This document shows, piece by piece, positions 1 through 34,893 of a DNA stretch of 34,893 bases; within the stretch, counting starts at the first letter, position 1; each line of letters starts with the position of its first letter. The position numbers and the translations under genes were made by a program. Source of the stretch: Nitrososphaerota archaeon (GTDB taxonomy: Archaea; Thermoproteota; EX4484-205; JAAOZO01). The notes under the pieces are model-generated. The model was not told the DNA's origin, ran no database searches, and worked only from the letters and a program-made list of their open reading frames with translations. Where the stretch lies: assembly GCA_011605715.1 (NCBI GenBank), contig JAAOZO010000171.1, positions 1 through 34,893 of the forward strand. The letters are read 5' to 3'.

Positions 1-2
1 CC

Positions 3-308
3 AATTTACTTAAAAGTAAATCGAACGTAGTTTATCTTCCTATGCATCTCGCCAAAAATAAAATTGTTCAAAGTTTAAAGAGCCACAATTTTTCTCTTAT
101 CGCTTTCAGTGGATGGGCTTTAGAAAGTGGGTTTAAAGAGACGCTCCAAGTAGACTATACTTTTCCAGTAAGTGATCATGCTGATTACTATGGCTTAATC
201 AATGTCGTGAAAGATGTAAGCCCAGAAGTTGTTTATGTTACTCATGGTTTCGTTGAATCTTTTTCAAATTCGCTTCGAAAAGAGGGCTTTATAGCTCATC
301 CTCTTTAA
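3..308 (+). CDS. 3' fragment of a metallo-beta-lactamase/beta-CASP-fold nuclease gene (5' part outside the window)
   Basis: The frame is open from the window edge (NLLKSKSNVVYLPMHLAK...) and stops at 306-308. The C-terminal ...FPVSDHADYYGLINVVKDVSPEVVYVTHG resembles the SxHAD...L and final V.HG motifs of beta-CASP nucleases. Confidence 0.55.
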   Translation, partial: NLLKSKSNVVYLPMHLAKNKIVQSLKSHNFSLIAFSGWALESGFKETLQVDYTFPVSDHADYYGLINVVKDVSPEVVYVTHGFVESFSNSLRKEGFIAHPL

Positions 309-315
309 TTTTTAT

Positions 316-1287
316 TTAAACATACTTGGCTTTCTTAAGAATCTCTTTAATTTTTTTAGGTTGCTTCCCTCTCACTGCTCCAAGTTCTGTAATTATGGCA
401 GTTATGTACTTGGCTGGAGTTATATCAAATGAAGGATTAAGGATCTCTGGATTTCCTAATCTTCCTAAGTTACCATTGTATACTTCTCTAATGCTTCTAT
501 ATTCAATAGCTATTTCTTTCCCTGTTTTAGCATTCGTAGCTATTTTATAACTTTCAGCTGTGACAAAAAAATTTTTGTTTTCTTCTTTTGCTACAACTGC
601 GATTGGATATGTTCCAATTTTGTTGATCACGTCTCCGTTTAAAGTTATGGCATCTGCTCCTACTAAAACCAGATCAACATTTTTCATAAACATTCCTGAA
701 GCTGAATCTACTATTAACTTTACATTAATGTTAGACTCTCTAAGTTTCTTAGCAGTAACGTACCCTTGATAGAGAGGTCTTGTCTCTGTAACATAAACTT
801 CCTTAACCTTTCTATCCTCATTTATCTTTTTTATTACCTCTACTGTTGTAGAGCTATGACAATGCGTCATAATAGAAACTTTTGTTTTAATTAATTTTGA
901 GAAAGCAGTAGCTATTTCTTTTTTTGAATTCTTAATTTTATCCAAGAAATAATCTATTGAAGAAATCATCTCATCACAAAGTTCATTTTTTGTTATATTT
1001 TTGTTCCTACTTTTTAGCTTAAGTCTGTACTCTATGAATCTTAACGCATTAGGCAGAGCTACAGCAGTTGGCCTTGTTCTTAGTAAACTCTCCTTTATGG
1101 CTTCAAAATTCTCAAGAAATTCTTCTCTATTTCGCGATTTTTCTAAAATTTTCCTAGAATCTCTTCGTATACTTTCTAAAGCATATTTTGCTATTACGCT
1201 AGCACCTCTAATCCTCATGTTTTTTATGTCTTCCACAGCTTTTGCCACATTTTCGAAGTCGCTTTTCATAGAGTATAATTTATCCAT
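316..1287 (-). CDS. eIF-2B alpha/beta/delta-family protein (aIF-2B subunit / ribose-1,5-bisphosphate isomerase-like)
   Basis: 323 aa with an ATG start. Family blocks are present: IRGASVIAKYALE, TRPTAVALPNAL, MTHCHSSTV, VYVTETRPLYQG, VLVGADAI..NGDVINKIGTYPIAVVAKE, NPSFDITPAKYITAIITE. Confidence 0.85.
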   Translation of the reverse strand: MDKLYSMKSDFENVAKAVEDIKNMRIRGASVIAKYALESIRRDSRKILEKSRNREEFLENFEAIKESLLRTRPTAVALPNALRFIEYRLKLKSRNKNITKNELCDEMISSIDYFLDKIKNSKKEIATAFSKLIKTKVSIMTHCHSSTTVEVIKKINEDRKVKEVYVTETRPLYQGYVTAKKLRESNINVKLIVDSASGMFMKNVDLVLVGADAITLNGDVINKIGTYPIAVVAKEENKNFFVTAESYKIATNAKTGKEIAIEYRSIREVYNGNLGRLGNPEILNPSFDITPAKYITAIITELGAVRGKQPKKIKEILKKAKYV

Positions 1288-1351
1288 TTTCTCAATATCT
1301 TTTAAAGGTTTGTCCTTAAGACAATTCTATGAAAATGCAAAAGTGAGTTCT

Positions 1352-2512
1352 TCATACCGTCGTCTTTTTATAAACTTCTAGTGTTTCATAAGCGATTTCT
1401 CTCCAATTGTATTTTTCTTTTGCAGTTTTATATCCAAGTTCTGAGATTCTGTTCCTTAAGTTTTCATCAGAAAATAAGGTTATAAGCCGTTTTGCTAATT
1501 CCTCAGAATTGTTAGGTGAAACTTTTAACCCATTTATGCCATCCTCAACGATTTCGGATAGTCCTCCTGTATCTGAAACAACTACTGGAAGTTTGTTTAT
1601 CATTCCTTCAAGAGCAACTATTCCAAAAGGTTCATAGAGCGATGGTACAACAAGCACGTCCGATATTTTAAAAACTTTATTTAATTCTTCATCACTTAAG
1701 TAACCTGTGAAGTATACTTTGTCATAGACTCCAAGTTTCCAAGCAGTTTCCTTCATTCTATTAATTGCGTAACCATCTCCAACGGCAACAATTTTTGCAC
1801 TTATTCCAAACTTAAGTACGTAAGGTAGTGCACCAATTAAGACATTTAACCCTTTCTCATCTACCATTCTTCCTACGAAAAGAATTATCTTTTCAGAGTC
1901 TAATGCATATTTTCTCCTAAAGTCAATATCAACTTTAACTGGAGGCGACTCTGTTATCCCGTTTGGAATAACGTGAATTTTATCTGAAGGAACACCAAAA
2001 AGCCAAGCTACATGTTCTTTCATATACTTGCTACAAACCACTATTTTTTTAGATTCATATGTCCCCCAACCCTCAGTTTCATGAATTAATCTTTGCATAG
2101 TTCCATGGATCCCATTTCTTCTTCCATACTCTGTTGAGTGTATACTGTAAACAATTGGTTTTCCAATTAAGTACTTTAATCCAACAGCACTTGGAATAAC
2201 CATCCAATCGTGAGCATGAATTACGTCAAAGTTTTTTCTCGTTGCTAAGTTTGCTATATATTCCAACATACTGTTGTTCATTCCCATAACCCAATTAATG
2301 AAATCGTAAGCCGGGTAACTGTAAGTTTCTACTCTATGTACGATTAATTTCTCATTTTTCTTCTCAATTTCTGGTTCTCCAGGGAAAGATGTTGTTACTA
2401 CATCTACTTCTGCTCCAATTTGTGAGAGTTGCAAAGATAAATTGTATGCGTGAGTCGCCAACCCTCCTACTTTTCTCGGAGGATATTCCCAGACGAGCAT
2501 AAGTATTTCCAT
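1352..2512 (-). CDS. GT-B fold glycosyltransferase, family 4 (glycogen-synthase-like)
   Basis: 386 aa. N-terminal WEYPPRKVGGLATH and HAHDW motifs; C-terminal VVPSLYEPFGIVALEGM (E-x7-E type motif). Confidence 0.85.
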   Translation of the reverse strand: MEILMLVWEYPPRKVGGLATHAYNLSLQLSQIGAEVDVVTTSFPGEPEIEKKNEKLIVHRVETYSYPAYDFINWVMGMNNSMLEYIANLATRKNFDVIHAHDWMVIPSAVGLKYLIGKPIVYSIHSTEYGRRNGIHGTMQRLIHETEGWGTYESKKIVVCSKYMKEHVAWLFGVPSDKIHVIPNGITESPPVKVDIDFRRKYALDSEKIILFVGRMVDEKGLNVLIGALPYVLKFGISAKIVAVGDGYAINRMKETAWKLGVYDKVYFTGYLSDEELNKVFKISDVLVVPSLYEPFGIVALEGMINKLPVVVSDTGGLSEIVEDGINGLKVSPNNSEELAKRLITLFSDENLRNRISELGYKTAKEKYNWREIAYETLEVYKKTTV

Positions 2513-2530
2513 TTTGTCTAACCTGTGCTC

Positions 2531-3127
2531 TTATTTTATTATCATCGATAAAAGAAAGGGTACGCAGTACTCTGCTTCTAAGTTTACTACCACAATTTTC
2601 CTTGAGTCTATTGAATACTCGTTAATAAGAGTTTCATATGTCTTTAAGCTGTTCGTTAGAATCATGCTTGCCTTTTTTAACAGACCTTTCTCTATGCTTG
2701 CGATTGAAATTGATAGTAAATCGAAGGAATCCTTGCTTCTTTCCTTTTCTGAAGTTTGAATTACTGCAACCCATGGAATCGAAAACTTACTACTAAGCAT
2801 ATATGCCGATAAAAAGCCCATCCACTCAAAAGAAATTATTAGATCAGCTTTTTCTCCTAGTATAATATTTACTCCTTCTCTAATGTATTGAGTTGTTAAA
2901 TAAGTTTCTAAAGCAAAAATAGAGTAGAAAGTTCTCACAGGACTACTCACTCTAGTAACTCTTATCGAATTTTCTACACTAGTCCCAACATTAAATTCAT
3001 CATGAGTTAAAACACTTACTAAAAATCCTCTTTTTAAAAGCTCATCTGAAAAAAACTTTACAATAGAAGCCGTTTTTCCTATTTCCTTTGGTGGGTACTC
3101 TTCTGAAATTATCAGTACGCTCCTCAT
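2531..3127 (-). CDS. Degenerate N-terminal-half paralog of the neighbouring GT4 glycosyltransferase (no C-terminal catalytic domain)
   Basis: 198 aa. SEEYPPKEIGKTAS parallels WEYPPRKVGGLATH and LIISFEWMGF parallels VIHAHDWMV of the adjacent full-length enzyme. The GGL motif is lost and no E-x7-E region is present. Confidence 0.6.
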   Translation of the reverse strand: MRSVLIISEEYPPKEIGKTASIVKFFSDELLKRGFLVSVLTHDEFNVGTSVENSIRVTRVSSPVRTFYSIFALETYLTTQYIREGVNIILGEKADLIISFEWMGFLSAYMLSSKFSIPWVAVIQTSEKERSKDSFDLLSISIASIEKGLLKKASMILTNSLKTYETLINEYSIDSRKIVVVNLEAEYCVPFLLSMIIK

Positions 3128-3129
3128 TT

Positions 3130-3375
3130 TTACGTGTACAGTGAGCTTGCCATTATTATCCCTAGCCTAGTAACGTAAACTTTGCGAAGTTTTTCATTTC
3201 CTTTTTTAGCTATATACTTTTTGCTTTCAAGGAATTCTAGTATTTTTTCAAGTTCATCCGGATTAATCTCCACAATTTTCTTTACTTTATCGATTTCCAT
3301 AGCTCTCTCTTCGTCAACAGCTCCTGCTTCGTGAAGTTTTGAAAGGACGAAAAACTCTCTTGATATTCTTTCCAT
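3130..3375 (-). CDS. Small winged-helix-like protein (putative DNA-binding)
   Basis: 81 aa with an ATG start. It lies 2 nt upstream of the next gene in the same operon. Helix-rich sequence with ...ILEFLESKKYIAKKGNEKLRKVYVTRLG, typical of a wHTH recognition helix plus wing. Confidence 0.5.
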   Translation of the reverse strand: MERISREFFVLSKLHEAGAVDEERAMEIDKVKKIVEINPDELEKILEFLESKKYIAKKGNEKLRKVYVTRLGIIMASSLYT

Positions 3376-3414
3376 CTTTCTGGTTTAATTCTTGTATTTT
3401 ATCTTTATAAATCT

Positions 3415-4410
3415 TTATAGTCGATCTCGCAATTGTTCAAAATTTTCTTTTATTGAATCTCTATAAAGGGCAGCGACGTTTTCTGGATTGGCCGTGATTA
3501 TTACAATACCAAATCCAAGCTCGTAACCTGCATAAACATTTACCCTTGGAACAATCTCCATATGCCAGTGGAACTTTTCTTCTTCTCTAGGTGATATGTG
3601 AAAGTAAAAGTTGTAGCTAATGTAACCAAAGTTTTTTTCCATCGTATGAATAACTATTCTAATTAATTTTAAAAGTATAAACAATTTTTCTGGTTGCTTT
3701 GTTATATCCTTTTCTTTTTCTTTCGAAGTAATCCAAAGTTCATAAGGAGAAATAGGAACATATGGAGTAAACGCAACCAGTCCATCTTTATCAACAACAA
3801 CTCTTTCCTGATTTTTTGCCTCTTCTATGAGTAGGCTCATGGCATTTTCTTTCTTCGAAAAAATTTCTTGCTCTCTTTTTATATTCGGTGGAACTAGCGC
3901 ACTTCCTATCACTTGTGTATGTGAATGTGGAACTGAAGCACCCGCTTCTTTTCCATAGTTCTTAAAAATAGCTACGTACTGTATTTTTTCATCTTTTTCT
4001 ATCATTTCTTTTGTTGAAATCATTGCCTGCGCATAAGCTTTTAGCTCAATATTGCTAAAGTTGCTAATGTCTTTATCATGCTCCTTTGTTTCTACGATCA
4101 AGTAGTGATACCCATAGGGATAGTTTGCTTCGTTAGAAACTGTATCGAACGCTGGGTAAAGGTTTCGGAAAACTCTAGCTTGCCAATCTCCAGCATATTC
4201 TATTTCTTTTCCATATTTTGTTTCAAGTTCACCACTCTCCTTTACCTTAATTATGATTTCTGCCTTTGGAGTCATTTTTTCGTTTCCTGGACAAAATGGA
4301 CAAATCTTTTTTTCGATTTCTGGTATCCTTTTAAAGTAATCTGGCCTTTTTCCTCTTTCGGTTACTATTATACCCTTTCTTCCAGAAAACCAGTCAGTTC
4401 TAACTTCCAT
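3415..4410 (-). CDS. galT: Galactose-1-phosphate uridylyltransferase-family (HIT superfamily branch III) nucleotidyltransferase
   Basis: 331 aa. CPFCPGNE zinc-binding knuckle near the N-terminus and HSHTQV (H-x-H-x-Q) active-site motif. Confidence 0.8.
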   Translation of the reverse strand: MEVRTDWFSGRKGIIVTERGKRPDYFKRIPEIEKKICPFCPGNEKMTPKAEIIIKVKESGELETKYGKEIEYAGDWQARVFRNLYPAFDTVSNEANYPYGYHYLIVETKEHDKDISNFSNIELKAYAQAMISTKEMIEKDEKIQYVAIFKNYGKEAGASVPHSHTQVIGSALVPPNIKREQEIFSKKENAMSLLIEEAKNQERVVVDKDGLVAFTPYVPISPYELWITSKEKEKDITKQPEKLFILLKLIRIVIHTMEKNFGYISYNFYFHISPREEEKFHWHMEIVPRVNVYAGYELGFGIVIITANPENVAALYRDSIKENFEQLRDRL

Positions 4411-4751
4411 CCAGTTCTTTTCTTTTATTTTTGACCTAATTAAGTTTTTGCTTTTTTTGAGATTTCTTTTAAACTAGTCTTCGATAGTAAGATCTCAATC
4501 GTTCCAAGCTAGCTTAGCAATTTCAAAACAGATAAAAGCCTTAACAAATAATTTTTACCTTTATTTAATAAAAAGTAATAAAGAACAAAACAATTAACCT
4601 AAAGCAAAACACAGTCAGTAAGGCCGAGAGTTAACTGCATAAAGCAAAAAGGAAGGCTATTTTTTAACTTAGACTTTTAAGAACTTAACTTTCAAGCAAC
4701 CCAAAAAATAAAGTTTAAAAGTCTTTATTTTTAGTATCCTTTGCATTGAAA

Positions 4752-5306
4752 ATGGCTACACTTAGTTCGGAAGGTTATTTGACATTACTTGCTCATATCA
4801 ACGAAAAGGGCGAAACAGATGTTAATGAGTTATCTTATAGTACTGGAGTTGCAAAAAGAGATTTAGTTCGGGCTGTAAATGTACTTAAGAAAAACATGGC
4901 TGTTGATTTTTATGAGGACAAGGTAAAATTAACAGAACTAGGAAAATTTGCACTAGAAAAAAAGGACATAAAAATAGTTTTCGGCTATACTCCAGATGAA
5001 AAGGTTCCAGATTACCTTTCGTTTAAGTTCTTTCTTGGCGAAGGCTTATTTTCTGGAGAAGTTGCAAGTTCATACCACGAATTCCTCGAAATAATAAAAA
5101 GAATAGATACAAGAAGCATCCTATTCCATCTTTACCGTGGAGATTTTGACAAGTGGTTTAACGATGTCTTCAAGGATAGAAAGCTTGCTAAAAAAATTAT
5201 TGCATTAAAGGATAAATTAATGCCCCCAAATCGAGTAAGAGATAGGTTAATTCGAATACTGGAACAAAGAATCTCTGAGCTTAAAGAGGAGAACAAAAAT
5301 GAATAA
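4752..5306 (+). CDS. wHTH regulator with a C-terminal domain resembling DUF5752
   Basis: The ORF opens at TTG 4746; ATG 4752 (MATLSSEGY...) is the likelier start. N-terminal wHTH (ETDVNELSYSTGVAKRDLVRAVNVLKK). The C-terminal F.F....G..ASSYHEFLEIIKRIDTRSILFHLYRGDFDKWFNDVFKDRKLAKKI matches my recollection of the DUF5752 pattern, which was not verified. Confidence 0.6.
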   Translation: MATLSSEGYLTLLAHINEKGETDVNELSYSTGVAKRDLVRAVNVLKKNMAVDFYEDKVKLTELGKFALEKKDIKIVFGYTPDEKVPDYLSFKFFLGEGLFSGEVASSYHEFLEIIKRIDTRSILFHLYRGDFDKWFNDVFKDRKLAKKIIALKDKLMPPNRVRDRLIRILEQRISELKEENKNE

Positions 5307-6222
5307 AGAAGTTAGCAAGACAATATCTTGGTTAGAAGTTTCATTTAAGGTTCCATCTGATTGGGAATTAGTTGCTGACTCTGGAGGTATAACTGAAGCC
5401 TACATGAGAATAGATAGTCCTAGTAGTGTAAAGTTGGAGATTAAGTGGGAGCGAGTTAAGAAGAAAGTATCTGATTTCTTCCCATACTTAACTTTAGACA
5501 ACTACATTAAGTCGATAACGAAGGATTCTAAGCAAAAAGTTAATCCAAAAATCCTAGAAAAAGGAAACGCTAAAGTAAATGAACACAAAGCTGCTTTTTA
5601 CAGGTGGCAGTTCGGTTCTTCCAATTTTGTAACTCTCTCTTGGGTGTGTGAGCCAGAAAGCAAGATCTTTTTGCTACAGTATACTCTCGACGAGGGTGAA
5701 GATAAATCAAGTATACTCCCTGAAATAGTGAAAAGTGTTTCATGCCATAACAAAGAAAGCTTTTATCCATTTGAAATATTTGATGTCTCGTTTGCAATTC
5801 CTAAAGAATTCCATCTCTCAAGGAGAAAATTAGCAATTGGAAAGGCTGAGCTTTACTTTTTAAGTCAGGATTCTAAAATTCTAGTTACGTGGGTCGGTTT
5901 AGCAAACTATCAAATTAAGAAGTATGGTTTTCTTGGAAAGGCAGTATCAAACTTAATGTCTGAAGCAGTAAAAGCATGCGATAATGACTTTTCTTCTTTG
6001 TTAAAAGCGATAAAACCAACAGACAACTTCATATCTCTTGAAAAAACAAATCATCCCTCTTTACCAATTCTAGGAAAAGCTACGTTTCTTTCGTTGGATG
6101 CGAAGCTTGATGAGCTTTCCAATAAAATATTCCTAGTTGCTTTTAAAACAAGTAGTCTCGAGAAAAGGGAGGTTGGAAGAAAAGTTTTTGTCAGTCTTAA
6201 GGGTAAACCAGAAGTGGAATAA
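5299..6222 (+). CDS. Hypothetical protein with an internal two-domain duplication
   Basis: 307 aa. The ATG overlaps the upstream stop by 8 nt, suggesting an operon. Two by-eye repeats begin LEVSFKVPSDWEL...KLEIKW and FDVSFAIPKEFHL...KILVTW. Confidence 0.6.
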   Translation: MNKEVSKTISWLEVSFKVPSDWELVADSGGITEAYMRIDSPSSVKLEIKWERVKKKVSDFFPYLTLDNYIKSITKDSKQKVNPKILEKGNAKVNEHKAAFYRWQFGSSNFVTLSWVCEPESKIFLLQYTLDEGEDKSSILPEIVKSVSCHNKESFYPFEIFDVSFAIPKEFHLSRRKLAIGKAELYFLSQDSKILVTWVGLANYQIKKYGFLGKAVSNLMSEAVKACDNDFSSLLKAIKPTDNFISLEKTNHPSLPILGKATFLSLDAKLDELSNKIFLVAFKTSSLEKREVGRKVFVSLKGKPEVE

Positions 6223-6277
6223 GCTTTTAAATTCCATACAAAGCTTTAATAAAAGTTAGGTAGGGATCGATAGCACT

Positions 6278-6814
6278 ATGTGGCCTTTCAAGAAAAAAGA
6301 AAAGACGATTTCAAGAGAAAGGTTTTTGAACGCTATACCCGTAAAAAACCCTATCATTAAATGGGAGACTTCGGATGACAACACAGTAACTCTCATAATT
6401 CCTAGAAATCCAGATACAGTTTCAACTTTTGTACAAAAGATGCTTACTATTCCAAGTGAAAAGAAAATAAAGCTAGATGAAATAGGGAGTAAAGTTTGGC
6501 TAAAAGTAGATGGGAAATCTAATATGCAGGATCTAATAAAATGGTTTTCAGAAGAATTTCGAGTTGCGCAAAGAGAAGCAGAAGTTTCTTTGAGCTTATT
6601 TTTCAAAGAACTTTCGAAAAGAGGCTTTTTAACGTTGCTTGTCCCATTACCAAAGCCTGGGACTCTTGAGGCAAAGGAAGAGATAGAAGAACTAAAATCA
6701 CAGCTAAAGAGTCTTGAAAAGGAATTTAAAAAAGGGAAATTAAACGAGGAACAGTTTAACCAAATAAAGAAAACTCTAGAAGAAAAAATAGAATACTTAA
6801 AAGGTACGTCATAG
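6278..6814 (+). CDS. PqqD-family (RRE-like) domain protein with a C-terminal SHOCT-like coiled coil
   Basis: 178 aa. KLDEIGSKVWLKVDGKSNMQDLIKWFSEEFRVAQREAEVSLSLFFKELSKRGFL fits the PqqD pattern. The C-terminal LKSLEKEFKKGKLNEEQFNQIKKTL fits the SHOCT pattern. Confidence 0.65.
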   Translation: MWPFKKKEKTISRERFLNAIPVKNPIIKWETSDDNTVTLIIPRNPDTVSTFVQKMLTIPSEKKIKLDEIGSKVWLKVDGKSNMQDLIKWFSEEFRVAQREAEVSLSLFFKELSKRGFLTLLVPLPKPGTLEAKEEIEELKSQLKSLEKEFKKGKLNEEQFNQIKKTLEEKIEYLKGTS

Positions 6815-7109
6815 TTCTCCCAAAAATTAAAATTACGCGATAGTGGCAAGCCAGCTTAGGCTTAAGACTCGTTTTTCCTATTGAGTACTACTTAAGCTAG
6901 CGGTAACAAAGACAACGCTCTCTATTGTACTCGAGTATCTTTTACTTTTTAAATAATAACTCGAGTTTTTCATATGGCCCCCAGTTTTCATTTAGAAGTT
7001 AGAAGTATAGTTAAGTGATTCTTAGGTTGTCAGTTTCTAGTAACGTAAATAAAAGTCAAAAAATTATGAGAAAGTAAAGTTAAATGGCCGAAATCTTGAG
7101 CAAAAGTTC

Positions 7110-7931
7110 TTAGCTTAAGTATCCCGTTATAACTATACCTTTTCCTCTCTCGATACTAAACGTATAATACGTTGGATTTGTTGCAGTCCATCTCATCTTC
7201 CTTACGTAGAGTGTTCTCTTTACTTGGTTTCCAACTTTTGCTAGACCTAAAACTATTATTCCTGAGGCTAAGAACTCTTCAACTCCAAACCTACTAATCG
7301 AATTTTCTCCTGTAGGTACTTCTGAAGTTATTAAGTTAGTGGTCTTAATTTCATCTTCAATCGAGAATATCAAGCTCCTTATGTATTCTCTAGTCCAGGT
7401 TACTTCAGTTGTGCTCATAGTAACTAACGGTGCAACTGGATCTATAACCAATCTCTTTGCATTTATTGATTTCTGAATTTTTGAAAGTTCACTAACAATA
7501 TTTTTGACTATAACGTCCATCTCCTTACCCCACATTTTTGCAGCAAAATACTGCCTGACAGGAACTATCATTAACTTTCTTTCAGCAACTAGTTGTTGCA
7601 AGTCCCACCCAAATCTTCGTGTATCAGCAATCAATGCTTCAGGTCTTTCATCGATCGTTACATAAATTCCAGGTTCAGAGTTTTTGGCTCCATGAATTAA
7701 GAACTGCAAAGAAAATATTGTCTTTCCAGTTCCCGTTTCTCCTGCTACTAAATATGTTTTTCCTTTTTCGAAACCACCCTCAGTAATTTTGTCCAATTCT
7801 GGAATGCCTGTTGACACTCTTCTACTAACTGTTGTACTCCTTAATGGTGCTCCGCAATTTGGACAAAACTTGTAGTAAGGCCGAACTACCGCTCCGCATA
7901 CTTCGCATCTAAGAAACTCATCACTGCTCAA
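7110..7931 (-). CDS. KaiC/RadA-like RecA-superfamily ATPase with an N-terminal zinc ribbon
   Basis: 273 aa with a TTG start; no ATG preserves the N-terminus. Zinc ribbon CEVCGAVV...FCPNCGAPL, then GIPELDKITEGGFEKGKTYLVAGETGTGKT (Walker A) and KRLVIDPV (Walker B-like). Confidence 0.8.
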   Translation of the reverse strand: MSSDEFLRCEVCGAVVRPYYKFCPNCGAPLRSTTVSRRVSTGIPELDKITEGGFEKGKTYLVAGETGTGKTIFSLQFLIHGAKNSEPGIYVTIDERPEALIADTRRFGWDLQQLVAERKLMIVPVRQYFAAKMWGKEMDVIVKNIVSELSKIQKSINAKRLVIDPVAPLVTMSTTEVTWTREYIRSLIFSIEDEIKTTNLITSEVPTGENSISRFGVEEFLASGIIVLGLAKVGNQVKRTLYVRKMRWTATNPTYYTFSIERGKGIVITGYLS

Positions 7932-8168
7932 GTCTTTCTAGAAAACTAGAATGAGTACATATTTATATACTTGTCTCTATCTTATTTTTGTATTATATTT
8001 TTTACTATAATGTTTTATTTTACTAAATAGTACTCTCTTTGTCCTACTTAACGAAAATTTTAAAATTTTTAATAAAATAGGAGGAGCTACTAAATTTTTA
8101 GCGTCTCTGTAAAATAGCGCCAAAGGTGAGTAGTTAGGAGTTTCTTGATTGAGCGAAGTTTTTAAAAA

Positions 8169-8486
8169 TCAATTTGAAAGAGGAATTTTTTTATTTTGGT
8201 TACAATTCAAGCATTTTATCGTTATGTACTTCTTTTTCTTTCCTCTAATTCTTATTCTTGCAGTCTCTCCAGGTATGATGACTTTTTTGCAATTTTTGCA
8301 ATAAAAATATCTCTTGAAAACAGAGAAATTCCTCAAATTGTATTTTTTCCAAATCTTTAGACATAATTCTAAAACTTTTTTTCTATCCTCATACTTCACT
8401 TCACTGTTATCTATAACAAAGTTAACTAATTTTTCTACTCTTTTCTTAGCAATTTCCTGAAGTTCCTTCTTTTTTTCCTTCTTCAT
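8169..8486 (-). CDS. rnp4: RNase P protein component 4 (Rpp21/Rpr2 family)
   Basis: C-terminal zinc ribbon CKNCKKVIIPGETARIRIRGKKKKYITIKCLNCN is typical of Rpp21. The ORF opens at TTG 8522, but ATG 8486 (MKKEKKKELQEIAKKR...) avoids abutting the tRNA. Confidence 0.8.
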   Translation of the reverse strand: MKKEKKKELQEIAKKRVEKLVNFVIDNSEVKYEDRKKVLELCLKIWKKYNLRNFSVFKRYFYCKNCKKVIIPGETARIRIRGKKKKYITIKCLNCNQNKKIPLSN

Positions 8487-8529
8487 GGTTAATTTCTTTG
8501 TAAGACTGATTTCAGCAAACAAAAATAGG

Positions 8530-8651
8530 TGCGGCGAGTGCGGCTTCCGCTGACCAAGTGGTCATGTGCGGGATTTGAACCCGCGATTGCCAGCTTTCTC
8601 CGTTGCTTCCCATGGAAGGCTGGAGTCCTAACCAGACTAGACCAACGCCGC
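8530..8651 (-). tRNA. tRNA-Gly (anticodon UCC) with two introns: canonical 37/38 (17 nt, 8596-8612) and non-canonical at the T-stem/acceptor junction (about 30 nt, 8537-8566)
   Basis: Hand fold on the minus strand: acceptor GCGGCGT/ACGCCGC, D stem GTCT/GGAC with an AGTCTGGTTA loop, anticodon stem CCAGC/GCTGG, loop CTTCCA..A, T arm GCGGG-TTCAAAT-CCCGC. Intron 1 pairs with the anticodon (CTTCC/GGAAG). The 122-nt gene reduces to a 75-nt mature tRNA. Confidence 0.85.
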
Positions 8652-8792
8652 ACCTCACGTAGAGTTATGGCTAAATCTCTTTATATTTTTTTCTTTATTT
8701 ACGTTTTTGTGATTTTTTTTCAACCTAGGGTTGTATATGAGCTTATCCTGTCTTTTTGAATGGATTTTCTTTTCTACTTCTTTGTATCAAGT

Positions 8793-9419
8793 TTACTCCC
8801 TCATTCCGACACATACTACGTTTTGTGAGATAAAAATATCATAAAAGGTGAAATTTTCTTTTATCATCTCTTCTAATTCTTTTAATGTGTAACTGAAATA
8901 GGGCCTTTTCAAGATTTTTTTATCTGATGACCTCCAAGCTATGTAGAATAAGTTTTCTTTTCTTTCAAGAATCTTACTTTCTTTTACAACTCTTATGTTC
9001 CAAAAGGTAAAAATTGTTATTCCCGACTTTTTTAAGACTCTCCTTACTTCTCCTAACGCTGTTTTTACATCGTCTTTCGGTAAGTGGTGAAAAATTGCTA
9101 TTGCTACTAGAAGATCAAATATTTCATTTTTAAAGGGCAAAAAAGTAGCATCAGCTACCACTGAATCTGCTTTCCACTGCATTGTTTTTATTTCATATTT
9201 GGCTTCTCTGGTCATGCCAAAAGAAATATCCAAAGCAACATAAAATTTTACGTTTTCTACTAGGGTTGCAGAGTTAGTTCCTGGGCCGCATCCTTCATCA
9301 AGGGCTAATCCATATCTTTTCCATTTTGAAATTCGCTTAACATGATCGTTCTCCTTTCTCACCCTTTTGTATTCTTTTGAAATCTTGTTAAATACTTCAA
9401 TAACTTCTCTCTTTATCAT
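8793..9419 (-). CDS. Class I SAM-dependent methyltransferase (Trm9-like pattern)
   Basis: 208 aa. Motif I LDEGCGPGTNS, then VAIAIFHHL...ALGEVRRVLKKSGITIFTFW, resembling Trm9/ALKBH8-type tRNA methyltransferases. Confidence 0.7.
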   Translation of the reverse strand: MIKREVIEVFNKISKEYKRVRKENDHVKRISKWKRYGLALDEGCGPGTNSATLVENVKFYVALDISFGMTREAKYEIKTMQWKADSVVADATFLPFKNEIFDLLVAIAIFHHLPKDDVKTALGEVRRVLKKSGITIFTFWNIRVVKESKILERKENLFYIAWRSSDKKILKRPYFSYTLKELEEMIKENFTFYDIFISQNVVCVGMRE

Positions 9420-9488
9420 AAGAATGACTCACATTTTCAGAGAAGAAGATTTAATAAGAACCCCCTATTTAATCTTAACACGTAAGTT

Positions 9489-10529
9489 ATGGCTCCCAAA
9501 AAGTCCGAATTACCTCAAGATTCTGAAGACGAAGAAAAAGAAAATGAGACCGAGCAAGAGACGGAACATTCAGAGTCTTACTCTGAGATTGAAGACATTC
9601 CAGGAATTGGACCCGCGACTCTCGCTAAATTAAAAGAAATAGGCTATTCTACTCCTGAATCTCTAGCAACAGCGTCTATAATAGAGCTCGTTAAGGCTGG
9701 CATTTCAGAAAAAGTTGCTTCGAAGATAATTTCTGAGGCTAGAGGGAAAGTAGAAACAAGCTTTGTAACAGCTCTAGACCTTCTGGAGAAAAGAAAAAGC
9801 ATACGAAGAATAACAACTGGTAGTAAAGCACTAGACGAGCTTCTTGGAGGCGGAATTGAAACAATGAGCATAACAGAATTCTTTGGAGAATTTGGAACAG
9901 GAAAATCTCAAATTTGTCACCAACTAAGCGTTAACGTTCAGCTTCCATACGAAAAGGGCGGGTTAGCTGGTGGTGCTCTCTATATAGATACTGAGAATAC
10001 TTTCAGGCCTGAAAGGATAATGACGATGGCAGCAAATGTTGGTCTAGATCCACAAGAAGCATTGAAGAACATAATCGTAGCTGAAGCCTATAATTCCGAC
10101 CATCAGATGCTAATTCTAGAACGATCTGATGAAATAATAAAAGAAAAAAATATAAAGCTGGTAATAATTGATTCCCTAACTGCTCATTTTAGAAGTGAGT
10201 ATTTAGGCAGAGATACTCTGGCATTAAGACAACAAAAATTAAACAATCACTTACATAGATTAGAGCGTCTTGCGGTTGCCTTTAACTTAGCCACAGTCGT
10301 AACGAACCAAGTTATGGCAAAGCCTGACGAATTCTTTGGGCTTGGGACATATCCTATAGGTGGTCATGTTCTTGGTCATAGGAGCCAAACAAGGGTTTTC
10401 TTAAGAAAAGCTGCAGGTGGAAAAGGAAACAGAGTTGCTAGATTAGTAGTTGCAGTGGACAGGCCTGAAGGCGAAGCTGTGTTCAAGATAGATGAAAAGG
10501 GAATATCTGATGTTGAACCTTCTGAGTAA
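9489..10529 (+). CDS. radA: DNA repair and recombination protein RadA, with an acidic N-terminal extension
   Basis: 346 aa. HhH region [18 protein letters not shown] and Walker [23 protein letters not shown], with [15 protein letters not shown] and TNQVMAKPD blocks. Confidence 0.95.
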
Positions 10530-10533
10530 TCTT

Positions 10534-11829
10534 TCAAGGTATAAGTCTGTTTTTATCTCTTGGATAGAGTGTAGTTTCTCTTATGTTGTTTTCTCCAGTA
10601 ATAATCATCATTAACCTATTGAATCCAATAGCCCAACCAGCATGCGGTGGCATGCCATAACTAAAGAACTTTAAATGTTCAGAAAAACTACTTAAATTGA
10701 GCCCCATTTTCGTTATTCTATTTTCTAACTTTTCTCTGTTTTCTTCTCGAGTCCCCCCAGAACAAATTTCAAGCTCGCTAAACATTAGGTCAAATGATTC
10801 TGTAGTTCCATCGTCTTTCACTTTTATGTAAAATGGCTTTGTATTTTCTGGCCAATCTGTTACAAAAAAGAATTTATCTTTTAAATCTTTAATTAGTTTT
10901 ATGTGCTCTGAAGAAATATCCTCACCATAATTTATTTTCCCTCCTTCTTTTTTTACCATGTTCACAACTTCTTTGTAGCTATAACTCTCTATTTCTTTGT
11001 CTTTGTATTCTAAGAATTTTTCATTTAGAACTTCCTTGTATTCTCCATCGAGCTTGTCAAGTTCCTTAGAAATCGTTCTAATCAAATTGGCAAGTATTTC
11101 CATAACATCATTATAGTCTGCAAAAGCAACTTCAATATCAAGAGAAACAAACTCATTTAAATGTCTGGTCGTATCAAATGGTTCAGCTCTAAAGAACGTA
11201 CCTATTTCAAAAACTCTTTCCAAGCCCATAGTAAGTTGTTCTTTGTAGAGCTGAGGGCTCTGAGCAAGAAACGCTTTTTTGTCGAAGTAATTTAGCTCAA
11301 ATAAGTTTGCTCCACCTTCCGTAGCAGTTGATATTATTCTTGGAGTAACAACTTCTACAAAACCTTTTTCGTAAAAGAATTCTCTTGTAATCTTTAAAAC
11401 TTCTGAGAAGAGCTTAAATATTTTTGCAGTTCTTGGTCTCATTAAGTCTATTGGTCTGTTATCGAGCCTTACATCTAAACTAGCGTTTATTTTTCCTCTA
11501 ATTTCTAGCGGTAGTGGGTGTTTTGATTTATTTAGTACTTCTATTTCTTTTGCGACAAGCTCAAAGCCTTTTTTTGCAACTTTGCTTTTTCGTATAGTTC
11601 CCTTTACTTTTACTACATCATTTTGGTTTATTTTCTCTACTAATCTTCCAATTTCTTCTGGAGATTCTTCAGTTTTCCAAATAACTTGTACAGAATCAGT
11701 ACAGTCCTTAATCTTTAAAAACTTTATCTTTCCTAGGTCTCTTGTGTCCTCGACCCATCCTGCAATCGTGGTTTCTTTACCTTCTGGTAGATTGGAAAGC
11801 TGATTTATGTAAAAGTCCTTATGCCTCAT
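10534..11829 (-). CDS. aspS: Aspartyl-tRNA synthetase, archaeal type (class IIb)
   Basis: 431 aa. N-terminal OB anticodon-binding domain, FRAEPFDTTRHLNEF (motif 2), GGTRE, and C-terminal GWAIGFNRLMMIITG..NIRETTLYPRDKNRLIP. Confidence 0.9.
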   Translation of the reverse strand: MRHKDFYINQLSNLPEGKETTIAGWVEDTRDLGKIKFLKIKDCTDSVQVIWKTEESPEEIGRLVEKINQNDVVKVKGTIRKSKVAKKGFELVAKEIEVLNKSKHPLPLEIRGKINASLDVRLDNRPIDLMRPRTAKIFKLFSEVLKITREFFYEKGFVEVVTPRIISTATEGGANLFELNYFDKKAFLAQSPQLYKEQLTMGLERVFEIGTFFRAEPFDTTRHLNEFVSLDIEVAFADYNDVMEILANLIRTISKELDKLDGEYKEVLNEKFLEYKDKEIESYSYKEVVNMVKKEGGKINYGEDISSEHIKLIKDLKDKFFFVTDWPENTKPFYIKVKDDGTTESFDLMFSELEICSGGTREENREKLENRITKMGLNLSSFSEHLKFFSYGMPPHAGWAIGFNRLMMIITGENNIRETTLYPRDKNRLIP

Positions 11830-12344
11830 TCTCCCGCCTTAACCTCTTCTAAAGATATTTCAATTTTCTCATTTAATATCTTAGATAAAACTTGACTAAT
11901 TTCTTTTTCATTAAACTTAAGTTTCCCCCTTATCCTAATTTCTTTTGCTTTACTTCCATCAGGAAGCCATAACTCTCTAATGTACAATACCTTAGCTGAG
12001 CTTCCAGCTATTTTTTCCATCAAAGTTCTTAAGTTCTCTTTTCTGTCAGTGACCACAACATCTTTCTTTGTTGCTTCTCTTACACGAGAAAGTAATAGGC
12101 TTAAAGCATCATACTTGGATTCAAGAATGTTTGCTTCATTAAAAATTAGAACGATGAGCTTGCTACTTTCTGCGCTTCCAATGTATTCAAGGTTCTCAAA
12201 CTCTTTCTTCTTACCTAATAACTCTAAAATTAACCTGCTTATCGTCACATCTGTAAAAGAAAACCTAGTATTGAGTTTTTCTTTACATTCTTGACAAAAA
12301 ATTTCCGTACTCAAGCAAATTTCATGAAATGGTGTTTTTACCAT
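11826..12344 (-). CDS. Conserved-looking protein with an N-terminal Cys cluster (possible zinc ribbon); function unknown
   Basis: 172 aa with an ATG start and an ATGA overlap with aspS, suggesting translational coupling. HEICLSTEIFCQECKEKL near the N-terminus. No GxxG KH motif was seen. Confidence 0.65.
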   Translation of the reverse strand: MVKTPFHEICLSTEIFCQECKEKLNTRFSFTDVTISRLILELLGKKKEFENLEYIGSAESSKLIVLIFNEANILESKYDALSLLLSRVREATKKDVVVTDRKENLRTLMEKIAGSSAKVLYIRELWLPDGSKAKEIRIRGKLKFNEKEISQVLSKILNEKIEISLEEVKAGE

Positions 12345-12412
12345 GTTCTATACTCTTCTCCTTTCTCCTTAAACGTTTTTAAAGGGGTAAATAAATCCTA
12401 AGTTGAGAGAAA

Positions 12413-12586
12413 ATGCCTCTGGCCGATCCTAGCTTAATACAACTCGCACAAAAAAGACGTCTCTACTTTAAAATATGTCGAAAATGTGGTGCAAAGAATA
12501 GCATTACTGCAGTCAAATGTAGGAAATGTCACAGCTACAACTTAAGACTTAAGAAGAGAATGTTAAAAGCAAAGAAAAGTAAGTAG
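12413..12586 (+). CDS. rpl40e: 50S ribosomal protein L40e
   Basis: 57-aa ORF missing from the supplied track: MPLADPSLIQLAQKRRLYFKICRKCGAKNSITAVKCRKCHSYNLRLKKRMLKAKKSK. The C-x2-C...C-x2-C ribbon and the NLRLKK tail are characteristic of archaeal L40e. Confidence 0.9.
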   Translation: MPLADPSLIQLAQKRRLYFKICRKCGAKNSITAVKCRKCHSYNLRLKKRMLKAKKSK

Positions 12587-12698
12587 AGCCGTTCTGCTCT
12601 GAATTAATAAAGCAGGAGGCTAAAATATCTGGGTTTTATTCAAGAAATAAGCGTAAACTTTAAATAATTTTACTTTTATAGAATTTTCTGCCTTAAAT

Positions 12699-12749
12699 CG
12701 GGCTAAGTCCCGAAGGATAGCTACAGGCGAAGTGTAGCTTCCTAGGAAG
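12699..12749 (+). other. G+C-enriched run of hairpins immediately upstream of tRNA-Val (structured leader or small ncRNA candidate)
   Basis: CGGG-ctaagt-CCCG (12699-12712); AGCTACA-ggcgaag-TGTAGCT (12719-12739); palindrome CTTCCTAGGAAG (12738-12749). It ends 13 nt before the tRNA 5' end. Confidence 0.3.
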
Positions 12750-12762
12750 TAACGCGCTCACT

Positions 12763-12839
12763 GGGCCGGTGGTCTAGTCAGGTATGATGCTGCTCTCACA
12801 CAGCAGAGATCGCCAGTTCAAATCTGGCCCGGCCCACCA
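12763..12839 (+). tRNA. tRNA-Val (anticodon CAC), intron-less, CCA encoded
   Basis: Acceptor GGGCCGG/CCGGCCC, anticodon stem CTGCT/AGCAG with loop CTCACAC (CAC at 12797-12799), T arm GCCAG-TTCAAAT-CTGGC, discriminator A followed by CCA. Confidence 0.9.
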
Positions 12840-13203
12840 CTCTTAATTACTAGTGCTATCTTAGTAGGTATTGCTATCTGGCTCCCTGAAGTTAGACTCT
12901 AGCACTTCTATTTCCTTCGCACTGCATTTTCATAATGTCTTTTCATCTTTTGTTCTTATTCCTGCTTTCATAACTTATGGTTAAAAACTAAACTACTTTG
13001 GAATAGAGTTGCTGAAACTTTACTCTGAGTAGAACTAAAAATCTAAAAAATTAGTTGAGTAAAAAAGAGAATAGCTTAAAAACTTAGTAAAGCAATTTTT
13101 AGAATTTAAAGCTCTCTCAACACTTAAAAACTTGTCACACGATTCCCAAACTTCCGTAACGTTTAAAGTACCTTTATCTTTAAGATGTGAACAATGAAAC
13201 ACA

Positions 13204-14751
13204 ATGAGCTTTGAAATAATAAACGTAGACCTCAATGGACGAATAGGTAAACTCTATACTAAGAGTGGGATTCTAGAAACACCTTACTTTTTTCCTGTCA
13301 TCAATAAAAATAAGTTAGTTATTACCATTAGCGAGCTGAAAGATGAATTTAAAATAAACGGAATAATGACCAATGCTTACTTGATAAAAAAGGAATACGA
13401 AATTAAAGGGTTAGAAATAGAAGATATCCATAAAATTTTAAATTTTGATGGCATAGTTTATACGGATTCTGGAGGCTATCAAATACTCAGATATGGCAAA
13501 ATAAAGGCTGAACCAGAAAACATAATTGAAGTTGAAGAGAAGTTAAATGTAGATATTGGGACTATTTTGGATGTCCCTACGGGTATAAAAAAAGATTATG
13601 AAAAAGCAAAAGAAAGTGTAAAAAAAACCATAGAGAACGCAGAAAGGTCTATTAAAAAGATTACAAGAAGAGACATACTTTGGGTTGGCCCAATACAAGG
13701 AGGAATCTTTGAAGATCTGTTATCTTTTTCATCACATGAAATGGCAAATAAGGGATTTGATGTTCTAGCGTTAGGTTCACCTGTTGAACTTATGGAAAGA
13801 TATAATTTTCAGCAACTAATTAGAATGGGAATAATAGCAAAAGCAAATGTACCTACTGGAATCCCAATTCATTTTTTTGGAGCAGGTCATCCAATGATCC
13901 TTAGCTTCTTAGTAGCACTAGGTTATGACATATTTGATTCTGCTTCCTATGCACTTTACGCTTATGAAGATAGATATATAACTGCGCATGGTACATTTAA
14001 ATTAAATGAACTTGACTATTTTCCATGCGAGTGTGAAGTGTGTAGCAAGCATACTCCAAAAGAATTGAATGAAATGGATAAAAATGAACGCACAAAACTT
14101 TTAGCGAAACACAATCTTTATGCAATCCTTAGAGAAATAAAGGAAATAAAGGAAAGAATAAAAGAGGGGACTCTTTGGGACCTAATTGAAATTCGGTCTA
14201 GGGTACATCCAAAAACTTTTGCAGCATTTAAAGAATTACTTCGGGTCGCTCCGAAAATTTTCAATGAGTCTCCTGTTTTTAAGAGGAAAGGAATCTTCGT
14301 GTTCGATCAAATGTCTGAAGAACGCCCTGAGATAGCTTATTCAAGAAAAAAAGAATTAGAAAAAATTGGTCAAAAATGTAAGCATATAATATTGCTTTTC
14401 ATAAGAGAAGAGAGTAAACTTTCTAACAACATCATAGGAAAAATAGTTGAAAATATAAAACTTGACGAAAATAAAATGTGTGTGTACTATCTAAATAAGT
14501 TTTTTGGATTCGTTCCAATTTGGTTGTACTGGACCTCCCCCTTCAACAAGATAGTTAGTCCAGAAGATACTCTATCTGAAGAAAAAATTGAGGAAATTAT
14601 AAATCATTTAACAGGTAGTATGCTTTCATCTAAAGAAGTTGAAATGACTATAATAAGGGATAAAGATAGTTTTTTGTTAAGCGAAAAGTTTATAGAGAAG
14701 CTTTCTGTTGAAAAGGGTATAAAAATAAGAAATAAGATTGATTTAGAATGA
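13204..14751 (+). CDS. tgtA: Archaeosine tRNA-guanine transglycosylase (ArcTGT)
   Basis: 515 aa. ...GRIGKLYTKSGILETPYFFPVIN, DSGGYQ, and the zinc site CECEVCSKH. No obvious PUA signature was recognised in the C-terminal region. Confidence 0.85.
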   Translation: MSFEIINVDLNGRIGKLYTKSGILETPYFFPVINKNKLVITISELKDEFKINGIMTNAYLIKKEYEIKGLEIEDIHKILNFDGIVYTDSGGYQILRYGKIKAEPENIIEVEEKLNVDIGTILDVPTGIKKDYEKAKESVKKTIENAERSIKKITRRDILWVGPIQGGIFEDLLSFSSHEMANKGFDVLALGSPVELMERYNFQQLIRMGIIAKANVPTGIPIHFFGAGHPMILSFLVALGYDIFDSASYALYAYEDRYITAHGTFKLNELDYFPCECEVCSKHTPKELNEMDKNERTKLLAKHNLYAILREIKEIKERIKEGTLWDLIEIRSRVHPKTFAAFKELLRVAPKIFNESPVFKRKGIFVFDQMSEERPEIAYSRKKELEKIGQKCKHIILLFIREESKLSNNIIGKIVENIKLDENKMCVYYLNKFFGFVPIWLYWTSPFNKIVSPEDTLSEEKIEEIINHLTGSMLSSKEVEMTIIRDKDSFLLSEKFIEKLSVEKGIKIRNKIDLE

Positions 14752-16010
14752 AAATAAAATTTTTAGGAGCTGTAGAAGAAGTCGGAAGGTCATCAATTCT
14801 AGTTAAAACTGAAAAAGAAGGCTTTTTGCTTGATAGTGGCGTAGCTCTTGATCATTCAGTAAAGTTTCCAGCTTATGTGTCTCCAGATGAATTTAGTACC
14901 TTAATAATCTCTCACTGTCACTTAGATCATGTTGGATCCGCTCCTTTGTTTTTCATAGGAGGTGCAAAAAAGGCATTTTTGACTAAGATGACAAAGGAGC
15001 TTTCTAGAATCCTATTGTTGGACATGCTAAAGATTGCAAAAACTTATTTACCTTTTGAAACCCTTGAAATTAATAGATTTCTTCAGTATTCAACTGAAGT
15101 TGAAAAGGATAAGCAGTATGAGATTAGCGAGGATACTCTTTTGGAAATGAAAAATGCGGGTCATGTGCTAGGTGCTTCACAAATCCTTTTGAAGTTTAAA
15201 GATAAAGTGCTGTTATATACTGGAGATATGAACGTAAATAGAACGAGGACCGTCCCACCTGCAAACACCGATTATAACGAGAATATAGATGTCCTTATTA
15301 CAGAAAGTACGTATGCAACAACAGAACACCCTCCTCGAAACCAAGTAGAAAAAGAGCTTATCGAGGAGTCAAGAAAAATAATAGAAGATGGAGGCAAAGT
15401 ACTCATTCCTGCTTTTGGGGTTGGTAGAGCTCAGGAAATTATTACAGTGTTTCATGCTAACAATTTTCCATATAAAGTTGCATTGGATGGTATGGCGAAA
15501 AAGGTTACAGAAATATTCATGAATAACCCTGAAGAACTTTACGACTACAAACAGTTTGCTAGAGCAGTAGAAAAAACTTACATTTTACAGTCAGATCAAG
15601 AGAGAAGATATGTTGCTCAAGAACCTGGAGTAATAGTAACACCTGCAGGTATGTTGAAAGGAGGCCCTGCTGTTAAGTACTCAGAAGAAATTGCCAAAGG
15701 TAAAAAAAATGCAATTTTTTTAGTAAGCTATCAGGTTGAGGGAACGCCTGGAAGTACATTGCTAAAAAAGAAGGTTATAGCAATGGGTGGTAAACTAGTG
15801 AAGGTTAATGCCGAAGTAAAACAATTTGATTTCTCTTCTCATAGTGGAAGGAGCGATTACATCAACCTTATCAAAAAAATAAATCCAAAATATGTGTTTT
15901 TCGTTCATGGAAGCAAAGAAAACATAGAGTTTCTTTTTAATGAAGTACAAAATAATATGAAAGATACTAAAGCTATAATGCCAAAGATTAACGAGGTTTA
16001 TGAGGTTTAA
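14748..16010 (+). CDS. Metallo-beta-lactamase/beta-CASP ribonuclease (aCPSF2-like, no KH domains)
   Basis: 420 aa with an ATGA overlap with tgtA. HCHLDHVGSAP (HxHxDH), ITESTYA, SSHSGRSDY, FFVHGS. Confidence 0.85.
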   Translation: MKIKFLGAVEEVGRSSILVKTEKEGFLLDSGVALDHSVKFPAYVSPDEFSTLIISHCHLDHVGSAPLFFIGGAKKAFLTKMTKELSRILLLDMLKIAKTYLPFETLEINRFLQYSTEVEKDKQYEISEDTLLEMKNAGHVLGASQILLKFKDKVLLYTGDMNVNRTRTVPPANTDYNENIDVLITESTYATTEHPPRNQVEKELIEESRKIIEDGGKVLIPAFGVGRAQEIITVFHANNFPYKVALDGMAKKVTEIFMNNPEELYDYKQFARAVEKTYILQSDQERRYVAQEPGVIVTPAGMLKGGPAVKYSEEIAKGKKNAIFLVSYQVEGTPGSTLLKKKVIAMGGKLVKVNAEVKQFDFSSHSGRSDYINLIKKINPKYVFFVHGSKENIEFLFNEVQNNMKDTKAIMPKINEVYEV

Positions 16011-16012
16011 TT

Positions 16013-16213
16013 TTATAGTCTTTCTATGGGAAGCTTAATCTGGCTAAGAATCTCGTCCACTTCTTTTTCCGAATTTAACTTAATAACATATAAGTACTTT
16101 GGAGTCCTTAACTTAATCTTAAAAGCATCATCTGTTTTTTTTACCACAACCTTCTTCCCTCTGCTGCTTGCTATTTTTATGAATTCTTCTTTGTTCTTTA
16201 CTTCCTTTGGCAT
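16013..16213 (-). CDS. rpl38e: 50S ribosomal protein L38e
   Basis: 66 aa. MPKEVKNKEEFIKIA...VVVKKTDDAFKIKLRTPKYLYVIKLNSEKEVDEILSQI parallels eukaryotic L38 (...VKFKVRCSRYLYTLVI.DKEKAEKLKQSL). Confidence 0.8.
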   Translation of the reverse strand: MPKEVKNKEEFIKIASSRGKKVVVKKTDDAFKIKLRTPKYLYVIKLNSEKEVDEILSQIKLPIERL

Positions 16214-16553
16214 ACTTTAATCACCGTTTGCTTCGCTCCAATGTATTCAGTGGCATTTAATAAACATTAAAATTAACAGAAACTAAGGTCTACGTTCGGC
16301 ATCATCGAACAGTGGGATCTGAACCAAAAAGCGGATTCTAAGCTGTGCAATCTTTTGGCCTACTTAGCAGGAGGCCCACGAAAAGTTTTTACGAACTCAC
16401 AAAGAACTCATAGGCTTATAATCTCAAAAGGTTACAGTACTTAAAAGATCGTAGTTCAGAGCTTCTCTTTTTCTACGTTTTTGAAGGAGAAGTTTCAATC
16501 AAAAATACTAAGAAACCTTTAATTAAATCCTCTAAAAGCTTATTGCACCAGAA

Positions 16554-17195
16554 ATGAAAAGTAAAGTAATAAAAATACAGGGAATCACTGGTGAAATGCC
16601 ACTTATAGCAATTTCCGGCTTACCCGGATTGGGAGCTGTTGGCATAAACGCAGCTTCGCTATTTGTTTCCGAAGGAAGTTCCGTTTTAATTAGTCAAATT
16701 CTGATTAAATCCTCCTCAAGTAATCTCATTGTTTCTGAAAATGGAGTCGTTTCTCCCTCAGCTTTTAATGTTTACTATGTTACTTCAAAGGACTTTCTAA
16801 AACCAATTTTGGTTCTTCTTGGTTCTTTTCAATCACAAAATGCAGTTGAGCAATACAAGTTAGCAGAAACCTTTCTTAACTTAGCAAAAAAGTTAAGGAT
16901 AAGGTACGTTTTTTCTTTGGGTGGATTTCAAACATTACGAAAACTTAAAACAAGAAATGTTTTCATAGTGCCTAATGACTTGATGACTCTTCGTCTTTCT
17001 GTTGTTCAAGGACTTAAACTTGCCAGTGGCCAAATTACTGGAGCTGCTGGGTTAATAGCAGGTCTTTCAAAGTACTATGGCTTTAAAGGTGGCGTTCTTT
17101 TGGCAGAGACAAATGGACAAGTACCTGACAACATTGCATCTCAATTGCTTCATGATAAATTGTTAAGCTTAATAAACAAAGTAAGTGCAAGTTAA
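16554..17195 (+). CDS. PAC2-family proteasome assembly chaperone-like protein
   Basis: 213 aa. The N-terminal PLIAISGLPGLGAVGINAASLFV matches the PAC2 (PbaA/PbaB) G-x-P-G-x-G-x-V-G signature. Confidence 0.7.
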   Translation: MKSKVIKIQGITGEMPLIAISGLPGLGAVGINAASLFVSEGSSVLISQILIKSSSSNLIVSENGVVSPSAFNVYYVTSKDFLKPILVLLGSFQSQNAVEQYKLAETFLNLAKKLRIRYVFSLGGFQTLRKLKTRNVFIVPNDLMTLRLSVVQGLKLASGQITGAAGLIAGLSKYYGFKGGVLLAETNGQVPDNIASQLLHDKLLSLINKVSAS

Positions 17196-17233
17196 AAATT
17201 GTCTTACTTAAAAAATATTCAAAAATATAAAAA

Positions 17234-17668
17234 TTAAATAGTTTCTTCTTTTGTTGATTGTACCTCTTTTATGTATTCTTCGTATATTTTCTGGACTCTT
17301 TCAGCAGCCAGACCTTTACCCTCGATGACTCCTCTTTCATCAACTCTTATTTTATCGAGTACTATTATAACTCCCGCTTCCTCGTTATACTTGACCATGT
17401 TCGGAAAAACTCTTTCCAGTCGGTCTGCAAGTGCCTTTAAATTAATGACTGCCTTTGGAAGGTATAATGCCTTTATCAAATTTCCGTTCAAGACCATTCT
17501 ATAGTACTTTTGTCCTCCTTCTACTTCAACATCGCCAAGGATGAGTGTTAGGTTACTTGAGTCAAAATTTAGTAGAATTCCTCTATACCTTTTTCCGTCC
17601 GAAGTTTCAACGAGTACGTTCTTTCCAATAAAATTTCGTAACTCTGCTTCTATTTTAGCTCTTATCAT
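17234..17668 (-). CDS. Sm-like (LSm) protein with an approximately 70-aa C-terminal extension (SmAP3-like architecture)
   Basis: 144 aa. Sm1 GKNVLVETSDGKRYRGILLNFDSSNLTLILGDVEV and Sm2 YRMVLNGNLIKALYL, followed by an extra alpha/beta-looking tail. Confidence 0.8.
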   Translation of the reverse strand: MIRAKIEAELRNFIGKNVLVETSDGKRYRGILLNFDSSNLTLILGDVEVEGGQKYYRMVLNGNLIKALYLPKAVINLKALADRLERVFPNMVKYNEEAGVIIVLDKIRVDERGVIEGKGLAAERVQKIYEEYIKEVQSTKEETI

Positions 17669-18109
17669 CTTTCAACCTTAACTGCTGCATAAAGCCTTTT
17701 TATTGCTTTTCTTTAGTTAAAGAGCAGAACTCTTCTTCTTTTCTGTGTTTTTTTTCAAAAATCTACGTTTCATAGACAATTGGCTTAACAATGAAAAAGA
17801 TAATTGCAGCTTTTTTAATCCAAATATCTAGGTTCATCTTTATTATTTACGATTTATAAAGAGAAAATAATAAACTAATTTTAAAAATAAAGTATGAACT
17901 AGAGTAACGTTTTCTTGCTTTGCTATATTTCAACTCTCCAAAGTGTTACTTTACAAGAAAAGCAAGAATTTTTTGGTTGATGGCCACAAAGTGAGATCTT
18001 AGAGTTATAGCCCCGTTTTTAATCAAAGTTCCATTTTTCATTTTCACCTTTTGCACTAAGGTTAAAAAAGTCGCTTGCCTTATTTACTCTTCCTTTCTTT
18101 CCCCTTTTT

Positions 18110-18922
18110 ATGGAGAAATTAGAATGTCTAGAGAATGACAGCAGCAATACTTTCTATACCGAAGAGAAAGAATTAGATAATTCTGTTTTTTCTTTCAATG
18201 ACCTCTCTTCTCATCACCTTCTGTCCCAGTACGACGTAGATGAGAAAATACGCCAATACACCCGTTTATTACTTGAAAAATTAAACTTACCTTTATCTAT
18301 GGACCTTGCTATATTTAAAACGTATTTAGAAATAAAGAAGAGCTTGCCTAAGAATAATGTAAACTCAGTAGCCTTACTGGCCTCACTGGTCGTCTTATAT
18401 TCAAAGTTTTACAACTACCCAAAAAACATAAGTGAGGTGATGGAAATAGTTAAAGATTTTGACCCAAAAATTAAAAAAGGACGTATCCTCAAATATATGT
18501 ATCTTATAAAATCTATCAATAAATCGTTTAACAATTATGTATGTCCAGTCTCTTTTATTGATATGATAATGAACAGACTTGAAGATAGAGGACTGATTTT
18601 TGTTAACCCTATGTCAAAGAAATTTGATTACAAAAGATCATTAATCTTAATCTCAAGCTACCTATTAAGCAAGCTAAAAGATAAAAATATAAGTAGTAAT
18701 CCGAGAGGCATTGCTGCTTGTTCAATTTATACTTCTAACATATTGATTGCAAAATATAAGATTTTTAAATGTAAACGCCTAACTCAAAAACATTTAGCTA
18801 TTGCTTCTAATTTAGCTGAATACACAATAAGGGAGAACTACGAAAAACATTTTTCTATGTTTGTGAAGAATCCTCCAGAAGATTTACTATTACATCTTTC
18901 TCTCCTTCTGTCTCAGAACTAA
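18110..18922 (+). CDS. Divergent TFB (TFIIB) paralog: two cyclin-like repeats, no N-terminal zinc ribbon or B-reader
   Basis: 270 aa. The second repeat PRGIAACSIYTSNILIA....LTQKHLAIASNLAEYTIRENYEKH matches the TFB core signature (P.GiAAAaiY.A....TQ.e.a....VtE.TIRnRYkE). The first repeat has SVALLASLVVLYSKFYNYPKNISEVMEIV. There is no CxxC...CxxC. Confidence 0.75.
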   Translation: MEKLECLENDSSNTFYTEEKELDNSVFSFNDLSSHHLLSQYDVDEKIRQYTRLLLEKLNLPLSMDLAIFKTYLEIKKSLPKNNVNSVALLASLVVLYSKFYNYPKNISEVMEIVKDFDPKIKKGRILKYMYLIKSINKSFNNYVCPVSFIDMIMNRLEDRGLIFVNPMSKKFDYKRSLILISSYLLSKLKDKNISSNPRGIAACSIYTSNILIAKYKIFKCKRLTQKHLAIASNLAEYTIRENYEKHFSMFVKNPPEDLLLHLSLLLSQN

Positions 18923-19319
18923 TGTAGAAGTATTGCTCTACCACTGTGATATTTATTTTATACTTTACCTGCATCATATAAGTTTCGTTACTCACCTTTA
19001 TGCTATTTATGCTAAATACATAGGTCACTCGAGTATCGTTCTTTGAAAACTTGTTTGCTACCTTATTAAAGATATCACCTACTATAGCCTGTAACTCAGA
19101 AGATTTTATCGTCTTGTTTTCAATCGAACCTATTTCTTCTTTTATCTCCCTGTCTGCACTTTGTTCATTATTTGAAACTTCATTCGTTTTTTCATTGAAT
19201 TTCTTTATGATATCAATACTTTTAAAAATGTTAGTAGCTTCTTTTACTACAAGTAGCACGATTAAAGCGTACAAAAAAGTAAATACAGTTAATGCAGGTA
19301 CAATGCCTAAAGGCTTCAT
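18855..19319 (-). CDS. N-terminally anchored (pilin-like or signal-anchor) protein, last gene of the peptidase operon
   Basis: 154 aa. MKPLG-IVPALTVFTFLYALIVLLVV hydrophobic N-terminus, then a polar, beta-rich region. The 3' end overlaps the convergent TFB-like gene by 68 nt. Confidence 0.6.
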   Translation of the reverse strand: MKPLGIVPALTVFTFLYALIVLLVVKEATNIFKSIDIIKKFNEKTNEVSNNEQSADREIKEEIGSIENKTIKSSELQAIVGDIFNKVANKFSKNDTRVTYVFSINSIKVSNETYMMQVKYKINITVVEQYFYISSETEGEKDVIVNLLEDSSQT

Positions 19320-19331
19320 TTTGCTAAGTCT

Positions 19332-19427
19332 TCAAAGTAAGATATATCCTCTTACGATGTGTTCCAAGATGAATAAAGTCAGCCACATTATCAAAGTTGC
19401 CAAACTCACATCTATCTCTTCATACAT
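19332..19427 (-). CDS. 31-aa hydrophobic sORF, a truncated paralog of the N-terminus of the 113-aa protein
   Basis: Not in the supplied track. MYEEIDVSLATLIMWLTLFILEHIVRGYILL resembles MEEIEFIGSILAWFLLCTTIGVLEMKLV (19580-19921 product). It packs tightly between neighbours. Confidence 0.4.
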   Translation of the reverse strand: MYEEIDVSLATLIMWLTLFILEHIVRGYILL

Positions 19428-19443
19428 TTTCTCACCTACTTGT

Positions 19444-19596
19444 TCATATACCTACAACCCTCTTTATAAGCTCCCCTAAAATTCTGTTTACCTCATAGTT
19501 AACCATCATGAGTCCAACCAAGTAAAATGAAAGTATTAGAACTGAAAATCCAATTTCAAGAATTCCTAGCTTACCCTTTTTAAAACTTCCTATCAA
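19444..19596 (-). CDS. 50-aa Flp-like pilin candidate (TTG start)
   Basis: Not in the supplied track. With TTG 19596: MIGSFKKGKLGILEIGFSVLILSFYLVGLMMVNYEVNRILGELIKRVVGI. It has a basic N-terminus, an L-E-I-G-F motif and a hydrophobic helix. It overlaps the upstream gene's 3' end by 17 nt. The only in-frame ATG (19509) would remove the hydrophobic segment. Confidence 0.5.
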   Translation of the reverse strand: MIGSFKKGKLGILEIGFSVLILSFYLVGLMMVNYEVNRILGELIKRVVGI

Positions 19597-19921
19597 GGAT
19601 AACTCCCTGTTCACTTATAGACACATTTACACTTCTATCAAAGAGAACAGTAACATTTTCGTAAAAAGGAGCACTTATTTGAATAGCTGACTCATTTATT
19701 TTTTCTATTTTAATAACTTCTGACCCAATTTTTGGCAGATTTATCCTGAATTCTACTTTTTTGTTTGCTCTTGTGATATAATTGATTTTTTCAAATAAAA
19801 TCTTTATCGTCTCTACTTCCTTTTTTTCATATGTAGAAACTAATTTCATTTCAAGAACTCCAATGGTCGTGCACAACAAAAACCATGCTAAGATTGAGCC
19901 AATAAACTCAATCTCTTCCAT
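19580..19921 (-). CDS. Pilin-like protein: hydrophobic N-terminal helix plus a beta-rich domain
   Basis: 113 aa. MEEIEFIGSILAWFLLCTTIGVL, then alternating beta-type sequence (VEFRINLPKIGSEVIKIEKI...VTVLFDRSVNVSI). Confidence 0.6.
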   Translation of the reverse strand: MEEIEFIGSILAWFLLCTTIGVLEMKLVSTYEKKEVETIKILFEKINYITRANKKVEFRINLPKIGSEVIKIEKINESAIQISAPFYENVTVLFDRSVNVSISEQGVILDRKF

Positions 19922-19927
19922 TTTTCA

Positions 19928-20086
19928 CTACCTTCCTAAAATTAATTTGTTTAAACTTACTTTAGCAAAAAGTTCTCCAAGTATTTTAACGATTTGAGAA
20001 AAATTTTTTGCAAAGAAATAAAGTATTAATGCTGAAATTAATCCTTCAATCATCATCGTCATCATCTTCTCCAATATCCTGCTCAT
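19928..20086 (-). CDS. 52-aa Flp-like pilin candidate
   Basis: Not in the supplied track. MSRILEKMMTMMIEGLISALILYFFAKNFSQIVKILGELFAKVSLNKLILGR. It shares I-E-G-L plus a hydrophobic helix plus ILGEL with the 19444-19596 product. It lies 5 nt after the peptidase gene and 6 nt before the next gene. Confidence 0.55.
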   Translation of the reverse strand: MSRILEKMMTMMIEGLISALILYFFAKNFSQIVKILGELFAKVSLNKLILGR

Positions 20087-20091
20087 TTTTC

Positions 20092-20682
20092 CTACAAAAA
20101 CATAGTATGTGAAAGGCTAGTTATAAGCACCAATGTTCCAAATAATGGAATAAACGGCACGTCAGACTTTTTTGATTTAACTTTTGGGAAAATTAGTGTA
20201 AAACTCCAAGTAAACGGAAGGGCAAATGTAACAATTTTAACAAGCCTTTTACTACTAGTTTTATTCTGCAGTTTTCTTAGGAAATGGATTCTAAGCAAGA
20301 GCGTGTACGTGTTCACATAAATTGGTTCTATTAGGCTAGTATCAAATTGTAAGTTCGTGGGAAATAAGCCCAACATTAGTCTTACCTTAAAAATACCTAC
20401 GCTTACTGGTTGTATAATTGCTAATGAAAACATGAAATCTGCAAATCCAGAATATCCAAGTATAAATTGAATACCTGAAATCAATGCAACCTTTAAAATA
20501 GAAAGTAAGTAGTCGAAAGTATTCTCCAATAAAATGCCTTTTATGAGTACGAGTATCAGACTTAATATAAAAAATATCACTAAAAAAATTGCAGAAACTT
20601 CTCTGTCTCTTATGTCTTCGTAGCTCATTATTATCCAAAGCAGTACCCAAATGAAAAGTAGTCCTTTTTCCAGCAACAACAT
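20092..20682 (-). CDS. Peptidase A24-family prepilin/preflagellin peptidase-like membrane protein (PibD/FlaK/TadV type)
   Basis: 196 aa, polytopic. MSYEDIRDREVS fits the first catalytic-Asp motif (y.D...r.vp). LGYSGFADFMFSL is a plausible second G-x-x-D motif. Confidence 0.7.
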   Translation of the reverse strand: MLLLEKGLLFIWVLLWIIMSYEDIRDREVSAIFLVIFFILSLILVLIKGILLENTFDYLLSILKVALISGIQFILGYSGFADFMFSLAIIQPVSVGIFKVRLMLGLFPTNLQFDTSLIEPIYVNTYTLLLRIHFLRKLQNKTSSKRLVKIVTFALPFTWSFTLIFPKVKSKKSDVPFIPLFGTLVLITSLSHTMFL

Positions 20683-20750
20683 TTTTATCCTTTTTACAAG
20701 TTTTATTTGTCCTTATAAAGGCCCACAGAGAGCTTTAAATTAGAATAAAA
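20683..20750. promoter_or_regulatory. Compact divergent promoter region between the two pilus-like operons
   Basis: 68-nt AT-rich spacer with TATA-like elements facing both ways (ccTTATAAAgg, cTTTAAATTag) at a suitable distance from both start codons. Confidence 0.4.
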
Positions 20751-20906
20751 ATGAAGCATGAGGATGCTATAATAGATGCTATAATAGACGAGATTTCAAA
20801 TTTAAAGAATGAGTTATCCATAGTAAAAAGAAGGCTTGATCTGTTACAAGGTTACATAATGAAATCTAAAGAGACTTCTCTAAATTCAGAAGAAGCTAAA
20901 AAATGA
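20751..20906 (+). CDS. 51-aa coiled-coil protein translationally coupled to the secretion ATPase
   Basis: Not in the supplied track. MKHEDAIIDAIIDEISNLKNELSIVKRRLDLLQGYIMKSKETSLNSEEAKK. ATGA overlap with the next gene. Confidence 0.5.
   Translation: MKHEDAIIDAIIDEISNLKNELSIVKRRLDLLQGYIMKSKETSLNSEEAKK
20763..20788 (+). repeat. Perfect 12-nt tandem duplication (gatgctataata x2, plus ga) inside the small coiled-coil ORF
   Basis: Read directly from the sequence. It encodes DAII-DAII. Confidence 0.9.
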
Positions 20907-22618
20907 GAATCAAAGAAATAAGAAGGTTTAAGAACCATTTATTAATTACTGTGCATGATAACTTTAATGAAAGTCTCGTAGATGAAATTCTTAACTATGT
21001 GATCTTTTATATGCGTTTTTTCAGGAATATAAGTTCTGTTGATGTAAAGTTTAATAATTACGAAGAAACTATAGTTGACAAAGCAATTTTATCTAAATGT
21101 TTAAATAAGGCGCGTCAAATTTCAAAGCTTGTTAAGACAATAGCGTTAAGATATAGAAGCAAACTCGAAGGTATTGACCTAAGTTATTTGTCAGTCTATC
21201 CGAATTTCGGTGAGCTTTATAACTTAAATAAGAATCCTAAGCAAGAAGTTCTTCTTGCTAACTCAAATTTTAGTATGGATTATGCTTGCAATGAAACTAT
21301 TGAGATTCCGAGCAGATTATACCACTTAGACGCTGTTTTAAAAGGTGGTGTGTACCACATCAAGTATAAAGATATTTTTGTAAAGAATATTTTGCTTGAT
21401 ACTTCGTATTTTCTTAGATGGGTTGTTGATGATCGTCTTCTTGAACCAAATAAGTTTAGTGATTTCATCGAATATAGGTATAAGTTTGCCATAAGGTATC
21501 TAAACAAAACCATCCAAAATCTTTCTACTCAATTAATTAGAAGTATAGCGATTCATTCTGTTTTTGTTTCAATGGGTTTACCTTCCCTTTTTCCCCTCTT
21601 TTTAGATAAAAGTATCAACGAAATCTACCTTGATGACTTAGGAAAGACGGTATATGTTGAGCATGCTGATTATGGAAGGTTGCCTACTAATATCAAACCA
21701 AGGGATAAGGAAGTTAGAGCTCTTCTTTCAGCCCTAAGAAGGAACAGTGGCCAAGAGTTAAGTCTTTCAAATCCTTCTATTAAGGGTGATCTCTCGTTTT
21801 ATAATTCTATTTTAAGAGTTTCTTTCGATTCTTTTCCTCTAGTTAACAACTTCTCCTTTGACATAAGAAAGTTGAGCAAAGAGTCAAAAAACTTATCAAG
21901 TCTTGTTCAAAGTGGTACCCTAGATAAAGTAACGGCATCTTTCCTTGTGAATTTGTTGAGAATTCGTGCCAACATTTCTATAGTTGGAGAGCCTGGAAGT
22001 GGCAAAACGACGTTACTTGCTTCAATTTTGAATTTTGTCCCCAAAAACTGGAGAGTCATAATTTTAGAGGATGTTCCGGAGATTTCTTACTCTTTCTCTG
22101 GGTCAAATTTTTGTTTAAAGCTATTTACTGATCCTTTTGAGTCTAAGACTAAAGTAAGAAAAAAGTCAGAAGAAATAGTTAAGCTACTTCACAGGAATCC
22201 AACTTATGTAGTTCTTGGTGAGTTACAGTACGAAGACCACTTCAAGTCTCTTTTTTATGCTTTATCTTCAGGGTTAAGAGTTATTCATACTTCTCACGCG
22301 CCAAGTATCGCTGGATTCATTGATAGAGTGGTAAATGTTTACAAAATTTCTAGTTCTTTAGTCTCATACCTTGATGTTGTTTTAGAAATGAAGAAAATAG
22401 AAAATGACGGTAAGGTTATACGAAGATTAAATTCTATCGGTTTTGTGAATATTTCAAGTACAGATCCTTATGAACTAAAAGTTGTAAACTTAAATAACAA
22501 TAATTCAGATACTCTAGAAGGTATTTACCAGAATTGGATCAAAATGATATTAGTAAAGAGGAACGAAACTAACTACATTAATAATTTTTGTTTTTTGCAA
22601 AATAGTGAGCTATCTTGA
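20903..22618 (+). CDS. Type II/IV secretion-family ATPase (FlaI/TadA/PilB/VirB11-like) with a long divergent N-terminal region
   Basis: 571 aa. Walker A VGEPGSGKTTLL, Asp box VIILEDVPEI, Walker B PTYVVLGELQYED, His box RVIHTSHAPS. The first roughly 350 aa have no motif I recognise. Confidence 0.8.
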   Translation: MRIKEIRRFKNHLLITVHDNFNESLVDEILNYVIFYMRFFRNISSVDVKFNNYEETIVDKAILSKCLNKARQISKLVKTIALRYRSKLEGIDLSYLSVYPNFGELYNLNKNPKQEVLLANSNFSMDYACNETIEIPSRLYHLDAVLKGGVYHIKYKDIFVKNILLDTSYFLRWVVDDRLLEPNKFSDFIEYRYKFAIRYLNKTIQNLSTQLIRSIAIHSVFVSMGLPSLFPLFLDKSINEIYLDDLGKTVYVEHADYGRLPTNIKPRDKEVRALLSALRRNSGQELSLSNPSIKGDLSFYNSILRVSFDSFPLVNNFSFDIRKLSKESKNLSSLVQSGTLDKVTASFLVNLLRIRANISIVGEPGSGKTTLLASILNFVPKNWRVIILEDVPEISYSFSGSNFCLKLFTDPFESKTKVRKKSEEIVKLLHRNPTYVVLGELQYEDHFKSLFYALSSGLRVIHTSHAPSIAGFIDRVVNVYKISSSLVSYLDVVLEMKKIENDGKVIRRLNSIGFVNISSTDPYELKVVNLNNNNSDTLEGIYQNWIKMILVKRNETNYINNFCFLQNSELS

Positions 22619-23154
22619 AAATAAATAGGCTTATCAACTTAGTACAAGGCTATCTCAAACCTATCTTTGATAAACTGAGTAACAGAAGACTAGGTCTTTC
22701 AACTTTGCAACATACGTTGTATGTATCCTATAGAATAGTTGGCGAAAATGAAATTCATGCAGCTAGACATGTACTAAAGCTTAATGATGAAAGTGCTACA
22801 TATAAAAAATTTATTTATGCTATAGGCTCTGGGCTCGATGCTGATAAATACTTAACATTAGAGCTAAACAAAACAGAGCAATACCTAAAGTTTAAGTCGA
22901 GTATTTATCAAAGGATTTCTTTTATTGAGAGCTATAATAGAAATATGTACCTGAGAAGTGTAGATAGGCTTAAAGTACTTTTAACAATATTTACTTTTTT
23001 ATCATTTATCATACCGTTTGTATTTATTTTTCTCTCTTTCTTTCTCTTCAAGAATTATGTTGACTTTTTATCTTACTTTATCCTACTTTATCCAATTTTT
23101 CTTTCATTTTTTCTTAGGTTAGCAAGAGTTGAAGATAAATATGTCATCAAATAA
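22615..23154 (+). CDS. T2SSF/TadB-like platform protein, first half of a split FlaJ/TadC
   Basis: 179 aa. TTG start in a TTGA overlap with the ATPase stop. A roughly 120-aa helical soluble region followed by two strongly hydrophobic segments. Confidence 0.55.
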   Translation: MKINRLINLVQGYLKPIFDKLSNRRLGLSTLQHTLYVSYRIVGENEIHAARHVLKLNDESATYKKFIYAIGSGLDADKYLTLELNKTEQYLKFKSSIYQRISFIESYNRNMYLRSVDRLKVLLTIFTFLSFIIPFVFIFLSFFLFKNYVDFLSYFILLYPIFLSFFLRLARVEDKYVIK

Positions 23155-23929
23155 GATCTTCGCAACAGTTATTCTTCTGCTATCTTCTGTTGTTGCTCAA
23201 ACTTTACTCAGTGGAAAGAACTTTAACATAGTTATCATCTCTTTCTTTTCGCTCCTTATTTCTTTGTTGTTAAGAAACGAAAGTCCAAAAGTTAACGTTA
23301 AAGATAGAGAAAAACTCCTTGATTACTTTTCAAGCACAATATCTAGAAGTAAAGAAGGACTTTTCCAAGAGGCATCATTTTTTAAAGATTCAAAAAATCA
23401 AAGAATTAAATATCATAAAAAGCTTGTCTACTTGGTTTCGAATGGCTTTCCAATAGAAGATGCTCTTCTGAAGAGTATTTCAGAAAGTAAAGACCCAATT
23501 CTCGTATTCGTATCAGAGCAGTTGCGCTATGGAAGAATAAGCTCTAACGAAGTTGATAAAGTGATTGGGATGTGGCTTGATAACTTAGGCTACATTCATG
23601 AAACTAATAGGCTCTTGTCTGAGTTTGAAAATAGAGTAACACTCTTAAATTACATTCTGTTTGTCTCCTTTGGCTTTATATCAGCATCGCTTAGATCCTT
23701 TGGATCTCTCATAAAAAATTCTGTAAACTATTTATTCTTTAGCAACTTGAGTTATAATATCGATGCAATAACGCTATCTCTTCTCATGTTTTCTATTTCA
23801 ATATTTACTGTTTCTTCATCTTACTTTAATCTAAGTAATAAAACTATTAAGTTTGCTACTTCTTGTTTTTTGTTTTTAGTTTCCTACCTACTTTTTGGAA
23901 TAATCTTCTTTTATGCAGGCAATCTTTGA
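23141..23929 (+). CDS. T2SSF/TadC-like platform protein, second half
   Basis: The ORF opens at TTG 23129; ATG 23141 (MSSNKIF...) overlaps the upstream stop. N-terminal TM hairpin, a cytoplasmic helical domain (LVSNGFPIEDALLKSISESKDPILVFVSEQLRYG, GspF-like) and C-terminal TM segments. Confidence 0.6.
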   Translation: MSSNKIFATVILLLSSVVAQTLLSGKNFNIVIISFFSLLISLLLRNESPKVNVKDREKLLDYFSSTISRSKEGLFQEASFFKDSKNQRIKYHKKLVYLVSNGFPIEDALLKSISESKDPILVFVSEQLRYGRISSNEVDKVIGMWLDNLGYIHETNRLLSEFENRVTLLNYILFVSFGFISASLRSFGSLIKNSVNYLFFSNLSYNIDAITLSLLMFSISIFTVSSSYFNLSNKTIKFATSCFLFLVSYLLFGIIFFYAGNL

Positions 23930-23986
23930 AAATATTGGTGCTTAAATAGCTTTAGGCCTCATTATATTTTGGAGCTGATCGAAAGT

Positions 23987-24172
23987 ATGAAAAAGCTTAG
24001 AGCTTCTCAACTAATAGAAGAAGGTCTCCTAATAGTCCTCGCCTTAGTGATGATAGGTGCTGTCTTCGGAGTATACAAATCCATAATAGACGGGATCTCA
24101 AACTTCTTTAAAAACATAGTAGATAGCATAGGTAAGGTTGCGTACGAGCTGTTTGGTTGGGCGTATCCTTAA
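23987..24172 (+). CDS. Flp-like small pilin (class III-type signal peptide candidate)
   Basis: The ORF opens at TTG 23969; ATG 23987 gives MKKLRASQLIEEGLLIVLALVMIGAVFGVYKS.... The basic leader, then S-Q-L-I-E-E-G-L-L-I, resembles the bacterial Flp G/xTxIEYGLI processing motif. Confidence 0.65.
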   Translation: MKKLRASQLIEEGLLIVLALVMIGAVFGVYKSIIDGISNFFKNIVDSIGKVAYELFGWAYP

Positions 24173-24175
24173 AAA

Positions 24176-25960
24176 TTGAAGATAAAGAATTTCTCTTTAC
24201 CAGAAGATTTTACAGTTGTTTTATCTGCTGCTATTCTTACGCTCGTCTTTGTGTTCAGCAAGTTCCCTCTACTTTTTCAACAAGGGTTCGTCGCATCTTA
24301 TAGGTTTTTATTTTTGTTTATTGTTTTCATTTCTATTTTTTCAGTTTTCTTGATGTACCAATACTTGCATCTAAATAGGTCTAACAGCAATGTAACTTAT
24401 TCTTTGCTAGAAAATGATTTGGTTTTGTTAAAATCTGACTCAAGAAAATACTTCTTGCAGCTATTTAAGTTAGAGTGTCATGACTTAAGTAAACCTAGTC
24501 AATTTGGTCAATTTTTTGATTTTCTTTATAAGTCTGGTATTAGTATAAAGTTAGTTGCAAACATTTACAACCAATCAAATAACTATCGAAATTTCGAAAT
24601 ATTCATACTCGCTTATGAAGAAATTCAAGGTGACTTTAAACAAGATTACATTCCTATAGTTGAAGAGAAATTCAATTCTCTTCTTATCGCTTCTAAAGCT
24701 TACTCCAACGTTATTAGTTTGACTAAACTAGAAGGCTCTTCTCTCTTAAATAGCTTAGACCTATACTTCCTTAACAAAAAAGAAATAAACCATAATTCAG
24801 AAGAAGAACAAAAAAATTCAGGTGAAGTTTTAGCTTCATTGTTTTTACCTTCTCCAAGTAGTGATTTTGTTAATGGCATTTCTTTTATGTCTAAAGAAAA
24901 AGATAGTGAAAGCGGAGTAATTCTCGGAGAGCAAATATATAAAGGAGAACCTTGTGGTACATTTGTCTTGCCAGTTGATTCATTATTCAAGCATTCAGTT
25001 ATAGTTGGAATAACAGGATCTGGTAAGTCAACTACAAATAAGCAAATTTTAAAGGAACTCAGCAGGCTTGGATTTCACTTTTTACTGTTTGATTTTCATG
25101 ATGAGTATGACCAAGAGTTCTCAAACTCCACTTCGTCTTACATTTTTAGATTTTCAGGAGAAGCTTCTATTGACTTTTTATCACCGTTTGAAATGAAAGA
25201 TTTTTCAAATCATGTTTCTATAGTAACTGATGTCTTTAACAACGTATACTCCTTTTCACCATCTCAATTTTTTGTTTTTCGTGATGTTTTATCCTCAGAA
25301 TTAGCTTATTCAAAAATTAATAGGGTTTCACCAACAATGAGAGGCGTAGTAGATAGACTAGAGAATTATGAGCCAAAGTCGTTTTATGAGAATGAGACAA
25401 AATTTTCGTTATTGCGAAGATTAAAGCCCCTAAGTGAAGGCGAAGGTAGTAAAATATTCGCAATTTCTAATTTGATGAAAATTGACAGTATTCTTAACAA
25501 GAATGTAATTTTAAAAGTCTCTGATATAAAAGATTCTGACTTAAGAAAGCTTACAGTTTCTCTTATACTTGCTTTAGTGTATGAGTACAGGCTGACAAAC
25601 GGGCCAGACAAAATTGGACATTTTATTTCTTTAGAGGAAGCCCAAAACTTTGTCCCGTTTAGAAACAGAACAGAAGAAGCTTCAATATATGAAAAAATGT
25701 TTTTTGAAATGAGGAAGTATAGAGAATCTCTTATTTTAATTGCTCAATTCCCTTCTCAGATTTATCCTGACTTGCTTAAGTCTTGTGAAGTTAAGGTTGT
25801 CCATAGGCTTTTTTCAGCTGGGGATGCATCCTTAATTGAAGATATATTGGGAATAGATGAAAAAATACTTGAACAACTTAAATCTTTGCCGGTAGGTCGT
25901 GTTCTCGTTTTTATTCCTTCTAGTAGAAGTCCTATTACCGTTCAGGTACGTAGGGATTAG
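24176..25960 (+). CDS. Membrane-anchored FtsK/HerA-superfamily ATPase (DUF87/HerA-, VirB4/CedB-like)
   Basis: 594 aa. TTG start 3 nt after the pilin stop. Two N-terminal TM segments (VVLSAAILTLVFVF; FLFLFIVFISIFSVFLMY). Walker A HSVIVGITGSGKSTT, HerA-like LLFDFHDEY, Walker B-like HFISLEEAQNFVP, and a LILIAQFPSQI block. Confidence 0.75.
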   Translation: MKIKNFSLPEDFTVVLSAAILTLVFVFSKFPLLFQQGFVASYRFLFLFIVFISIFSVFLMYQYLHLNRSNSNVTYSLLENDLVLLKSDSRKYFLQLFKLECHDLSKPSQFGQFFDFLYKSGISIKLVANIYNQSNNYRNFEIFILAYEEIQGDFKQDYIPIVEEKFNSLLIASKAYSNVISLTKLEGSSLLNSLDLYFLNKKEINHNSEEEQKNSGEVLASLFLPSPSSDFVNGISFMSKEKDSESGVILGEQIYKGEPCGTFVLPVDSLFKHSVIVGITGSGKSTTNKQILKELSRLGFHFLLFDFHDEYDQEFSNSTSSYIFRFSGEASIDFLSPFEMKDFSNHVSIVTDVFNNVYSFSPSQFFVFRDVLSSELAYSKINRVSPTMRGVVDRLENYEPKSFYENETKFSLLRRLKPLSEGEGSKIFAISNLMKIDSILNKNVILKVSDIKDSDLRKLTVSLILALVYEYRLTNGPDKIGHFISLEEAQNFVPFRNRTEEASIYEKMFFEMRKYRESLILIAQFPSQIYPDLLKSCEVKVVHRLFSAGDASLIEDILGIDEKILEQLKSLPVGRVLVFIPSSRSPITVQVRRD

Positions 25961-26192
25961 TTTTACTTTCTGCCAACTTATTTAAAAATTTAATTTTTTT
26001 CTCTAGTTCAACTGCGTTCATTCTTTCCATGCTTATTACATTTTTCTTCGTTACCTTATATCCACAGAAGGGGCAAATTCTATAGTGACTTTTTTCGTTT
26101 ATTCCCATAAACTTGCCACATTTAGGACATTTCACTATGAGAAATTTATCCTTCGACAACTTTAAAAAGCATATTAAGTCGTTGCTTATCAT
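25935..26192 (-). CDS. Small zinc-ribbon protein (DUF1922-like pattern)
   Basis: KFLIVKCPKCGKFMGINEKSHYRICPFCGYKV plus a helical tail. The start is ambiguous: ATG 26192 overlaps the upstream gene by 47 nt, and in-frame TTG or GTG (26135) starts lie nearer its stop. The 3' end overlaps the convergent HerA-like gene by 26 nt. Confidence 0.6.
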   Translation of the reverse strand: MISNDLICFLKLSKDKFLIVKCPKCGKFMGINEKSHYRICPFCGYKVTKKNVISMERMNAVELEKKIKFLNKLAESKTNPYVPER

Positions 26193-26733
26193 TTAAATAT
26201 TTTTTCATCCAATCGATTTTCTTTCCAGGCTTAAATTTATCCTTTATTATACCCTGCGCAATTTTCTTAGGACTTCTATTTGTAGTATCAATTTCGATTA
26301 CATCTCTCTCAAACATTTCATGTGCTTCCTGTGATATTTGATTAAGAAATTCGCTCAGTACATTTTCTTTAGTTTTTTCAATTCCATACTTCTTGAGGAT
26401 CCTCTTATACAATATCAATGGTTCACATCTTAAAACTATTACTCTTTTTGTACCCCCTCGAACTAAGTTTGCTAGCTCATAAGAATGTATCCAATCTACT
26501 GCTATGTTTGTTTGAGTTGTTCTAACTATTTTTTTCACCGTATTTCTCATCTTTTTCACTAAGACAACAAAAGAATCTGTTTTTCTGTCATACCTTGAAT
26601 ACAGTTTCTTGTCTTTTACTAACTTTCCAACGTCTAAATGAGCAAAATTAAACTTTTCTAGTTCTTTACAAAGTGTAGACTTTCCTACTCCTGGCGTACC
26701 ACTTATAAATAATACCTGTTTCTTTTGGGGCAT
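26146..26733 (-). CDS. Fap7/adenylate kinase 6-like NTPase (small-subunit ribosome maturation factor)
   Basis: 195 aa. VLFISGTPGVGKSTLCKEL P-loop, then HLDVGKLVKDKKLYSRYDRKTDSFVV, which parallels the AK6/Fap7 pattern (..NVGDLA.EE.LY.GYDEE.D..I.DE). Confidence 0.75.
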   Translation of the reverse strand: MPQKKQVLFISGTPGVGKSTLCKELEKFNFAHLDVGKLVKDKKLYSRYDRKTDSFVVLVKKMRNTVKKIVRTTQTNIAVDWIHSYELANLVRGGTKRVIVLRCEPLILYKRILKKYGIEKTKENVLSEFLNQISQEAHEMFERDVIEIDTTNRSPKKIAQGIIKDKFKPGKKIDWMKKYLNDKQRLNMLFKVVEG

Positions 26734-26798
26734 TTTAGTTTTGATTTAAAGTACCGGAAAGAAAAATATAAAAGCCTTTACTTCTAGTTTTGGTTCGT

Positions 26799-26916
26799 GC
26801 TCCGGTGATGTAGTCCGGTTATCTTAGGGCCGAAAGCATTCGAGCCTCTCGAAGAGTGCTGAAGAAAGCTCGATACCCGGGTTCAAATCTAAGCGGTGAA
26901 AATCCCGGCCGGAGCA
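26799..26916 (+). tRNA. tRNA-Glu (anticodon CUC) with three introns: D-loop (about 14 nt, 26822-26835), canonical 37/38 (15 nt, 26852-26866) and T-loop/T-stem junction (15 nt, 26889-26903)
   Basis: Hand fold: acceptor GCTCCGG/CCGGAGC, D stem ATGT/GCAT, D loop AGTCCGGTTA, anticodon stem CGAGC/GCTCG with loop CTCTCG..A (CTC at 26848-26850, pairing with intron AGAG), T arm CCGGG-TTCAAAT-[intron]-CCCGG. The 118-nt gene reduces to 74 nt. Exact intron borders are ambiguous by 1-2 nt. Confidence 0.8.
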
Positions 26917-26943
26917 CTTCTGTTTTAATACCTAAAAAGGCTC

Positions 26944-26951
26944 TTTTTTTT
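26944..26951 (+). terminator. Oligo-T tract downstream of tRNA-Glu (candidate archaeal terminator)
   Basis: A run of eight T's 28 nt after the tRNA 3' end. Archaeal RNA polymerase commonly terminates at T-runs. Confidence 0.3.
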
Positions 26952-27062
26952 AATGTCAGTGAAACTTGCGAATTTTCGCTCTTAATGACTTCCCAAGACT
27001 TTCTTTGTAGAGAACCTTCTAGAAAGATAAGTGAAAAAAATAAAATACTAAAAACTAAAAAT

Positions 27063-28706
27063 TTATCGCCTTTCTGCTCCCTTTTCTTTCTTTTCAGGCA
27101 ACTTTAGTGTTAAGAACATATCGTCTACTCTTAGTAGTGTCGAAGCAAGTTCTGTAGCTACATTCAGCATAAGCTTTACAGATTTTATCGGTTCAATTAT
27201 TCCAGCTTCTTCAACGTCTACTACCTTTCTGCTAAGCGCATCTATTCCAAACAACTTGTCCTTGGTCTTAACGTTCTTGGCTCTTAAGTCACCTATAGTT
27301 TTTGTTACAGGCATGCCACTGTTTTCTACTATTGCTCCAGCTAGGTCAAACAGTGCTTCTGAAAATCCTTCTATTACTAGACTTATTTCTCCTCCTTTTT
27401 GCATTCCATAGTCTTTAAGTGCGACAGCCATGCCAACTATGTCTGCTACGCCACTTGGTACGTATTTCTCATCTTCATAGAAGTTCGCAACACATTGTAA
27501 CCCTTTCTTAACTACCCTTTCGTATTCCTTAGTTAGCTCCTTACTGACTCCTCTTATTAGTATACTTACTGATTTACTTTTCTTTACATCTTCTACGACA
27601 ACTACTTTTTCCGTAGCTTCGTACTTCCTTTCCTCTACTAAGTTTGCTTCTCCAAGCGTTTTTTCGGAGATGTCGGTATAGTCGCTAACTATTCTTGCTC
27701 CCGTCGCTTCTGCAAGCTTTTCTAAGTCCGATCTCTTTGCATTCTTTACTGCTAGTACTCCCGCTTTTGCAAGCGCTGCAGCGGCTTTATCATCTATCGC
27801 TTTTTGAGAAATAAGTACGTTAGCTCCACTTTGTATTATTTTTTCAACTTTTTCGGTTACAGATCTTCTTTCTTCTTCTTTTAGCTTTAGGATTTCTTCT
27901 GGACTTTTAAATTCTAGTTCAGAAGAAATTTCTGTCTTTTTAACTTCCAAAGGAAAGTCTATAAGAGCTATTCTCGCTCCCGTTATCCTTTTAGGCATAT
28001 TTGGATGCGCAACCTCTTTATCTATAATTATTCCATTTATGAAACTTGTCTCAAAAGCAGAGCCACCTGTTTTGCTGACTATTGCAACATCGTCTATGTC
28101 TATCTTCTTCTTTCCATTAACTTCACGGGTCACTAGTTTTGCTGCCTGGAGTATTGCGTTTACTACATTCTCATAGTATGCTAGTTCTGACCTACCTATA
28201 GAGGGTAGTACTACTGTCCTAATCATGTTCTTTAATACTGTATCATATTCTTCAAGTCTTGGCTTTTTAGAAATGCTTTCTATATACTCATTTAAGAATT
28301 TTCTTGCTTCTTCATATCCTAGAGCTATTGTTGTAGGATGTATTCCCTTTTTGTAGTACGTTACTCCTGTTTCGATTAACTTAGAAGCCAAATAAATCAT
28401 TCTGTTTGTTCCATCCCCAACCATTTTGTCTAGGTTTTTAGCAGCTTCGATGTAAAGCTTTCCAACTGGATGTTCAATGTTTGCTTCAGAGAGAATCGTT
28501 ACTCCGTTCTTTGTATAAGTTATATCCCCAAAGCTTCCTACCAACATTTTGTTAAAACCTGAAGGTCCTAGCGCCGTTTTAGTTATTTCTTCTAATACTA
28601 TACTAACAGTTAAAGTGTTAGCTAATGCCTCATCCCCCGTTCTTCTAGCAACATTTTCTTTCATAACATAAACAGGCTGCCCACTAGCCTCCACAGGAAT
28701 CGCCAT
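27063..28706 (-). CDS. ths: Thermosome subunit (group II chaperonin)
   Basis: 547 aa. TLGPSGFNKMLV, GDGTN, VSKTGGSA, ISQKAIDD.A...LAKAGVLAV, VVVEDVK..KSVSILIRG, and EPIKSVKLMLNVATELASTLLRVDD. Confidence 0.95.
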   Translation of the reverse strand: MAIPVEASGQPVYVMKENVARRTGDEALANTLTVSIVLEEITKTALGPSGFNKMLVGSFGDITYTKNGVTILSEANIEHPVGKLYIEAAKNLDKMVGDGTNRMIYLASKLIETGVTYYKKGIHPTTIALGYEEARKFLNEYIESISKKPRLEEYDTVLKNMIRTVVLPSIGRSELAYYENVVNAILQAAKLVTREVNGKKKIDIDDVAIVSKTGGSAFETSFINGIIIDKEVAHPNMPKRITGARIALIDFPLEVKKTEISSELEFKSPEEILKLKEEERRSVTEKVEKIIQSGANVLISQKAIDDKAAAALAKAGVLAVKNAKRSDLEKLAEATGARIVSDYTDISEKTLGEANLVEERKYEATEKVVVVEDVKKSKSVSILIRGVSKELTKEYERVVKKGLQCVANFYEDEKYVPSGVADIVGMAVALKDYGMQKGGEISLVIEGFSEALFDLAGAIVENSGMPVTKTIGDLRAKNVKTKDKLFGIDALSRKVVDVEEAGIIEPIKSVKLMLNVATELASTLLRVDDMFLTLKLPEKKEKGAERR

Positions 28707-28821
28707 TTTTTAATTACACCCCCTTTCCCTTTACTCTATAAAGGCTCAATAAAAACTTTCCTTTTTATTATTAAAAGAAATAGGAAAACTTAAAAACCTT
28801 TTCTTAGTCTCTTTGCCTAAG

Positions 28822-29067
28822 TTGGGCAAGATCTACGATTCGAAAGTAAAAAGAATAGGGGAGAAGATCCTTATGCTTTACTCAAATGAGCTTTCCACAG
28901 ATTTTTATCAAAATAAAAAGCTCATATCTTCCATAGTGAACACGAGCTCCAAATTCTTACTAAATAAAATAACTGGTTATGTTACTTCTCAAGTGAAGAA
29001 AAAAGCAACAGTTGAAGGGGAAGAGATTAGCAAACCAGAGGAAACAGAAAATGAAGAAGCAGCATGA
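28822..29067 (+). CDS. rps17e: 30S ribosomal protein S17e
   Basis: The ORF opens at TTG 28813. The second TTG (28822) gives MGKIYDSKVKRIGEKILMLYSNELSTDFYQNKKLI, matching the canonical archaeal S17e N-terminus (MG.I....iKR...E....y......DF..NK). ...LLNKITGYVT is also typical. Confidence 0.85.
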   Translation: MGKIYDSKVKRIGEKILMLYSNELSTDFYQNKKLISSIVNTSSKFLLNKITGYVTSQVKKKATVEGEEISKPEETENEEAA

Positions 29068-29449
29068 AGTAAACAATCATGGCCTCCTGTTTTCTGAACT
29101 AGAACTAGGTTGGTCGAAGAGGTACTTAGACGAAGTAAAGGTCTCTCTAAATTCCTATTCGTCCTCCAATGACCCAAAAGTAAACGAGAAACTAGCTCTT
29201 TCCTTTCTTAAACTCAAGCACATCCTATATTTACTTAAGTTAGAAAACCTACAACCAGATTTCGTTTTTTCAGAAATTTCAGGAGCTACTTCACAAGAAG
29301 AAAACTTTTCTACTTTAGTAGATGGTCTCGTAAATCTTTTGCTTTCAACTGAAGAAAAGTCCTCCATAGTTTTAGACCTCTCTAAAAAGTTACTTAACGA
29401 AATAGAGCAAATTCTGAATACCGCGCTCGTATTGTGGGATGCTTCTTAA
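29051..29449 (+). CDS. Hypothetical helical protein
   Basis: The ORF opens at 29012 inside rps17e. ATG 29051 (MKKQHEVNNHGLLFSELELGW...) overlaps only the last 17 nt. All-helical composition; no motif recognised. Confidence 0.5.
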   Translation: MKKQHEVNNHGLLFSELELGWSKRYLDEVKVSLNSYSSSNDPKVNEKLALSFLKLKHILYLLKLENLQPDFVFSEISGATSQEENFSTLVDGLVNLLLSTEEKSSIVLDLSKKLLNEIEQILNTALVLWDAS

Positions 29450-29487
29450 TTTTTATCTATAACTTTTAGTTACTCTTTTTGATGCTC

Positions 29488-30090
29488 TTAAAACATATTT
29501 TCCGTTCTTTTCTTTAATGTACTGGTAAGCACTCTGTCTACAATATAAGGTTCAAAACCAATATTGATCAAATCTTCTCTTATTTTCTCTACAGGCTTGT
29601 TTTTCTCTTTTTCTATTAGTTTTAAAATTGTTTCTCTTCTTTCATGAGGAAAAACAATCCATTTTTTTGTTGTCCTAACATAAAAAGTCGGAATCGTCTC
29701 ACTGTGGGGCTTATAAAATATGGTCAAGCTATCGACTTCTTTAGCTCCTGCGTTTTTCAAATACTCAAGAACTTTCTTCAAGCTTTTTCCACTATCTGCA
29801 ACATCATCTATAACAAGTAGCCTTAATCCATTCACACTAGTCTTTAAGTCATCTTTAATTACAGGCTCAGTTGCAGTTTTTTTGATGTCTTCATAAAACA
29901 CAACCCTTATAACAAAAAGGTTTTCTTGCTCTAGCTCATCTGACAAAATTCTAAGCGGGACTAGACCCCCCCTACTTATTCCAACAAACGCGTCGTAACT
30001 TTTTTTGTTTCTCCTTATCATGTCTGCAGCCTCCAAACATAAGCTGTAAAATGTTTGCCAATCTATTATTTCAAACTCTGATTCGTTCAT
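29488..30090 (-). CDS. Type I phosphoribosyltransferase (purine PRT-like)
   Basis: 200 aa. PRPP-binding loop LLVIDDVADSGKSL, preceded by FVGISRGGLVPLRILS. Confidence 0.8.
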   Translation of the reverse strand: MNESEFEIIDWQTFYSLCLEAADMIRRNKKSYDAFVGISRGGLVPLRILSDELEQENLFVIRVVFYEDIKKTATEPVIKDDLKTSVNGLRLLVIDDVADSGKSLKKVLEYLKNAGAKEVDSLTIFYKPHSETIPTFYVRTTKKWIVFPHERRETILKLIEKEKNKPVEKIREDLINIGFEPYIVDRVLTSTLKKRTENMF

Positions 30091-30203
30091 TGGTTCTTTG
30101 TTGAATAGTTGGTTATAAAAATTTATTCTCTTACTTTAATCAGTGAAAGCTCTAAAGTTTAAGAAGCAAACCTTATAATCCTTCTTATTGGTACAATTGT
30201 TCC

Positions 30204-30683
30204 GTGAGTGATAAGATCTACAACGTACTTGACAACTTTATTGCAATACGTGAGATCCCTTCTATAGATAAGCTAACTATAGAAAAGATAAAAAATCTCA
30301 AGGATACGTTAGACGTAGGTTTATTGCTTGTTTCATGTGAAGACGTTATCTCAGAACAAGTCCTTCTGGGCTTAATTTACAACGCGGCATCTGCTCACAA
30401 GTATGGCTACAATAAGCTGAGGAAGTTAGATTCAGAACTAATCTTAGTACTGGCCGGAAAAAATGTTTTTCATGAAGCCGCTAATAAAGTAACTCCTAAA
30501 CTTGGAGGTTGTGCACTAATTATTCTTCTAAGTGATAATAAAGATAAAATTCAAGAAGCTATGGATTTTGTCTATAAGACTTTAGACAGCAACTTAGAAG
30601 AGGCTAAGTTAGCATCTGTCTTTAGTTCAAATGATTTAACTCTCATCGAGAATTTTGCTTTATTTTATGTTTGGTACAAGTAA
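30204..30683 (+). CDS. cgi121: KEOPS complex subunit Cgi121
   Basis: 159 aa. GTG start; no ATG preserves the N-terminus. ...AASAHKYGYNKLRKLDSELILVLAGKNVFHEAANKV parallels the Cgi121/TPRKB core (...KTR.L.sE.if.LS...nI.eAl..fG). Confidence 0.7.
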   Translation: MSDKIYNVLDNFIAIREIPSIDKLTIEKIKNLKDTLDVGLLLVSCEDVISEQVLLGLIYNAASAHKYGYNKLRKLDSELILVLAGKNVFHEAANKVTPKLGGCALIILLSDNKDKIQEAMDFVYKTLDSNLEEAKLASVFSSNDLTLIENFALFYVWYK

Positions 30684-30707
30684 AGTGCTTTAGTTGGTAC
30701 ACTTTTT

Positions 30708-31184
30708 CTACAAACGTCCTATTCCAACAAAGTCACAACTCATAGGATAAACTACAATTGAACCTCTAACTTCCCTTTCTTTATTTATAAATCTCAAATT
30801 TTCACTACCTTTTAAACTCTCAATGAGCTTTTTCTTAGCTCTCTTTGGTCCACTTGCTAGTAACAATTTGTCTCTCTCAAAAATTCCGAACTCTTCTACT
30901 ATATTATTAAAGTAAGCTAGTTCATTAGTTTTTGCTATTATATCGACCTTAAAAGCCTTTTTTATATACCTATTTATATTGTGATTTATTTTTTCTACCA
31001 GTTCTCTAAGCCTATCGTCTTCTATTTTCGTTTTAGCAACTAAGACGACTTGCCCCTCATTTGGGCTTCCAAATAAGTTAAACTCTACACCATATGTAAC
31101 TAATAAGCTAAAGGCCTCCAAGTATGCGTCTAGTTCATAATCCCTGTTGGTCTTTATTAGAATAAAACTAGACTTTATAGCCAT
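30708..31184 (-). CDS. Hypothetical protein
   Basis: 158 aa with an ATG start and composition typical of the window's real genes. No motif recognised. Confidence 0.55.
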   Translation of the reverse strand: MAIKSSFILIKTNRDYELDAYLEAFSLLVTYGVEFNLFGSPNEGQVVLVAKTKIEDDRLRELVEKINHNINRYIKKAFKVDIIAKTNELAYFNNIVEEFGIFERDKLLLASGPKRAKKKLIESLKGSENLRFINKEREVRGSIVVYPMSCDFVGIGRL

Positions 31185-31518
31185 AGTGGCACATCTTTGA
31201 ATTTAAAAAGGTAGCTCAACTCTTTTAAGCTTTTTTACAAAATAAGCTTCTCCTAATTGAAACCGTGAGCTTTCTCATTGACATTCTTCAAGTATTCTAA
31301 GCTAGAGGGCCTTTTTCTAGATTTTAGCGAACGTTAATGTTTTACTAAAGTTAAGTGAGGCTTCTTTAATGTTAACTTTATTGTGTTCGTCTTTCCTTTA
31401 GCAAGGTGCTTTCGTTGGCTTAGTATCTAACCTATTTATTATAAAAAATATAGCATTATTGAGACTCTCTCTTAAAAACTTTTATACTAGAACAGGAGTA
31501 ACAGTTTGGGAAAGGCGT

Positions 31519-32241
31519 ATGCTCACTCCTACGGTTGTTCAAGTAGAAGATTTGTACAAAGATTATGTACTAAGAGGCGGTGCAGTACATGCGCTTCGTG
31601 GAATTAATCTCTCAGTAAGGAGAGGTGAATATATCGCAGTAATGGGGCCTTCTGGTTCTGGAAAAACGACTCTCTTTAATATGATTGGAGGCCTTGATAA
31701 GCCAACAAAAGGTACAGTGAAAATTGACAACGTTGACCTTTCTAAGATGTCTCCTAAACAACTTGCTTGGGTACGTTCAAGAAAGATTGGTTACGTGTTT
31801 CAGACTTTTAATCTTATTCCTGTCCTTACTGCTCTAGGAAATGTTATGCTACCCATGATCTTTACCGGTATGAAGAGAGAAGAAAGAGTAAAGAAAGCAA
31901 AAGAACTACTAAGCTTAGTTGGCTTAGGAGAAAGAGTAAATCATAGGCCTACTGAATTAAGTGGAGGTCAGCAACAAAGGGTTGCCATTGCTAGAGCTTT
32001 AGCAAATGACCCCTCAATAATTCTTGCAGATGAACCAACTGGAAACCTAGACTTAAACACTGGTCTTGCAATAGTTAACTTACTATACAGGCTTAAAGTT
32101 GAAAGAAATACTACAGTTATTTGTGCAACTCATGACCTTAAAATGGTTGACGTAAGTGATAGACTTGCATGGATTCGAGATGGTCAAATTGAAAGAATAG
32201 AGGAAAGAACGACAGTAAGTCTAACCTCTGAAGAGCTTTAG
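31519..32241 (+). CDS. ABC transporter ATP-binding protein (MacB/LolD-type, 'ABC-type antimicrobial peptide' class)
   Basis: The ORF opens at TTG 31459; ATG 31519 (MLTPTVVQVEDLYKDY) fits the family N-terminus. Walker A GPSGSGKTT, Q-loop, signature LSGGQQQRVAIARAL, Walker B ILADEPTGNLD, H-loop CATHD. Confidence 0.9.
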   Translation: MLTPTVVQVEDLYKDYVLRGGAVHALRGINLSVRRGEYIAVMGPSGSGKTTLFNMIGGLDKPTKGTVKIDNVDLSKMSPKQLAWVRSRKIGYVFQTFNLIPVLTALGNVMLPMIFTGMKREERVKKAKELLSLVGLGERVNHRPTELSGGQQQRVAIARALANDPSIILADEPTGNLDLNTGLAIVNLLYRLKVERNTTVICATHDLKMVDVSDRLAWIRDGQIERIEERTTVSLTSEEL

Positions 32242-32307
32242 ATAAGTTTTTATTTTACTTAAAGGTTACATTTTATTTTATTATATCATACGTGGGTTTG
32301 AGAAAGA

Positions 32308-34071
32308 ATGGTTAGAGTCGCTGTTATCGACAAAAAGTCATGCAGACCTAAAGATTGCGGTCATCCCTGTAGGAAGAGTTGTCCTGTTGTAAGGACCGGT
32401 CAGGATGCAATTTACTTCCTTGACGAAAACTTACCACCAACAATAGATGAAGCTATTTGCATAGGTTGTGGAATTTGTGTAAGAAAATGTCCCTTTAATG
32501 CTATCTACATTGTTAATCTTCCGGATCAGCTTGAAAAAGAAGCTTTTCATAGATATGGCCAAAATGGTTTTAAACTTTATAGGTTTCCGGAGATTAAGCC
32601 TCAAAGTGTTAACGTGATAATAGGTCAAAATGGTATGGGTAAGTCAACTATTGCTAAAATACTTTCTGGTGAACTAATACCAAACTTAGGCGACCCCAAT
32701 TCTAAGCCACCAATTGAGCAAGTTATAGACCGATTGAAAGGAACTACTTCTTCAGAGATTCTCGAAAATATATTCAAAAAAAAGTTTACAGTAGCCTTTA
32801 AGCCTCAACATGTCGAACTTCTACCCTCGGTTTTTGGTGGAAGTGTAAAAGAAGCGCTTTCAAAGTATGAGGGTAGCAGGTACTATGGTGAAGTAGTTAA
32901 TTCAATGAAATTGTCTACCCTCTTTGAACGTAAGTTGAATCAGTTAAGTGGTGGAGAACTACAAAAACTTGCAATAGCTTTGGCGCTACTAAAAGATACT
33001 GACATAATTGTACTAGATGAACCTGCAAGTTATTTAGACGTATTACAAAGGTTACTTGTCTCAAGGTTACTTTTTTCATTTAAAGATAAGGGAAAGACTC
33101 TAATCGTCATAGAGCATGACCTTGGAATGATTGATTACTTGGCAGATTATGTCTCAATAATATATGGTGAACCTGGTGCATACGGCATTGTTTCAAGGTT
33201 ATTGTCTGCTAGAGTTGGTATAAACTCCTACTTAAACGGGTTTCTTAAAGCTGAAAACACTCAAATAAGACCCTTCGAAATAAAGTTTGAATCAAGACCG
33301 CCTCCAGAGAAAAGAGACTTGTCTGTAGCTTTTAAGTGGGTAAAAGACGAGTTTAAGCTAAACGGGTTTACTCTTACAATCGAGGGTGGAGAAGCTTACA
33401 GAGGCGAAGTAATAGGCATAGTGGGCCAAAATGGTATAGGAAAAACAACTTTTGTAAGGAGAATCGTAGAAAGCTATTTTGGTGTTGAAAGTCAGCAAAT
33501 AAGTTACAAACCTCAACTAATAACAAACTTATTCAAAGGAAAAACAGTAAAGGAAGTCCTAGAGGAAAAATTCGGAAGTTCCAATTTTCCTTCTTGGATT
33601 GAAACTGAACTCTTAAAGCCACTGAGATTAAATAAACTCATGGAAAGATCGACAGAAACCTTAAGTGGAGGTGAACTCCAAGCTTTAGCAGTGGCTTCCT
33701 CTTTGATCTCGAATAGTAACTTTTATTTTATTGATGAACCATGTTCCTTTCTCGATGTAGAGCAAAGAGTAACTGTTCAAAGAATGATAAGAAGGTTAAC
33801 AGAAATTAAAGCTGCTACAACGTTTGTGGTAGAGCATGACATACTATTTATAGACTTTGTTTCAGATCGCCTTATAGTAGTAGATGGAGAGCCTGGAGTT
33901 CATGGATACGTTTCTTCTCCCAAGTCCATGAAAGATGGGATGAACGAGTTTTTGTCGAAGCTATCGATAACTTTTAGAAGAGATGTAGATACAAATAGAC
34001 CAAGAATAAATAAGCCTGGATCAAGAACCGATCTAGAACAAAAACAATTAGGCCAATACTACTATACATAA
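32308..34071 (+). CDS. abce1: ABCE1/RLI ribosome-recycling ATPase (2x4Fe-4S domain plus twin NBDs)
   Basis: 587 aa. N-terminal CRPKDCGHPCRKSCPV and CIGCGICVRKCPF clusters. Two NBDs (GQNGMGKST / LSGGELQ; GQNGIGKTT / LSGGELQ). C-terminal ...RPRINKPGS..D..QK..G.YYY. Confidence 0.95.
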   Translation: MVRVAVIDKKSCRPKDCGHPCRKSCPVVRTGQDAIYFLDENLPPTIDEAICIGCGICVRKCPFNAIYIVNLPDQLEKEAFHRYGQNGFKLYRFPEIKPQSVNVIIGQNGMGKSTIAKILSGELIPNLGDPNSKPPIEQVIDRLKGTTSSEILENIFKKKFTVAFKPQHVELLPSVFGGSVKEALSKYEGSRYYGEVVNSMKLSTLFERKLNQLSGGELQKLAIALALLKDTDIIVLDEPASYLDVLQRLLVSRLLFSFKDKGKTLIVIEHDLGMIDYLADYVSIIYGEPGAYGIVSRLLSARVGINSYLNGFLKAENTQIRPFEIKFESRPPPEKRDLSVAFKWVKDEFKLNGFTLTIEGGEAYRGEVIGIVGQNGIGKTTFVRRIVESYFGVESQQISYKPQLITNLFKGKTVKEVLEEKFGSSNFPSWIETELLKPLRLNKLMERSTETLSGGELQALAVASSLISNSNFYFIDEPCSFLDVEQRVTVQRMIRRLTEIKAATTFVVEHDILFIDFVSDRLIVVDGEPGVHGYVSSPKSMKDGMNEFLSKLSITFRRDVDTNRPRINKPGSRTDLEQKQLGQYYYT

Positions 34072-34255
34072 AAGCAAGCATAGAGCTTTAATTAAAAATA
34101 TTGATCAGCCCATTCATTTCACAAAACGCTTTGTTTCTATTCTCTTTTACTAAAAATAGCAAATCCAAACTAAAGCAGATATTTTCTTTCAAAGAAAGAA
34201 TATTTAAAAGCTCATCTTTCATCCTTTGTGATCGACTCTAGTGTGGTGAAGAACT

Positions 34256-34893
34256 ATGTTAAAGACTCCAACGATAATTGTAAACTTTAAAGCTTACAGA
34301 GAATCTCTAGGAAAAAAAGCTGTAGAACTAGCAAGAATCGCAGAAGAGGTTAGTCGAGAATTAAATGTGTCTATAGCAGTTGCTCCTCAAGCTACTGACA
34401 TAAGGTTAGTTGCATCAGCAGTATCTATTCCTGTTTTTGCTCAAGCAGTTGATTCCGTAGCTGTAGGTGCACTAACAGGACACGTAACAATTGAAAGCAT
34501 AAAAGATGCTGGAGCTGTTGGTACGATAATTAATCACTCTGAAAGAAGGGTTCAAATTTCTTTAATAAGCGAAGTAGTTAAAGCCTCAAGGGAGCTCAAC
34601 TTAACTACAGTAGTTTGTGCTGATACTCCAGAGGTAACTGCCGCTGTAGCTTCACTTAATCCAGAGTTTGTAGCTATTGAACCTCCAGAATTGATTGGTA
34701 CTGGAATCCCCGTTTCTAAAGCAAAGCCAGAAGTTGTTACAAATTCGTTAGAAAAAGTTAGGAGTGTAAATTCGAAGTCTAAGGTTATTTGTGGAGCTGG
34801 AATAACAACTGGAGATGATGTGAAAGCAGCACTAAGATTAGGAACCGTTGGGGTTTTACTTGCAAGTGGTGTCGTTAAAGCAAAGGATCCAAA
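34256..34893 (+). CDS. tpiA: Triosephosphate isomerase, archaeal type (3' end outside the window)
   Basis: Not in the supplied track. ATG 34256: MLKTPTIIVNFKAYRES...GAVGTIINHSERR...VAIEPPELIGTG...ICGAGITTGDDV..ALRLGTVGVLLASGV. NFK, NHSE and EPPELIG are archaeal TIM hallmarks. The frame stays open to the window end. Confidence 0.9.
   Translation, partial: MLKTPTIIVNFKAYRESLGKKAVELARIAEEVSRELNVSIAVAPQATDIRLVASAVSIPVFAQAVDSVAVGALTGHVTIESIKDAGAVGTIINHSERRVQISLISEVVKASRELNLTTVVCADTPEVTAAVASLNPEFVAIEPPELIGTGIPVSKAKPEVVTNSLEKVRSVNSKSKVICGAGITTGDDVKAALRLGTVGVLLASGVVKAKDP

Follow-up and report, generated by a model that had tools for sequence, protein, structure and literature searches.

One locus in an uncultured hot-spring archaeon of the Brockarchaeota, and in its relatives, brings together the genes of a predicted pilus-like machine, a relative of the ATPase CedD and a private TFB paralogue, a combination that has not been described before. 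We analysed it in a window of 34,893 nucleotides, this being the whole stretch of DNA under study. Our preferred reading, offered tentatively, is that an endopilus of Tad/Epd-like kind works together with a CedD-type translocase, probably to take up DNA; the locus may thus be a one-locus DNA-uptake device. The earlier note on this DNA had proposed that filament assembly and substrate translocation are coupled here, a hypothesis that remains plausible. We infer both the physical coupling of the two motors and DNA as the substrate.

Organization and conservation of the locus

An ORF check of the two divergent operons found all 13 ORFs at the positions given in the earlier note. On the minus strand, the gene for a 196-aa protein is followed after 5 nt by the gene for a 52-aa protein and, after a further 6 nt, by that for a 113-aa protein. 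The plus-strand operon has no internal gap: the genes for the 51-aa and 571-aa proteins share an ATGA overlap, those for the 571-aa and 179-aa proteins share a TTGA overlap and, in the window, the gene for a 594-aa protein starts 3 nt after the stop codon of the gene for the small pilin-like protein p67.

The comparison set comprised 21 retrieved GTDB species representatives of Brockarchaeota type together with metagenome contigs. Synteny of the block extends to 20 of these 21 archaeal representatives, with the gene order T2SSE ATPase, two membrane proteins, p67 and CedD-like ATPase retained; the 21st (L017) stops at a contig end. Metagenome contigs L001–L008, L038 and L041 have the same order, and a 22nd GTDB locus, from a bacterium (L031), has only a distant HerA match. 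Wherever a related locus was readable, the two ATPase genes are neighbours as in the window, and conservation of the block is phylum-wide. Among nearer relatives, the small ORFs are conserved at the protein level (tblastn E values of 1e-5 to 1e-78), and in all clades they have positional equivalents. Housekeeping genes flank the locus (Lsm, PAC2, thermosome and ribosomal protein genes), and no mobile-element, viral or defence signatures were found at it. Because the surrounding gene order in Brockarchaeota is conserved as a whole (Lsm, PAC2, beta-CASP, an adenylate-kinase-like gene and thermosome), adjacency within Brockarchaeota alone is weak evidence of a functional link.

Genes related to type IV filaments

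The 571-aa protein (plus strand, 20903–22618) is, as the earlier note had recognized, an ATPase of the FlaI/TadA/VirB11 superfamily (Pfam T2SSE: score 60.8 bits, cut-off 24.9, E = 1.2e-16). Sequence comparison assigns this secretion-type hexameric ATPase to the FlaI/GspE2 branch found in archaeal type IV pili and archaella. Its PDB matches are to FlaI (4ii7, E = 1.7e-24) and A. fulgidus GspE (2oap, E = 2.9e-24) at about 90 bits, compared with E values of about 1e-8 (about 36 bits) for CpaF and VirB11, and a VirB11-type identity was rejected on this difference. Scores against NCBIfam models (FlaI, 99.6 bits; VirB11, 70 bits, E = 1.3e-19; TadA, 68 bits) are all far under the equivalog cut-offs; TrbB is matched at E = 8.8e-16. 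The FlaI equivalog cut-off is 550 bits, in keeping with the earlier view that the locus is not an archaellum, and comparison with the literature found no gene-for-gene match to any named class among the described archaeal pili. The Walker motifs are intact, and the protein has its own N-terminal domain of about 220 aa. Upstream, and ATGA-coupled to it, lies the gene for a 51-aa coiled-coil protein (plus strand, 20751–20906), which is found in 24 of 24 loci and has no family match in profile searches.

The gene for p67 (plus strand, 23969–24172) is the most conserved of the locus, with 53–97% identity, and is more conserved than thermosome; homologues occur in L009, L032, L039 and L040. Alignment of homologues moves its start from position 23969 (67 aa) to the ATG at 23987, giving a product of 61 aa (MKKLRASQ...). 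The class III/Flp-like leader, MKKLRA followed by SQLIEEGLLIVLALVM..., conforms to a family consensus of [KR]-x-[KR]-[GA] and then S-Q-L-I-E5-E, and precedes a single transmembrane helix and a single amphipathic one that ends in LFGW..P. The description of p67 as a Flp-like pilin therefore holds for the N-terminal motif and does not extend to a profile match, as p67 matched no profile or PDB entry. From its sequence, p67 is predicted to be processed and to form a filament.

A candidate processing enzyme is encoded by the first minus-strand gene (20092–20682), the product of which is polytopic, 196 aa long and probably an A24-type (prepilin/class III signal) aspartyl peptidase. Invariant residues in its family are E21-D22 (..YEDIRDREV), D81 (in G.AD, or GFGD in L038) and a VPFIP motif near the C terminus. 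The family consensus has Peptidase_A24 as its sole Pfam match, over the full profile (E = 1.8e-4; score 22.3 bits, cut-off 26.5), the window's own protein reaches E = 0.44 on its own, and the orthologue in L041 has a precomputed Pfam A24 match. The invariant aspartate motifs and the exclusive, if sub-threshold, Pfam matches bear out the original A24-like call. Several Brockarchaeota clades lack the gene at this locus.

Two membrane proteins had been described as T2SSF-like, and this is weakly upheld for the larger. The polytopic 266-aa protein (plus strand, 23129–23929; its true start is probably the ATG at 23141, which gives 262 aa) is a probable T2SSF/TadC-type platform subunit: T2SSF is the sole or top match in its family (E = 0.002–0.05), is all that the family consensus matches in Pfam (E = 0.0097; score 16.3 bits, cut-off 25.2; covering positions 19–123 of the 125 in the profile), is matched by 3 of 11 members and is the top match of the L038 orthologue (E = 0.0022). 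The AF2 model of this protein is unusable (pLDDT of 42). The 179-aa protein (plus strand, 22615–23154), which has a soluble helical N-terminal half and two C-terminal transmembrane helices, does not share the assignment; its family, present in 24 of 24 loci, has no usable profile match (a single member of 11 matches T2SSF, at E = 0.47), and the protein has no PDB match and no similarity to the 266-aa family. Its position makes it a candidate for the first half of the platform.

The five other minus-strand genes encode small membrane or hydrophobic proteins in which no cleavable leader was found, so that a role as minor pilins is speculative. The 52-aa protein (19928–20086) starts MSRILEK, followed by a transmembrane helix, and its MS(S/N)LLEK... 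N terminus is conserved across clades. The leaderless, bitopic 113-aa protein (19580–19921), with the N terminus MEEIEF followed by a transmembrane helix, has no family match; its family occurs in 8 loci, with equivalents of 114–131 aa in all clades. The next gene (19444–19614) exists as reported, yet the proposed length of 50 aa would need an internal TTG start, and a GTG-started product of 56 aa is likelier, its longer N terminus being kept in L001, L010 and L011. This small membrane protein has a basic leader and an N terminus (...KKGK-LGILEIGF...) in which a GILE[IL]G motif resembles QLIEEG of p67; whether it is processed is uncertain because the −1 residue is atypical. The 31-aa hydrophobic peptide (MYEEIDVS...; 19332–19427) has tblastn matches in L001, L010 and L011 (E = 1e-5 to 8e-12), and a 43-aa equivalent (MSDKLLDF...) takes its place in other clades. 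The last gene of the operon (18855–19319) encodes a bitopic 154-aa protein with an N-terminal transmembrane helix and no family match in profile searches; it is conserved in L001, L010 and L011, with equivalents of 145–167 aa (MIKTW...) in all distant clades.

A CedD-like ATPase and a TFB paralogue

The 594-aa protein (plus strand, 24176–25960) had been taken for an FtsK/HerA-superfamily ATPase with two N-terminal transmembrane helices, and both points were confirmed by a Pfam DUF87 match (51.6 bits, E = 1.7e-13) and by an AF2 model (pLDDT of 72.5) with helices at residues 10–29 and 40–66. These helices are followed by an alpha/beta N-domain and a RecA-type ATPase domain in which the Walker A and B motifs are intact, GxTGSGKS and hhhEEAQN being invariant in the family. 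The top Foldseek matches are all HerA (E = 2e-17), and HerA ranks above VirB4 throughout the top 50. The best NCBIfam model for the protein, by a wide margin, is CedD (E = 8e-47; 160 bits against a cut-off of 600, with the match spanning the ATPase domain only), as it is for 8 of 8 family members tested; E values of the family range from 1e-10 to 1e-17 for HerA and from 1e-6 to 1e-10 for VirB4. We therefore classify it by sequence as a membrane-anchored, CedD-like ATPase of the HerA clade, so the comparison with Ced is closer than the earlier note had thought. CedB is the partner of CedD in Sulfolobales; the family has no NCBIfam match to CedB, and no CedB gene is in the locus. Neither S. acidocaldarius nor S. 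islandicus can import DNA without CedD, and in Thermoproteales the Ted DNA-import locus contains the CedD homologue TedD (PMC11823120; bioRxiv 2024.09.27.615246).

Beyond the end of the minus-strand operon, and overlapping the 154-aa gene by 68 nt at its 3′ end, is a 270-aa gene (plus strand, 18110–18922) that the earlier note had left undescribed. Its product belongs, by profile comparison, to the TFIIB family as a divergent TFB paralogue (family profile against human TFIIB, E = 2.6e-16; against the Pyrococcus TFB core, E = 2.4e-13), and the gene is part of the conserved block, at the same position in 24 of 24 loci where this could be read. The N-terminal Zn ribbon is missing in the window's clade only; orthologues in other clades have 306–375 aa, a CxxC...CxxC pattern and weak Pfam Zn_Ribbon_TF/TFIIB matches. 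The 68-nt spacer between the operons (20683–20750; 26% G+C) appears to be a divergent promoter, with a palindromic TATA-like box, CCTTATAAAGG, at 20709–20719, at a distance of 27–37 nt from either start codon. L001, L010 and L011 keep the CCTTATAA core of the box, as do distant clades, in which an inverted repeat and a second TATA-like box come after it. The paralogue may be a dedicated initiation factor for both operons sharing this AT-rich spacer, and would thereby control the locus. A TFB paralogue, TFB3, activates the ups and ced genes of Sulfolobales (PMC11823120).

A proposed machine and alternative readings

In the envelope machine that we propose, which would combine known parts of two kinds, the A24-type peptidase would cut the short basic leader off the 61-aa p67 subunit, and the FlaI-type ATPase, with its 51-aa partner and a platform of the 266-aa and probably the 179-aa protein, would lift p67 from the membrane and stack it into a short filament or endopilus. 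The five small leaderless minus-strand proteins could form its base or tip. The hexameric CedD-type translocase, held by its two-helix anchor and made in step with p67, would then pump a polymer, most likely DNA, through an envelope that the filament has opened or contacted. Sulfolobales divide the work between two loci, Ups for a type IV pilus and the T4SS-derived Ced, and the present arrangement would be a single-locus counterpart; the bacterial pairing of a competence pseudopilus with a membrane translocase offers a possible parallel. Profile searches recognized no CedA/VirB6- or ComEC-like channel protein and no DNA-binding receptor in the locus. Two further features speak against the proposed machine: conservation as strong as that of p67 is not usual in exposed pilins and would better suit an internal component in tight packing, and the housekeeping setting with near-universal retention in related loci could equally mean a constitutive cellular role.

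These features fit a second reading, which we consider possible though doubtful, in which a type IV filament-like membrane device has been repurposed and makes no external filament. Its core, made up of the TFB paralogue, the FlaI-type ATPase, membrane proteins and p67, would be linked to transcription or another housekeeping process, as its core-genome position beside Lsm, PAC2, thermosome and ribosomal protein genes, the extreme conservation of p67 and the leaderless small proteins suggest, and the CedD-like ATPase would have been added as an accessory in this lineage, perhaps as a second motor that extracts or retracts, or as one for handling chromosomal DNA at the membrane. A TFB paralogue is linked to a T2SSE ATPase, in some cases with a p67-like gene, in three Asgard MAGs (L032, L033 and L039) and in a non-Brockarchaeota MAG (L009), the last of which also has an RpoG/Rpb8-like gene and a Cys-rich ATPase N terminus. 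By description, this module of TFB, ATPase and tiny pilin-like protein resembles the orphan subsystem 4D of Thermoproteales, in which an ATPase, a membrane protein, TFIIB and RPB8 occur together and which is possibly related to transcription (PMC4858521; bioRxiv 2026.04.22.720090). No CedD-like gene is immediately next to the module in the three Asgard contigs; it follows that the pilus-type core has its own function, for which DNA is not required. Against this reading, the locus keeps a full filament kit (a peptidase with catalytic aspartates, a subunit with leader and Glu5, a Walker ATPase and a probable platform), and dedicated regulation explains the adjacency of the TFB gene equally well.

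It is improbable that the locus instead encodes a T4SS-derived, Ced/Ted-like DNA-transfer system, with the 571-aa protein as VirB11, the 594-aa protein as VirB4/VirD4, p67 as a VirB2-like pilin and the 179-aa and 266-aa proteins as VirB3/VirB6-like parts of a channel. The NCBIfam VirB11 and TrbB matches, the choice of CedD as best model, weak TraC/VirB4/TraD matches in the 594-aa family and weak Pfam TrwB_AAD_bind and TraG P-loop matches would agree with such an origin, but the 571-aa ATPase is much nearer to FlaI and archaeal GspE, CedB is not matched, and structural similarity favours HerA over VirB4. VirB2-like pilins have two hydrophobic helices and a Sec signal or none; p67 has one such helix and a class III/Flp-type leader, and an A24 peptidase belongs to type IV filaments, not to T4SSs. 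The Ced and Ted pilins are likewise small and helical, but the described Ced and Ted systems lack VirB11 (PMC9905601).

Equally improbable is an accidental neighbourhood, in which a small pilus operon and a stand-alone HerA ATPase for repair, defence or chromosome maintenance are independent of each other and are kept adjacent by synteny in a compact genome: the wholesale conservation of gene order and moderate PADLOC HerA matches (75 bits) would suit it, but no NurA, Mre11, Rad50, SIR2 or DUF4297 partner is present at the locus, and the CedD score is twice that of any defence or repair HerA model. Furthermore, p67 is tightly linked to the CedD-like gene, the two ORFs overlapping or lying 0–5 nt apart in the clades inspected, and the core order (T2SSE, two membrane proteins, p67-like, DUF87) is kept in L040, which has a different base composition (62% G+C) and unrelated flanking genes.

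Locus architecture and the two ATPases

Two divergent operons at window positions 18110-25960, separated by a 68-nt spacer (20683-20750), had been proposed in an earlier note to couple filament assembly to a substrate translocase. ORF calls and the spacer sequence place each of the listed ORFs where that note had put it, with the same overlaps and spacings: on the minus strand a 196-aa candidate A24-type peptidase and five small membrane proteins (52, 113, 56 or 50, 31 and 154 aa), and on the plus strand a 51-aa coiled-coil protein, a 571-aa T2SSE ATPase (NHV06934.1), membrane proteins of 179 and 266 aa, a small pilin-like protein (an ORF of 67 aa, hereafter p67) and a 594-aa CedD-like ATPase. 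The list omitted a 270-aa plus-strand ORF inside the interval (18110-18922), which encodes a TFB paralogue, and some start sites have moved: the pilin-like gene most likely begins at ATG 23987 (61 aa) and the 266-aa gene at ATG 23141, and the '50-aa' protein probably has 56 residues. The family assignments were mostly right, only one of the two T2SSF-like (platform) calls has some support, and the functional idea seems reasonable as a prediction from gene content.

A genome scan identified the relatives of this locus as Candidatus Brockarchaeota, with 21 archaeal species representatives (several so named) at 91% down to 33% identity, and also returned one distant bacterial HerA locus. The window, a complete contig of 34,893 bp from a metagenome-assembled genome (MAG), was deposited as 'Thaumarchaeota/Nitrososphaerota archaeon', yet its closest named relatives are Candidatus Brockarchaeota MAGs, and one 91%-identical locus carries the label 'Nitrososphaera sp.'; the public taxonomy labels look outdated or wrong.

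The T2SSE, p67 and CedD-like genes occur in the same order in every fetched locus with enough flank (tblastn with the window proteins), and an iterated HMM search recovered the 179- and 266-aa membrane proteins, the 51-aa protein and the TFB paralogue in 24 of 24 loci. The best conserved component is p67, with 53-68% identity where the two ATPases have 33-41% and the thermosome 41-52%. Its stop codon lies 3 nt from the CedD-like start codon in the window, and the two genes overlap or leave a gap of a few nucleotides in the other clades inspected. A related locus with 62% G+C and unrelated neighbours (H+-PPase and deoxyhypusine synthase; L040) keeps the whole core, that is, the TFB paralogue, the T2SSE ATPase, two membrane proteins, a p67-like gene and a DUF87 ATPase, and the association is therefore more than inherited synteny. 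The arrangement is real and is conserved far beyond chance.

The 571-aa protein passes the Pfam T2SSE model (60.8 bits, cut-off 24.9), as expected of an assembly ATPase of the PilB/FlaI family. Its closest solved structures in the PDB are Sulfolobus acidocaldarius FlaI (4ii7, E = 1.7e-24) and Archaeoglobus fulgidus GspE (2oap, E = 2.9e-24), with CpaF and VirB11 at just ~1e-8 (37 and 36 bits, against 90 bits for FlaI), and it falls below the cut-off of every NCBIfam equivalog model (FlaI 99.6/550, VirB11 70/250 and TadA 68/373 bits). Because FlaI and GspE are closest and all equivalog cut-offs are far away, the protein is a motor of the archaeal type IV pilus kind and forms a separate subfamily. 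It has a private N-terminal region of ~220 residues. PF27713 ('UCP018868') was considered as a specific marker on this ATPase and discarded, as common CpaF/TadA and FlaI proteins carry it too.

With Pfam DUF87 the 594-aa protein scores 51.6 bits (cut-off 23.2), and the Walker A and B motifs of its family (GxTGSGKS and EEAQN) are invariant. An AF2 model (pLDDT 72.5) has two N-terminal membrane helices, and its top 50 Foldseek matches are almost all HerA, a hexameric translocase (best E = 2e-17; S. solfataricus HerA 4d2i, E = 4e-17); the protein is a membrane-anchored HerA-clade ATPase with a HerA-like fold. CedD is the best curated model both for this protein (E = 8e-47) and for eight of eight family members (best E = 1.4e-56). 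Repair HerA models reach 1e-10 to 1e-17 and VirB4/TraC-type models 1e-6 to 1e-10, the latter in some members only, and CedB (NF041017) matches neither the protein nor its family. The CedD equivalog model NF053655 gives 160 bits against a cut-off of 600, short of a full-length match, and aligns with the ATPase domain only (residues 268-592, model positions 218-526), whereas true CedD proteins from Sulfolobales reach 523-746 bits. For these reasons we class the protein, from its profile matches, as CedD-like and not as a CedD equivalog.

An exhaustive profile search added ~40 clusters (formed at 50% identity) of CedD-like proteins that are 30-39% identical, including one from Methanomethylicia, and a metagenome scan from the non-Brockarchaeota CedD-like alignment, in which the patterns are generic Walker motifs, gave just four weak loci. 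Assignment to the HerA of HerA-NurA repair or to anti-phage HerA was rejected (HerA_Thermprot 40/800 and HerA_antiphage 50/800 bits; PADLOC HerA at most 75 bits), and the locus has no NurA, Mre11, Rad50, SIR2 or DUF4297 partner gene. At one related locus the CedD-like gene is in two pieces (L041, 11431-13291), one of 220 aa for the N-terminal region and one of 393 aa for the ATPase, through either real fission or a frameshift.

Candidate filament parts, TFB paralogue and putative promoter region

The 196-aa family has an invariant Glu-Asp in '..YEDI(K/R)xRxV' (D22), D81 in 'G.AD' (GFGD in the L038 orthologue) and 'VPFIP' near the C terminus. A24 peptidases have two motifs with a catalytic Asp and another at the C terminus, of which these are presumably the counterparts. 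Pfam Peptidase_A24 is the sole match of the family consensus, over its full length (E = 1.8e-4; 22.3 bits, under the 26.5 cut-off). The window protein alone gives E = 0.44, and the L041 orthologue has a precomputed A24 match. The gene is found in some clades only.

For the 266-aa family, T2SSF is the sole or top Pfam match and always sub-threshold (consensus E = 0.0097, 16.3 of 25.2 bits; L038 orthologue E = 0.0022), with three of 11 members matching; the AF2 model, from a shallow alignment, reaches pLDDT 42. Profile searches with the 179-aa family gave nothing usable, and a word-indexed homologue search with the concatenated 179- and 266-aa alignment retrieved seven close relatives only and no bridge to annotated T2SSF proteins. 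As T2SSF is sub-threshold in one family and gives nothing usable in the other, and the 266-aa model failed, a platform role is probable for the 266-aa protein and assigned by position for the 179-aa protein. The idea that the two are TadB/TadC-like duplicates is unsupported, since hhalign finds no similarity between the families.

The p67 sequence (MKKLRA|SQLIEEGLLIVLALVMIGAVFG...LFGWAYP) comprises one hydrophobic and one amphipathic helix behind a conserved, short, basic leader, [KR]x[KR][GA]|SQLIEEGLLIVLALVM, with G or A at -1 and Glu at +5. Leader and helix follow the class III/Flp-type prepilin pattern, and cleavage is predicted. No profile or solved structure matches p67, and PDB profile searches with the 196-, 266- and 179-aa families likewise gave no meaningful match. 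The order of the five small minus-strand proteins is kept across the phylum, and each has a short acidic N terminus followed at once by a membrane helix; a leader was sought at their N termini and none was found. They may be minor pilins or bitopic scaffold proteins.

The family of the 270-aa gene matches TFIIB/TFB structures in the PDB (E = 2.6e-16), and orthologues outside the window's clade are 306-375 aa long and keep the Zn ribbon. Loss of the Zn ribbon and B-reader region is confined to the window's clade (270 aa; compared with L003, L012, L019 and others), and one would not expect a TFB lacking these parts to recruit RNA polymerase as other TFBs do. Within the 68-nt spacer, a palindromic TATA-like box, CCTTATAAAGG (20709-20719), lies 27-37 nt from both start codons. 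Distant clades have a CCTTATAA core, then an inverted repeat (CACCAA...TTGGTG) that is itself conserved; another TATA-like box follows, ~25-30 nt ahead of the first gene on the plus strand. These elements would fit two divergent, regulated operons, with the inverted repeat as a candidate operator. In loci L003, L015 and L018-L030 (for example, L019 5529-5663) the spacer before the 51-aa gene contains a conserved element, GCCTTATAACCGCCAA-N8-10-ATTGGTGAATAAATA, an inverted repeat between two TATA-like boxes; the CCTTATAA part alone survives in the window (20709-20719).

The same divergent TFB paralogue is also found directly beside related T2SSE ATPases in three Asgard MAGs, L032 (Asgardarchaeia), L033 and L039 ('Asgard group'), and in a further non-Brockarchaeota relative, L009. 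It adjoins the ATPase in all loci, including L040 and L041, and of these relatives L009, L032 and L039 also carry a small p67-like gene. According to a recent survey, Asgard archaea largely lack type IV filament loci, except for a few core-only machineries. In L009 an RpoG/Rpb8-like gene (E = 0.006; 6181-6546) precedes the TFB paralogue, and the N terminus of the ATPase is Cys-rich. Very large DUF87 proteins are encoded in L009 (13253-17011, 1252 aa) and L039 (16199-17200, >957 aa), 3.5-7 kb from the T2SSE gene and beside Cdc6/Orc1 and HTH genes; their proximity to the modules is suggestive only.

Known machines and proposed function

Archaeal type IV pili (Ups of Sulfolobales, Aap, Bas and Epd) share with this locus a FlaI/GspE-type ATPase and have counterparts of its probable T2SSF platform, candidate A24-type peptidase and putative class III-signal subunit, and the two genes in platform position and the very short pilin resemble Epd and Tad (PMC6668835). 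Its parts list reads like an Epd/Tad-style type IV filament machine to which a CedD-type translocase gene is tightly joined. Unlike known archaeal pili, the locus has a second, HerA-clade ATPase in the operon, an extremely conserved subunit, leaderless small partners and an adjacent TFB paralogue. It matches no named archaeal pilus class gene for gene, and the archaeal pilus surveys consulted do not mention a HerA-type ATPase as a locus component. We rejected an archaellum, as the earlier note had (FlaI equivalog 99.6 bits against 550; matches to archaellins and Arl accessory proteins, ArlC/D/E, F, G, H and J, absent from every ORF of the locus). Bacterial Tad/Flp (T4c) systems are defined by a CpaF/TadA-type ATPase, TadB and TadC, TadZ, and Flp with G|xxxxEY. 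They too were rejected (CpaF 37 against FlaI 90 bits, TadA 68/373, no TadZ/ParA-like gene, EE in place of EY in the pilin), the likeness being limited to the two platform-position genes and the short pilin.

In 'subclade 4D' of Pyrobaculum and Thermoproteus, too, a TFIIB paralogue shares its neighbourhood with a secretion ATPase and membrane protein(s); these loci are described as an ATPase and a membrane protein with TFIIB and RPB8, no pilin and unknown function (Makarova et al. 2016, PMC4858521), a picture repeated in a 2026 preprint (Sivabalasarma & Albers, bioRxiv 2026.04.22.720090). Neither source mentions a HerA-type ATPase in 4D-type loci, or Brockarchaeota. The RpoG/Rpb8-like gene and Cys-rich ATPase N terminus of L009 add to the likeness. 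Whereas 4D is described as two components without a pilin, the present locus has a leader-bearing pilin-like gene, a CedD-like ATPase, a candidate peptidase and five more small membrane proteins; the 'no pilin' feature does not apply here, since p67 is present. Given their very small size, ORFs of the p67 kind may have escaped notice in 4D loci. What links the two is architecture rather than phylogeny, the arCOG05558 ATPase having been compared by description.

The Ced and Ted systems of Thermoproteota comprise CedA, CedA1, CedA2, CedB and CedD, and TedA-D. CedD is needed for DNA import in Sulfolobales, and its homologue TedD belongs to the Ted DNA-import locus (PMC11823120; bioRxiv 2024.09.27.615246). 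The 594-aa protein resembles them as a membrane-anchored HerA-clade ATPase with CedD as its best profile. The TedD gene sits inside the locus for a filament-forming envelope machine (PMC11823120), as the 594-aa gene does in a filament-machine locus known here from its genes alone, and a TFB paralogue is associated with this locus as TFB3 is with ced and ups. Ced and Ted have VirB2-type pili and no VirB11 (PMC9905601). They also lack the FlaI-type ATPase, candidate A24 peptidase and putative class III-leader subunit of this locus, whereas this locus has no CedB match and no recognizable CedA/VirB6- or CedA1/VirB2-like protein; no Ced- or VirB-named match was obtained among its membrane or small proteins. 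In bacterial competence (a ComG pseudopilus with a ComEC/ComFA translocase) the logic resembles the one proposed here, in which a DNA translocase driven by a membrane ATPase works together with a short type IV filament, and p67 is Flp-like (short, G/A|xxxxE), recalling the subunit of Tad/Flp pili. The translocase parts are not homologous (HerA clade here, ComFA/ComEC there), the assembly ATPase is FlaI-like and not CpaF/TadA-like, and TadZ, a secretin and ComEA are absent.

With CedD and TedD acting in DNA import and a parts list of filament type, pilus-based DNA import is the most economical interpretation. A short type IV filament would cooperate with the membrane-anchored CedD-type translocase in DNA uptake, and the TFB paralogue possibly drives the locus. 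We put forward tentatively, as a plausible proposal, a one-locus pilus-based apparatus for DNA import (or exchange), possibly run by its own TFB paralogue. A broader and more speculative version is that the module is an unrecognized ancient machine of TACK and Asgard archaea, with 4D as its reduced form, in which a tiny Flp-like subunit, nearly invariant in sequence, would be assembled by a FlaI-type motor and platform, with a TFB paralogue dedicated to the machine, and that Brockarchaeota and one or more other lineages recruited a CedD-type translocase to give a one-locus DNA importer. If this doubtful extension holds, archaea would have in this apparatus their own equivalent of bacterial competence pili, beside the T4SS-derived Ced and Ted as another means of DNA import.

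The main rival reading, which we consider rather unlikely, is that a pilus-type core was repurposed for a non-filament, possibly transcription-linked role and that the CedD-like motor is a lineage-specific add-on; in its favour, no CedD-like gene adjoins the Asgard modules, p67 is extremely conserved, and the locus lies among housekeeping genes. A T4SS-type system is improbable: the VirB/D4 type was rejected on the assembly ATPase (VirB11 70/250 bits, 36 bits to solved VirB11) and on VirB4/TraC matches of E = 1e-6 to 1e-10 in some members only, and no VirB2 or VirB6 match occurs at the locus. Mere adjacency of two independent systems, set beside an association that exceeds inherited synteny, is likewise improbable.

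A type IV pilus-type module combined with both a CedD-like ATPase and a TFB paralogue was not found in the literature searched, and the arrangement appears new. Little has been described of DNA uptake and exchange in archaea outside Sulfolobales and Thermoproteales, and the only importers described at the molecular level, Ced and Ted, are conjugation-derived, with pili encoded separately. The locus is a concrete candidate for a second, pilus-based DNA route, and would mean that a motor of the CedD type can go with filaments of either kind. The orphan 'TFIIB-linked' 4D loci gain a fuller relative with a candidate subunit, and the module is extended to Asgard archaea. The very highly conserved 61-aa subunit offers a convenient marker and a good structural target, of interest to the fields of archaeal surface machines and DNA transfer.

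Genomic surroundings

In the window (G+C ~33%), the locus is flanked by housekeeping genes (RadA, TGT, beta-CASP nuclease, L38e, PAC2, Lsm/SmAP, adenylate-kinase-like, thermosome, S17e and ABCE1). With these flanks, and with PADLOC and PHROGs giving generic HerA or terminase-like P-loop matches only, a mobile element, virus or defence system was rejected; the DUF87 proteins in plasmid and phage collections are just 22-25% identical.

An 85-aa C4 zinc-ribbon gene (25935-26192, minus strand) is convergent with the CedD-like gene, with a 3' overlap of 26 nt, and overlaps by 47 nt the upstream adenylate-kinase-like gene (AAA_18, Fap7-like; 26146-26733, minus strand). The pair is kept beside the locus in about half of the related loci. 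Between the adenylate-kinase-like and thermosome genes is a G+C-rich island (26797-26916, plus strand; up to 52% against a 33% background) that reads like a tRNA with at least two introns: it has acceptor halves GCTCCGG...CCGGAGC, a GGGTTCAAATC T-loop split by an insert of ~14 nt and a long insert after the anticodon region. Neither ARAGORN nor Rfam calls this island. Elsewhere in the window, Rfam identifies a 92-nt tRNA (35 bits; 8560-8651, minus strand) that ARAGORN missed and that presumably contains an intron.

Follow-up and report, generated by a model that had tools for sequence, protein, structure and literature searches.

A conserved cassette of five small pilin-like genes beside a candidate Flp-like type IV filament locus of Brockarchaeota

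Two divergent operons and a convergent TFB-like gene

The window, by which we mean the whole 34,893-nt stretch of DNA from a hot-spring archaeon (Brockarchaeota) that was analysed, carries a minus-strand operon that opens with a gene of 196 aa (20092..20682) and continues, directly downstream, with five small ORFs that are spaced by 5-16 nt or overlap. These are s52 (19928..20086, 52 aa), s113 (19580..19921, 113 aa), s56 (19444..19614), s31 (19332..19427, 31 aa) and, as the last gene of the cassette, s154 (18855..19319, 154 aa). The s56 frame is 56 aa long from a GTG at 19614 and 50 aa from a TTG at 19596, and overlaps the 3’ end of s113. An initial annotation had placed five minus-strand ORFs behind the peptidase gene, and all of them are present at exactly these positions, including the three (52, 56 and 31 aa) that were absent from the ORF track because they fall below a 60-aa cut-off. 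The G+C content of the cassette region is 31%. At its 3’ end, s154 overlaps by 68 nt a convergent plus-strand gene (18110..18922) encoding a 270-aa TFB-like protein, for which a Pfam search gave no match at E<0.01; CxxC..CxxC zinc ribbons are present in the orthologs of relatives, and the synteny between the cassette and this gene was retained at every locus seen.

A 68-nt AT-rich intergenic region, read from the sequence (20683..20750), separates the minus-strand operon from a divergent plus-strand one, and contains a TTTATAA on the minus strand (20713-20719), about 34 nt upstream of the ATG of the 196-aa gene, which is a putative promoter element of the minus-strand operon. The plus-strand operon is headed by a gene for a 51-aa coiled-coil protein (20751..20906) that is kept in relatives (dN/dS 0.04-0.19), followed by a 571-aa secretion ATPase (20903..22618; T2SSE, with a FlaI/VirB11/TadA-like core) that matched Pfam PF00437 (1.2e-16) and the NCBIfam FlaI model (1.7e-28), and also scored on VirB11/TrbB models. 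Two overlapping membrane-protein genes of 179 and 266 aa (22615..23929, plus strand) occupy the same position after the ATPase in all loci; their products had no Pfam or NCBIfam family match and presumably serve as a split platform. Downstream lies a Flp-like major pilin candidate (23987..24172, plus strand) with no Pfam match and no PDB sequence match, in which residues 13-35 are near-invariant across 22 loci. It carries a class III-type leader, short and basic with Gly/Ala at -1 (K-L-R-A before S-Q-L-I-E-E-G in the window), which always ends in [KR]-[AG] and places a Glu at +5. The operon is closed, invariably after the pilin gene, by a 594-aa membrane-anchored HerA/VirB4-type ATPase (24176..25960; Pfam DUF87/HerA central domain 1.7e-13, with weak TrwB/TraG matches).

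The 196-aa protein itself had no Pfam (E<=0.1) or NCBIfam match, and no PDB profile match to FlaK. Orthologs encoded beside the same ATPase in four other genomes (G003, G006, G007 and G009) matched PF01478 at E 1e-4 to 6e-4, which at 20-24 bits is below the gathering cut-off of 26.5. An hhalign comparison of the family with canonical A24 peptidases encoded in the same genomes gave a probability of 87.5% (E 3.6e-6) and aligned both Asp motifs: D23 (..SYEDIRDREVS..) and D82 (..GYSGFAD..), the two candidate catalytic residues, paired with the D motif and the GGAD motif of the canonical enzymes. Both are invariant in 7 orthologs, as is P176-x-I178-P179, and the orthologs of families f2 and f3 (two of the four GTDB families of the order) have canonical GGGD/GIGD motifs. 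Its dN/dS is 0.24-0.32. To judge by these alignments, the protein is a divergent, membrane-embedded relative of the A24 (prepilin/class III signal) peptidases.

Conservation and coding character of the five small genes

Each of the order’s four GTDB families has the cassette. Among Brockarchaeota loci with enough flanking sequence, it sits in unchanged order between the divergent secretion-ATPase operon and the convergent TFB-like gene in 20/20, and the same five-gene order occurs in two congeners as well as in families f2 and f3. Within the genus, dN/dS across the cassette was 0.16-0.54 (s52, 0.18-0.54; s113, 0.16-0.22; s56, 0.27-0.52; s154, 0.19-0.37), and synonymous changes were in excess in each of the five genes, indicating purifying selection. 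In addition, most cassette genes are preceded by GGTGA/GGAGG ribosome-binding motifs across loci. The five ORFs are real, conserved genes; the products of four of them are already annotated as “hypothetical protein” in public protein sets, and the exact 31-aa sequence is called in none of these sets.

The initial annotation had named, as its own refutation, an origin of the short ORFs, in part or altogether, by chance in AT-rich DNA. A G+C content of 31%, the size of the three ORFs below 60 aa and the lack of any annotation of the 31-aa ORF would all suit such an origin; against it, the presence, order and length of the ORFs were kept across the order, including in relatives at 50-55% G+C, every gene evolves as coding sequence with an excess of synonymous changes, and the ribosome-binding motifs are conserved, whereas a long antisense ORF in the same region (19051-19479) is not conserved in length in congeners. 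We therefore give this explanation next to no credence, and for practical purposes it is already refuted.

The 31-aa ORF had been described as truncated, and this is borne out. The fourth gene of the cassette is short (30-34 aa) in the window and in two further loci (L029 and L030) alone, and encodes 105-160 aa everywhere else, so that s31, consisting of M-Y-E-E-I-D and one hydrophobic helix, is a genus-specific remnant of a longer, head-bearing protein of 105-132 aa. Its N-terminus is identical at 7/15 positions to that of a 115-aa ortholog (genome G004), its start is preceded, at a distance of 4 nt, by a GGTGA Shine-Dalgarno motif, and purifying selection persists despite the truncation (synonymous excess, p = 0.001-0.015).

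N-termini, predicted architectures and relationships

All five families have an N-terminal hydrophobic helix, and in four of them, s154 being the exception, a conserved acidic residue occurs about 5 residues from the start (+3 to +7 between families and clades). Most begin directly at a mature-pilin-like N-terminus (MSxLLEK or MExIEF, elsewhere MQFLEG). The s52 protein, present in all loci, is headless: a single hydrophobic helix is followed by an amphipathic one at the C-terminus. It starts M-S-x-[IL]-[LIV]-E-K, or, across families f1, f2, f3 and f4, M-[SAVG]-x-x-x-E-K; K7 is invariant and S2/E6 occur in >=90% of sequences, so that E6-K7 would fall at +5/+6 if the Met were excised. It is this extreme N-terminus (MSRILEK), rather than the “MMIEGL” motif first noticed in the 52-aa protein, that is family-wide, MMIEGL being genus-specific. 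Its length is 46-52 aa, and its x-x-x-x-E-K start is accompanied by no Gly-containing leader and no PF04964 match; the exception in size is the f3 ortholog, of about 140 aa with a beta-rich C-domain, which fits a loss of heads producing Flp-like mini-subunits.

The s113 protein starts M-E-E-I-E-F, and M1, E2, E5 and W13 are invariant in a 19-sequence alignment of its family. Only 21 cluster representatives were found as homologs among 1.84e9 proteins, and the remote ones all align from residue 1. In the s31 family, the N-terminus in f4 is M-Q/E/D/H-F-L-E-G, and the acidic residue is E5 in f4 and E4/D6 in f1. The s56 protein is also headless and conserved in all loci (39-50 aa), with a basic N-terminal ..SFKKGKLG followed by ILEIG and the hydrophobic helix. 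The TTG is preceded by a GGAG at 6 nt, the GTG position holds an ATG in locus L030, and NCBI annotates the 50-aa form and JGI the 56-aa form. In f1 and f3 it is the only one of the five to show a basic stretch that includes a conserved Gly, where a candidate cut can be placed (KLG/ILE, LRG/FVD, KAG/LSE; slash, cut); its orthologs in f2 and f4 are leaderless (MLETLG, MSDKLLDF), and its Glu/Asp lies at +3 to +7.

The other four proteins (s52, s113, s31 and s154) open on a hydrophobic or acidic motif in all clades, with no class III leader. As predicted from their N-termini they have no cleavable leader, and the starts are the most upstream ones that the ORF finder reports; s52 ORFs begin further upstream, by 2-3 residues, in 2/21 orthologs (L035 and L039). 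These subunits would then be independent of the peptidase, which had been called a dedicated one. That dependence was not borne out: four of the five families are leaderless, and an entire family of relatives retains all five genes at a locus that lacks the peptidase gene.

A folded domain is predicted for s113 and s154. The beta-rich domain claimed for the 113-aa protein is seen in its AlphaFold2 (AF2) model, which has a helix at residues 2-52 (51 residues) and six strands (pLDDT 82.7). The s154 protein, N-terminally anchored, the largest subunit and conserved in all loci (146-206 aa or more), is modelled as a helix at 6-64 (59 residues), a strand, a helix at 73-91 and three long strands (pLDDT 88.8). 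Both predicted architectures are pilin-like, a long helix plus beta-sheet. Neither model had a significant Foldseek match in the PDB, and no pilin appeared in the top 50 for either; the best E-values, 0.045 (s113) and 0.0056 (s154), were to unrelated folds, and the NTF2-like conjugation protein TcpC (3ub1) was a weak match of s154 (E 0.03, TM 0.24).

The five genes had been taken for paralogs of one another and likened to the plus-strand pilin, which we could not confirm. By Smith-Waterman scores against shuffled sequences, none of the pairs was significant (the best, s52-s56, had an uncorrected p of 0.04); the best family-to-family hhalign matches were E = 0.021 for pilin-s52, in which pilin S7 (the predicted +1) pairs weakly with s52 S2 over the full length, and E = 0.012 for s113-s31 family, which covers only the N-terminal 33 residues; and genome-wide HMM scans did not connect the families. 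The resemblance to the plus-strand pilin was statistically insignificant by all three methods. The cassette thus comprises five distinct orphan families that are not demonstrable paralogs of each other or of that pilin. Searches of Pfam, NCBIfam and PDB sequence profiles returned no match for any cassette protein, and with the curated pilin models (Pfam N_methyl, Flp_Fap, TadE and Class_IIIsignal; NCBIfam) neither the window proteins nor any of 19, 19 and 18 members of the families had a match at E<=1. By sequence and by fold alike, the searches assigned the cassette proteins to none of the known pilin families (Flp, TadE, class III signal or N_methyl). What holds of the first description is its functional part: small pilin-like subunits, major or minor, of the neighbouring filament machinery is the best-supported reading, resting on synteny with the ATPase, platform and Flp-like pilin genes, on the N-terminal hydrophobic helices, on the Glu/Asp near position 5 and on the AlphaFold architectures.

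A possible role in the filament and known systems

We lean towards the view that the cassette encodes co-transcribed minor subunits, a tip or priming set, of the adjacent Flp-like type IV filament. In the ancestral state, three subunits (s113, the s31 family and s154) would have borne a globular head and two (s52 and s56) none. By analogy with Tad/Kil systems, the N-terminal helices of the head-bearing proteins may come together on the platform as a bundle that forms a tip or priming complex, with the headless s52 and s56 bridging them to the major pilin, after which the filament would grow by ATPase-driven addition of the 54-aa major pilin. In the leaderless subunits, translation would already begin at a mature-pilin-like N-terminus that has its Glu at about +5: the Met of s52 is expected to be excised because residue 2 is Ser/Ala/Val/Gly, and the MExIEF and MQFLEG proteins would keep theirs. 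We propose that, having no leader peptide, these subunits are independent of prepilin peptidase; the major pilin and probably, in this genus, s56 would be the only proteins that require the divergent A24 protein or the canonical peptidase encoded elsewhere in the genome. That the subunits are in this sense pre-matured, with the free amine at +1 and Glu at +5 provided by the start codon and the rules of Met aminopeptidase instead of prepilin peptidase, is a more tentative idea, which we hold to be possible and on the whole rather doubtful.

A clearly less probable alternative to the minor-subunit reading is that the five proteins are non-filament membrane parts which stay around the platform as alignment, stator or scaffold elements, like PilN/PilO/GspM or the archaellar ArlF/ArlG. 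A single N-terminal anchor without a cleavable leader, as in all these bitopic proteins, is normal for accessory proteins and abnormal for pilins, and such parts would also account for the lack of a pilin family or fold match and for s154, a long helix followed by an alpha/beta domain without Glu5. However, Foldseek found no PilN, PilO, GspM, ArlF or ArlG structure either, though these are in the PDB; a conserved Glu/Asp buried right at the start of the membrane helix, as in four families, is a hallmark of pilins and not of scaffolds; the headless proteins (43-52 aa) have no domain to scaffold with; and the f3 ortholog of s52 resembles a complete pilin. More improbable still, in our view, is a T4SS/Ced-like DNA-transfer apparatus, in which the headless proteins would be VirB2/VirB3/CedA1-like, s154 VirB8-like (an anchor plus an NTF2-like domain), and the two ATPases VirB11-like and VirB4/CedD-like. 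Pointing that way are the HerA/VirB4-type ATPase (DUF87 1.7e-13, TrwB/TraG weak) that always ends the plus operon, the scores of the first ATPase on VirB11/TrbB as well as FlaI models, the unprocessed state of Ced pilins (PMC9905601), a faint match of s52 to TraA (E 0.028) and the presence of TcpC among the weak matches of s154. Yet these supporting matches are all at noise level, PDB profile searches found no CedA1, TedC, TraA or VirB2, s52 and s56 have one hydrophobic segment and not the two-helix hairpin of VirB2, and the class III-type leader of the major pilin (Gly/Ala at -1, Glu at +5) together with the A24 peptidase are defining features of type IV filaments.

The reading as minor filament subunits can be set beside several known systems. 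In bacterial Tad (type IVc) pili, the three head-bearing and two headless minor subunits proposed here would match TadE/F/G plus the minor Flp pilins KilK/KilO (Myxococcus KilL/M/N tips; PMC12075869). Further likenesses are the small headless Flp-type major pilin, the ATPase, the two-part platform, the N-terminal hydrophobic helix with a Glu near +5 and a short A24 peptidase without a methyltransferase domain. However, bacterial Tad pilins carry leaders with a G/XXXXEY site (slash, cut) and need TadV/KilA, whereas four of the five cassette families are leaderless; none matches TadE (PF07811) or Flp_Fap (PF04964); and the archaeal locus has an added HerA/VirB4-type ATPase and no secretin or Rcp parts. 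The Epd pilus of Methanococcus maripaludis, made of the minor and major pilins EpdA-E with class III leaders cut by EppA, is likewise an archaeal type IV filament; its major pilin is headless and joined by several minor ones, and it has two platform genes and a dedicated A24 peptidase (PMC3875500, PMC13705601). It differs from the Brockarchaeota locus, which has an ATPase of another clade, leaderless subunits, linkage to a TFB gene and a CedD-like ATPase, and no sequence relationship was detected. The Ced/Ted DNA-import pili (PMC9905601) share small archaeal pilins, of which CedA1 is unprocessed, and VirB4/HerA-type ATPases (CedB/CedD), but CedA1/TedC are VirB2-like, lipid-binding two-helix hairpins, unlike s52 and s56 with their one hydrophobic helix, and there was no profile match. 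Pilins of the VirB2/CedA1/TraA type were considered for s52, s56 and the major pilin and set aside, each having a single hydrophobic segment and an amphipathic helix.

The ComG pseudopilus of monoderm bacteria (ComGA-GG, ComC) combines one major and four minor pilin-like proteins, all with leaders, with an ATPase, a platform, a peptidase and a separate DNA-translocating ATPase. The parts list is similar, but there is no sequence relationship, and most cassette proteins have no leader. DNA uptake is only suggested here, by the CedD-like neighbour.

Every type IV filament studied relies on minor pilins for priming and for its functions. Known minor pilins require a leader and processing by the peptidase (PMC12075869). 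A leaderless set of the Glu5 type would, if real, be a second route to assembly-competent subunits, and its lack of a leader would explain its being overlooked by motif-based tools for finding pilins, such as FlaFind, which searches for class III signals, and by Pfam. The cassette would also be a concrete 3+2 archaeal counterpart of the bacterial tip of TadE/F/G and minor Flp pilins, and is thereby relevant to the proposal that Tad pili arose in archaea. Were the pre-matured reading true, the locus would encode a peptidase-independent priming complex within an ancient machine of the Thermoproteota in which a Flp-like filament is coupled to a DNA motor of the CedD/VirB4 type, and would be a full-featured relative of the enigmatic “pilin-less” 4D systems.

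These 4D loci, known from Pyrobaculum and Thermoproteus, were described without any pilins or secreted proteins (Makarova et al. 2016, PMC4858521; Sivabalasarma & Albers 2026, PMC13705601), and their ATPases form the arCOG05558 clade. The ATPase of the window and the 4D-type ATPase (343 aa with a Cys-rich N-terminus, in a locus RpoG-TFIIB-ATPase-membrane protein) were reciprocal best hits (4.3e-26 and 4.6e-28, as compared with 2e-10 for the other T4P ATPase), a relationship given by best hits in two genomes and not by phylogeny. A TFIIB/TFB paralog is found beside the 4D loci and beside this one; the TFB-like gene of the window, however, is convergent rather than co-operonic and is not detectably orthologous to the 4D TFB. 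The 4D-type layout consists of an ATPase with one 4-5-TM protein, no pilin and an operonic TFIIB with a single cyclin domain. The window departs from it: besides the major pilin and a peptidase, its locus has five pilin-like genes, a second ATPase and two membrane proteins. Given the linkage to a CedD-like ATPase and the position of the secretion ATPase nearest to the “pilin-less” 4D clade, counterparts of the five genes are what one would first seek among the unannotated small ORFs of 4D systems.

A conserved cassette of five small genes

The minus-strand operon opens with a gene for a 196-aa A24-like peptidase (20092-20682), and directly downstream of it, on the same strand, lie five small genes that we named by the length of their products in amino acids: s52 (19928-20086), s113 (19580-19921), s56 (19444-19614; 56 aa from a GTG start, or 50 aa from a TTG at 19596), s31 (19332-19427) and s154 (18855-19319). 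The cassette is tightly packed, with gaps of 5, 6, 16 and 12 nt, and the 3' end of s113 runs into s56. Between this operon and a divergent plus-strand operon lies an AT-rich spacer of 68 nt, with a TTTATAA element ~34 nt upstream of the first minus-strand ATG. The plus-strand operon encodes, in order, a 51-aa coiled-coil protein, an ATPase, two membrane proteins, a pilin (61-67 aa) and a HerA/VirB4-type ATPase (DUF87, 1.7e-13). The first of these ATPases, 571 aa long, is a T2SSE secretion ATPase (Pfam PF00437, 1.2e-16; NCBIfam FlaI, 1.7e-28, VirB11, 1.3e-19, and TadA, 6.9e-19). At the other end, a TFB-like gene (18110-18922, plus strand, 270 aa) converges on s154 and overlaps its 3' end by 68 nt; its product has neither a Pfam match at E<0.01 nor a zinc ribbon, and orthologs in other families (300-345 aa) bear CxxC..CxxC. 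The whole window corresponds to contig C86 in a MAG of 85% completeness.

In two congeners (ATPase identity 87% and 76%), all five ORFs were found in the same order and with equal lengths. Anchoring on the pilin, which is nearly invariant, we collected 21 loci from GTDB species representatives, and the order s52-s113-s56-s31 family-s154 was present in every locus with enough flanking sequence (20/20), always between the ATPase operon and the convergent TFB gene, with an Sm-like gene next. Separately fetched loci from f2 and f3, two of the four GTDB families of the order (f1-f4), carry the cassette in the same order as well. The synteny of TFB and Sm-like genes with the cassette held in all loci seen, also outside the order.

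Substitution patterns within the window's genus (Nei-Gojobori, pairwise) were coding-like: dN/dS was 0.18-0.54 for s52, 0.16-0.22 for s113, 0.27-0.52 for s56, 0.19 for s31 (other pairs were saturated at synonymous sites, with dN 0.30) and 0.19-0.37 for s154, as compared with 0.24-0.32 for the peptidase and 0.13-0.16 for the ATPase. The excess of synonymous changes was significant in 13/15 pairwise tests; for the 31-aa gene, all three reached significance (p 0.001-0.015). Ribosome-binding motifs of the GGTGA/GGAGG type precede most cassette genes across loci, with a perfect GGTGA 4 nt before the s31 ATG. An antisense ORF running across s154, s31 and s56 (19051-19479, plus strand, 142 aa) is only 101 and 53-63 aa long in the congeners; it is no rival to the cassette, and we take it as spurious. 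Relatives with 50-55% G+C retain the cassette, so AT-richness is not its cause, and the notion of chance ORFs in AT-rich DNA, refuted by the conservation, the synonymous excess and the ribosome-binding motifs, keeps next to no credibility. The five ORFs recognized in the initial annotation thus form a real and robust conserved cassette. In public gene calls, the peptidase, s52, s113, s56 and s154 appear without a name or as hypothetical proteins; the exact 31-aa s31 sequence was in no public protein collection searched.

The initial annotation had also called the five genes paralogous, a description the comparisons did not support. Smith-Waterman alignment within the window, judged against 2,000 composition-preserving shuffles, gave no significant pair (s52-s56 best at p = 0.04 uncorrected; s52-pilin 0.26; s113-s31 0.26). 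Among six family alignments, the best hhalign pairs were pilin against s52 (E = 0.021) and s113 against the s31 family (E = 0.012, over the N-terminal 33 residues only), neither being significant; family HMMs run against all 23,988 six-frame genome segments each matched only itself. As no test of paralogy was significant, we dropped the term, and the cassette is accurately described as five distinct conserved orphan families with a common architecture. A search of all window proteins returned no Pfam or NCBIfam match for any of the five or for the 196-aa protein, Pfam searches with every s113, s52 and s154 family member returned noise only, and PDB sequence profiles yielded nothing relevant for the peptidase, s52, s56 and pilin families. 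Weak Pfam matches to CBP_BcsF, a small cellulose-synthase subunit with a single membrane pass, occurred in 10/19 members of the s52 family (E at least 0.0011) and were judged compositional.

Leaderless N-termini and the upstream peptidase

The major pilin of the locus is nearly invariant and headless, and carries a canonical [KR]-[AG]|S-x-x-x-E leader. Members of the s52 family (46-69 aa) begin instead with M-[S/A/V/G]-x-x-x-E-K (MSxLLEK in f1 and f4, MAEILEK in f2, MVELSEK in f3), followed by a hydrophobic and then an amphipathic helix. In the ungapped family alignment K7 never varies, and at least 90% of the sequences have S2 and E6. The register proposed at the outset for s52, MMIEGL on QLIEEGLL, gave way here: MMIEGL is genus-specific, and the conserved element is the N-terminal MSRILEK, which falls on MSSLLEK/MSNLLEK. 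Met excision depends on residue 2, which in s52 is always of a permitting type; the excised protein would start x-x-x-x-E(+5)-K, in the same register as the predicted mature end of the major pilin, S-Q-L-I-E(+5)-E-G. In hhalign, S7 of the pilin pairs with S2 of s52 over the full length, if weakly. The s52 ORF starts 2-3 residues further upstream in 2/21 orthologs (L035, L039). A literature search on leaderless pilins returned nothing.

The f3 ortholog of s52 (MVELSEK...; L057 7613-8044, L056 ~9071-9469) is ~130-140 aa long and has a beta-rich C-terminal domain, which suggests that the short s52 forms arose by loss of the head. This f3 protein resembles a complete pilin-like protein, not a headless mini-protein.

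The s56 family, mostly 41-56 aa long but 73 aa in a single f3 locus, varies at its N-terminus. In f1 and f3, a basic stretch leads up to a conserved Gly and an acidic residue follows at +3/+4 (KLG|ILE, KLG|AFME, LRG|FVD, KAG|LSE), an arrangement reminiscent of a class III leader; f2 and f4 members have no leader and begin straight away (MLETLG, MSDKLLDF). As to the start codon of the window's s56, the evidence is divided: in the congener L030 an ATG takes the place of GTG 19614, and JGI calls the 56-aa form, while TTG 19596 is preceded at 6 nt by a GGAG and gives the 50-aa form called by NCBI; the leader-like stretch is included with either start. We considered whether the locus peptidase tracks with the s56 leader, a correspondence that is true for f1, f3 and f4 and fails in f2, where the peptidase accompanies the leaderless MLETLG; the idea was therefore rejected.

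The relationship of the 196-aa protein to A24 peptidases was established through its orthologs. Those lying by the same ATPase in four sampled genomes (G003, G006, G007, G009) match PF01478 below threshold (E 1e-4 to 6e-4) and are recovered by the peptidase family profile at 1e-3 to 7e-10. When aligned by hhalign with the canonical A24 enzymes of the same genomes, the family gave a probability of 87.5% (E 3.6e-6) with both catalytic motifs covered, and all its members share D23, D82 and a C-terminal P-x-I-P. Together these results identify the protein as a divergent A24 peptidase, which is probably active; the f2 and f3 orthologs have canonical GGGD and GIGD.

The first description of the cassette, as paralogs behind a dedicated peptidase, is thus only partly right. 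Family f4 (genus g6 in the genome sample) keeps all five cassette genes and the leader-bearing major pilin, and the 196-aa peptidase family is absent there from the locus and the rest of the genome, being missing from all f4; the peptidase is hence not indispensable to the cassette. A canonical A24 enzyme is encoded elsewhere in every genome (in the window's at C123:11374-11724, with GGADAK), and f4 genomes have a second short A24 (L062 634-1287, L063 335-991; 217 aa, GPGD) near another type IV pilus locus.

Head-bearing families

Proteins of the s113 family (113-132 aa) share M1, E2, E5 and W13 without exception across 19 sequences, and for s113 AlphaFold2 predicts a helix spanning residues 2-52 and then six strands (pLDDT 82.7, pTM 0.65). 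A word-indexed profile search gave 14 matches and an exhaustive one 21 relatives among 1.84 billion representatives, nearly all of 100-131 aa and aligned from residue 1, so that the missing leader is a family trait; remote N-termini include MPSESLEN, LEQIEF, MMNEIEF and MTEILEE. These homologs are all unnamed or 'hypothetical', and therefore no annotation could be transferred. In one MAG the s113 ortholog is split into ORFs of 85 and 41 aa (L043 5895-6274) by a frameshift or an assembly error. In L036 and L042 the conserved TTG start is replaced by CTG (upstream of 6235 and 6239), which may be a non-canonical start; the upstream codons (LNEILEEH) are in frame and conserved.

The s31 family comprises proteins of 105-160 aa in all other loci (L034 4928-5275; L035-L049 ~5360-5790), and only in the window's genus is it reduced to 30-34 aa, the N-terminal helix alone. 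Orthology was assigned from operon position and from 7/15 identical N-terminal residues with a 115-aa protein of genome G004; f4 members start M-Q/E/D/H-F-L-E-G, where E5 counts the retained Met. Only 12 nt lie between the s31 stop and the s154 start, and the head domain was therefore deleted rather than frameshifted. Since the shortened gene is still under purifying selection, it appears to be the helix that forms the functional core.

In the s154 family (146-206 aa or longer), position 2-3 is occupied by a basic residue, and acidic residues are missing near the N-terminus. The AlphaFold2 model of s154 (pLDDT 88.8) shows a helix at 6-64, a short strand, a helix at 73-91 and three long strands. 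Against the PDB, Foldseek found no significant match for the s113 model (best, ribosomal protein L6, E 0.045) or the s154 model (best, E 0.0056, TM 0.15), further weak matches being NTF2-like, LptE and SecB, with the conjugation protein TcpC (E 0.03) among them; it is thus the predicted architecture that would suggest a pilin-like fold in both.

A candidate minor-pilin set and related loci

The best explanation of these observations is that the cassette encodes the minor-pilin set of a Flp-like archaeal filament of unusual, leaderless design. The locus is like a Tad/Epd-type filament in its headless major pilin, three headed and two headless subunits, ATPase, split platform and short A24 peptidase. 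In bacterial Tad/Kil pili, minor pilins of the TadE/F/G type form a three-helix tip that primes polymerisation, and extra Flp-type minor pilins join that tip (PMC12075869). By analogy, s113, the s31-family protein and s154 may form the tip or primer, with s52 and s56 as headless adaptors, and four of the five subunits would reach an assembly-competent state without peptidase cleavage, which is the distinctive point of the proposal. What the analysis demonstrates is the conservation, the motifs, the A24 relationship and the predicted architectures; incorporation into a filament, Met processing and independence of the peptidase are inferences.

If the five proteins were instead scaffold or stator components outside the filament, their missing leaders and want of pilin matches would be readily accounted for. 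We consider this unlikely, though worth keeping in view, given the conserved N-terminal Glu/Asp, the existence of 43-52-aa members without any domain, and the lack of matches to PilN/O/ArlF/G folds. Still less probable is a set of T4SS- or Ced-type parts, which the VirB4-type neighbour brings to mind: supporting matches were at noise level, each small protein has one hydrophobic segment and not a VirB2 hairpin, and the locus bears hallmarks of class III and A24.

At least two further Thermoproteota lineages, G031 (L065 1170-10831) and G032/G039 (L064 4522-13022), have related super-loci. These loci start with TGT, Sm-like and TFB genes, 3-4 minus-strand genes for N-terminally anchored proteins and a coiled-coil gene, and continue with the ATPase, the platform, a Flp-like pilin (RRG|SPLVEEG; RRRG|IQLVEEL), a CedD-like (HerA/VirB4-type) ATPase and an adenylate-kinase-like gene. 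In G031, one fused gene (371 aa) encodes the platform, and the HerA-type ATPase is split.

In genome G035, the best match to the window ATPase is a 343-aa Cys-rich T2SSE ATPase (L067, G035:C1:1901000-1914000, 3805-7764), and the match is reciprocal (4.6e-28, versus 2e-10 for the other T4P ATPase). This locus encodes an RpoG-like protein, a 175-aa TFIIB (zinc ribbon, one repeat), the ATPase and a 180-aa membrane protein, a set in agreement with what has been published on subclade 4D of Pyrobaculum/Thermoproteus, a type-IV-pilus-like system described as lacking pilins (PMC4858521; PMC13705601). Orthology between the TFB of the window locus and the 4D TFIIB was not detected, and the relationship of the window ATPase to 4D is a lead drawn from best matches rather than a phylogeny. 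A 196-aa sub-threshold A24 peptidase (GSGYAD) is encoded 1.3 kb upstream in L067.

Follow-up and report, generated by a model that had tools for sequence, protein, structure and literature searches.

Among short type IV pilins, the Flp/Fap subunits of the bacterial Tad (type IVc) pili carry a processing motif, G/xxxxEY (a slash marks the cleavage position here and below), whose defining residue is the tyrosine at +6, and the mature subunits are very short, 45 aa in the case of Caulobacter PilA (PDB 8u1k). The Epd major pilins of the euryarchaeon Methanococcus maripaludis (MMP1685, DUF361) are also very short at 62 aa when mature; they have a class III leader of 5-13 aa and a conserved glutamate at +5, and the pilus genes include a dedicated peptidase and two platform genes (PMC3875500, PMC6668835). 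A short pilin and paired platform genes are the traits that Denise et al. use for the Epd-like plus Tad clade (PMC6668835), and split platforms are also found outside the Epd clade, in Thermoproteales clade 4B and euryarchaeal clade 2 (PMC4858521).

In the Sulfolobales, the Ups pili (UpsE/F/A/B/C) and the Ced machinery (CedA/A1/A2/B/D/E, with a VirB2-like pilin) are encoded at separate loci, and DNA import cannot proceed without CedD, whose regulation by TFB3 is shared with the Ups pili (PMC11823120, PMC11868833). TFIIB paralogues have been noted beside archaeal type IV pilus loci (PMC4858521), and several TACK type IV-like systems have been described without a recognizable pilin (Makarova et al. 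2016, clade 4D).

We have analyzed a 34,893-nucleotide contig of a Nitrososphaerota archaeon, referred to here as the window, in which an earlier note had pointed to a small pilin gene with a Flp-like processing motif. The product of this gene is probably the major subunit of a type IV pilus-like filament, in a gene order common to the Brockarchaeota and Bathyarchaeia loci that we recovered.

The pilin gene and its conservation

The pilin gene (Table 1) starts with an ATG at 23987 and ends with a TAA at 24170-24172, and its translation matches exactly the protein sequence given in the earlier note. An in-frame TTG at 23969 is an alternative start that would add six residues, but because there is a GGAG sequence at 23971-23974, ahead of the ATG, the ATG is preferred. 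Homologues of the 61-aa product, 15 of them close and the others more distant, amount to 42 distinct sequences altogether, and all are from Brockarchaeota or Bathyarchaeia. Comparison of the window gene with those of the related loci L010 (dN 0.024, dS 1.04) and L009 (dN 0, dS 0.27) shows that this is a real gene under strong purifying selection (dN/dS ~0.02).

Table 1. Features of the pilin locus (window coordinates).
Feature	Coordinates	Strand	Basis or remarks
TFB/TFIIB-like paralogue, candidate regulator	18110..18922	+	NCBIfam TFIIB 2e-4
Pilin-like protein, 154 aa, class III-like	18855..19319	-	N-terminus MKPLG/IVPALTVF...
Pilin-like protein, 56 aa	19444..19614	-	..KKGKLGILEIGFSVLIL..
Pilin-like protein, 113 aa	19580..19921	-	N-terminus MEEIEFIGSILAWFLL; one N-terminal TM helix
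Small pilin-like protein, 52 aa	19928..20086	-	N-terminus M-SRILEK...; one N-terminal TM helix
Probable A24 (GxGD-type) prepilin peptidase, 196 aa, 6 TM helices	20092..20682	-	Orthologues, invariant residues
Small coiled-coil protein, 51 aa, overlaps ATPase start	20751..20906	+	Conserved upstream of ATPase
Assembly ATPase, T2SSE/FlaI type, 571 aa	20903..22618	+	Pfam T2SSE 1.2e-16
Platform protein A, diverged single T2SSF domain, 179 aa	22615..23154	+	Orthologues
Platform protein B, diverged single T2SSF domain, 266 aa	23129..23929	+	Orthologues
Prepilin gene	23987..24172	+	61 aa; sequence MKKLRASQLIEEGLLIVLALVMIGAVFGVYKSIIDGISNFFKNIVDSIGKVAYELFGWAYP
Predicted class III leader MKKLRA	23987..24004	+	Conservation at -1 and -2; hhalign register with Flp site
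Membrane-anchored HerA-clade CedD-like ATPase, 594 aa, 2 N-terminal TM helices	24176..25960	+	Pfam DUF87 1.7e-13

Both sequence and hydropathy agree with the layout first described for this protein, in which a basic leader is followed by a small residue, x-x-[IL]-E-x-G-L and a hydrophobic helix. The consensus over the 42 homologues is [KRS]-[AG]/[STA]-Q-L-[IVL]-E-E-[GA]-L-L, and as judged from this alignment the conservation of the motif is far beyond chance: the glutamates at +5 and +6 and the leucine at +9 are invariant, glutamine at +2 and leucine at +8 are each found in 41 of the 42, and the residue at -1 is alanine (n=24), glycine (n=17) or cysteine (n=1), with exchanges of alanine and glycine among close relatives. 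The earlier note would have given up the Flp analogy had the motif been lost in orthologues; it is kept in all of them. It further contended that the motif departs from the [KR]G/[AQ] pattern usual in archaea. This is incorrect: -2 is lysine or arginine in 30 of the 42 homologues and -1 is alanine or glycine in 41, and the archaeal class III rule is fitted as well. The family has the class III signature of a short charged leader, [KR] at -2, [GA] at -1 and a hydrophobic stretch of ~20 residues.

Cleavage is predicted between Ala6 and Ser7 (24004/24005), which would place glutamates at both +5 and +6 and leave a mature pilin of 55 aa that begins SQLIEEGLL and is composed of a hydrophobic helix, an amphipathic helix and a conserved C-terminal LFGW..P motif. 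Serine at +1 is not known to belong to the FlaFind +1 set and is unusual for class III pilins; a cut before the glutamine would put serine, threonine, alanine or valine at -1, which is less likely, and glutamate is found at +5 in both registers. Distant homologues from metagenomes have leaders of up to ~35 residues, and those with placed relatives are Bathyarchaeia. The only hydrophobic segment in the hydropathy profile of the window protein covers residues 9-30, after which residues 31-58 make up a strongly amphipathic helix, and the AlphaFold2 model is a single helix (residues 2-56, pLDDT 93).

Searches with the pilin were largely negative. The comparison with the Flp HMM (PF04964) that had been proposed for this protein gives no match for the window copy at E≤1 and none for 21 family members at E≤10, and none of the 21 matches the Pfam Class_IIIsignal or TadE models. 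No NCBIfam pilin model matches the family, and sequence and profile searches of the PDB found nothing. Foldseek also returned no matches to the AlphaFold2 model, as expected for a lone helix.

Similarity to Flp and Epd pilins

Alignment of the pilin family to the PF04964 family with hhalign gives a probability of 58% (E 9.7e-5, score 28.5, 56 columns; the Flp set is of low diversity and Caulobacter-like), and the two are in exact register, with the small residue at -1, isoleucine at +4, glutamate at +5, glycine at +7 and leucine at +8; the likeness includes hydrophobic residues at +3/+4 and isoleucine or leucine at +9. A reversed profile scores 18.0, and shuffling of columns gives at most 19.8 (200 block shuffles) or 15.9 (200 full shuffles), all below the 28.5 of the actual alignment; the family fits Flp better than it does T4a pilins or VirB2. 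The differences are that the +6 position is glutamate in all 42 homologues and never tyrosine, that glutamine is conserved at +2, and that the amphipathic C-terminal half with its LFGW motif is longer than in Flp. No alignment to Caulobacter PilA is obtained by BLASTP, and a tblastn search of plasmids with the pilin matched no Flp gene. The Flp parallel drawn in the earlier note therefore stands as regards the register and the residues at -1, +5, +7 and +8, but fails at +6 and finds no Pfam match. From these alignments we regard the resemblance as real yet limited; it reflects a logic common to short type IV pilins (small -1, E+5, G+7-L+8), which may have come about by deep homology or by convergence.

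The predicted pilin shares with the Epd pilins its very short length, class III leader and glutamate at +5, and the locus also encodes a probable dedicated peptidase and two platform proteins. However, Epd pilins have glycine at -1 and glutamine at +1, whereas the glutamine here is at +2 following Ala/Gly-Ser, and the family neither matches PF04021 (DUF361) nor has the QxSxExxxL motif with Gly-1 and Gln+1. The two also differ in host phylum (TACK here and Euryarchaeota for Epd), and there is no FlaH/KaiC-type ATPase at this locus, with a CedD-like ATPase in its place.

Assembly ATPase, platform and peptidase

The assembly ATPase gene lies upstream of the pilin in 29 of the 30 genome loci. Its best PDB matches are FlaI (1.7e-24) and afGspE (2.9e-24), each at ~90 bits, with CpaF (2e-8, 37 bits) and VirB11 (3.5e-8) well behind, and the NCBIfam matches are FlaI (1.7e-28), VirB11 (1e-19) and TrbB (9e-16). 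A tblastn search of plasmids does not discriminate, since CpaF, TrbB and generic ATPases alike fall within 57-71 bits. The scores favor FlaI and afGspE over CpaF; similarity scores do not by themselves fix the position of the family relative to the Epd-like plus Tad clade. The Tad combination of a CpaF/TadA ATPase with TadZ, TadB and TadC is not seen at the locus. In the Bathyarchaeia loci there are one or two coiled-coil ORFs upstream of the ATPase gene.

Between the ATPase and pilin genes there are exactly two ORFs in nearly all loci examined. Neither window copy has a Pfam match, but among the positional orthologues of each protein T2SSF outranks all other families, with matches from 6 of 25 for platform A (best E 1.6e-7) and from 8 of 26 for platform B (best E 1.2e-6), and the two proteins are paralogous (hhalign probability 74%, E 2.7e-5). 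The split platform anticipated in the earlier note is thus supported, with one T2SSF domain in each of two proteins. A T2SSE-family ATPase and a T2SSF-family platform encoded together are what an archaeal type IV pilin would be expected to have beside it; the ATPase is recognized in the window copy itself and the platform by way of the orthologues.

The divergently transcribed 196-aa protein, which had been suggested to be the cognate peptidase, is plausibly a member of the A24 family, and we conclude from the orthologue matches and conserved residues that it is probably a GxGD-type prepilin peptidase. Peptidase_A24 is the only or top Pfam family in five positional orthologues, with E-values of 2e-5 in L036 (25.4 bits), 3.6e-5 in L035 (24.6 bits), 1.1e-3 in L030 (19.9 bits), 6.9e-3 in L013 (17.3 bits) and 0.44 in the window (11.5 bits), all below the gathering score of 26.5 bits. 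Residues E22, D23, G76, A81, D82, P176, I178 and P179 are invariant and G79 is nearly so; the two invariant aspartates, in D and GxAD contexts, are the candidate catalytic residues (Asp23, and Asp82 within G-F-A-D), and there is a C-terminal P-F-I-P motif. A profile search of the PDB found nothing, a database search with the peptidase alignment returned 12 family members only, with no bridge to annotated A24 proteins, and a tblastn search of plasmids with an orthologue gave just three weak and unannotated matches. The AlphaFold2 model is poor (pLDDT 51), and FlaK ranks seventh and is non-significant (E=6), yet has the best TM-score (0.38-0.40). The window copies of the platform proteins and the peptidase fall below all curated thresholds, and these assignments are made through their orthologues.

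The four neighboring small ORFs each encode one N-terminal hydrophobic helix. The 52-aa protein has glutamate at +5 once the methionine is removed, followed by the hydrophobic helix, and its family across loci has the pattern M-S-x-L-[LIV]-E-K-x-L, which places x-L-L-E-K-x-L in the register of the pilin. The 113-aa protein has positional orthologues in both Brockarchaeota and Bathyarchaeia loci.

A CedD-like ATPase and a TFB paralogue

A second ATPase gene begins 3 nt past the pilin stop codon in the window, overlaps the pilin gene by the stop codon in L016, and follows the pilin gene wherever the locus extends far enough. Its best NCBIfam match is CedD (NF053655, 8.2e-47), with HerA next at 1.8e-13 and more than 30 orders of magnitude weaker, although the CedD match scores 160 bits against an equivalog cutoff of 600 and covers model positions 218-526 (the ATPase domain) only; the PDB matches are HerA-like. 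The position of this gene beside the pilin is a connection that the earlier note did not draw. In the Bathyarchaeia, the downstream ATPase is accompanied by a separate TM/N-terminal-domain ORF of its own. Upstream in the window, and in many related loci including those of Bathyarchaeia, is the TFB-like gene, the window copy of which is without a Zn ribbon and whose orthologues have weak or faint matches to Zn_Ribbon_TF.

Of the 30 genome loci, 29 have the order ATPase, two platform genes, pilin and CedD-like ATPase; the metagenomic contigs have it too, and GC contents span 31-60%. This linkage is partly inherited rather than independently maintained, since lineages with shared flanking synteny contribute much of it. 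We considered a mobile or conjugative element as an explanation of the locus and rejected this because its flanks are housekeeping genes (PAC2, Lsm, thermosome and S17e) that are syntenic across genomes. No Rfam family reaches its gathering score within 23000-27200.

The locus resembles the Ups and Ced systems in linking a type IV pilus-type machine, a CedD-type ATPase and a TFB paralogue, but here these form one cluster of two divergent operons and the TFB-like gene, the pilin is T4P-like rather than VirB2-like, and there is no CedA/VirB6-like channel at the locus. Compared by description with the T4P-like systems of the Thermoproteales (Makarova et al. 2016, clades 4B and 4D), it is likewise from a TACK lineage with fast-evolving components; clade 4B also has two TadC-like genes and clade 4D also has a TFIIB paralogue beside the ATPase. 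Clade 4D differs in having no recognized pilin and a single membrane protein, and a CedD-like ATPase is described for neither clade.

Discussion

The identification of the 61-aa protein as a small archaeal pilin has held up, and it is very probably a type IV-like pilin. Its hydropathy suggests that the prepilin would insert into the membrane by its single hydrophobic helix, and from the motif the candidate A24 aspartyl peptidase would release the basic leader by a cut after Ala/Gly(-1) and before Ser(+1), leaving the 55-residue mature pilin with the N-terminus S-Q-L-I-E(+5)-E-G-L-L. By analogy with type IV pili, the FlaI-like hexameric ATPase and the two single-T2SSF platform proteins would pull subunits from the membrane and polymerize them into a filament, its core made up of the packed hydrophobic N-terminal halves and its surface of the amphipathic C-terminal halves, and Glu+5 could neutralize the N-terminus of the neighboring subunit, as in bacterial type IV pili. 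Candidate minor pilins are encoded by the four small ORFs that follow the peptidase gene.

A question raised by the Flp-like motif is whether the system belongs to the Epd-like/Tad clade, such that the motif was inherited from an archaeal ancestor of Tad pili and is not convergent. The profile alignment in register and well above its controls, the short mature pilin, and the two adjacent single-T2SSF genes beside the ATPase, in the order of tadA-tadB-tadC, are in accord with such an ancestry, as is the presence of E+5 in Epd pilins also (PMC3875500); the short probable peptidase without a methyltransferase domain is another likeness to Tad. However, the ATPase resembles FlaI and afGspE more closely than CpaF, and CpaF, TrbB and generic plasmid ATPases are equally far from it; there is no TadZ/FlaH-type or ParA/MinD-type ATPase and no secretin at the locus, and the host is archaeal. 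In addition, the tyrosine at +6 is absent, glutamine is at +2 instead of +1, neither PF04964 nor PF04021 is matched, split platforms are more widely distributed, and the hhalign probability is itself modest. We therefore hold this ancestry only tentatively, and on balance doubt it.

Another reading, in which the protein is no filament subunit at all but a single-pass membrane protein that stays uncleaved and acts as a partner of either the CedD-like ATPase or the platform, such as a VirB3-like anchor or assembly factor, is improbable. The tight coupling of its gene to that of the CedD-like ATPase and the lack of a match to any pilin family model would be explained in this way, and the Ced pili of Sulfolobales have never been observed and are suspected to be pseudo-pili (PMC11823120). 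But the near-constant small residue at -1 and the invariant E+5, in register with a second small family, are hard to explain for a plain anchor, a probable A24 peptidase and a full type IV pilus assembly module are encoded with it, and the ATPase of the Bathyarchaeia, having its own TM ORF, would not need the pilin as an anchor.

A conjugative pilin of the VirB2/CedA1/TedC type, in a T4SS-derived (Ced- or Ted-like) machine in which the T2SSE ATPase takes the VirB11 role and the DUF87 ATPase that of VirB4/VirD4, is highly improbable, for although the CedD-like ATPase is directly downstream, the T2SSE ATPase has VirB11 and TrbB among its matches, the ~35-residue leaders of distant homologues resemble those of VirB2/TraA propilins, and CedA1 and TedC are small helical pilins without mutual sequence similarity (PMC9905601), the protein has one hydrophobic helix with a charged, amphipathic second half and is modeled as a straight helix rather than the two-helix hairpin of that type, its [KR][AG]/ and E+5 class III signature is foreign to VirB2, hhalign against VirB2 (using an approximate sequence) gives 1.3% probability with the motif unaligned, the polytopic neighbors match T2SSF and A24 rather than a VirB6/CedA-like partner, and the ATPase is far nearer to FlaI than to VirB11.

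Returning to the reading of the protein as a type IV-like filament subunit, the CedD-like ATPase adjoining the pilin and the TFB paralogue upstream suggest that the filament is probably coupled to nucleic acid translocation. A pilus tied to DNA uptake or exchange, combining in one operon the roles of the Ups pili and Ced of the Sulfolobales, would be the least certain step of the mechanism. More speculatively, and in our estimation rather unlikely as a whole, the Brockarchaeota and Bathyarchaeia could possess an undescribed hybrid machine that joins a membrane-anchored CedD-type translocase and a TFB paralogue to a Flp-like mini-pilin with its type IV ATPase, split platform and dedicated peptidase, in a single-locus apparatus for DNA uptake or exchange, with a pilin that may keep the ancestral N-terminal design of Flp.

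For two groups of archaea that are poorly known and have few cultivated members, the locus provides a concrete pilin candidate, a cleavage motif and a probable dedicated peptidase, and it illustrates that pilin genes as short as 61 codons are easy to overlook. The E+5/G+7/L+8 design, here in a TACK archaeon, takes the Flp-like layout of pilins past the Epd pili of Methanococcus, and the family adds a case on which the proposal that bacterial Tad pili originated in archaea can be tested. If the hybrid machine were real, it would be a functional analogue of bacterial competence pili plus a translocase, and the functions of Ups and Ced, split in the Sulfolobales, would be joined in one operon. 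The invariant pairing with a CedD-like ATPase and a TFB paralogue suggests that DNA-exchange functions known solely from the Sulfolobales, Desulfurococcales and Thermoproteales may exist elsewhere in the Thermoproteota with another architecture.

The probable pilin gene and its family

The 23987 ORF is a real gene, and its re-translated product is identical to the sequence quoted in an earlier note on this DNA; the ATG is favoured over an alternative in-frame TTG at 23969 because GGAG is present at 23971-23974. The window is AT-rich (31-36% GC). The protein is 98% identical to that of L009 (a MAG contig labelled Nitrososphaera sp.; L numbers denote related loci on other contigs or MAGs) and 95% identical to a copy in a Candidatus Brockarchaeota MAG, and comparison with L010 gives dN 0.024 and dS 1.04, with synonymous sites near saturation and the protein almost unchanged. 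Close homologues (n=15), more distant ones recovered by exhaustive profile search, and the 30 loci with family members in species-representative genomes together provide 42 distinct sequences. The family is restricted to Brockarchaeota and Bathyarchaeia among the 5.8 billion clustered proteins and 185,579 species genomes searched; it has no model in Pfam or NCBIfam, and no description of it was found in the searchable literature.

Features of the pilus locus and its surroundings in window coordinates
Feature	Coordinates	Strand	Remarks
TFB/TFIIB-like paralogue	18110-18922	+	270 aa
First small ORF of divergent operon	19928-20086	-	52 aa
Candidate A24 peptidase	20092-20682	-	196 aa, six TM helices; first gene of divergent operon
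Small coiled-coil protein	20751-20906	+	directly 5' of ATPase, overlapping its start
T2SSE-family ATPase	20903-22618	+	upstream of pilin; Pfam 1.2e-16
Platform A	22615-23154	+	membrane protein; some orthologues match T2SSF
Platform B	23129-23929	+	membrane protein; some orthologues match T2SSF
Pilin	23987-24172	+	ATG 23987 to TAA 24170-24172; 61 residues: MKKLRASQLIEEGLLIVLALVMIGAVFGVYKSIIDGISNFFKNIVDSIGKVAYELFGWAYP
CedD-like ATPase	24176-25960	+	594 aa; two N-terminal TM helices and DUF87/HerA domain; starts 3 nt past pilin stop
Small zinc-ribbon protein	25935-26192	-	overlaps 3' end of CedD-like gene
tRNA-like sequence	26800-26917	+	

The N-terminal consensus of the 42 sequences is [KRS]-[AG]/[STA]-Q-L-[IVL]-E-E-[GA]-L-L, where the slash marks the predicted cleavage site from which positions are counted. 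The two glutamates and L+9 never vary, Q+2 and L+8 are each present in 41 of 42, and Lys or Arg occupies -2 in 30. Position -1 is Ala (24), Gly (17) or Cys (1), and the exchange of Ala and Gly among close relatives is as expected of the -1 site of a prepilin peptidase. The leader varies from ~5 to ~35 residues and is not conserved in sequence, and there is a conserved L-F-G-W at the C-terminus. Hydropathy analysis identifies a single hydrophobic segment (residues 9-30) followed by a strongly amphipathic helix (residues 31-58; mean hydropathy 0.35, hydrophobic moment about 2), and AlphaFold2 with the family alignment predicts one helix spanning residues 2-56 (pLDDT 93).

Comparison with Flp and Epd pilins

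The earlier note proposed that this motif parallels that of the Flp pilins rather than the archaeal class III pattern. The 'rather than' is wrong, because the motif also conforms to the ordinary archaeal [KR][GA] class III rule. Membership of the Flp family likewise does not hold: none of 21 members matches PF04964, PF04021 (Epd) or any other pilin model, tblastn and BLASTP searches with the pilin reveal no Flp similarity, and the diagnostic Tyr+6 of Flp is replaced by an invariant Glu. The parallel itself survives. Using a profile of PF04964 proteins, with the Caulobacter PilA sequence checked against PDB 8u1k, hhalign aligns the families over 56 columns (58% probability, E 9.7e-5) in exact register, pairing A/G(-1) with G(-1) and matching I+4, E+5, G+7 and L+8. 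The score of 28.5 exceeds those of the reversed Flp profile (18.0), 200 whole-column shuffles (9.3 +/- 1.9, maximum 15.9) and 200 shuffles preserving the leader, hydrophobic and tail blocks (11.0 +/- 2.5, maximum 19.8). Against single sequences, an Flp is best (32.5%), a T4a geopilin gives 6.8% in the same register, and PAK pilin and VirB2 are near zero. As judged from these alignments, the Flp resemblance is not trivial. The Methanococcus Epd pilins are short and have E+5 without the Flp motif and Tyr+6 (PMC3875500); for Denise et al. (PMC6668835), short pilins together with a split platform mark out the Epd-like plus Tad clade, and two TadC-like genes occur in other archaeal clades too (Makarova et al., PMC4858521). 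Inheritance of the likeness through an Epd-like/Tad ancestor, as against convergence, is a tentative and rather doubtful reading.

The putative assembly ATPase and split platform

The T2SSE-family ATPase matches FlaI (1.7e-24), Archaeoglobus fulgidus GspE (2.9e-24), CpaF (2e-8) and VirB11 (3.5e-8) in the PDB, and the FlaI (1.7e-28), VirB11 (1.3e-19), TadA (6.9e-19) and BasE (5.9e-14) families in NCBIfam. By these matches it is nearer FlaI than CpaF; relative to bacterial plasmid ATPases, the CpaF, TrbB and generic families are all equally distant. Pfam scans of the window's own platform A and B proteins give no match, and T2SSF leads the matches in both sets of positional orthologues (6 of 25 for A, best 1.6e-7; 8 of 26 for B, best 1.2e-6). 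It follows that two proteins with one T2SSF domain each make up a split platform, as had been suggested previously, and the two families are weakly paralogous (hhalign 74%, E 2.7e-5). Exactly two ORFs separate the ATPase and pilin genes in nearly every locus examined. One small coiled-coil protein precedes the ATPase in Brockarchaeota and two such ORFs do so in Bathyarchaeia-type loci (L005, 4463-5100; L033, 5955-6694; L037); neither the window's protein nor its counterparts have a family match.

The divergent operon

The putative peptidase in the window matches Peptidase_A24 only at E 0.44, and this is the sole or top match of positional orthologues in L036 (2e-5), L035 (3.6e-5), L030 (1.1e-3) and L013 (6.9e-3). 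The orthologues are 18-25% identical, with E22-D23, G76, A81-D82 and P176-x-I178-P179 invariant and G79 nearly so, which we take to correspond to the A24 catalytic aspartates (D, GxGD-like) and the C-terminal PF.P motif. The predicted structure is poor (pLDDT 51), and FlaK is a non-significant match yet has the best TM-score. The N-terminus of the window's protein reads MLLLEKGLL: Glu is the fifth residue, and EKGLL echoes the mature pilin N-terminus IEEGLL. This may be chance, since L009 keeps only part of it and neither L010 nor the more distant orthologues have it.

Four small ORFs (52, 113, 56 and 154 aa) follow, each with one N-terminal hydrophobic helix. The family of the first begins M-S-x-L-[LIV]-E-K-x-L, placing Glu at +5 after Met removal and so matching the register of the main pilin; as there is no leader beyond the initiator Met, maturation of this subunit might take no more than Met removal, without a prepilin peptidase. 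Other copies are in L014 (5761-5970), L016 (6272-6421), L035 (4296-4694) and L038 (6746-7111), the last, a Bathyarchaeia-type locus, reading MVM-AELLEY and so sharing E+5 and Y+6 with Flp. Taken together, the predicted products described so far would make up a complete type IV-pilus-like system: putative peptidase, major pilin, candidate minor pilins, ATPase and platform.

The CedD-like ATPase and genome context

The best NCBIfam match of the downstream ATPase is CedD ('DNA-translocating ATPase CedD'; 8.2e-47, 160 bits), followed by HerA (1.8e-13); the CedD match is confined to the ATPase domain and falls far short of the 600-bit equivalog cutoff, and no family matches the first 260 residues. 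In Sulfolobales, CedD is a membrane-bound HerA-clade ATPase essential to DNA import and is under TFB3 regulation jointly with the Ups type IV pili (PMC11823120, PMC11868833). Wherever a locus extends far enough, as 29 of 30 genome loci do, the genes run in the order ATPase, platform A, platform B, pilin, CedD-like ATPase. Metagenomic contigs with a GC content of 35-60% share this arrangement, and identity to the window's pilin is only 28-37% there. In Brockarchaeota the CedD-like protein is a single TM-plus-ATPase chain. Bathyarchaeia-type loci encode its two parts separately, in a TM/N-terminal ORF of roughly 220-320 aa and an ATPase ORF (L005, 8196-10099; L033, 10132-12620).

Many loci in both groups have a TFB/TFIIB-like gene upstream, and TFIIB paralogues adjoining archaeal T4P loci were noted by Makarova et al. 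(PMC4858521). The paralogue has 270 aa and no Zn ribbon in L009 and L010 as in the window, and in other loci its orthologues run to 314-363 aa and match Zn_Ribbon_TF weakly; the short form is either a truncated regulator or the result of a missed upstream start. The zinc-ribbon protein (A2L_zn_ribbon 5e-6, weak DUF1922) is conserved in position in both groups (L002, L033, L034). The tRNA-like sequence (acceptor GCTCCGG...CCGGAGCA, interrupted T-arm GGTTCAAATC ... TCCCGG) is not called by ARAGORN or by Rfam at the gathering threshold, and recurs in L016, 3' of an adenylate-kinase-like gene. Non-canonical tRNA introns are common in Thermoproteota, and the element is probably a tRNA interrupted by at least one of them.

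The flanks contain housekeeping genes and are syntenic, so the locus is a chromosomal system and a mobile element is rejected, although GC dips over the pilus locus (18000-26000) to 0.31-0.325, compared to 0.33-0.37 in the flanks. One MAG has two complete copies, L011 (CAZXBW010000012.1) and L012 (CAZXBW010000017.1), each with TFB, ATPase, platforms, pilin and CedD-like ATPase and with pilins 68% and 70% identical to the window's; these reflect either a genuine duplication or the binning of two strains into one MAG.

Proposed role of the pilin

The protein is likely to be a mini-pilin with a class III signal and to form the major subunit of a T4P-like system specific to TACK. The putative A24 peptidase encoded in the locus would cut the prepilin after Ala6, and the FlaI-like ATPase and split platform would polymerise it. 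That it is instead a membrane partner of the CedD-like ATPase, left uncleaved, is improbable given that the -1 and E+5 signature is conserved and common to a second small protein family, and that the CedD-like ATPase has its own TM module. A VirB2/CedA1-type conjugative pilin is less credible still: there is one hydrophobic helix, the motif is of class III, the neighbours are T2SSF- and A24-like, and the ATPase resembles FlaI. What the earlier note observed holds up, and its interpretation stands in part. It did not connect the T4P module with the CedD-like ATPase, and their conserved fusion is the most interesting aspect of these loci; the machine would probably be coupled to this translocase for DNA uptake or exchange.

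Follow-up and report, generated by a model that had tools for sequence, protein, structure and literature searches.

CedD (Saci_0667/SiRe_1715) is the DNA-import ATPase of the crenarchaeal Ced system and was described in 2025 in Sulfolobales. Strains of S. acidocaldarius and Sa. islandicus in which cedD is deleted no longer import DNA, and DNA exchange in these species needs type IV (Ups) pili as well (PMC11823120, PMC11868833). The requirement for DNA import and the induction by UV and TFB3 are known for Saci_0667 and SiRe_1715 only. A VirD4-like role was proposed for CedD in the microLife paper, and TedD of Thermoproteales is encoded with the VirB2/VirB6/VirB4-like Ted genes (PMC11823120). 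The passage of DNA across the archaeal membrane is poorly understood.

We analysed a stretch of 34,893 nucleotides (the window), in which a CedD-like ATPase is encoded by the last gene of a type-IV-pilus-like operon. The gene order is a small coiled-coil protein, a FlaI-type ATPase, two platform-like membrane proteins, a pilin and the CedD-like ATPase (Table 1). We interpret the last product as a CedD-family translocase of the HerA clade that is anchored in the membrane, is probably hexameric, works with the pilus machine and probably moves DNA, and we give this reading a probability of about 55%. For this protein, we infer hexamer formation, a DNA substrate, the direction of transport and a physical coupling to the pilus machine. 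No literature was found that connects a HerA/CedD-type ATPase with a type IV pilus operon of archaea or that deals with pili of Brockarchaeota, and the operon context of the CedD-like ATPase in hot-spring Brockarchaeota and related archaea appears to be new.

Table 1. Coordinates of the operon, its divergent neighbours and the parts of the CedD-like ATPase in the window.
Feature	Position	Strand	Basis or remark
Divergent TFB (TFIIB-like) paralogue flanking the cluster	18110..18922	+	NCBIfam TFIIB, E=2e-4 (match spans the second cyclin repeat)
Four small ORFs (154, 56, 113 and 52 aa), candidate minor pilins	18855..20086	-	N-terminal acidic residue, then hydrophobic helix
Polytopic membrane protein, 196 aa, candidate divergent prepilin peptidase (A24-like)	20092..20682	-	Position, D23, VPFIP
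Coiled-coil protein, 51 aa, first operon gene	20751..20906	+	4-nt overlap with the start of the FlaI-type ATPase
FlaI/VirB11-type (T2SSE) pilus-assembly ATPase, 571 aa	20903..22618	+	PF00437, NCBIfam FlaI, VirB11
Membrane protein, 179 aa, candidate platform protein (first half)	22615..23154	+	Conserved position; weak hhalign match with the 266-aa protein
Polytopic membrane protein, 266 aa, candidate platform protein (second half)	23129..23929	+	Same position in every examined locus
Small Flp-like type IV pilin, 61 aa from ATG 23987 (ORF opens at TTG 23969)	23987..24172	+	Motif, translation
CedD-like membrane-anchored HerA-clade ATPase, 594 aa, TTG start, last operon gene	24176..25960	+	ORF, DUF87, CedD model, AF2
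Two-TM-helix hairpin anchor of the ATPase, residues 10-68	24203..24379	+	KD peaks, AF2 helices, dN/dS
Alpha/beta N-terminal domain, residues 74-198	24395..24769	+	AF2 pLDDT mostly >85; homologous to CedD N-domain
Acidic, serine-rich linker, residues 202-236	24779..24883	+	pLDDT <50; poorly conserved in alignment A1
HerA-type P-loop ATPase domain, residues 247-591	24914..25948	+	Invariant motifs, Foldseek matches
Walker A GITGSGKS	25007-25030	+	
Walker B HFISLEEA	25619-25642	+	

The preliminary description had placed the ATPase gene 3 nt behind a pilin gene and had held that a TTG start was needed to include the TM segments, and both points agreed with the sequence. The pilin stop codon TAA (24170-24172) is followed by AAA and then by the TTG at 24176, which leaves a gap of 3 nt. 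This TTG is the single ATG/GTG/TTG codon between the pilin stop and the first hydrophobic helix, and the next in-frame ATG is Met60, which lies within helix 2. The two closest relatives (L006 and L007) likewise start with TTG; in L001 and L003 the start codon of the ATPase is ATG and overlaps the pilin gene. The N-terminus is translated and is under purifying selection, with a dN/dS over codons 2-68 of 0.24 against L006 and 0.35 against L007, and it is retained in orthologues at 50-91% identity. A pilin-ATPase fusion or stop-codon read-through, with the two genes in the same frame and TAA AAA between them, was also considered and was discarded because the L001 and L003 orthologues have the two genes overlapping or in different frames.

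The translation contains all four motifs previously quoted for the ATPase core, namely HSVIVGITGSGKSTT (Walker A, G278-T287), LLFDFHDEY (residues 303-311), SLEEAQNFVP (Walker B, E487/E488) and LILIAQFPSQI. G278, G281, G283, K284 and E488 are invariant in 94 family members, R513, K514 and Q524 are near-invariant, and GITGSGKS and FISLEEA are invariant across the family. The catalytic motifs are intact. The two hydrophobic helices noticed earlier in the first 65 or so residues were recovered as Kyte-Doolittle maxima (19-residue window; usual threshold 1.6) of 2.14 at residues 14-32 and 2.40 at residues 44-62, and as helices 10-35 and 40-68 of the AF2 model, which was built on a 94-sequence alignment with a pLDDT of 87 (50 with an 8-sequence alignment). 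They are conserved in relatives, and such a two-helix hairpin would place both the N-terminus and the ATPase domain in the cytoplasm. At least one N-terminal TM segment was present in 18/29 representatives of the pilus-linked clade and 38/41 of the CedD side, and two were present in 14/29 and 26/41, respectively; the anchor is missing in several operon-linked relatives (P0036, P0042). The following stretch of about 200 residues, in which no motif had been recognised, is present and comprises a confidently folded alpha/beta domain and a linker that is probably disordered according to the model.

The assignment of the core to the HerA/DUF87 type held, since Pfam PF01935 (DUF87) matched at 51.6 bits against a gathering cut-off of 23.2 (E=1.7e-13), which places the protein in the FtsK-HerA superfamily. 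The NCBIfam CedD model (NF053655) gave 160 bits (E=8.2e-47) in a match confined to residues 268-592, and all other NCBIfam families reached at most 50 bits. CedD was likewise the best family of five further operon-linked ATPases (154-190 bits). A true CedD (P0085) scored 745.6 bits on the same model, and the window ATPase missed the CedD equivalog cut-off of 600 bits, so its functional equivalence with CedD is not assured. When the N-domains of the pilus-linked and CedD clades were compared by hhalign, residues 79-185 of the window ATPase corresponded to residues 63-167 of CedD (probability 94.9%, E=4.2e-8), and the TM hairpin is common to both clades. The ATPase therefore has the broad architecture of CedD by AF2, KD and hhalign: TM segments, a CedD-type N-domain and a HerA-like ATPase. 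The split between the pilus-linked and CedD-side proteins was recovered in 62/100 NJ bootstraps, which gives moderate support to a clade that is separate from, and sister to, Sulfolobales CedD. A kinship with membrane-tethered ATPases of the VirB4/TrbE/CedB type had been proposed. The ATPase is indeed a membrane-tethered member of this superfamily, but the family scores, the N-domain homology and the shared chromosomal position support CedD, rather than CedB, VirB4 or TrbE, as its closest characterised relative.

The comparison with HerA and VirB4 went in favour of HerA. Against PDB sequences, the family profile matched Sulfolobus HerA at 2e-46, VirB4 at 6.6e-19, DotL at 9e-8 and FtsK at 4e-7. 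Foldseek placed HerA hexameric DNA translocases at the top (4d2i HerA, E=3.7e-18) and superposed the VirB4 C-terminal domain 4ag5 with a TM-score of 0.74. No VirB4 model, including TIGR00929, was among the matches at E<=0.1, and only the C-terminal domain superposes. Sequence comparison assigns the core to the HerA clade and not to the VirB4 clade. The earlier view that this is not a soluble DNA-repair HerA was upheld by the repair equivalogs, which scored 40.2 bits (NF040937) and 20.6 bits (NF040819) against cut-offs of 800 and 970. Models of anti-phage HerA also remained low (PADLOC HerA at most 75 bits, below CedD; NCBIfam HerA_antiphage 49.9 bits against 800), and neither a Sir2 nor a DUF4297 effector was found among the neighbours. 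Despite the TM pair, a VirD4-type assignment failed, with PF10412 (TrwB_AAD_bind) at 19.7 bits under a cut-off of 20.5, although this family is listed for the orthologue P0007 in precomputed Pfam. A profile search with A2 against a set of 5.8 billion proteins returned the known orthologues and otherwise DUF87 proteins, most of them bacterial or unassigned and several about 1000 aa long, and no new archaeal relatives.

The upstream genes encode known and candidate components of a type-IV-pilus-like system. The FlaI-type ATPase was identified as a secretion ATPase by PF00437 (60.8 bits against 24.9, E=1.2e-16), NCBIfam FlaI (E=1.7e-28) and VirB11 (1.3e-19), and its orthologues additionally carry PF27713. 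Positional equivalents of the coiled-coil protein with 50-65 aa occur in L001, L003 and L030, and one lies directly upstream of the CedD-like gene in L034. The two candidate platform proteins consist of a cytoplasmic helical region followed by two C-terminal TM helices (179 aa) and of a polytopic protein with an NGxPxExA motif in alignment A5 (266 aa). They are weakly homologous to each other (hhalign 73.5%, E=2.9e-5) and would correspond to a split platform as with TadB and TadC, and neither gave a Pfam or PDB sequence match when the T2SSF/PilC/FlaJ family was sought. The pilin begins with MKKLRA/SQLIEEGLLIVLALVMIGAV and carries, at the motif level, a class III/prepilin signal, with a predicted cleavage at KKLRA/SQLIEEGLL (slash, cleavage site), Glu at +5, a hydrophobic helix and then an amphipathic helix ending in LFGW. 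The motif [KR][GA]/[SV]Q[LI]xEE[GA]LL ... LFG[WF] was found in eight lineages, including L001, L003, L025, L027, L028, L030 and L035. With an identity of 53-97% across Brockarchaeota loci, the pilin is the best-conserved protein of the operon; it has no Pfam match. A TATA-like box is predicted about 20 nt in front of the pilin ATG.

Next to the operon lies a divergently transcribed unit with genes for pilin-like proteins and a candidate prepilin peptidase. Alignment A6 shows no variation at D23 and the C-terminal VPFIP of the 196-aa membrane protein. A further Asp, D84 of GFAD, is spaced as in FlaK, but there is no canonical GxGD. The protein itself has no Pfam match, and its positional equivalent in L030 matched Peptidase_A24 (PF01478) at 28.0 bits against 26.5. 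The candidate minor pilins have N-termini such as MSRILEKMMTMMIEGLISALIL and MEEIEFIGSILAWFLL, with a very short leader or none. They are conserved in L001, L006 and L007 by tblastn, and sets with LEKxL or SExIEF N-termini are present in L003, L025, L027, L030 and L035. The flanking TFB-like protein has positional equivalents in L001, L003, L025, L028, L030, L034 and the Asgard locus L036. It is possibly a dedicated regulator, and its membership of the system is uncertain. In a single comparison with Sulfolobales TFB3, the Zn ribbon alone could be aligned (E=0.001), and the TFB-like protein of the window has no Zn ribbon. NurA, Mre11 and Rad50 were not found among the scanned window ORFs of at least 110 aa, in line with their absence as stated in the preliminary description. 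The cluster contains no DNA-binding or DNA-processing genes and no relaxase or ParA-like gene. Moreover, no CedA/VirB6-like channel, CedA1/VirB2-like pilin or CedB was found in the operon, the window or the loci of about 20 kb, and thus no membrane conduit for DNA was identified there.

The operon is deeply conserved. In all 17 GTDB loci (Brockarchaeota-type genomes having upstream sequence), the pilin gene lies immediately upstream of the CedD-like ATPase and the T2SSE ATPase 2-3.5 kb upstream. The pilin and T2SSE arrangement also occurs in L001 and L003, and the same operon ending in a CedD-like ATPase was found in five more distant lineages (L025, L027, L028, L030, L035). Gene junctions across loci range from small overlaps to a gap of 14-15 nt, and gene order is kept across deep divergence (22-43% identity). 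The suggestion that the ATPase acts with the filament machinery is thus strongly supported by comparative genomics, with gene order as the basis of the functional link. On the other side, three CedD-side loci that were examined have no pilus genes. The window reads CedD-like, Zn-ribbon protein, AAA_18 kinase, thermosome, S17e, PRTase and RLI; L033 reads CedD-like, AAA_18, thermosome, S17e, PRTase and RLI; and L031 reads S17e, CedD, thermosome and RLI. The true CedD P0085 and the CedD-like P0092 adjoin the same AAA_18/thermosome/S17e/PRTase/RLI genes as the window ATPase, which makes these genes positional orthologues. RadA lies about 14 kb from the ATPase, and the locus is core chromosome. A plasmid origin was considered and discarded, as tblastn against 72,556 plasmids returned only ATPase cores of 22-25% identity from bacterial plasmids, and housekeeping genes flank the locus.

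The locus shares features with several known systems and differs from each. The window ATPase resembles CedD in architecture and chromosomal neighbourhood, and differs in being embedded in a pilus operon, where no CedA, CedB or CedA1 partner genes were found. CedB, TedB and VirB4 are likewise membrane-associated FtsK-HerA-superfamily ATPases that work with a pilus, and VirB4 also co-occurs with a VirB11-family ATPase; in contrast, the filament that would partner the window ATPase consists of a Flp-like type IV pilin bearing a class III signal peptide and not of a VirB2-like pilin. Repair HerA of the HerA-NurA-Mre11-Rad50 system has a core of the same clade, but the window ATPase differs from it in its N-domain and in having a membrane hairpin. 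FtsK/SpoIIIE and VirD4-type coupling proteins share the layout of an N-terminal TM anchor, a linker and a hexameric DNA pump at the membrane, but are distant in sequence, and the window ATPase has two TM helices instead of four and no gamma domain. The tiny Flp-like pilin with Glu at +5, the secretion ATPase and the prepilin-peptidase-like protein recall Tad/Flp and archaeal Epd-like pili, and the bacterial competence pili (ComG plus ComFA/ComEC) embody the same idea of linking a pilus to a DNA motor in the cytoplasm. The helicase ComFA is of the DEAD-box type and lies outside FtsK-HerA, and we know of no Tad, Epd or Com locus with a HerA/CedD-type ATPase. ArlH (FlaH) is another second RecA-fold ATPase that acts with a FlaI-type motor in an archaeal operon derived from type IV pili; unlike the window ATPase, it is KaiC-like, soluble and has no translocase pore.

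A serious but unlikely alternative is that the ATPase is a second pilus motor that moves no DNA and acts by VirB4-like extraction or insertion of pilin, by retraction (archaea have no PilT to our knowledge) or by ArlH-like regulation of the FlaI-type ATPase. It is co-encoded with a VirB11/FlaI-family ATPase, and VirB4 and VirB11 act together when bacterial type IV secretion systems build their pili. The tight coupling to the pilin gene in every examined lineage, the VirB4 C-terminal domain match, which equals any single-domain match, and the lack of DNA-handling genes in the cluster point the same way. However, VirB4 is far more distant from the core in sequence than the DNA translocases HerA and CedD are, and the sole characterised close relative functions in DNA import. 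CedD-side relatives are moreover kept at the same chromosomal position where the pilus genes are gone, which indicates that the ATPase has a function independent of this pilus.

If the ATPase does move DNA, it could do so outward, as a VirD4-like coupling protein of a chromosomal conjugation-like device on the donor side. VirD4/T4CP proteins, too, have a P-loop motor behind two N-terminal TM helices, and the weak TrwB_AAD_bind match, the PF10412 entry of P0007 and the role proposed for CedD would suit it. We regard export as improbable, since the TrwB match stays below the Pfam cut-off, T4CP structures are weak in the family profile (DotL against HerA), the cluster has neither relaxase nor ParA-like gene, and deletion of cedD affects import and not export (PMC11868833). 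That the pilus adjacency is incidental, and the ATPase a HerA-type enzyme of DNA repair, chromosome segregation or anti-phage defence, is very improbable. HerA is the top structural match, defence-type HerA models reach 75 bits and the locus is on the core chromosome with RadA nearby, but gene order is kept at 22-43% identity with genes overlapping or nearly abutting, and neither NurA/Mre11/Rad50 nor a Sir2/DUF4297 effector is nearby. In addition, the repair models stay at 20-40 bits, and a membrane anchor is atypical of repair HerA.

Returning to the reading of a CedD-family translocase that works with the pilus, the prepilin-peptidase-like protein, the FlaI-type ATPase and the two platform-like proteins would build a thin Flp-like filament from the mature pilin of 55 aa and the minor pilin-like proteins. 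This filament would touch another cell or free DNA. A CedD-like ring would be held at the inner face of the membrane beside the pilus base by twelve TM helices (two per subunit) and the N-domain. Driven by ATP, this ring would draw DNA across the membrane, most likely into the cell as for CedD. The weak TTG start 3 nt past the highly conserved pilin gene may keep the motor at a low copy number relative to the pilin.

The conserved operon points to a pilus-coupled DNA-transport machine. More tentatively, and with less than even confidence, we propose that the ancestral partner of CedD was a type-IV-pilus-like machine and not the VirB2/VirB6-like Ced apparatus. The operon would then represent an unrecognised hybrid machine for DNA transfer or uptake, composed of a type IV pilus, a membrane-anchored HerA-clade DNA pump and a dedicated TFB, which would be widespread in uncultivated Thermoproteota, and the tfb3-thermosome-cedD locus of Sulfolobales would be the remnant after loss of the pilus genes. 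In this way, the operon would offer an evolutionary explanation of the lone cedD beside thermosome and tfb3 in Sulfolobales. It also ties type IV pili at the genome level to Ced-type translocases; the cooperation of the two in Sulfolobus is known to be functional and not genetic. Furthermore, it defines a minimal set of candidate interaction partners, namely the FlaI-type ATPase, the two platform-like proteins and the 55-aa pilin, and is a testable candidate for pilus-coupled DNA transport outside Sulfolobales.

The reading frame for which the preliminary description proposed a membrane-anchored ATPase is present in the window and encodes 594 aa. It follows the pilin gene at the claimed distance of 3 nt: the pilin frame stops with TAA at 24170-24172, and a single AAA codon separates this stop from the TTG. 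The TTG start was also borne out, since no other ATG, GTG or TTG codon would bring in the first hydrophobic helix; the following ATG in this frame, Met60, already falls within helix 2. The nearest relatives start with TTG too, and more distant ones with an ATG overlapping the pilin gene. The N-terminal region is kept in orthologues, and codons 2-68 showed purifying selection, with dN/dS of 0.24 and 0.35 against the closest relatives, at loci L006 and L007, respectively. The pilin and ATPase reading frames (window 23969-25960) share one frame, parted only by TAA AAA. A read-through fusion was considered and rejected: in the compared loci L001 and L003 the two genes overlap or differ in frame, so the shared frame looks coincidental.

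The two hydrophobic helices noticed earlier reached Kyte-Doolittle values of 2.14 (residues 14-32) and 2.40 (44-62) and correspond to helices 10-35 and 40-68 of an AlphaFold2 model, and all quoted motifs were found in the translation. The pLDDT of the model was 87 with a 94-sequence alignment; an alignment of just 8 sequences was too shallow for a usable one (pLDDT 50). Walker A residues G278, G281, G283 and K284 and the Walker B glutamate E488 were invariant in the 94-member alignment, and R513, K514 and Q524 near-invariant. The top Foldseek match in the PDB was the Sulfolobus HerA hexameric DNA translocase 4d2i (E = 3.7e-18), followed by defence-type HerAs, while the best single-domain superpositions were with the DndH C-domain and the VirB4 C-terminal domain (TM-score 0.74 each). 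The family profile matched PDB sequences of HerA (2e-46), VirB4 (6.6e-19), DotL (9e-8) and FtsK (4e-7). Judged from sequence, the ATPase core falls within the HerA clade of the FtsK-HerA superfamily.

Features of the window, of the CedD-like protein and of the compared loci
Feature	Position	Strand	Remarks
Divergent TFB (TFIIB-like) paralogue	18110-18922	+	flanks cluster
Polytopic protein, 196 aa	20092-20682	-	candidate prepilin peptidase; divergently transcribed
Coiled-coil protein, 51 aa	20751-20906		first gene of unit
FlaI/VirB11-type ATPase	20903-22618		PF00437, E = 1.2e-16; FlaI model, E = 1.7e-28
Polytopic membrane protein	22615-23154		platform position
Polytopic membrane protein	23129-23929		platform position
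Pilin, 61 aa	23987-24172		KKLRA/SQLIEEGLL, Glu at +5
CedD-like ATPase gene	24176-25960	+	594 aa, TTG start
AAA_18	26146-26733		downstream of CedD-like gene
Thermosome	27063-28706
S17e	28813-29067
PRTase	29488-30090
RLI	32308-34071
TM hairpin	residues 10-68		AlphaFold2 model
Compact alpha/beta N-domain	residues 74-198		AlphaFold2 model
Disordered linker	residues 202-236		AlphaFold2 model
P-loop ATPase after a beta-hairpin	residues 247-591		AlphaFold2 model
TFB-like genes elsewhere	L025:1272-2210, L028:2858-3772, L034:6017-6832, L036:6960-7991

Pfam DUF87 scored above threshold, and the best NCBIfam model by far was CedD ('DNA-translocating ATPase CedD'; E = 8.2e-47), whose match covers the ATPase core only and, at 160 bits, stands far under the 600-bit equivalog cut-off. 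The repair and anti-phage HerA models of NCBIfam gave only 20-50 bits, and the PADLOC defence HerA models at most 75 bits. CedD (Saci_0667/SiRe_1715) was described in 2025 as a membrane-bound protein in which a TM region and an N-domain precede a HerA-like ATPase; the Ced system of Sulfolobales cannot import DNA without it (PMC11823120, PMC11868833). The N-domain of the window protein is homologous to that of true CedD (profile-profile probability 94.9%, E = 4.2e-8). Most members of both groups have the N-terminal TM anchor, at least one segment being predicted in 18 of 29 pilus-linked and 38 of 41 CedD-side representatives (two segments in 14 and 26, respectively). The true CedD P0085 (745 bits) sits between S17e and a thermosome gene with RLI nearby, and downstream of the CedD-like P0092 come AAA_18, thermosome, S17e, PRTase and RLI; the window gene occupies the same chromosomal position. 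Neighbour-joining analysis of the ATPase core grouped the window protein with every operon-linked relative, as sister to a clade of true CedD and its relatives; the split between verified members of both sets received a moderate 62/100 bootstraps in this distance-based tree. Because of the best model, the N-domain homology, the TM anchor, the position and the tree, the window protein was filed in the CedD family in the broad sense, as a distinct subfamily and not a CedD equivalog; its gene is likely a positional orthologue of cedD. After archaeal orthologues, word-indexed searches returned DUF87 proteins of 900-1090 aa from bacteria and metagenomes (P0009, P0012-P0023, P0178-P0183), most also with TrwB_AAD_bind, which have the ATPase core alone in common (20-25% identity).

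The CedD-like gene is the final gene of a tightly packed unit, in which the two polytopic proteins are weakly related to one another. The 61-aa protein is built like Flp-type type IV pilins: a basic leader ends at an Ala/Gly cleavage site, Glu stands at +5, and a single hydrophobic helix precedes a short amphipathic one. The divergent unit also encodes four small proteins with pilin-like N-termini. The canonical GxGD of A24 prepilin peptidases is GFAD in the 196-aa protein, which retains D23, VPFIP and, with FlaK-like spacing, a second Asp. It lacks a Pfam match itself; its positional equivalent in locus L030 passes Pfam Peptidase_A24. The window protein is possibly a peptidase that has diverged strongly or has an altered specificity. 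With both an ATPase and a pilin recognisable in the window, the cluster reads as a type-IV-pilus-like system. On the minus strand, 25935-26192 encodes an 85-aa Zn-ribbon protein (A2L_zn_ribbon, E = 5e-6). Its gene shares 26 nt with the 3' end of the CedD-like gene, which runs in the opposite direction, and 47 nt with the AAA_18 gene; the protein is conserved in L001, L006 and L007, and a DUF1922 protein stands in its place in L026. Farther upstream, some 14-17 kb from the CedD-like gene, are RadA (Rad51 family, E = 1e-86; 9489-10529, plus strand) and a KaiC/RadB-like ATPase bearing a Zn ribbon at its N-terminus (7110-7931, minus strand), which have no established link to the cluster; RadA also occurs in the L001 neighbourhood.

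When GTDB was scanned with each species represented by one genome, 18 archaeal loci emerged, six named Candidatus Brockarchaeota and the others named at phylum level only or loosely. In each of the 17 loci that include upstream sequence, tblastn placed the pilin directly before the CedD-like gene and the T2SSE ATPase 2-3.5 kb away on the same side. The pilin was the best-conserved cluster protein (53-97% identity), which is unusual for a major pilin; both ATPases share 33-43% in distant loci, and where they do so among L003-L023 the pilin keeps 53-63%. An exhaustive profile search gave 177 cluster representatives at E<=1e-30. Five far more distant relatives, about 22-27% identical, were looked up (P0036, P0038, P0042, P0048 and P0054). 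Each ends the pilus-type operon, at loci flanked by TFB-like, Lsm and AAA_18 genes as in the window, and two of the five lack the TM anchor.

Pilus genes were absent from all three CedD-side loci examined. The CedD-side locus L034 retains two genes directly upstream of that for the CedD-like protein P0076 (647 aa), one TFB-like and one for a small 65-aa coiled-coil protein, which resembles the product of the first operon gene in the window. This locus looks like the operon minus the ATPase, platform and pilin genes, the pattern that a simple deletion would leave; within L034:6017-8944 these two genes are all that precedes P0076. A divergent TFB paralogue lies beside the pilus/CedD-like cluster in every lineage examined. 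On the Sulfolobales-type contig L031, a 172-aa TFB3-like Zn-ribbon TFB fragment (10602-11120), a thermosome gene and cedD are consecutive, matching the published placing of tfb3 (saci_0665) and cedD (saci_0667); in Sulfolobales, TFB3 activates cedD. The window TFB protein is without a Zn ribbon, and sequence orthology to TFB3 was not demonstrated.

Read from homology and gene order, like the roles given to the rest of the cluster, the window protein is most likely a membrane-anchored hexameric translocase at the base of the pilus machine, where the ring would drive DNA through the membrane. Three points favour DNA as the substrate. Enzymes of the HerA clade translocate DNA. Import has a genetic requirement for CedD, and Ced-mediated exchange in Sulfolobales also needs type IV (Ups) pili (PMC11823120, PMC11868833). 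By analogy with CedD, import would be more likely than export. Counted against DNA transport were the lack of a CedA/VirB6-like channel and of any DNA-processing gene in the cluster, and the failed CedD equivalog threshold. As the leading alternative, the ATPase could work for the pilus machinery alone: it might handle pilin in the manner of VirB4, power retraction, or regulate the FlaI-type motor like ArlH. The presence of CedD-side relatives at this chromosomal position in loci that lack pilus genes weakens such a pilus-only role. That a repair or defence HerA merely happens to adjoin pilus genes is unlikely, since the gene order is so deeply conserved, genes overlap and the relevant partners are missing nearby.

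The protein family itself is already known. The CedD papers concern Crenarchaeota only and mention neither the pilus linkage nor the thermosome neighbourhood (PMC11823120, PMC11868833); an archaeal type IV pilus census, a TFF-superfamily study and a 'dark matter' survey treat HerA only for classification or in viruses, and nothing relevant was found in the literature on Brockarchaeota and pili. Within the searchable literature, the association of a CedD-type ATPase with a pilus operon appears to be undescribed. Asgard MAGs, too, contain relatives of the T2SSE ATPase. In the Asgardarchaeia MAG locus L036 (6960-11859), where no pilin or CedD-like gene was called, a TFB-like gene directly before such a related ATPase gene, that ATPase gene and two membrane proteins adjoin Lsm and S17e. 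The module for pilus assembly, together with its chromosomal surroundings, may be older than the TACK/Asgard split.
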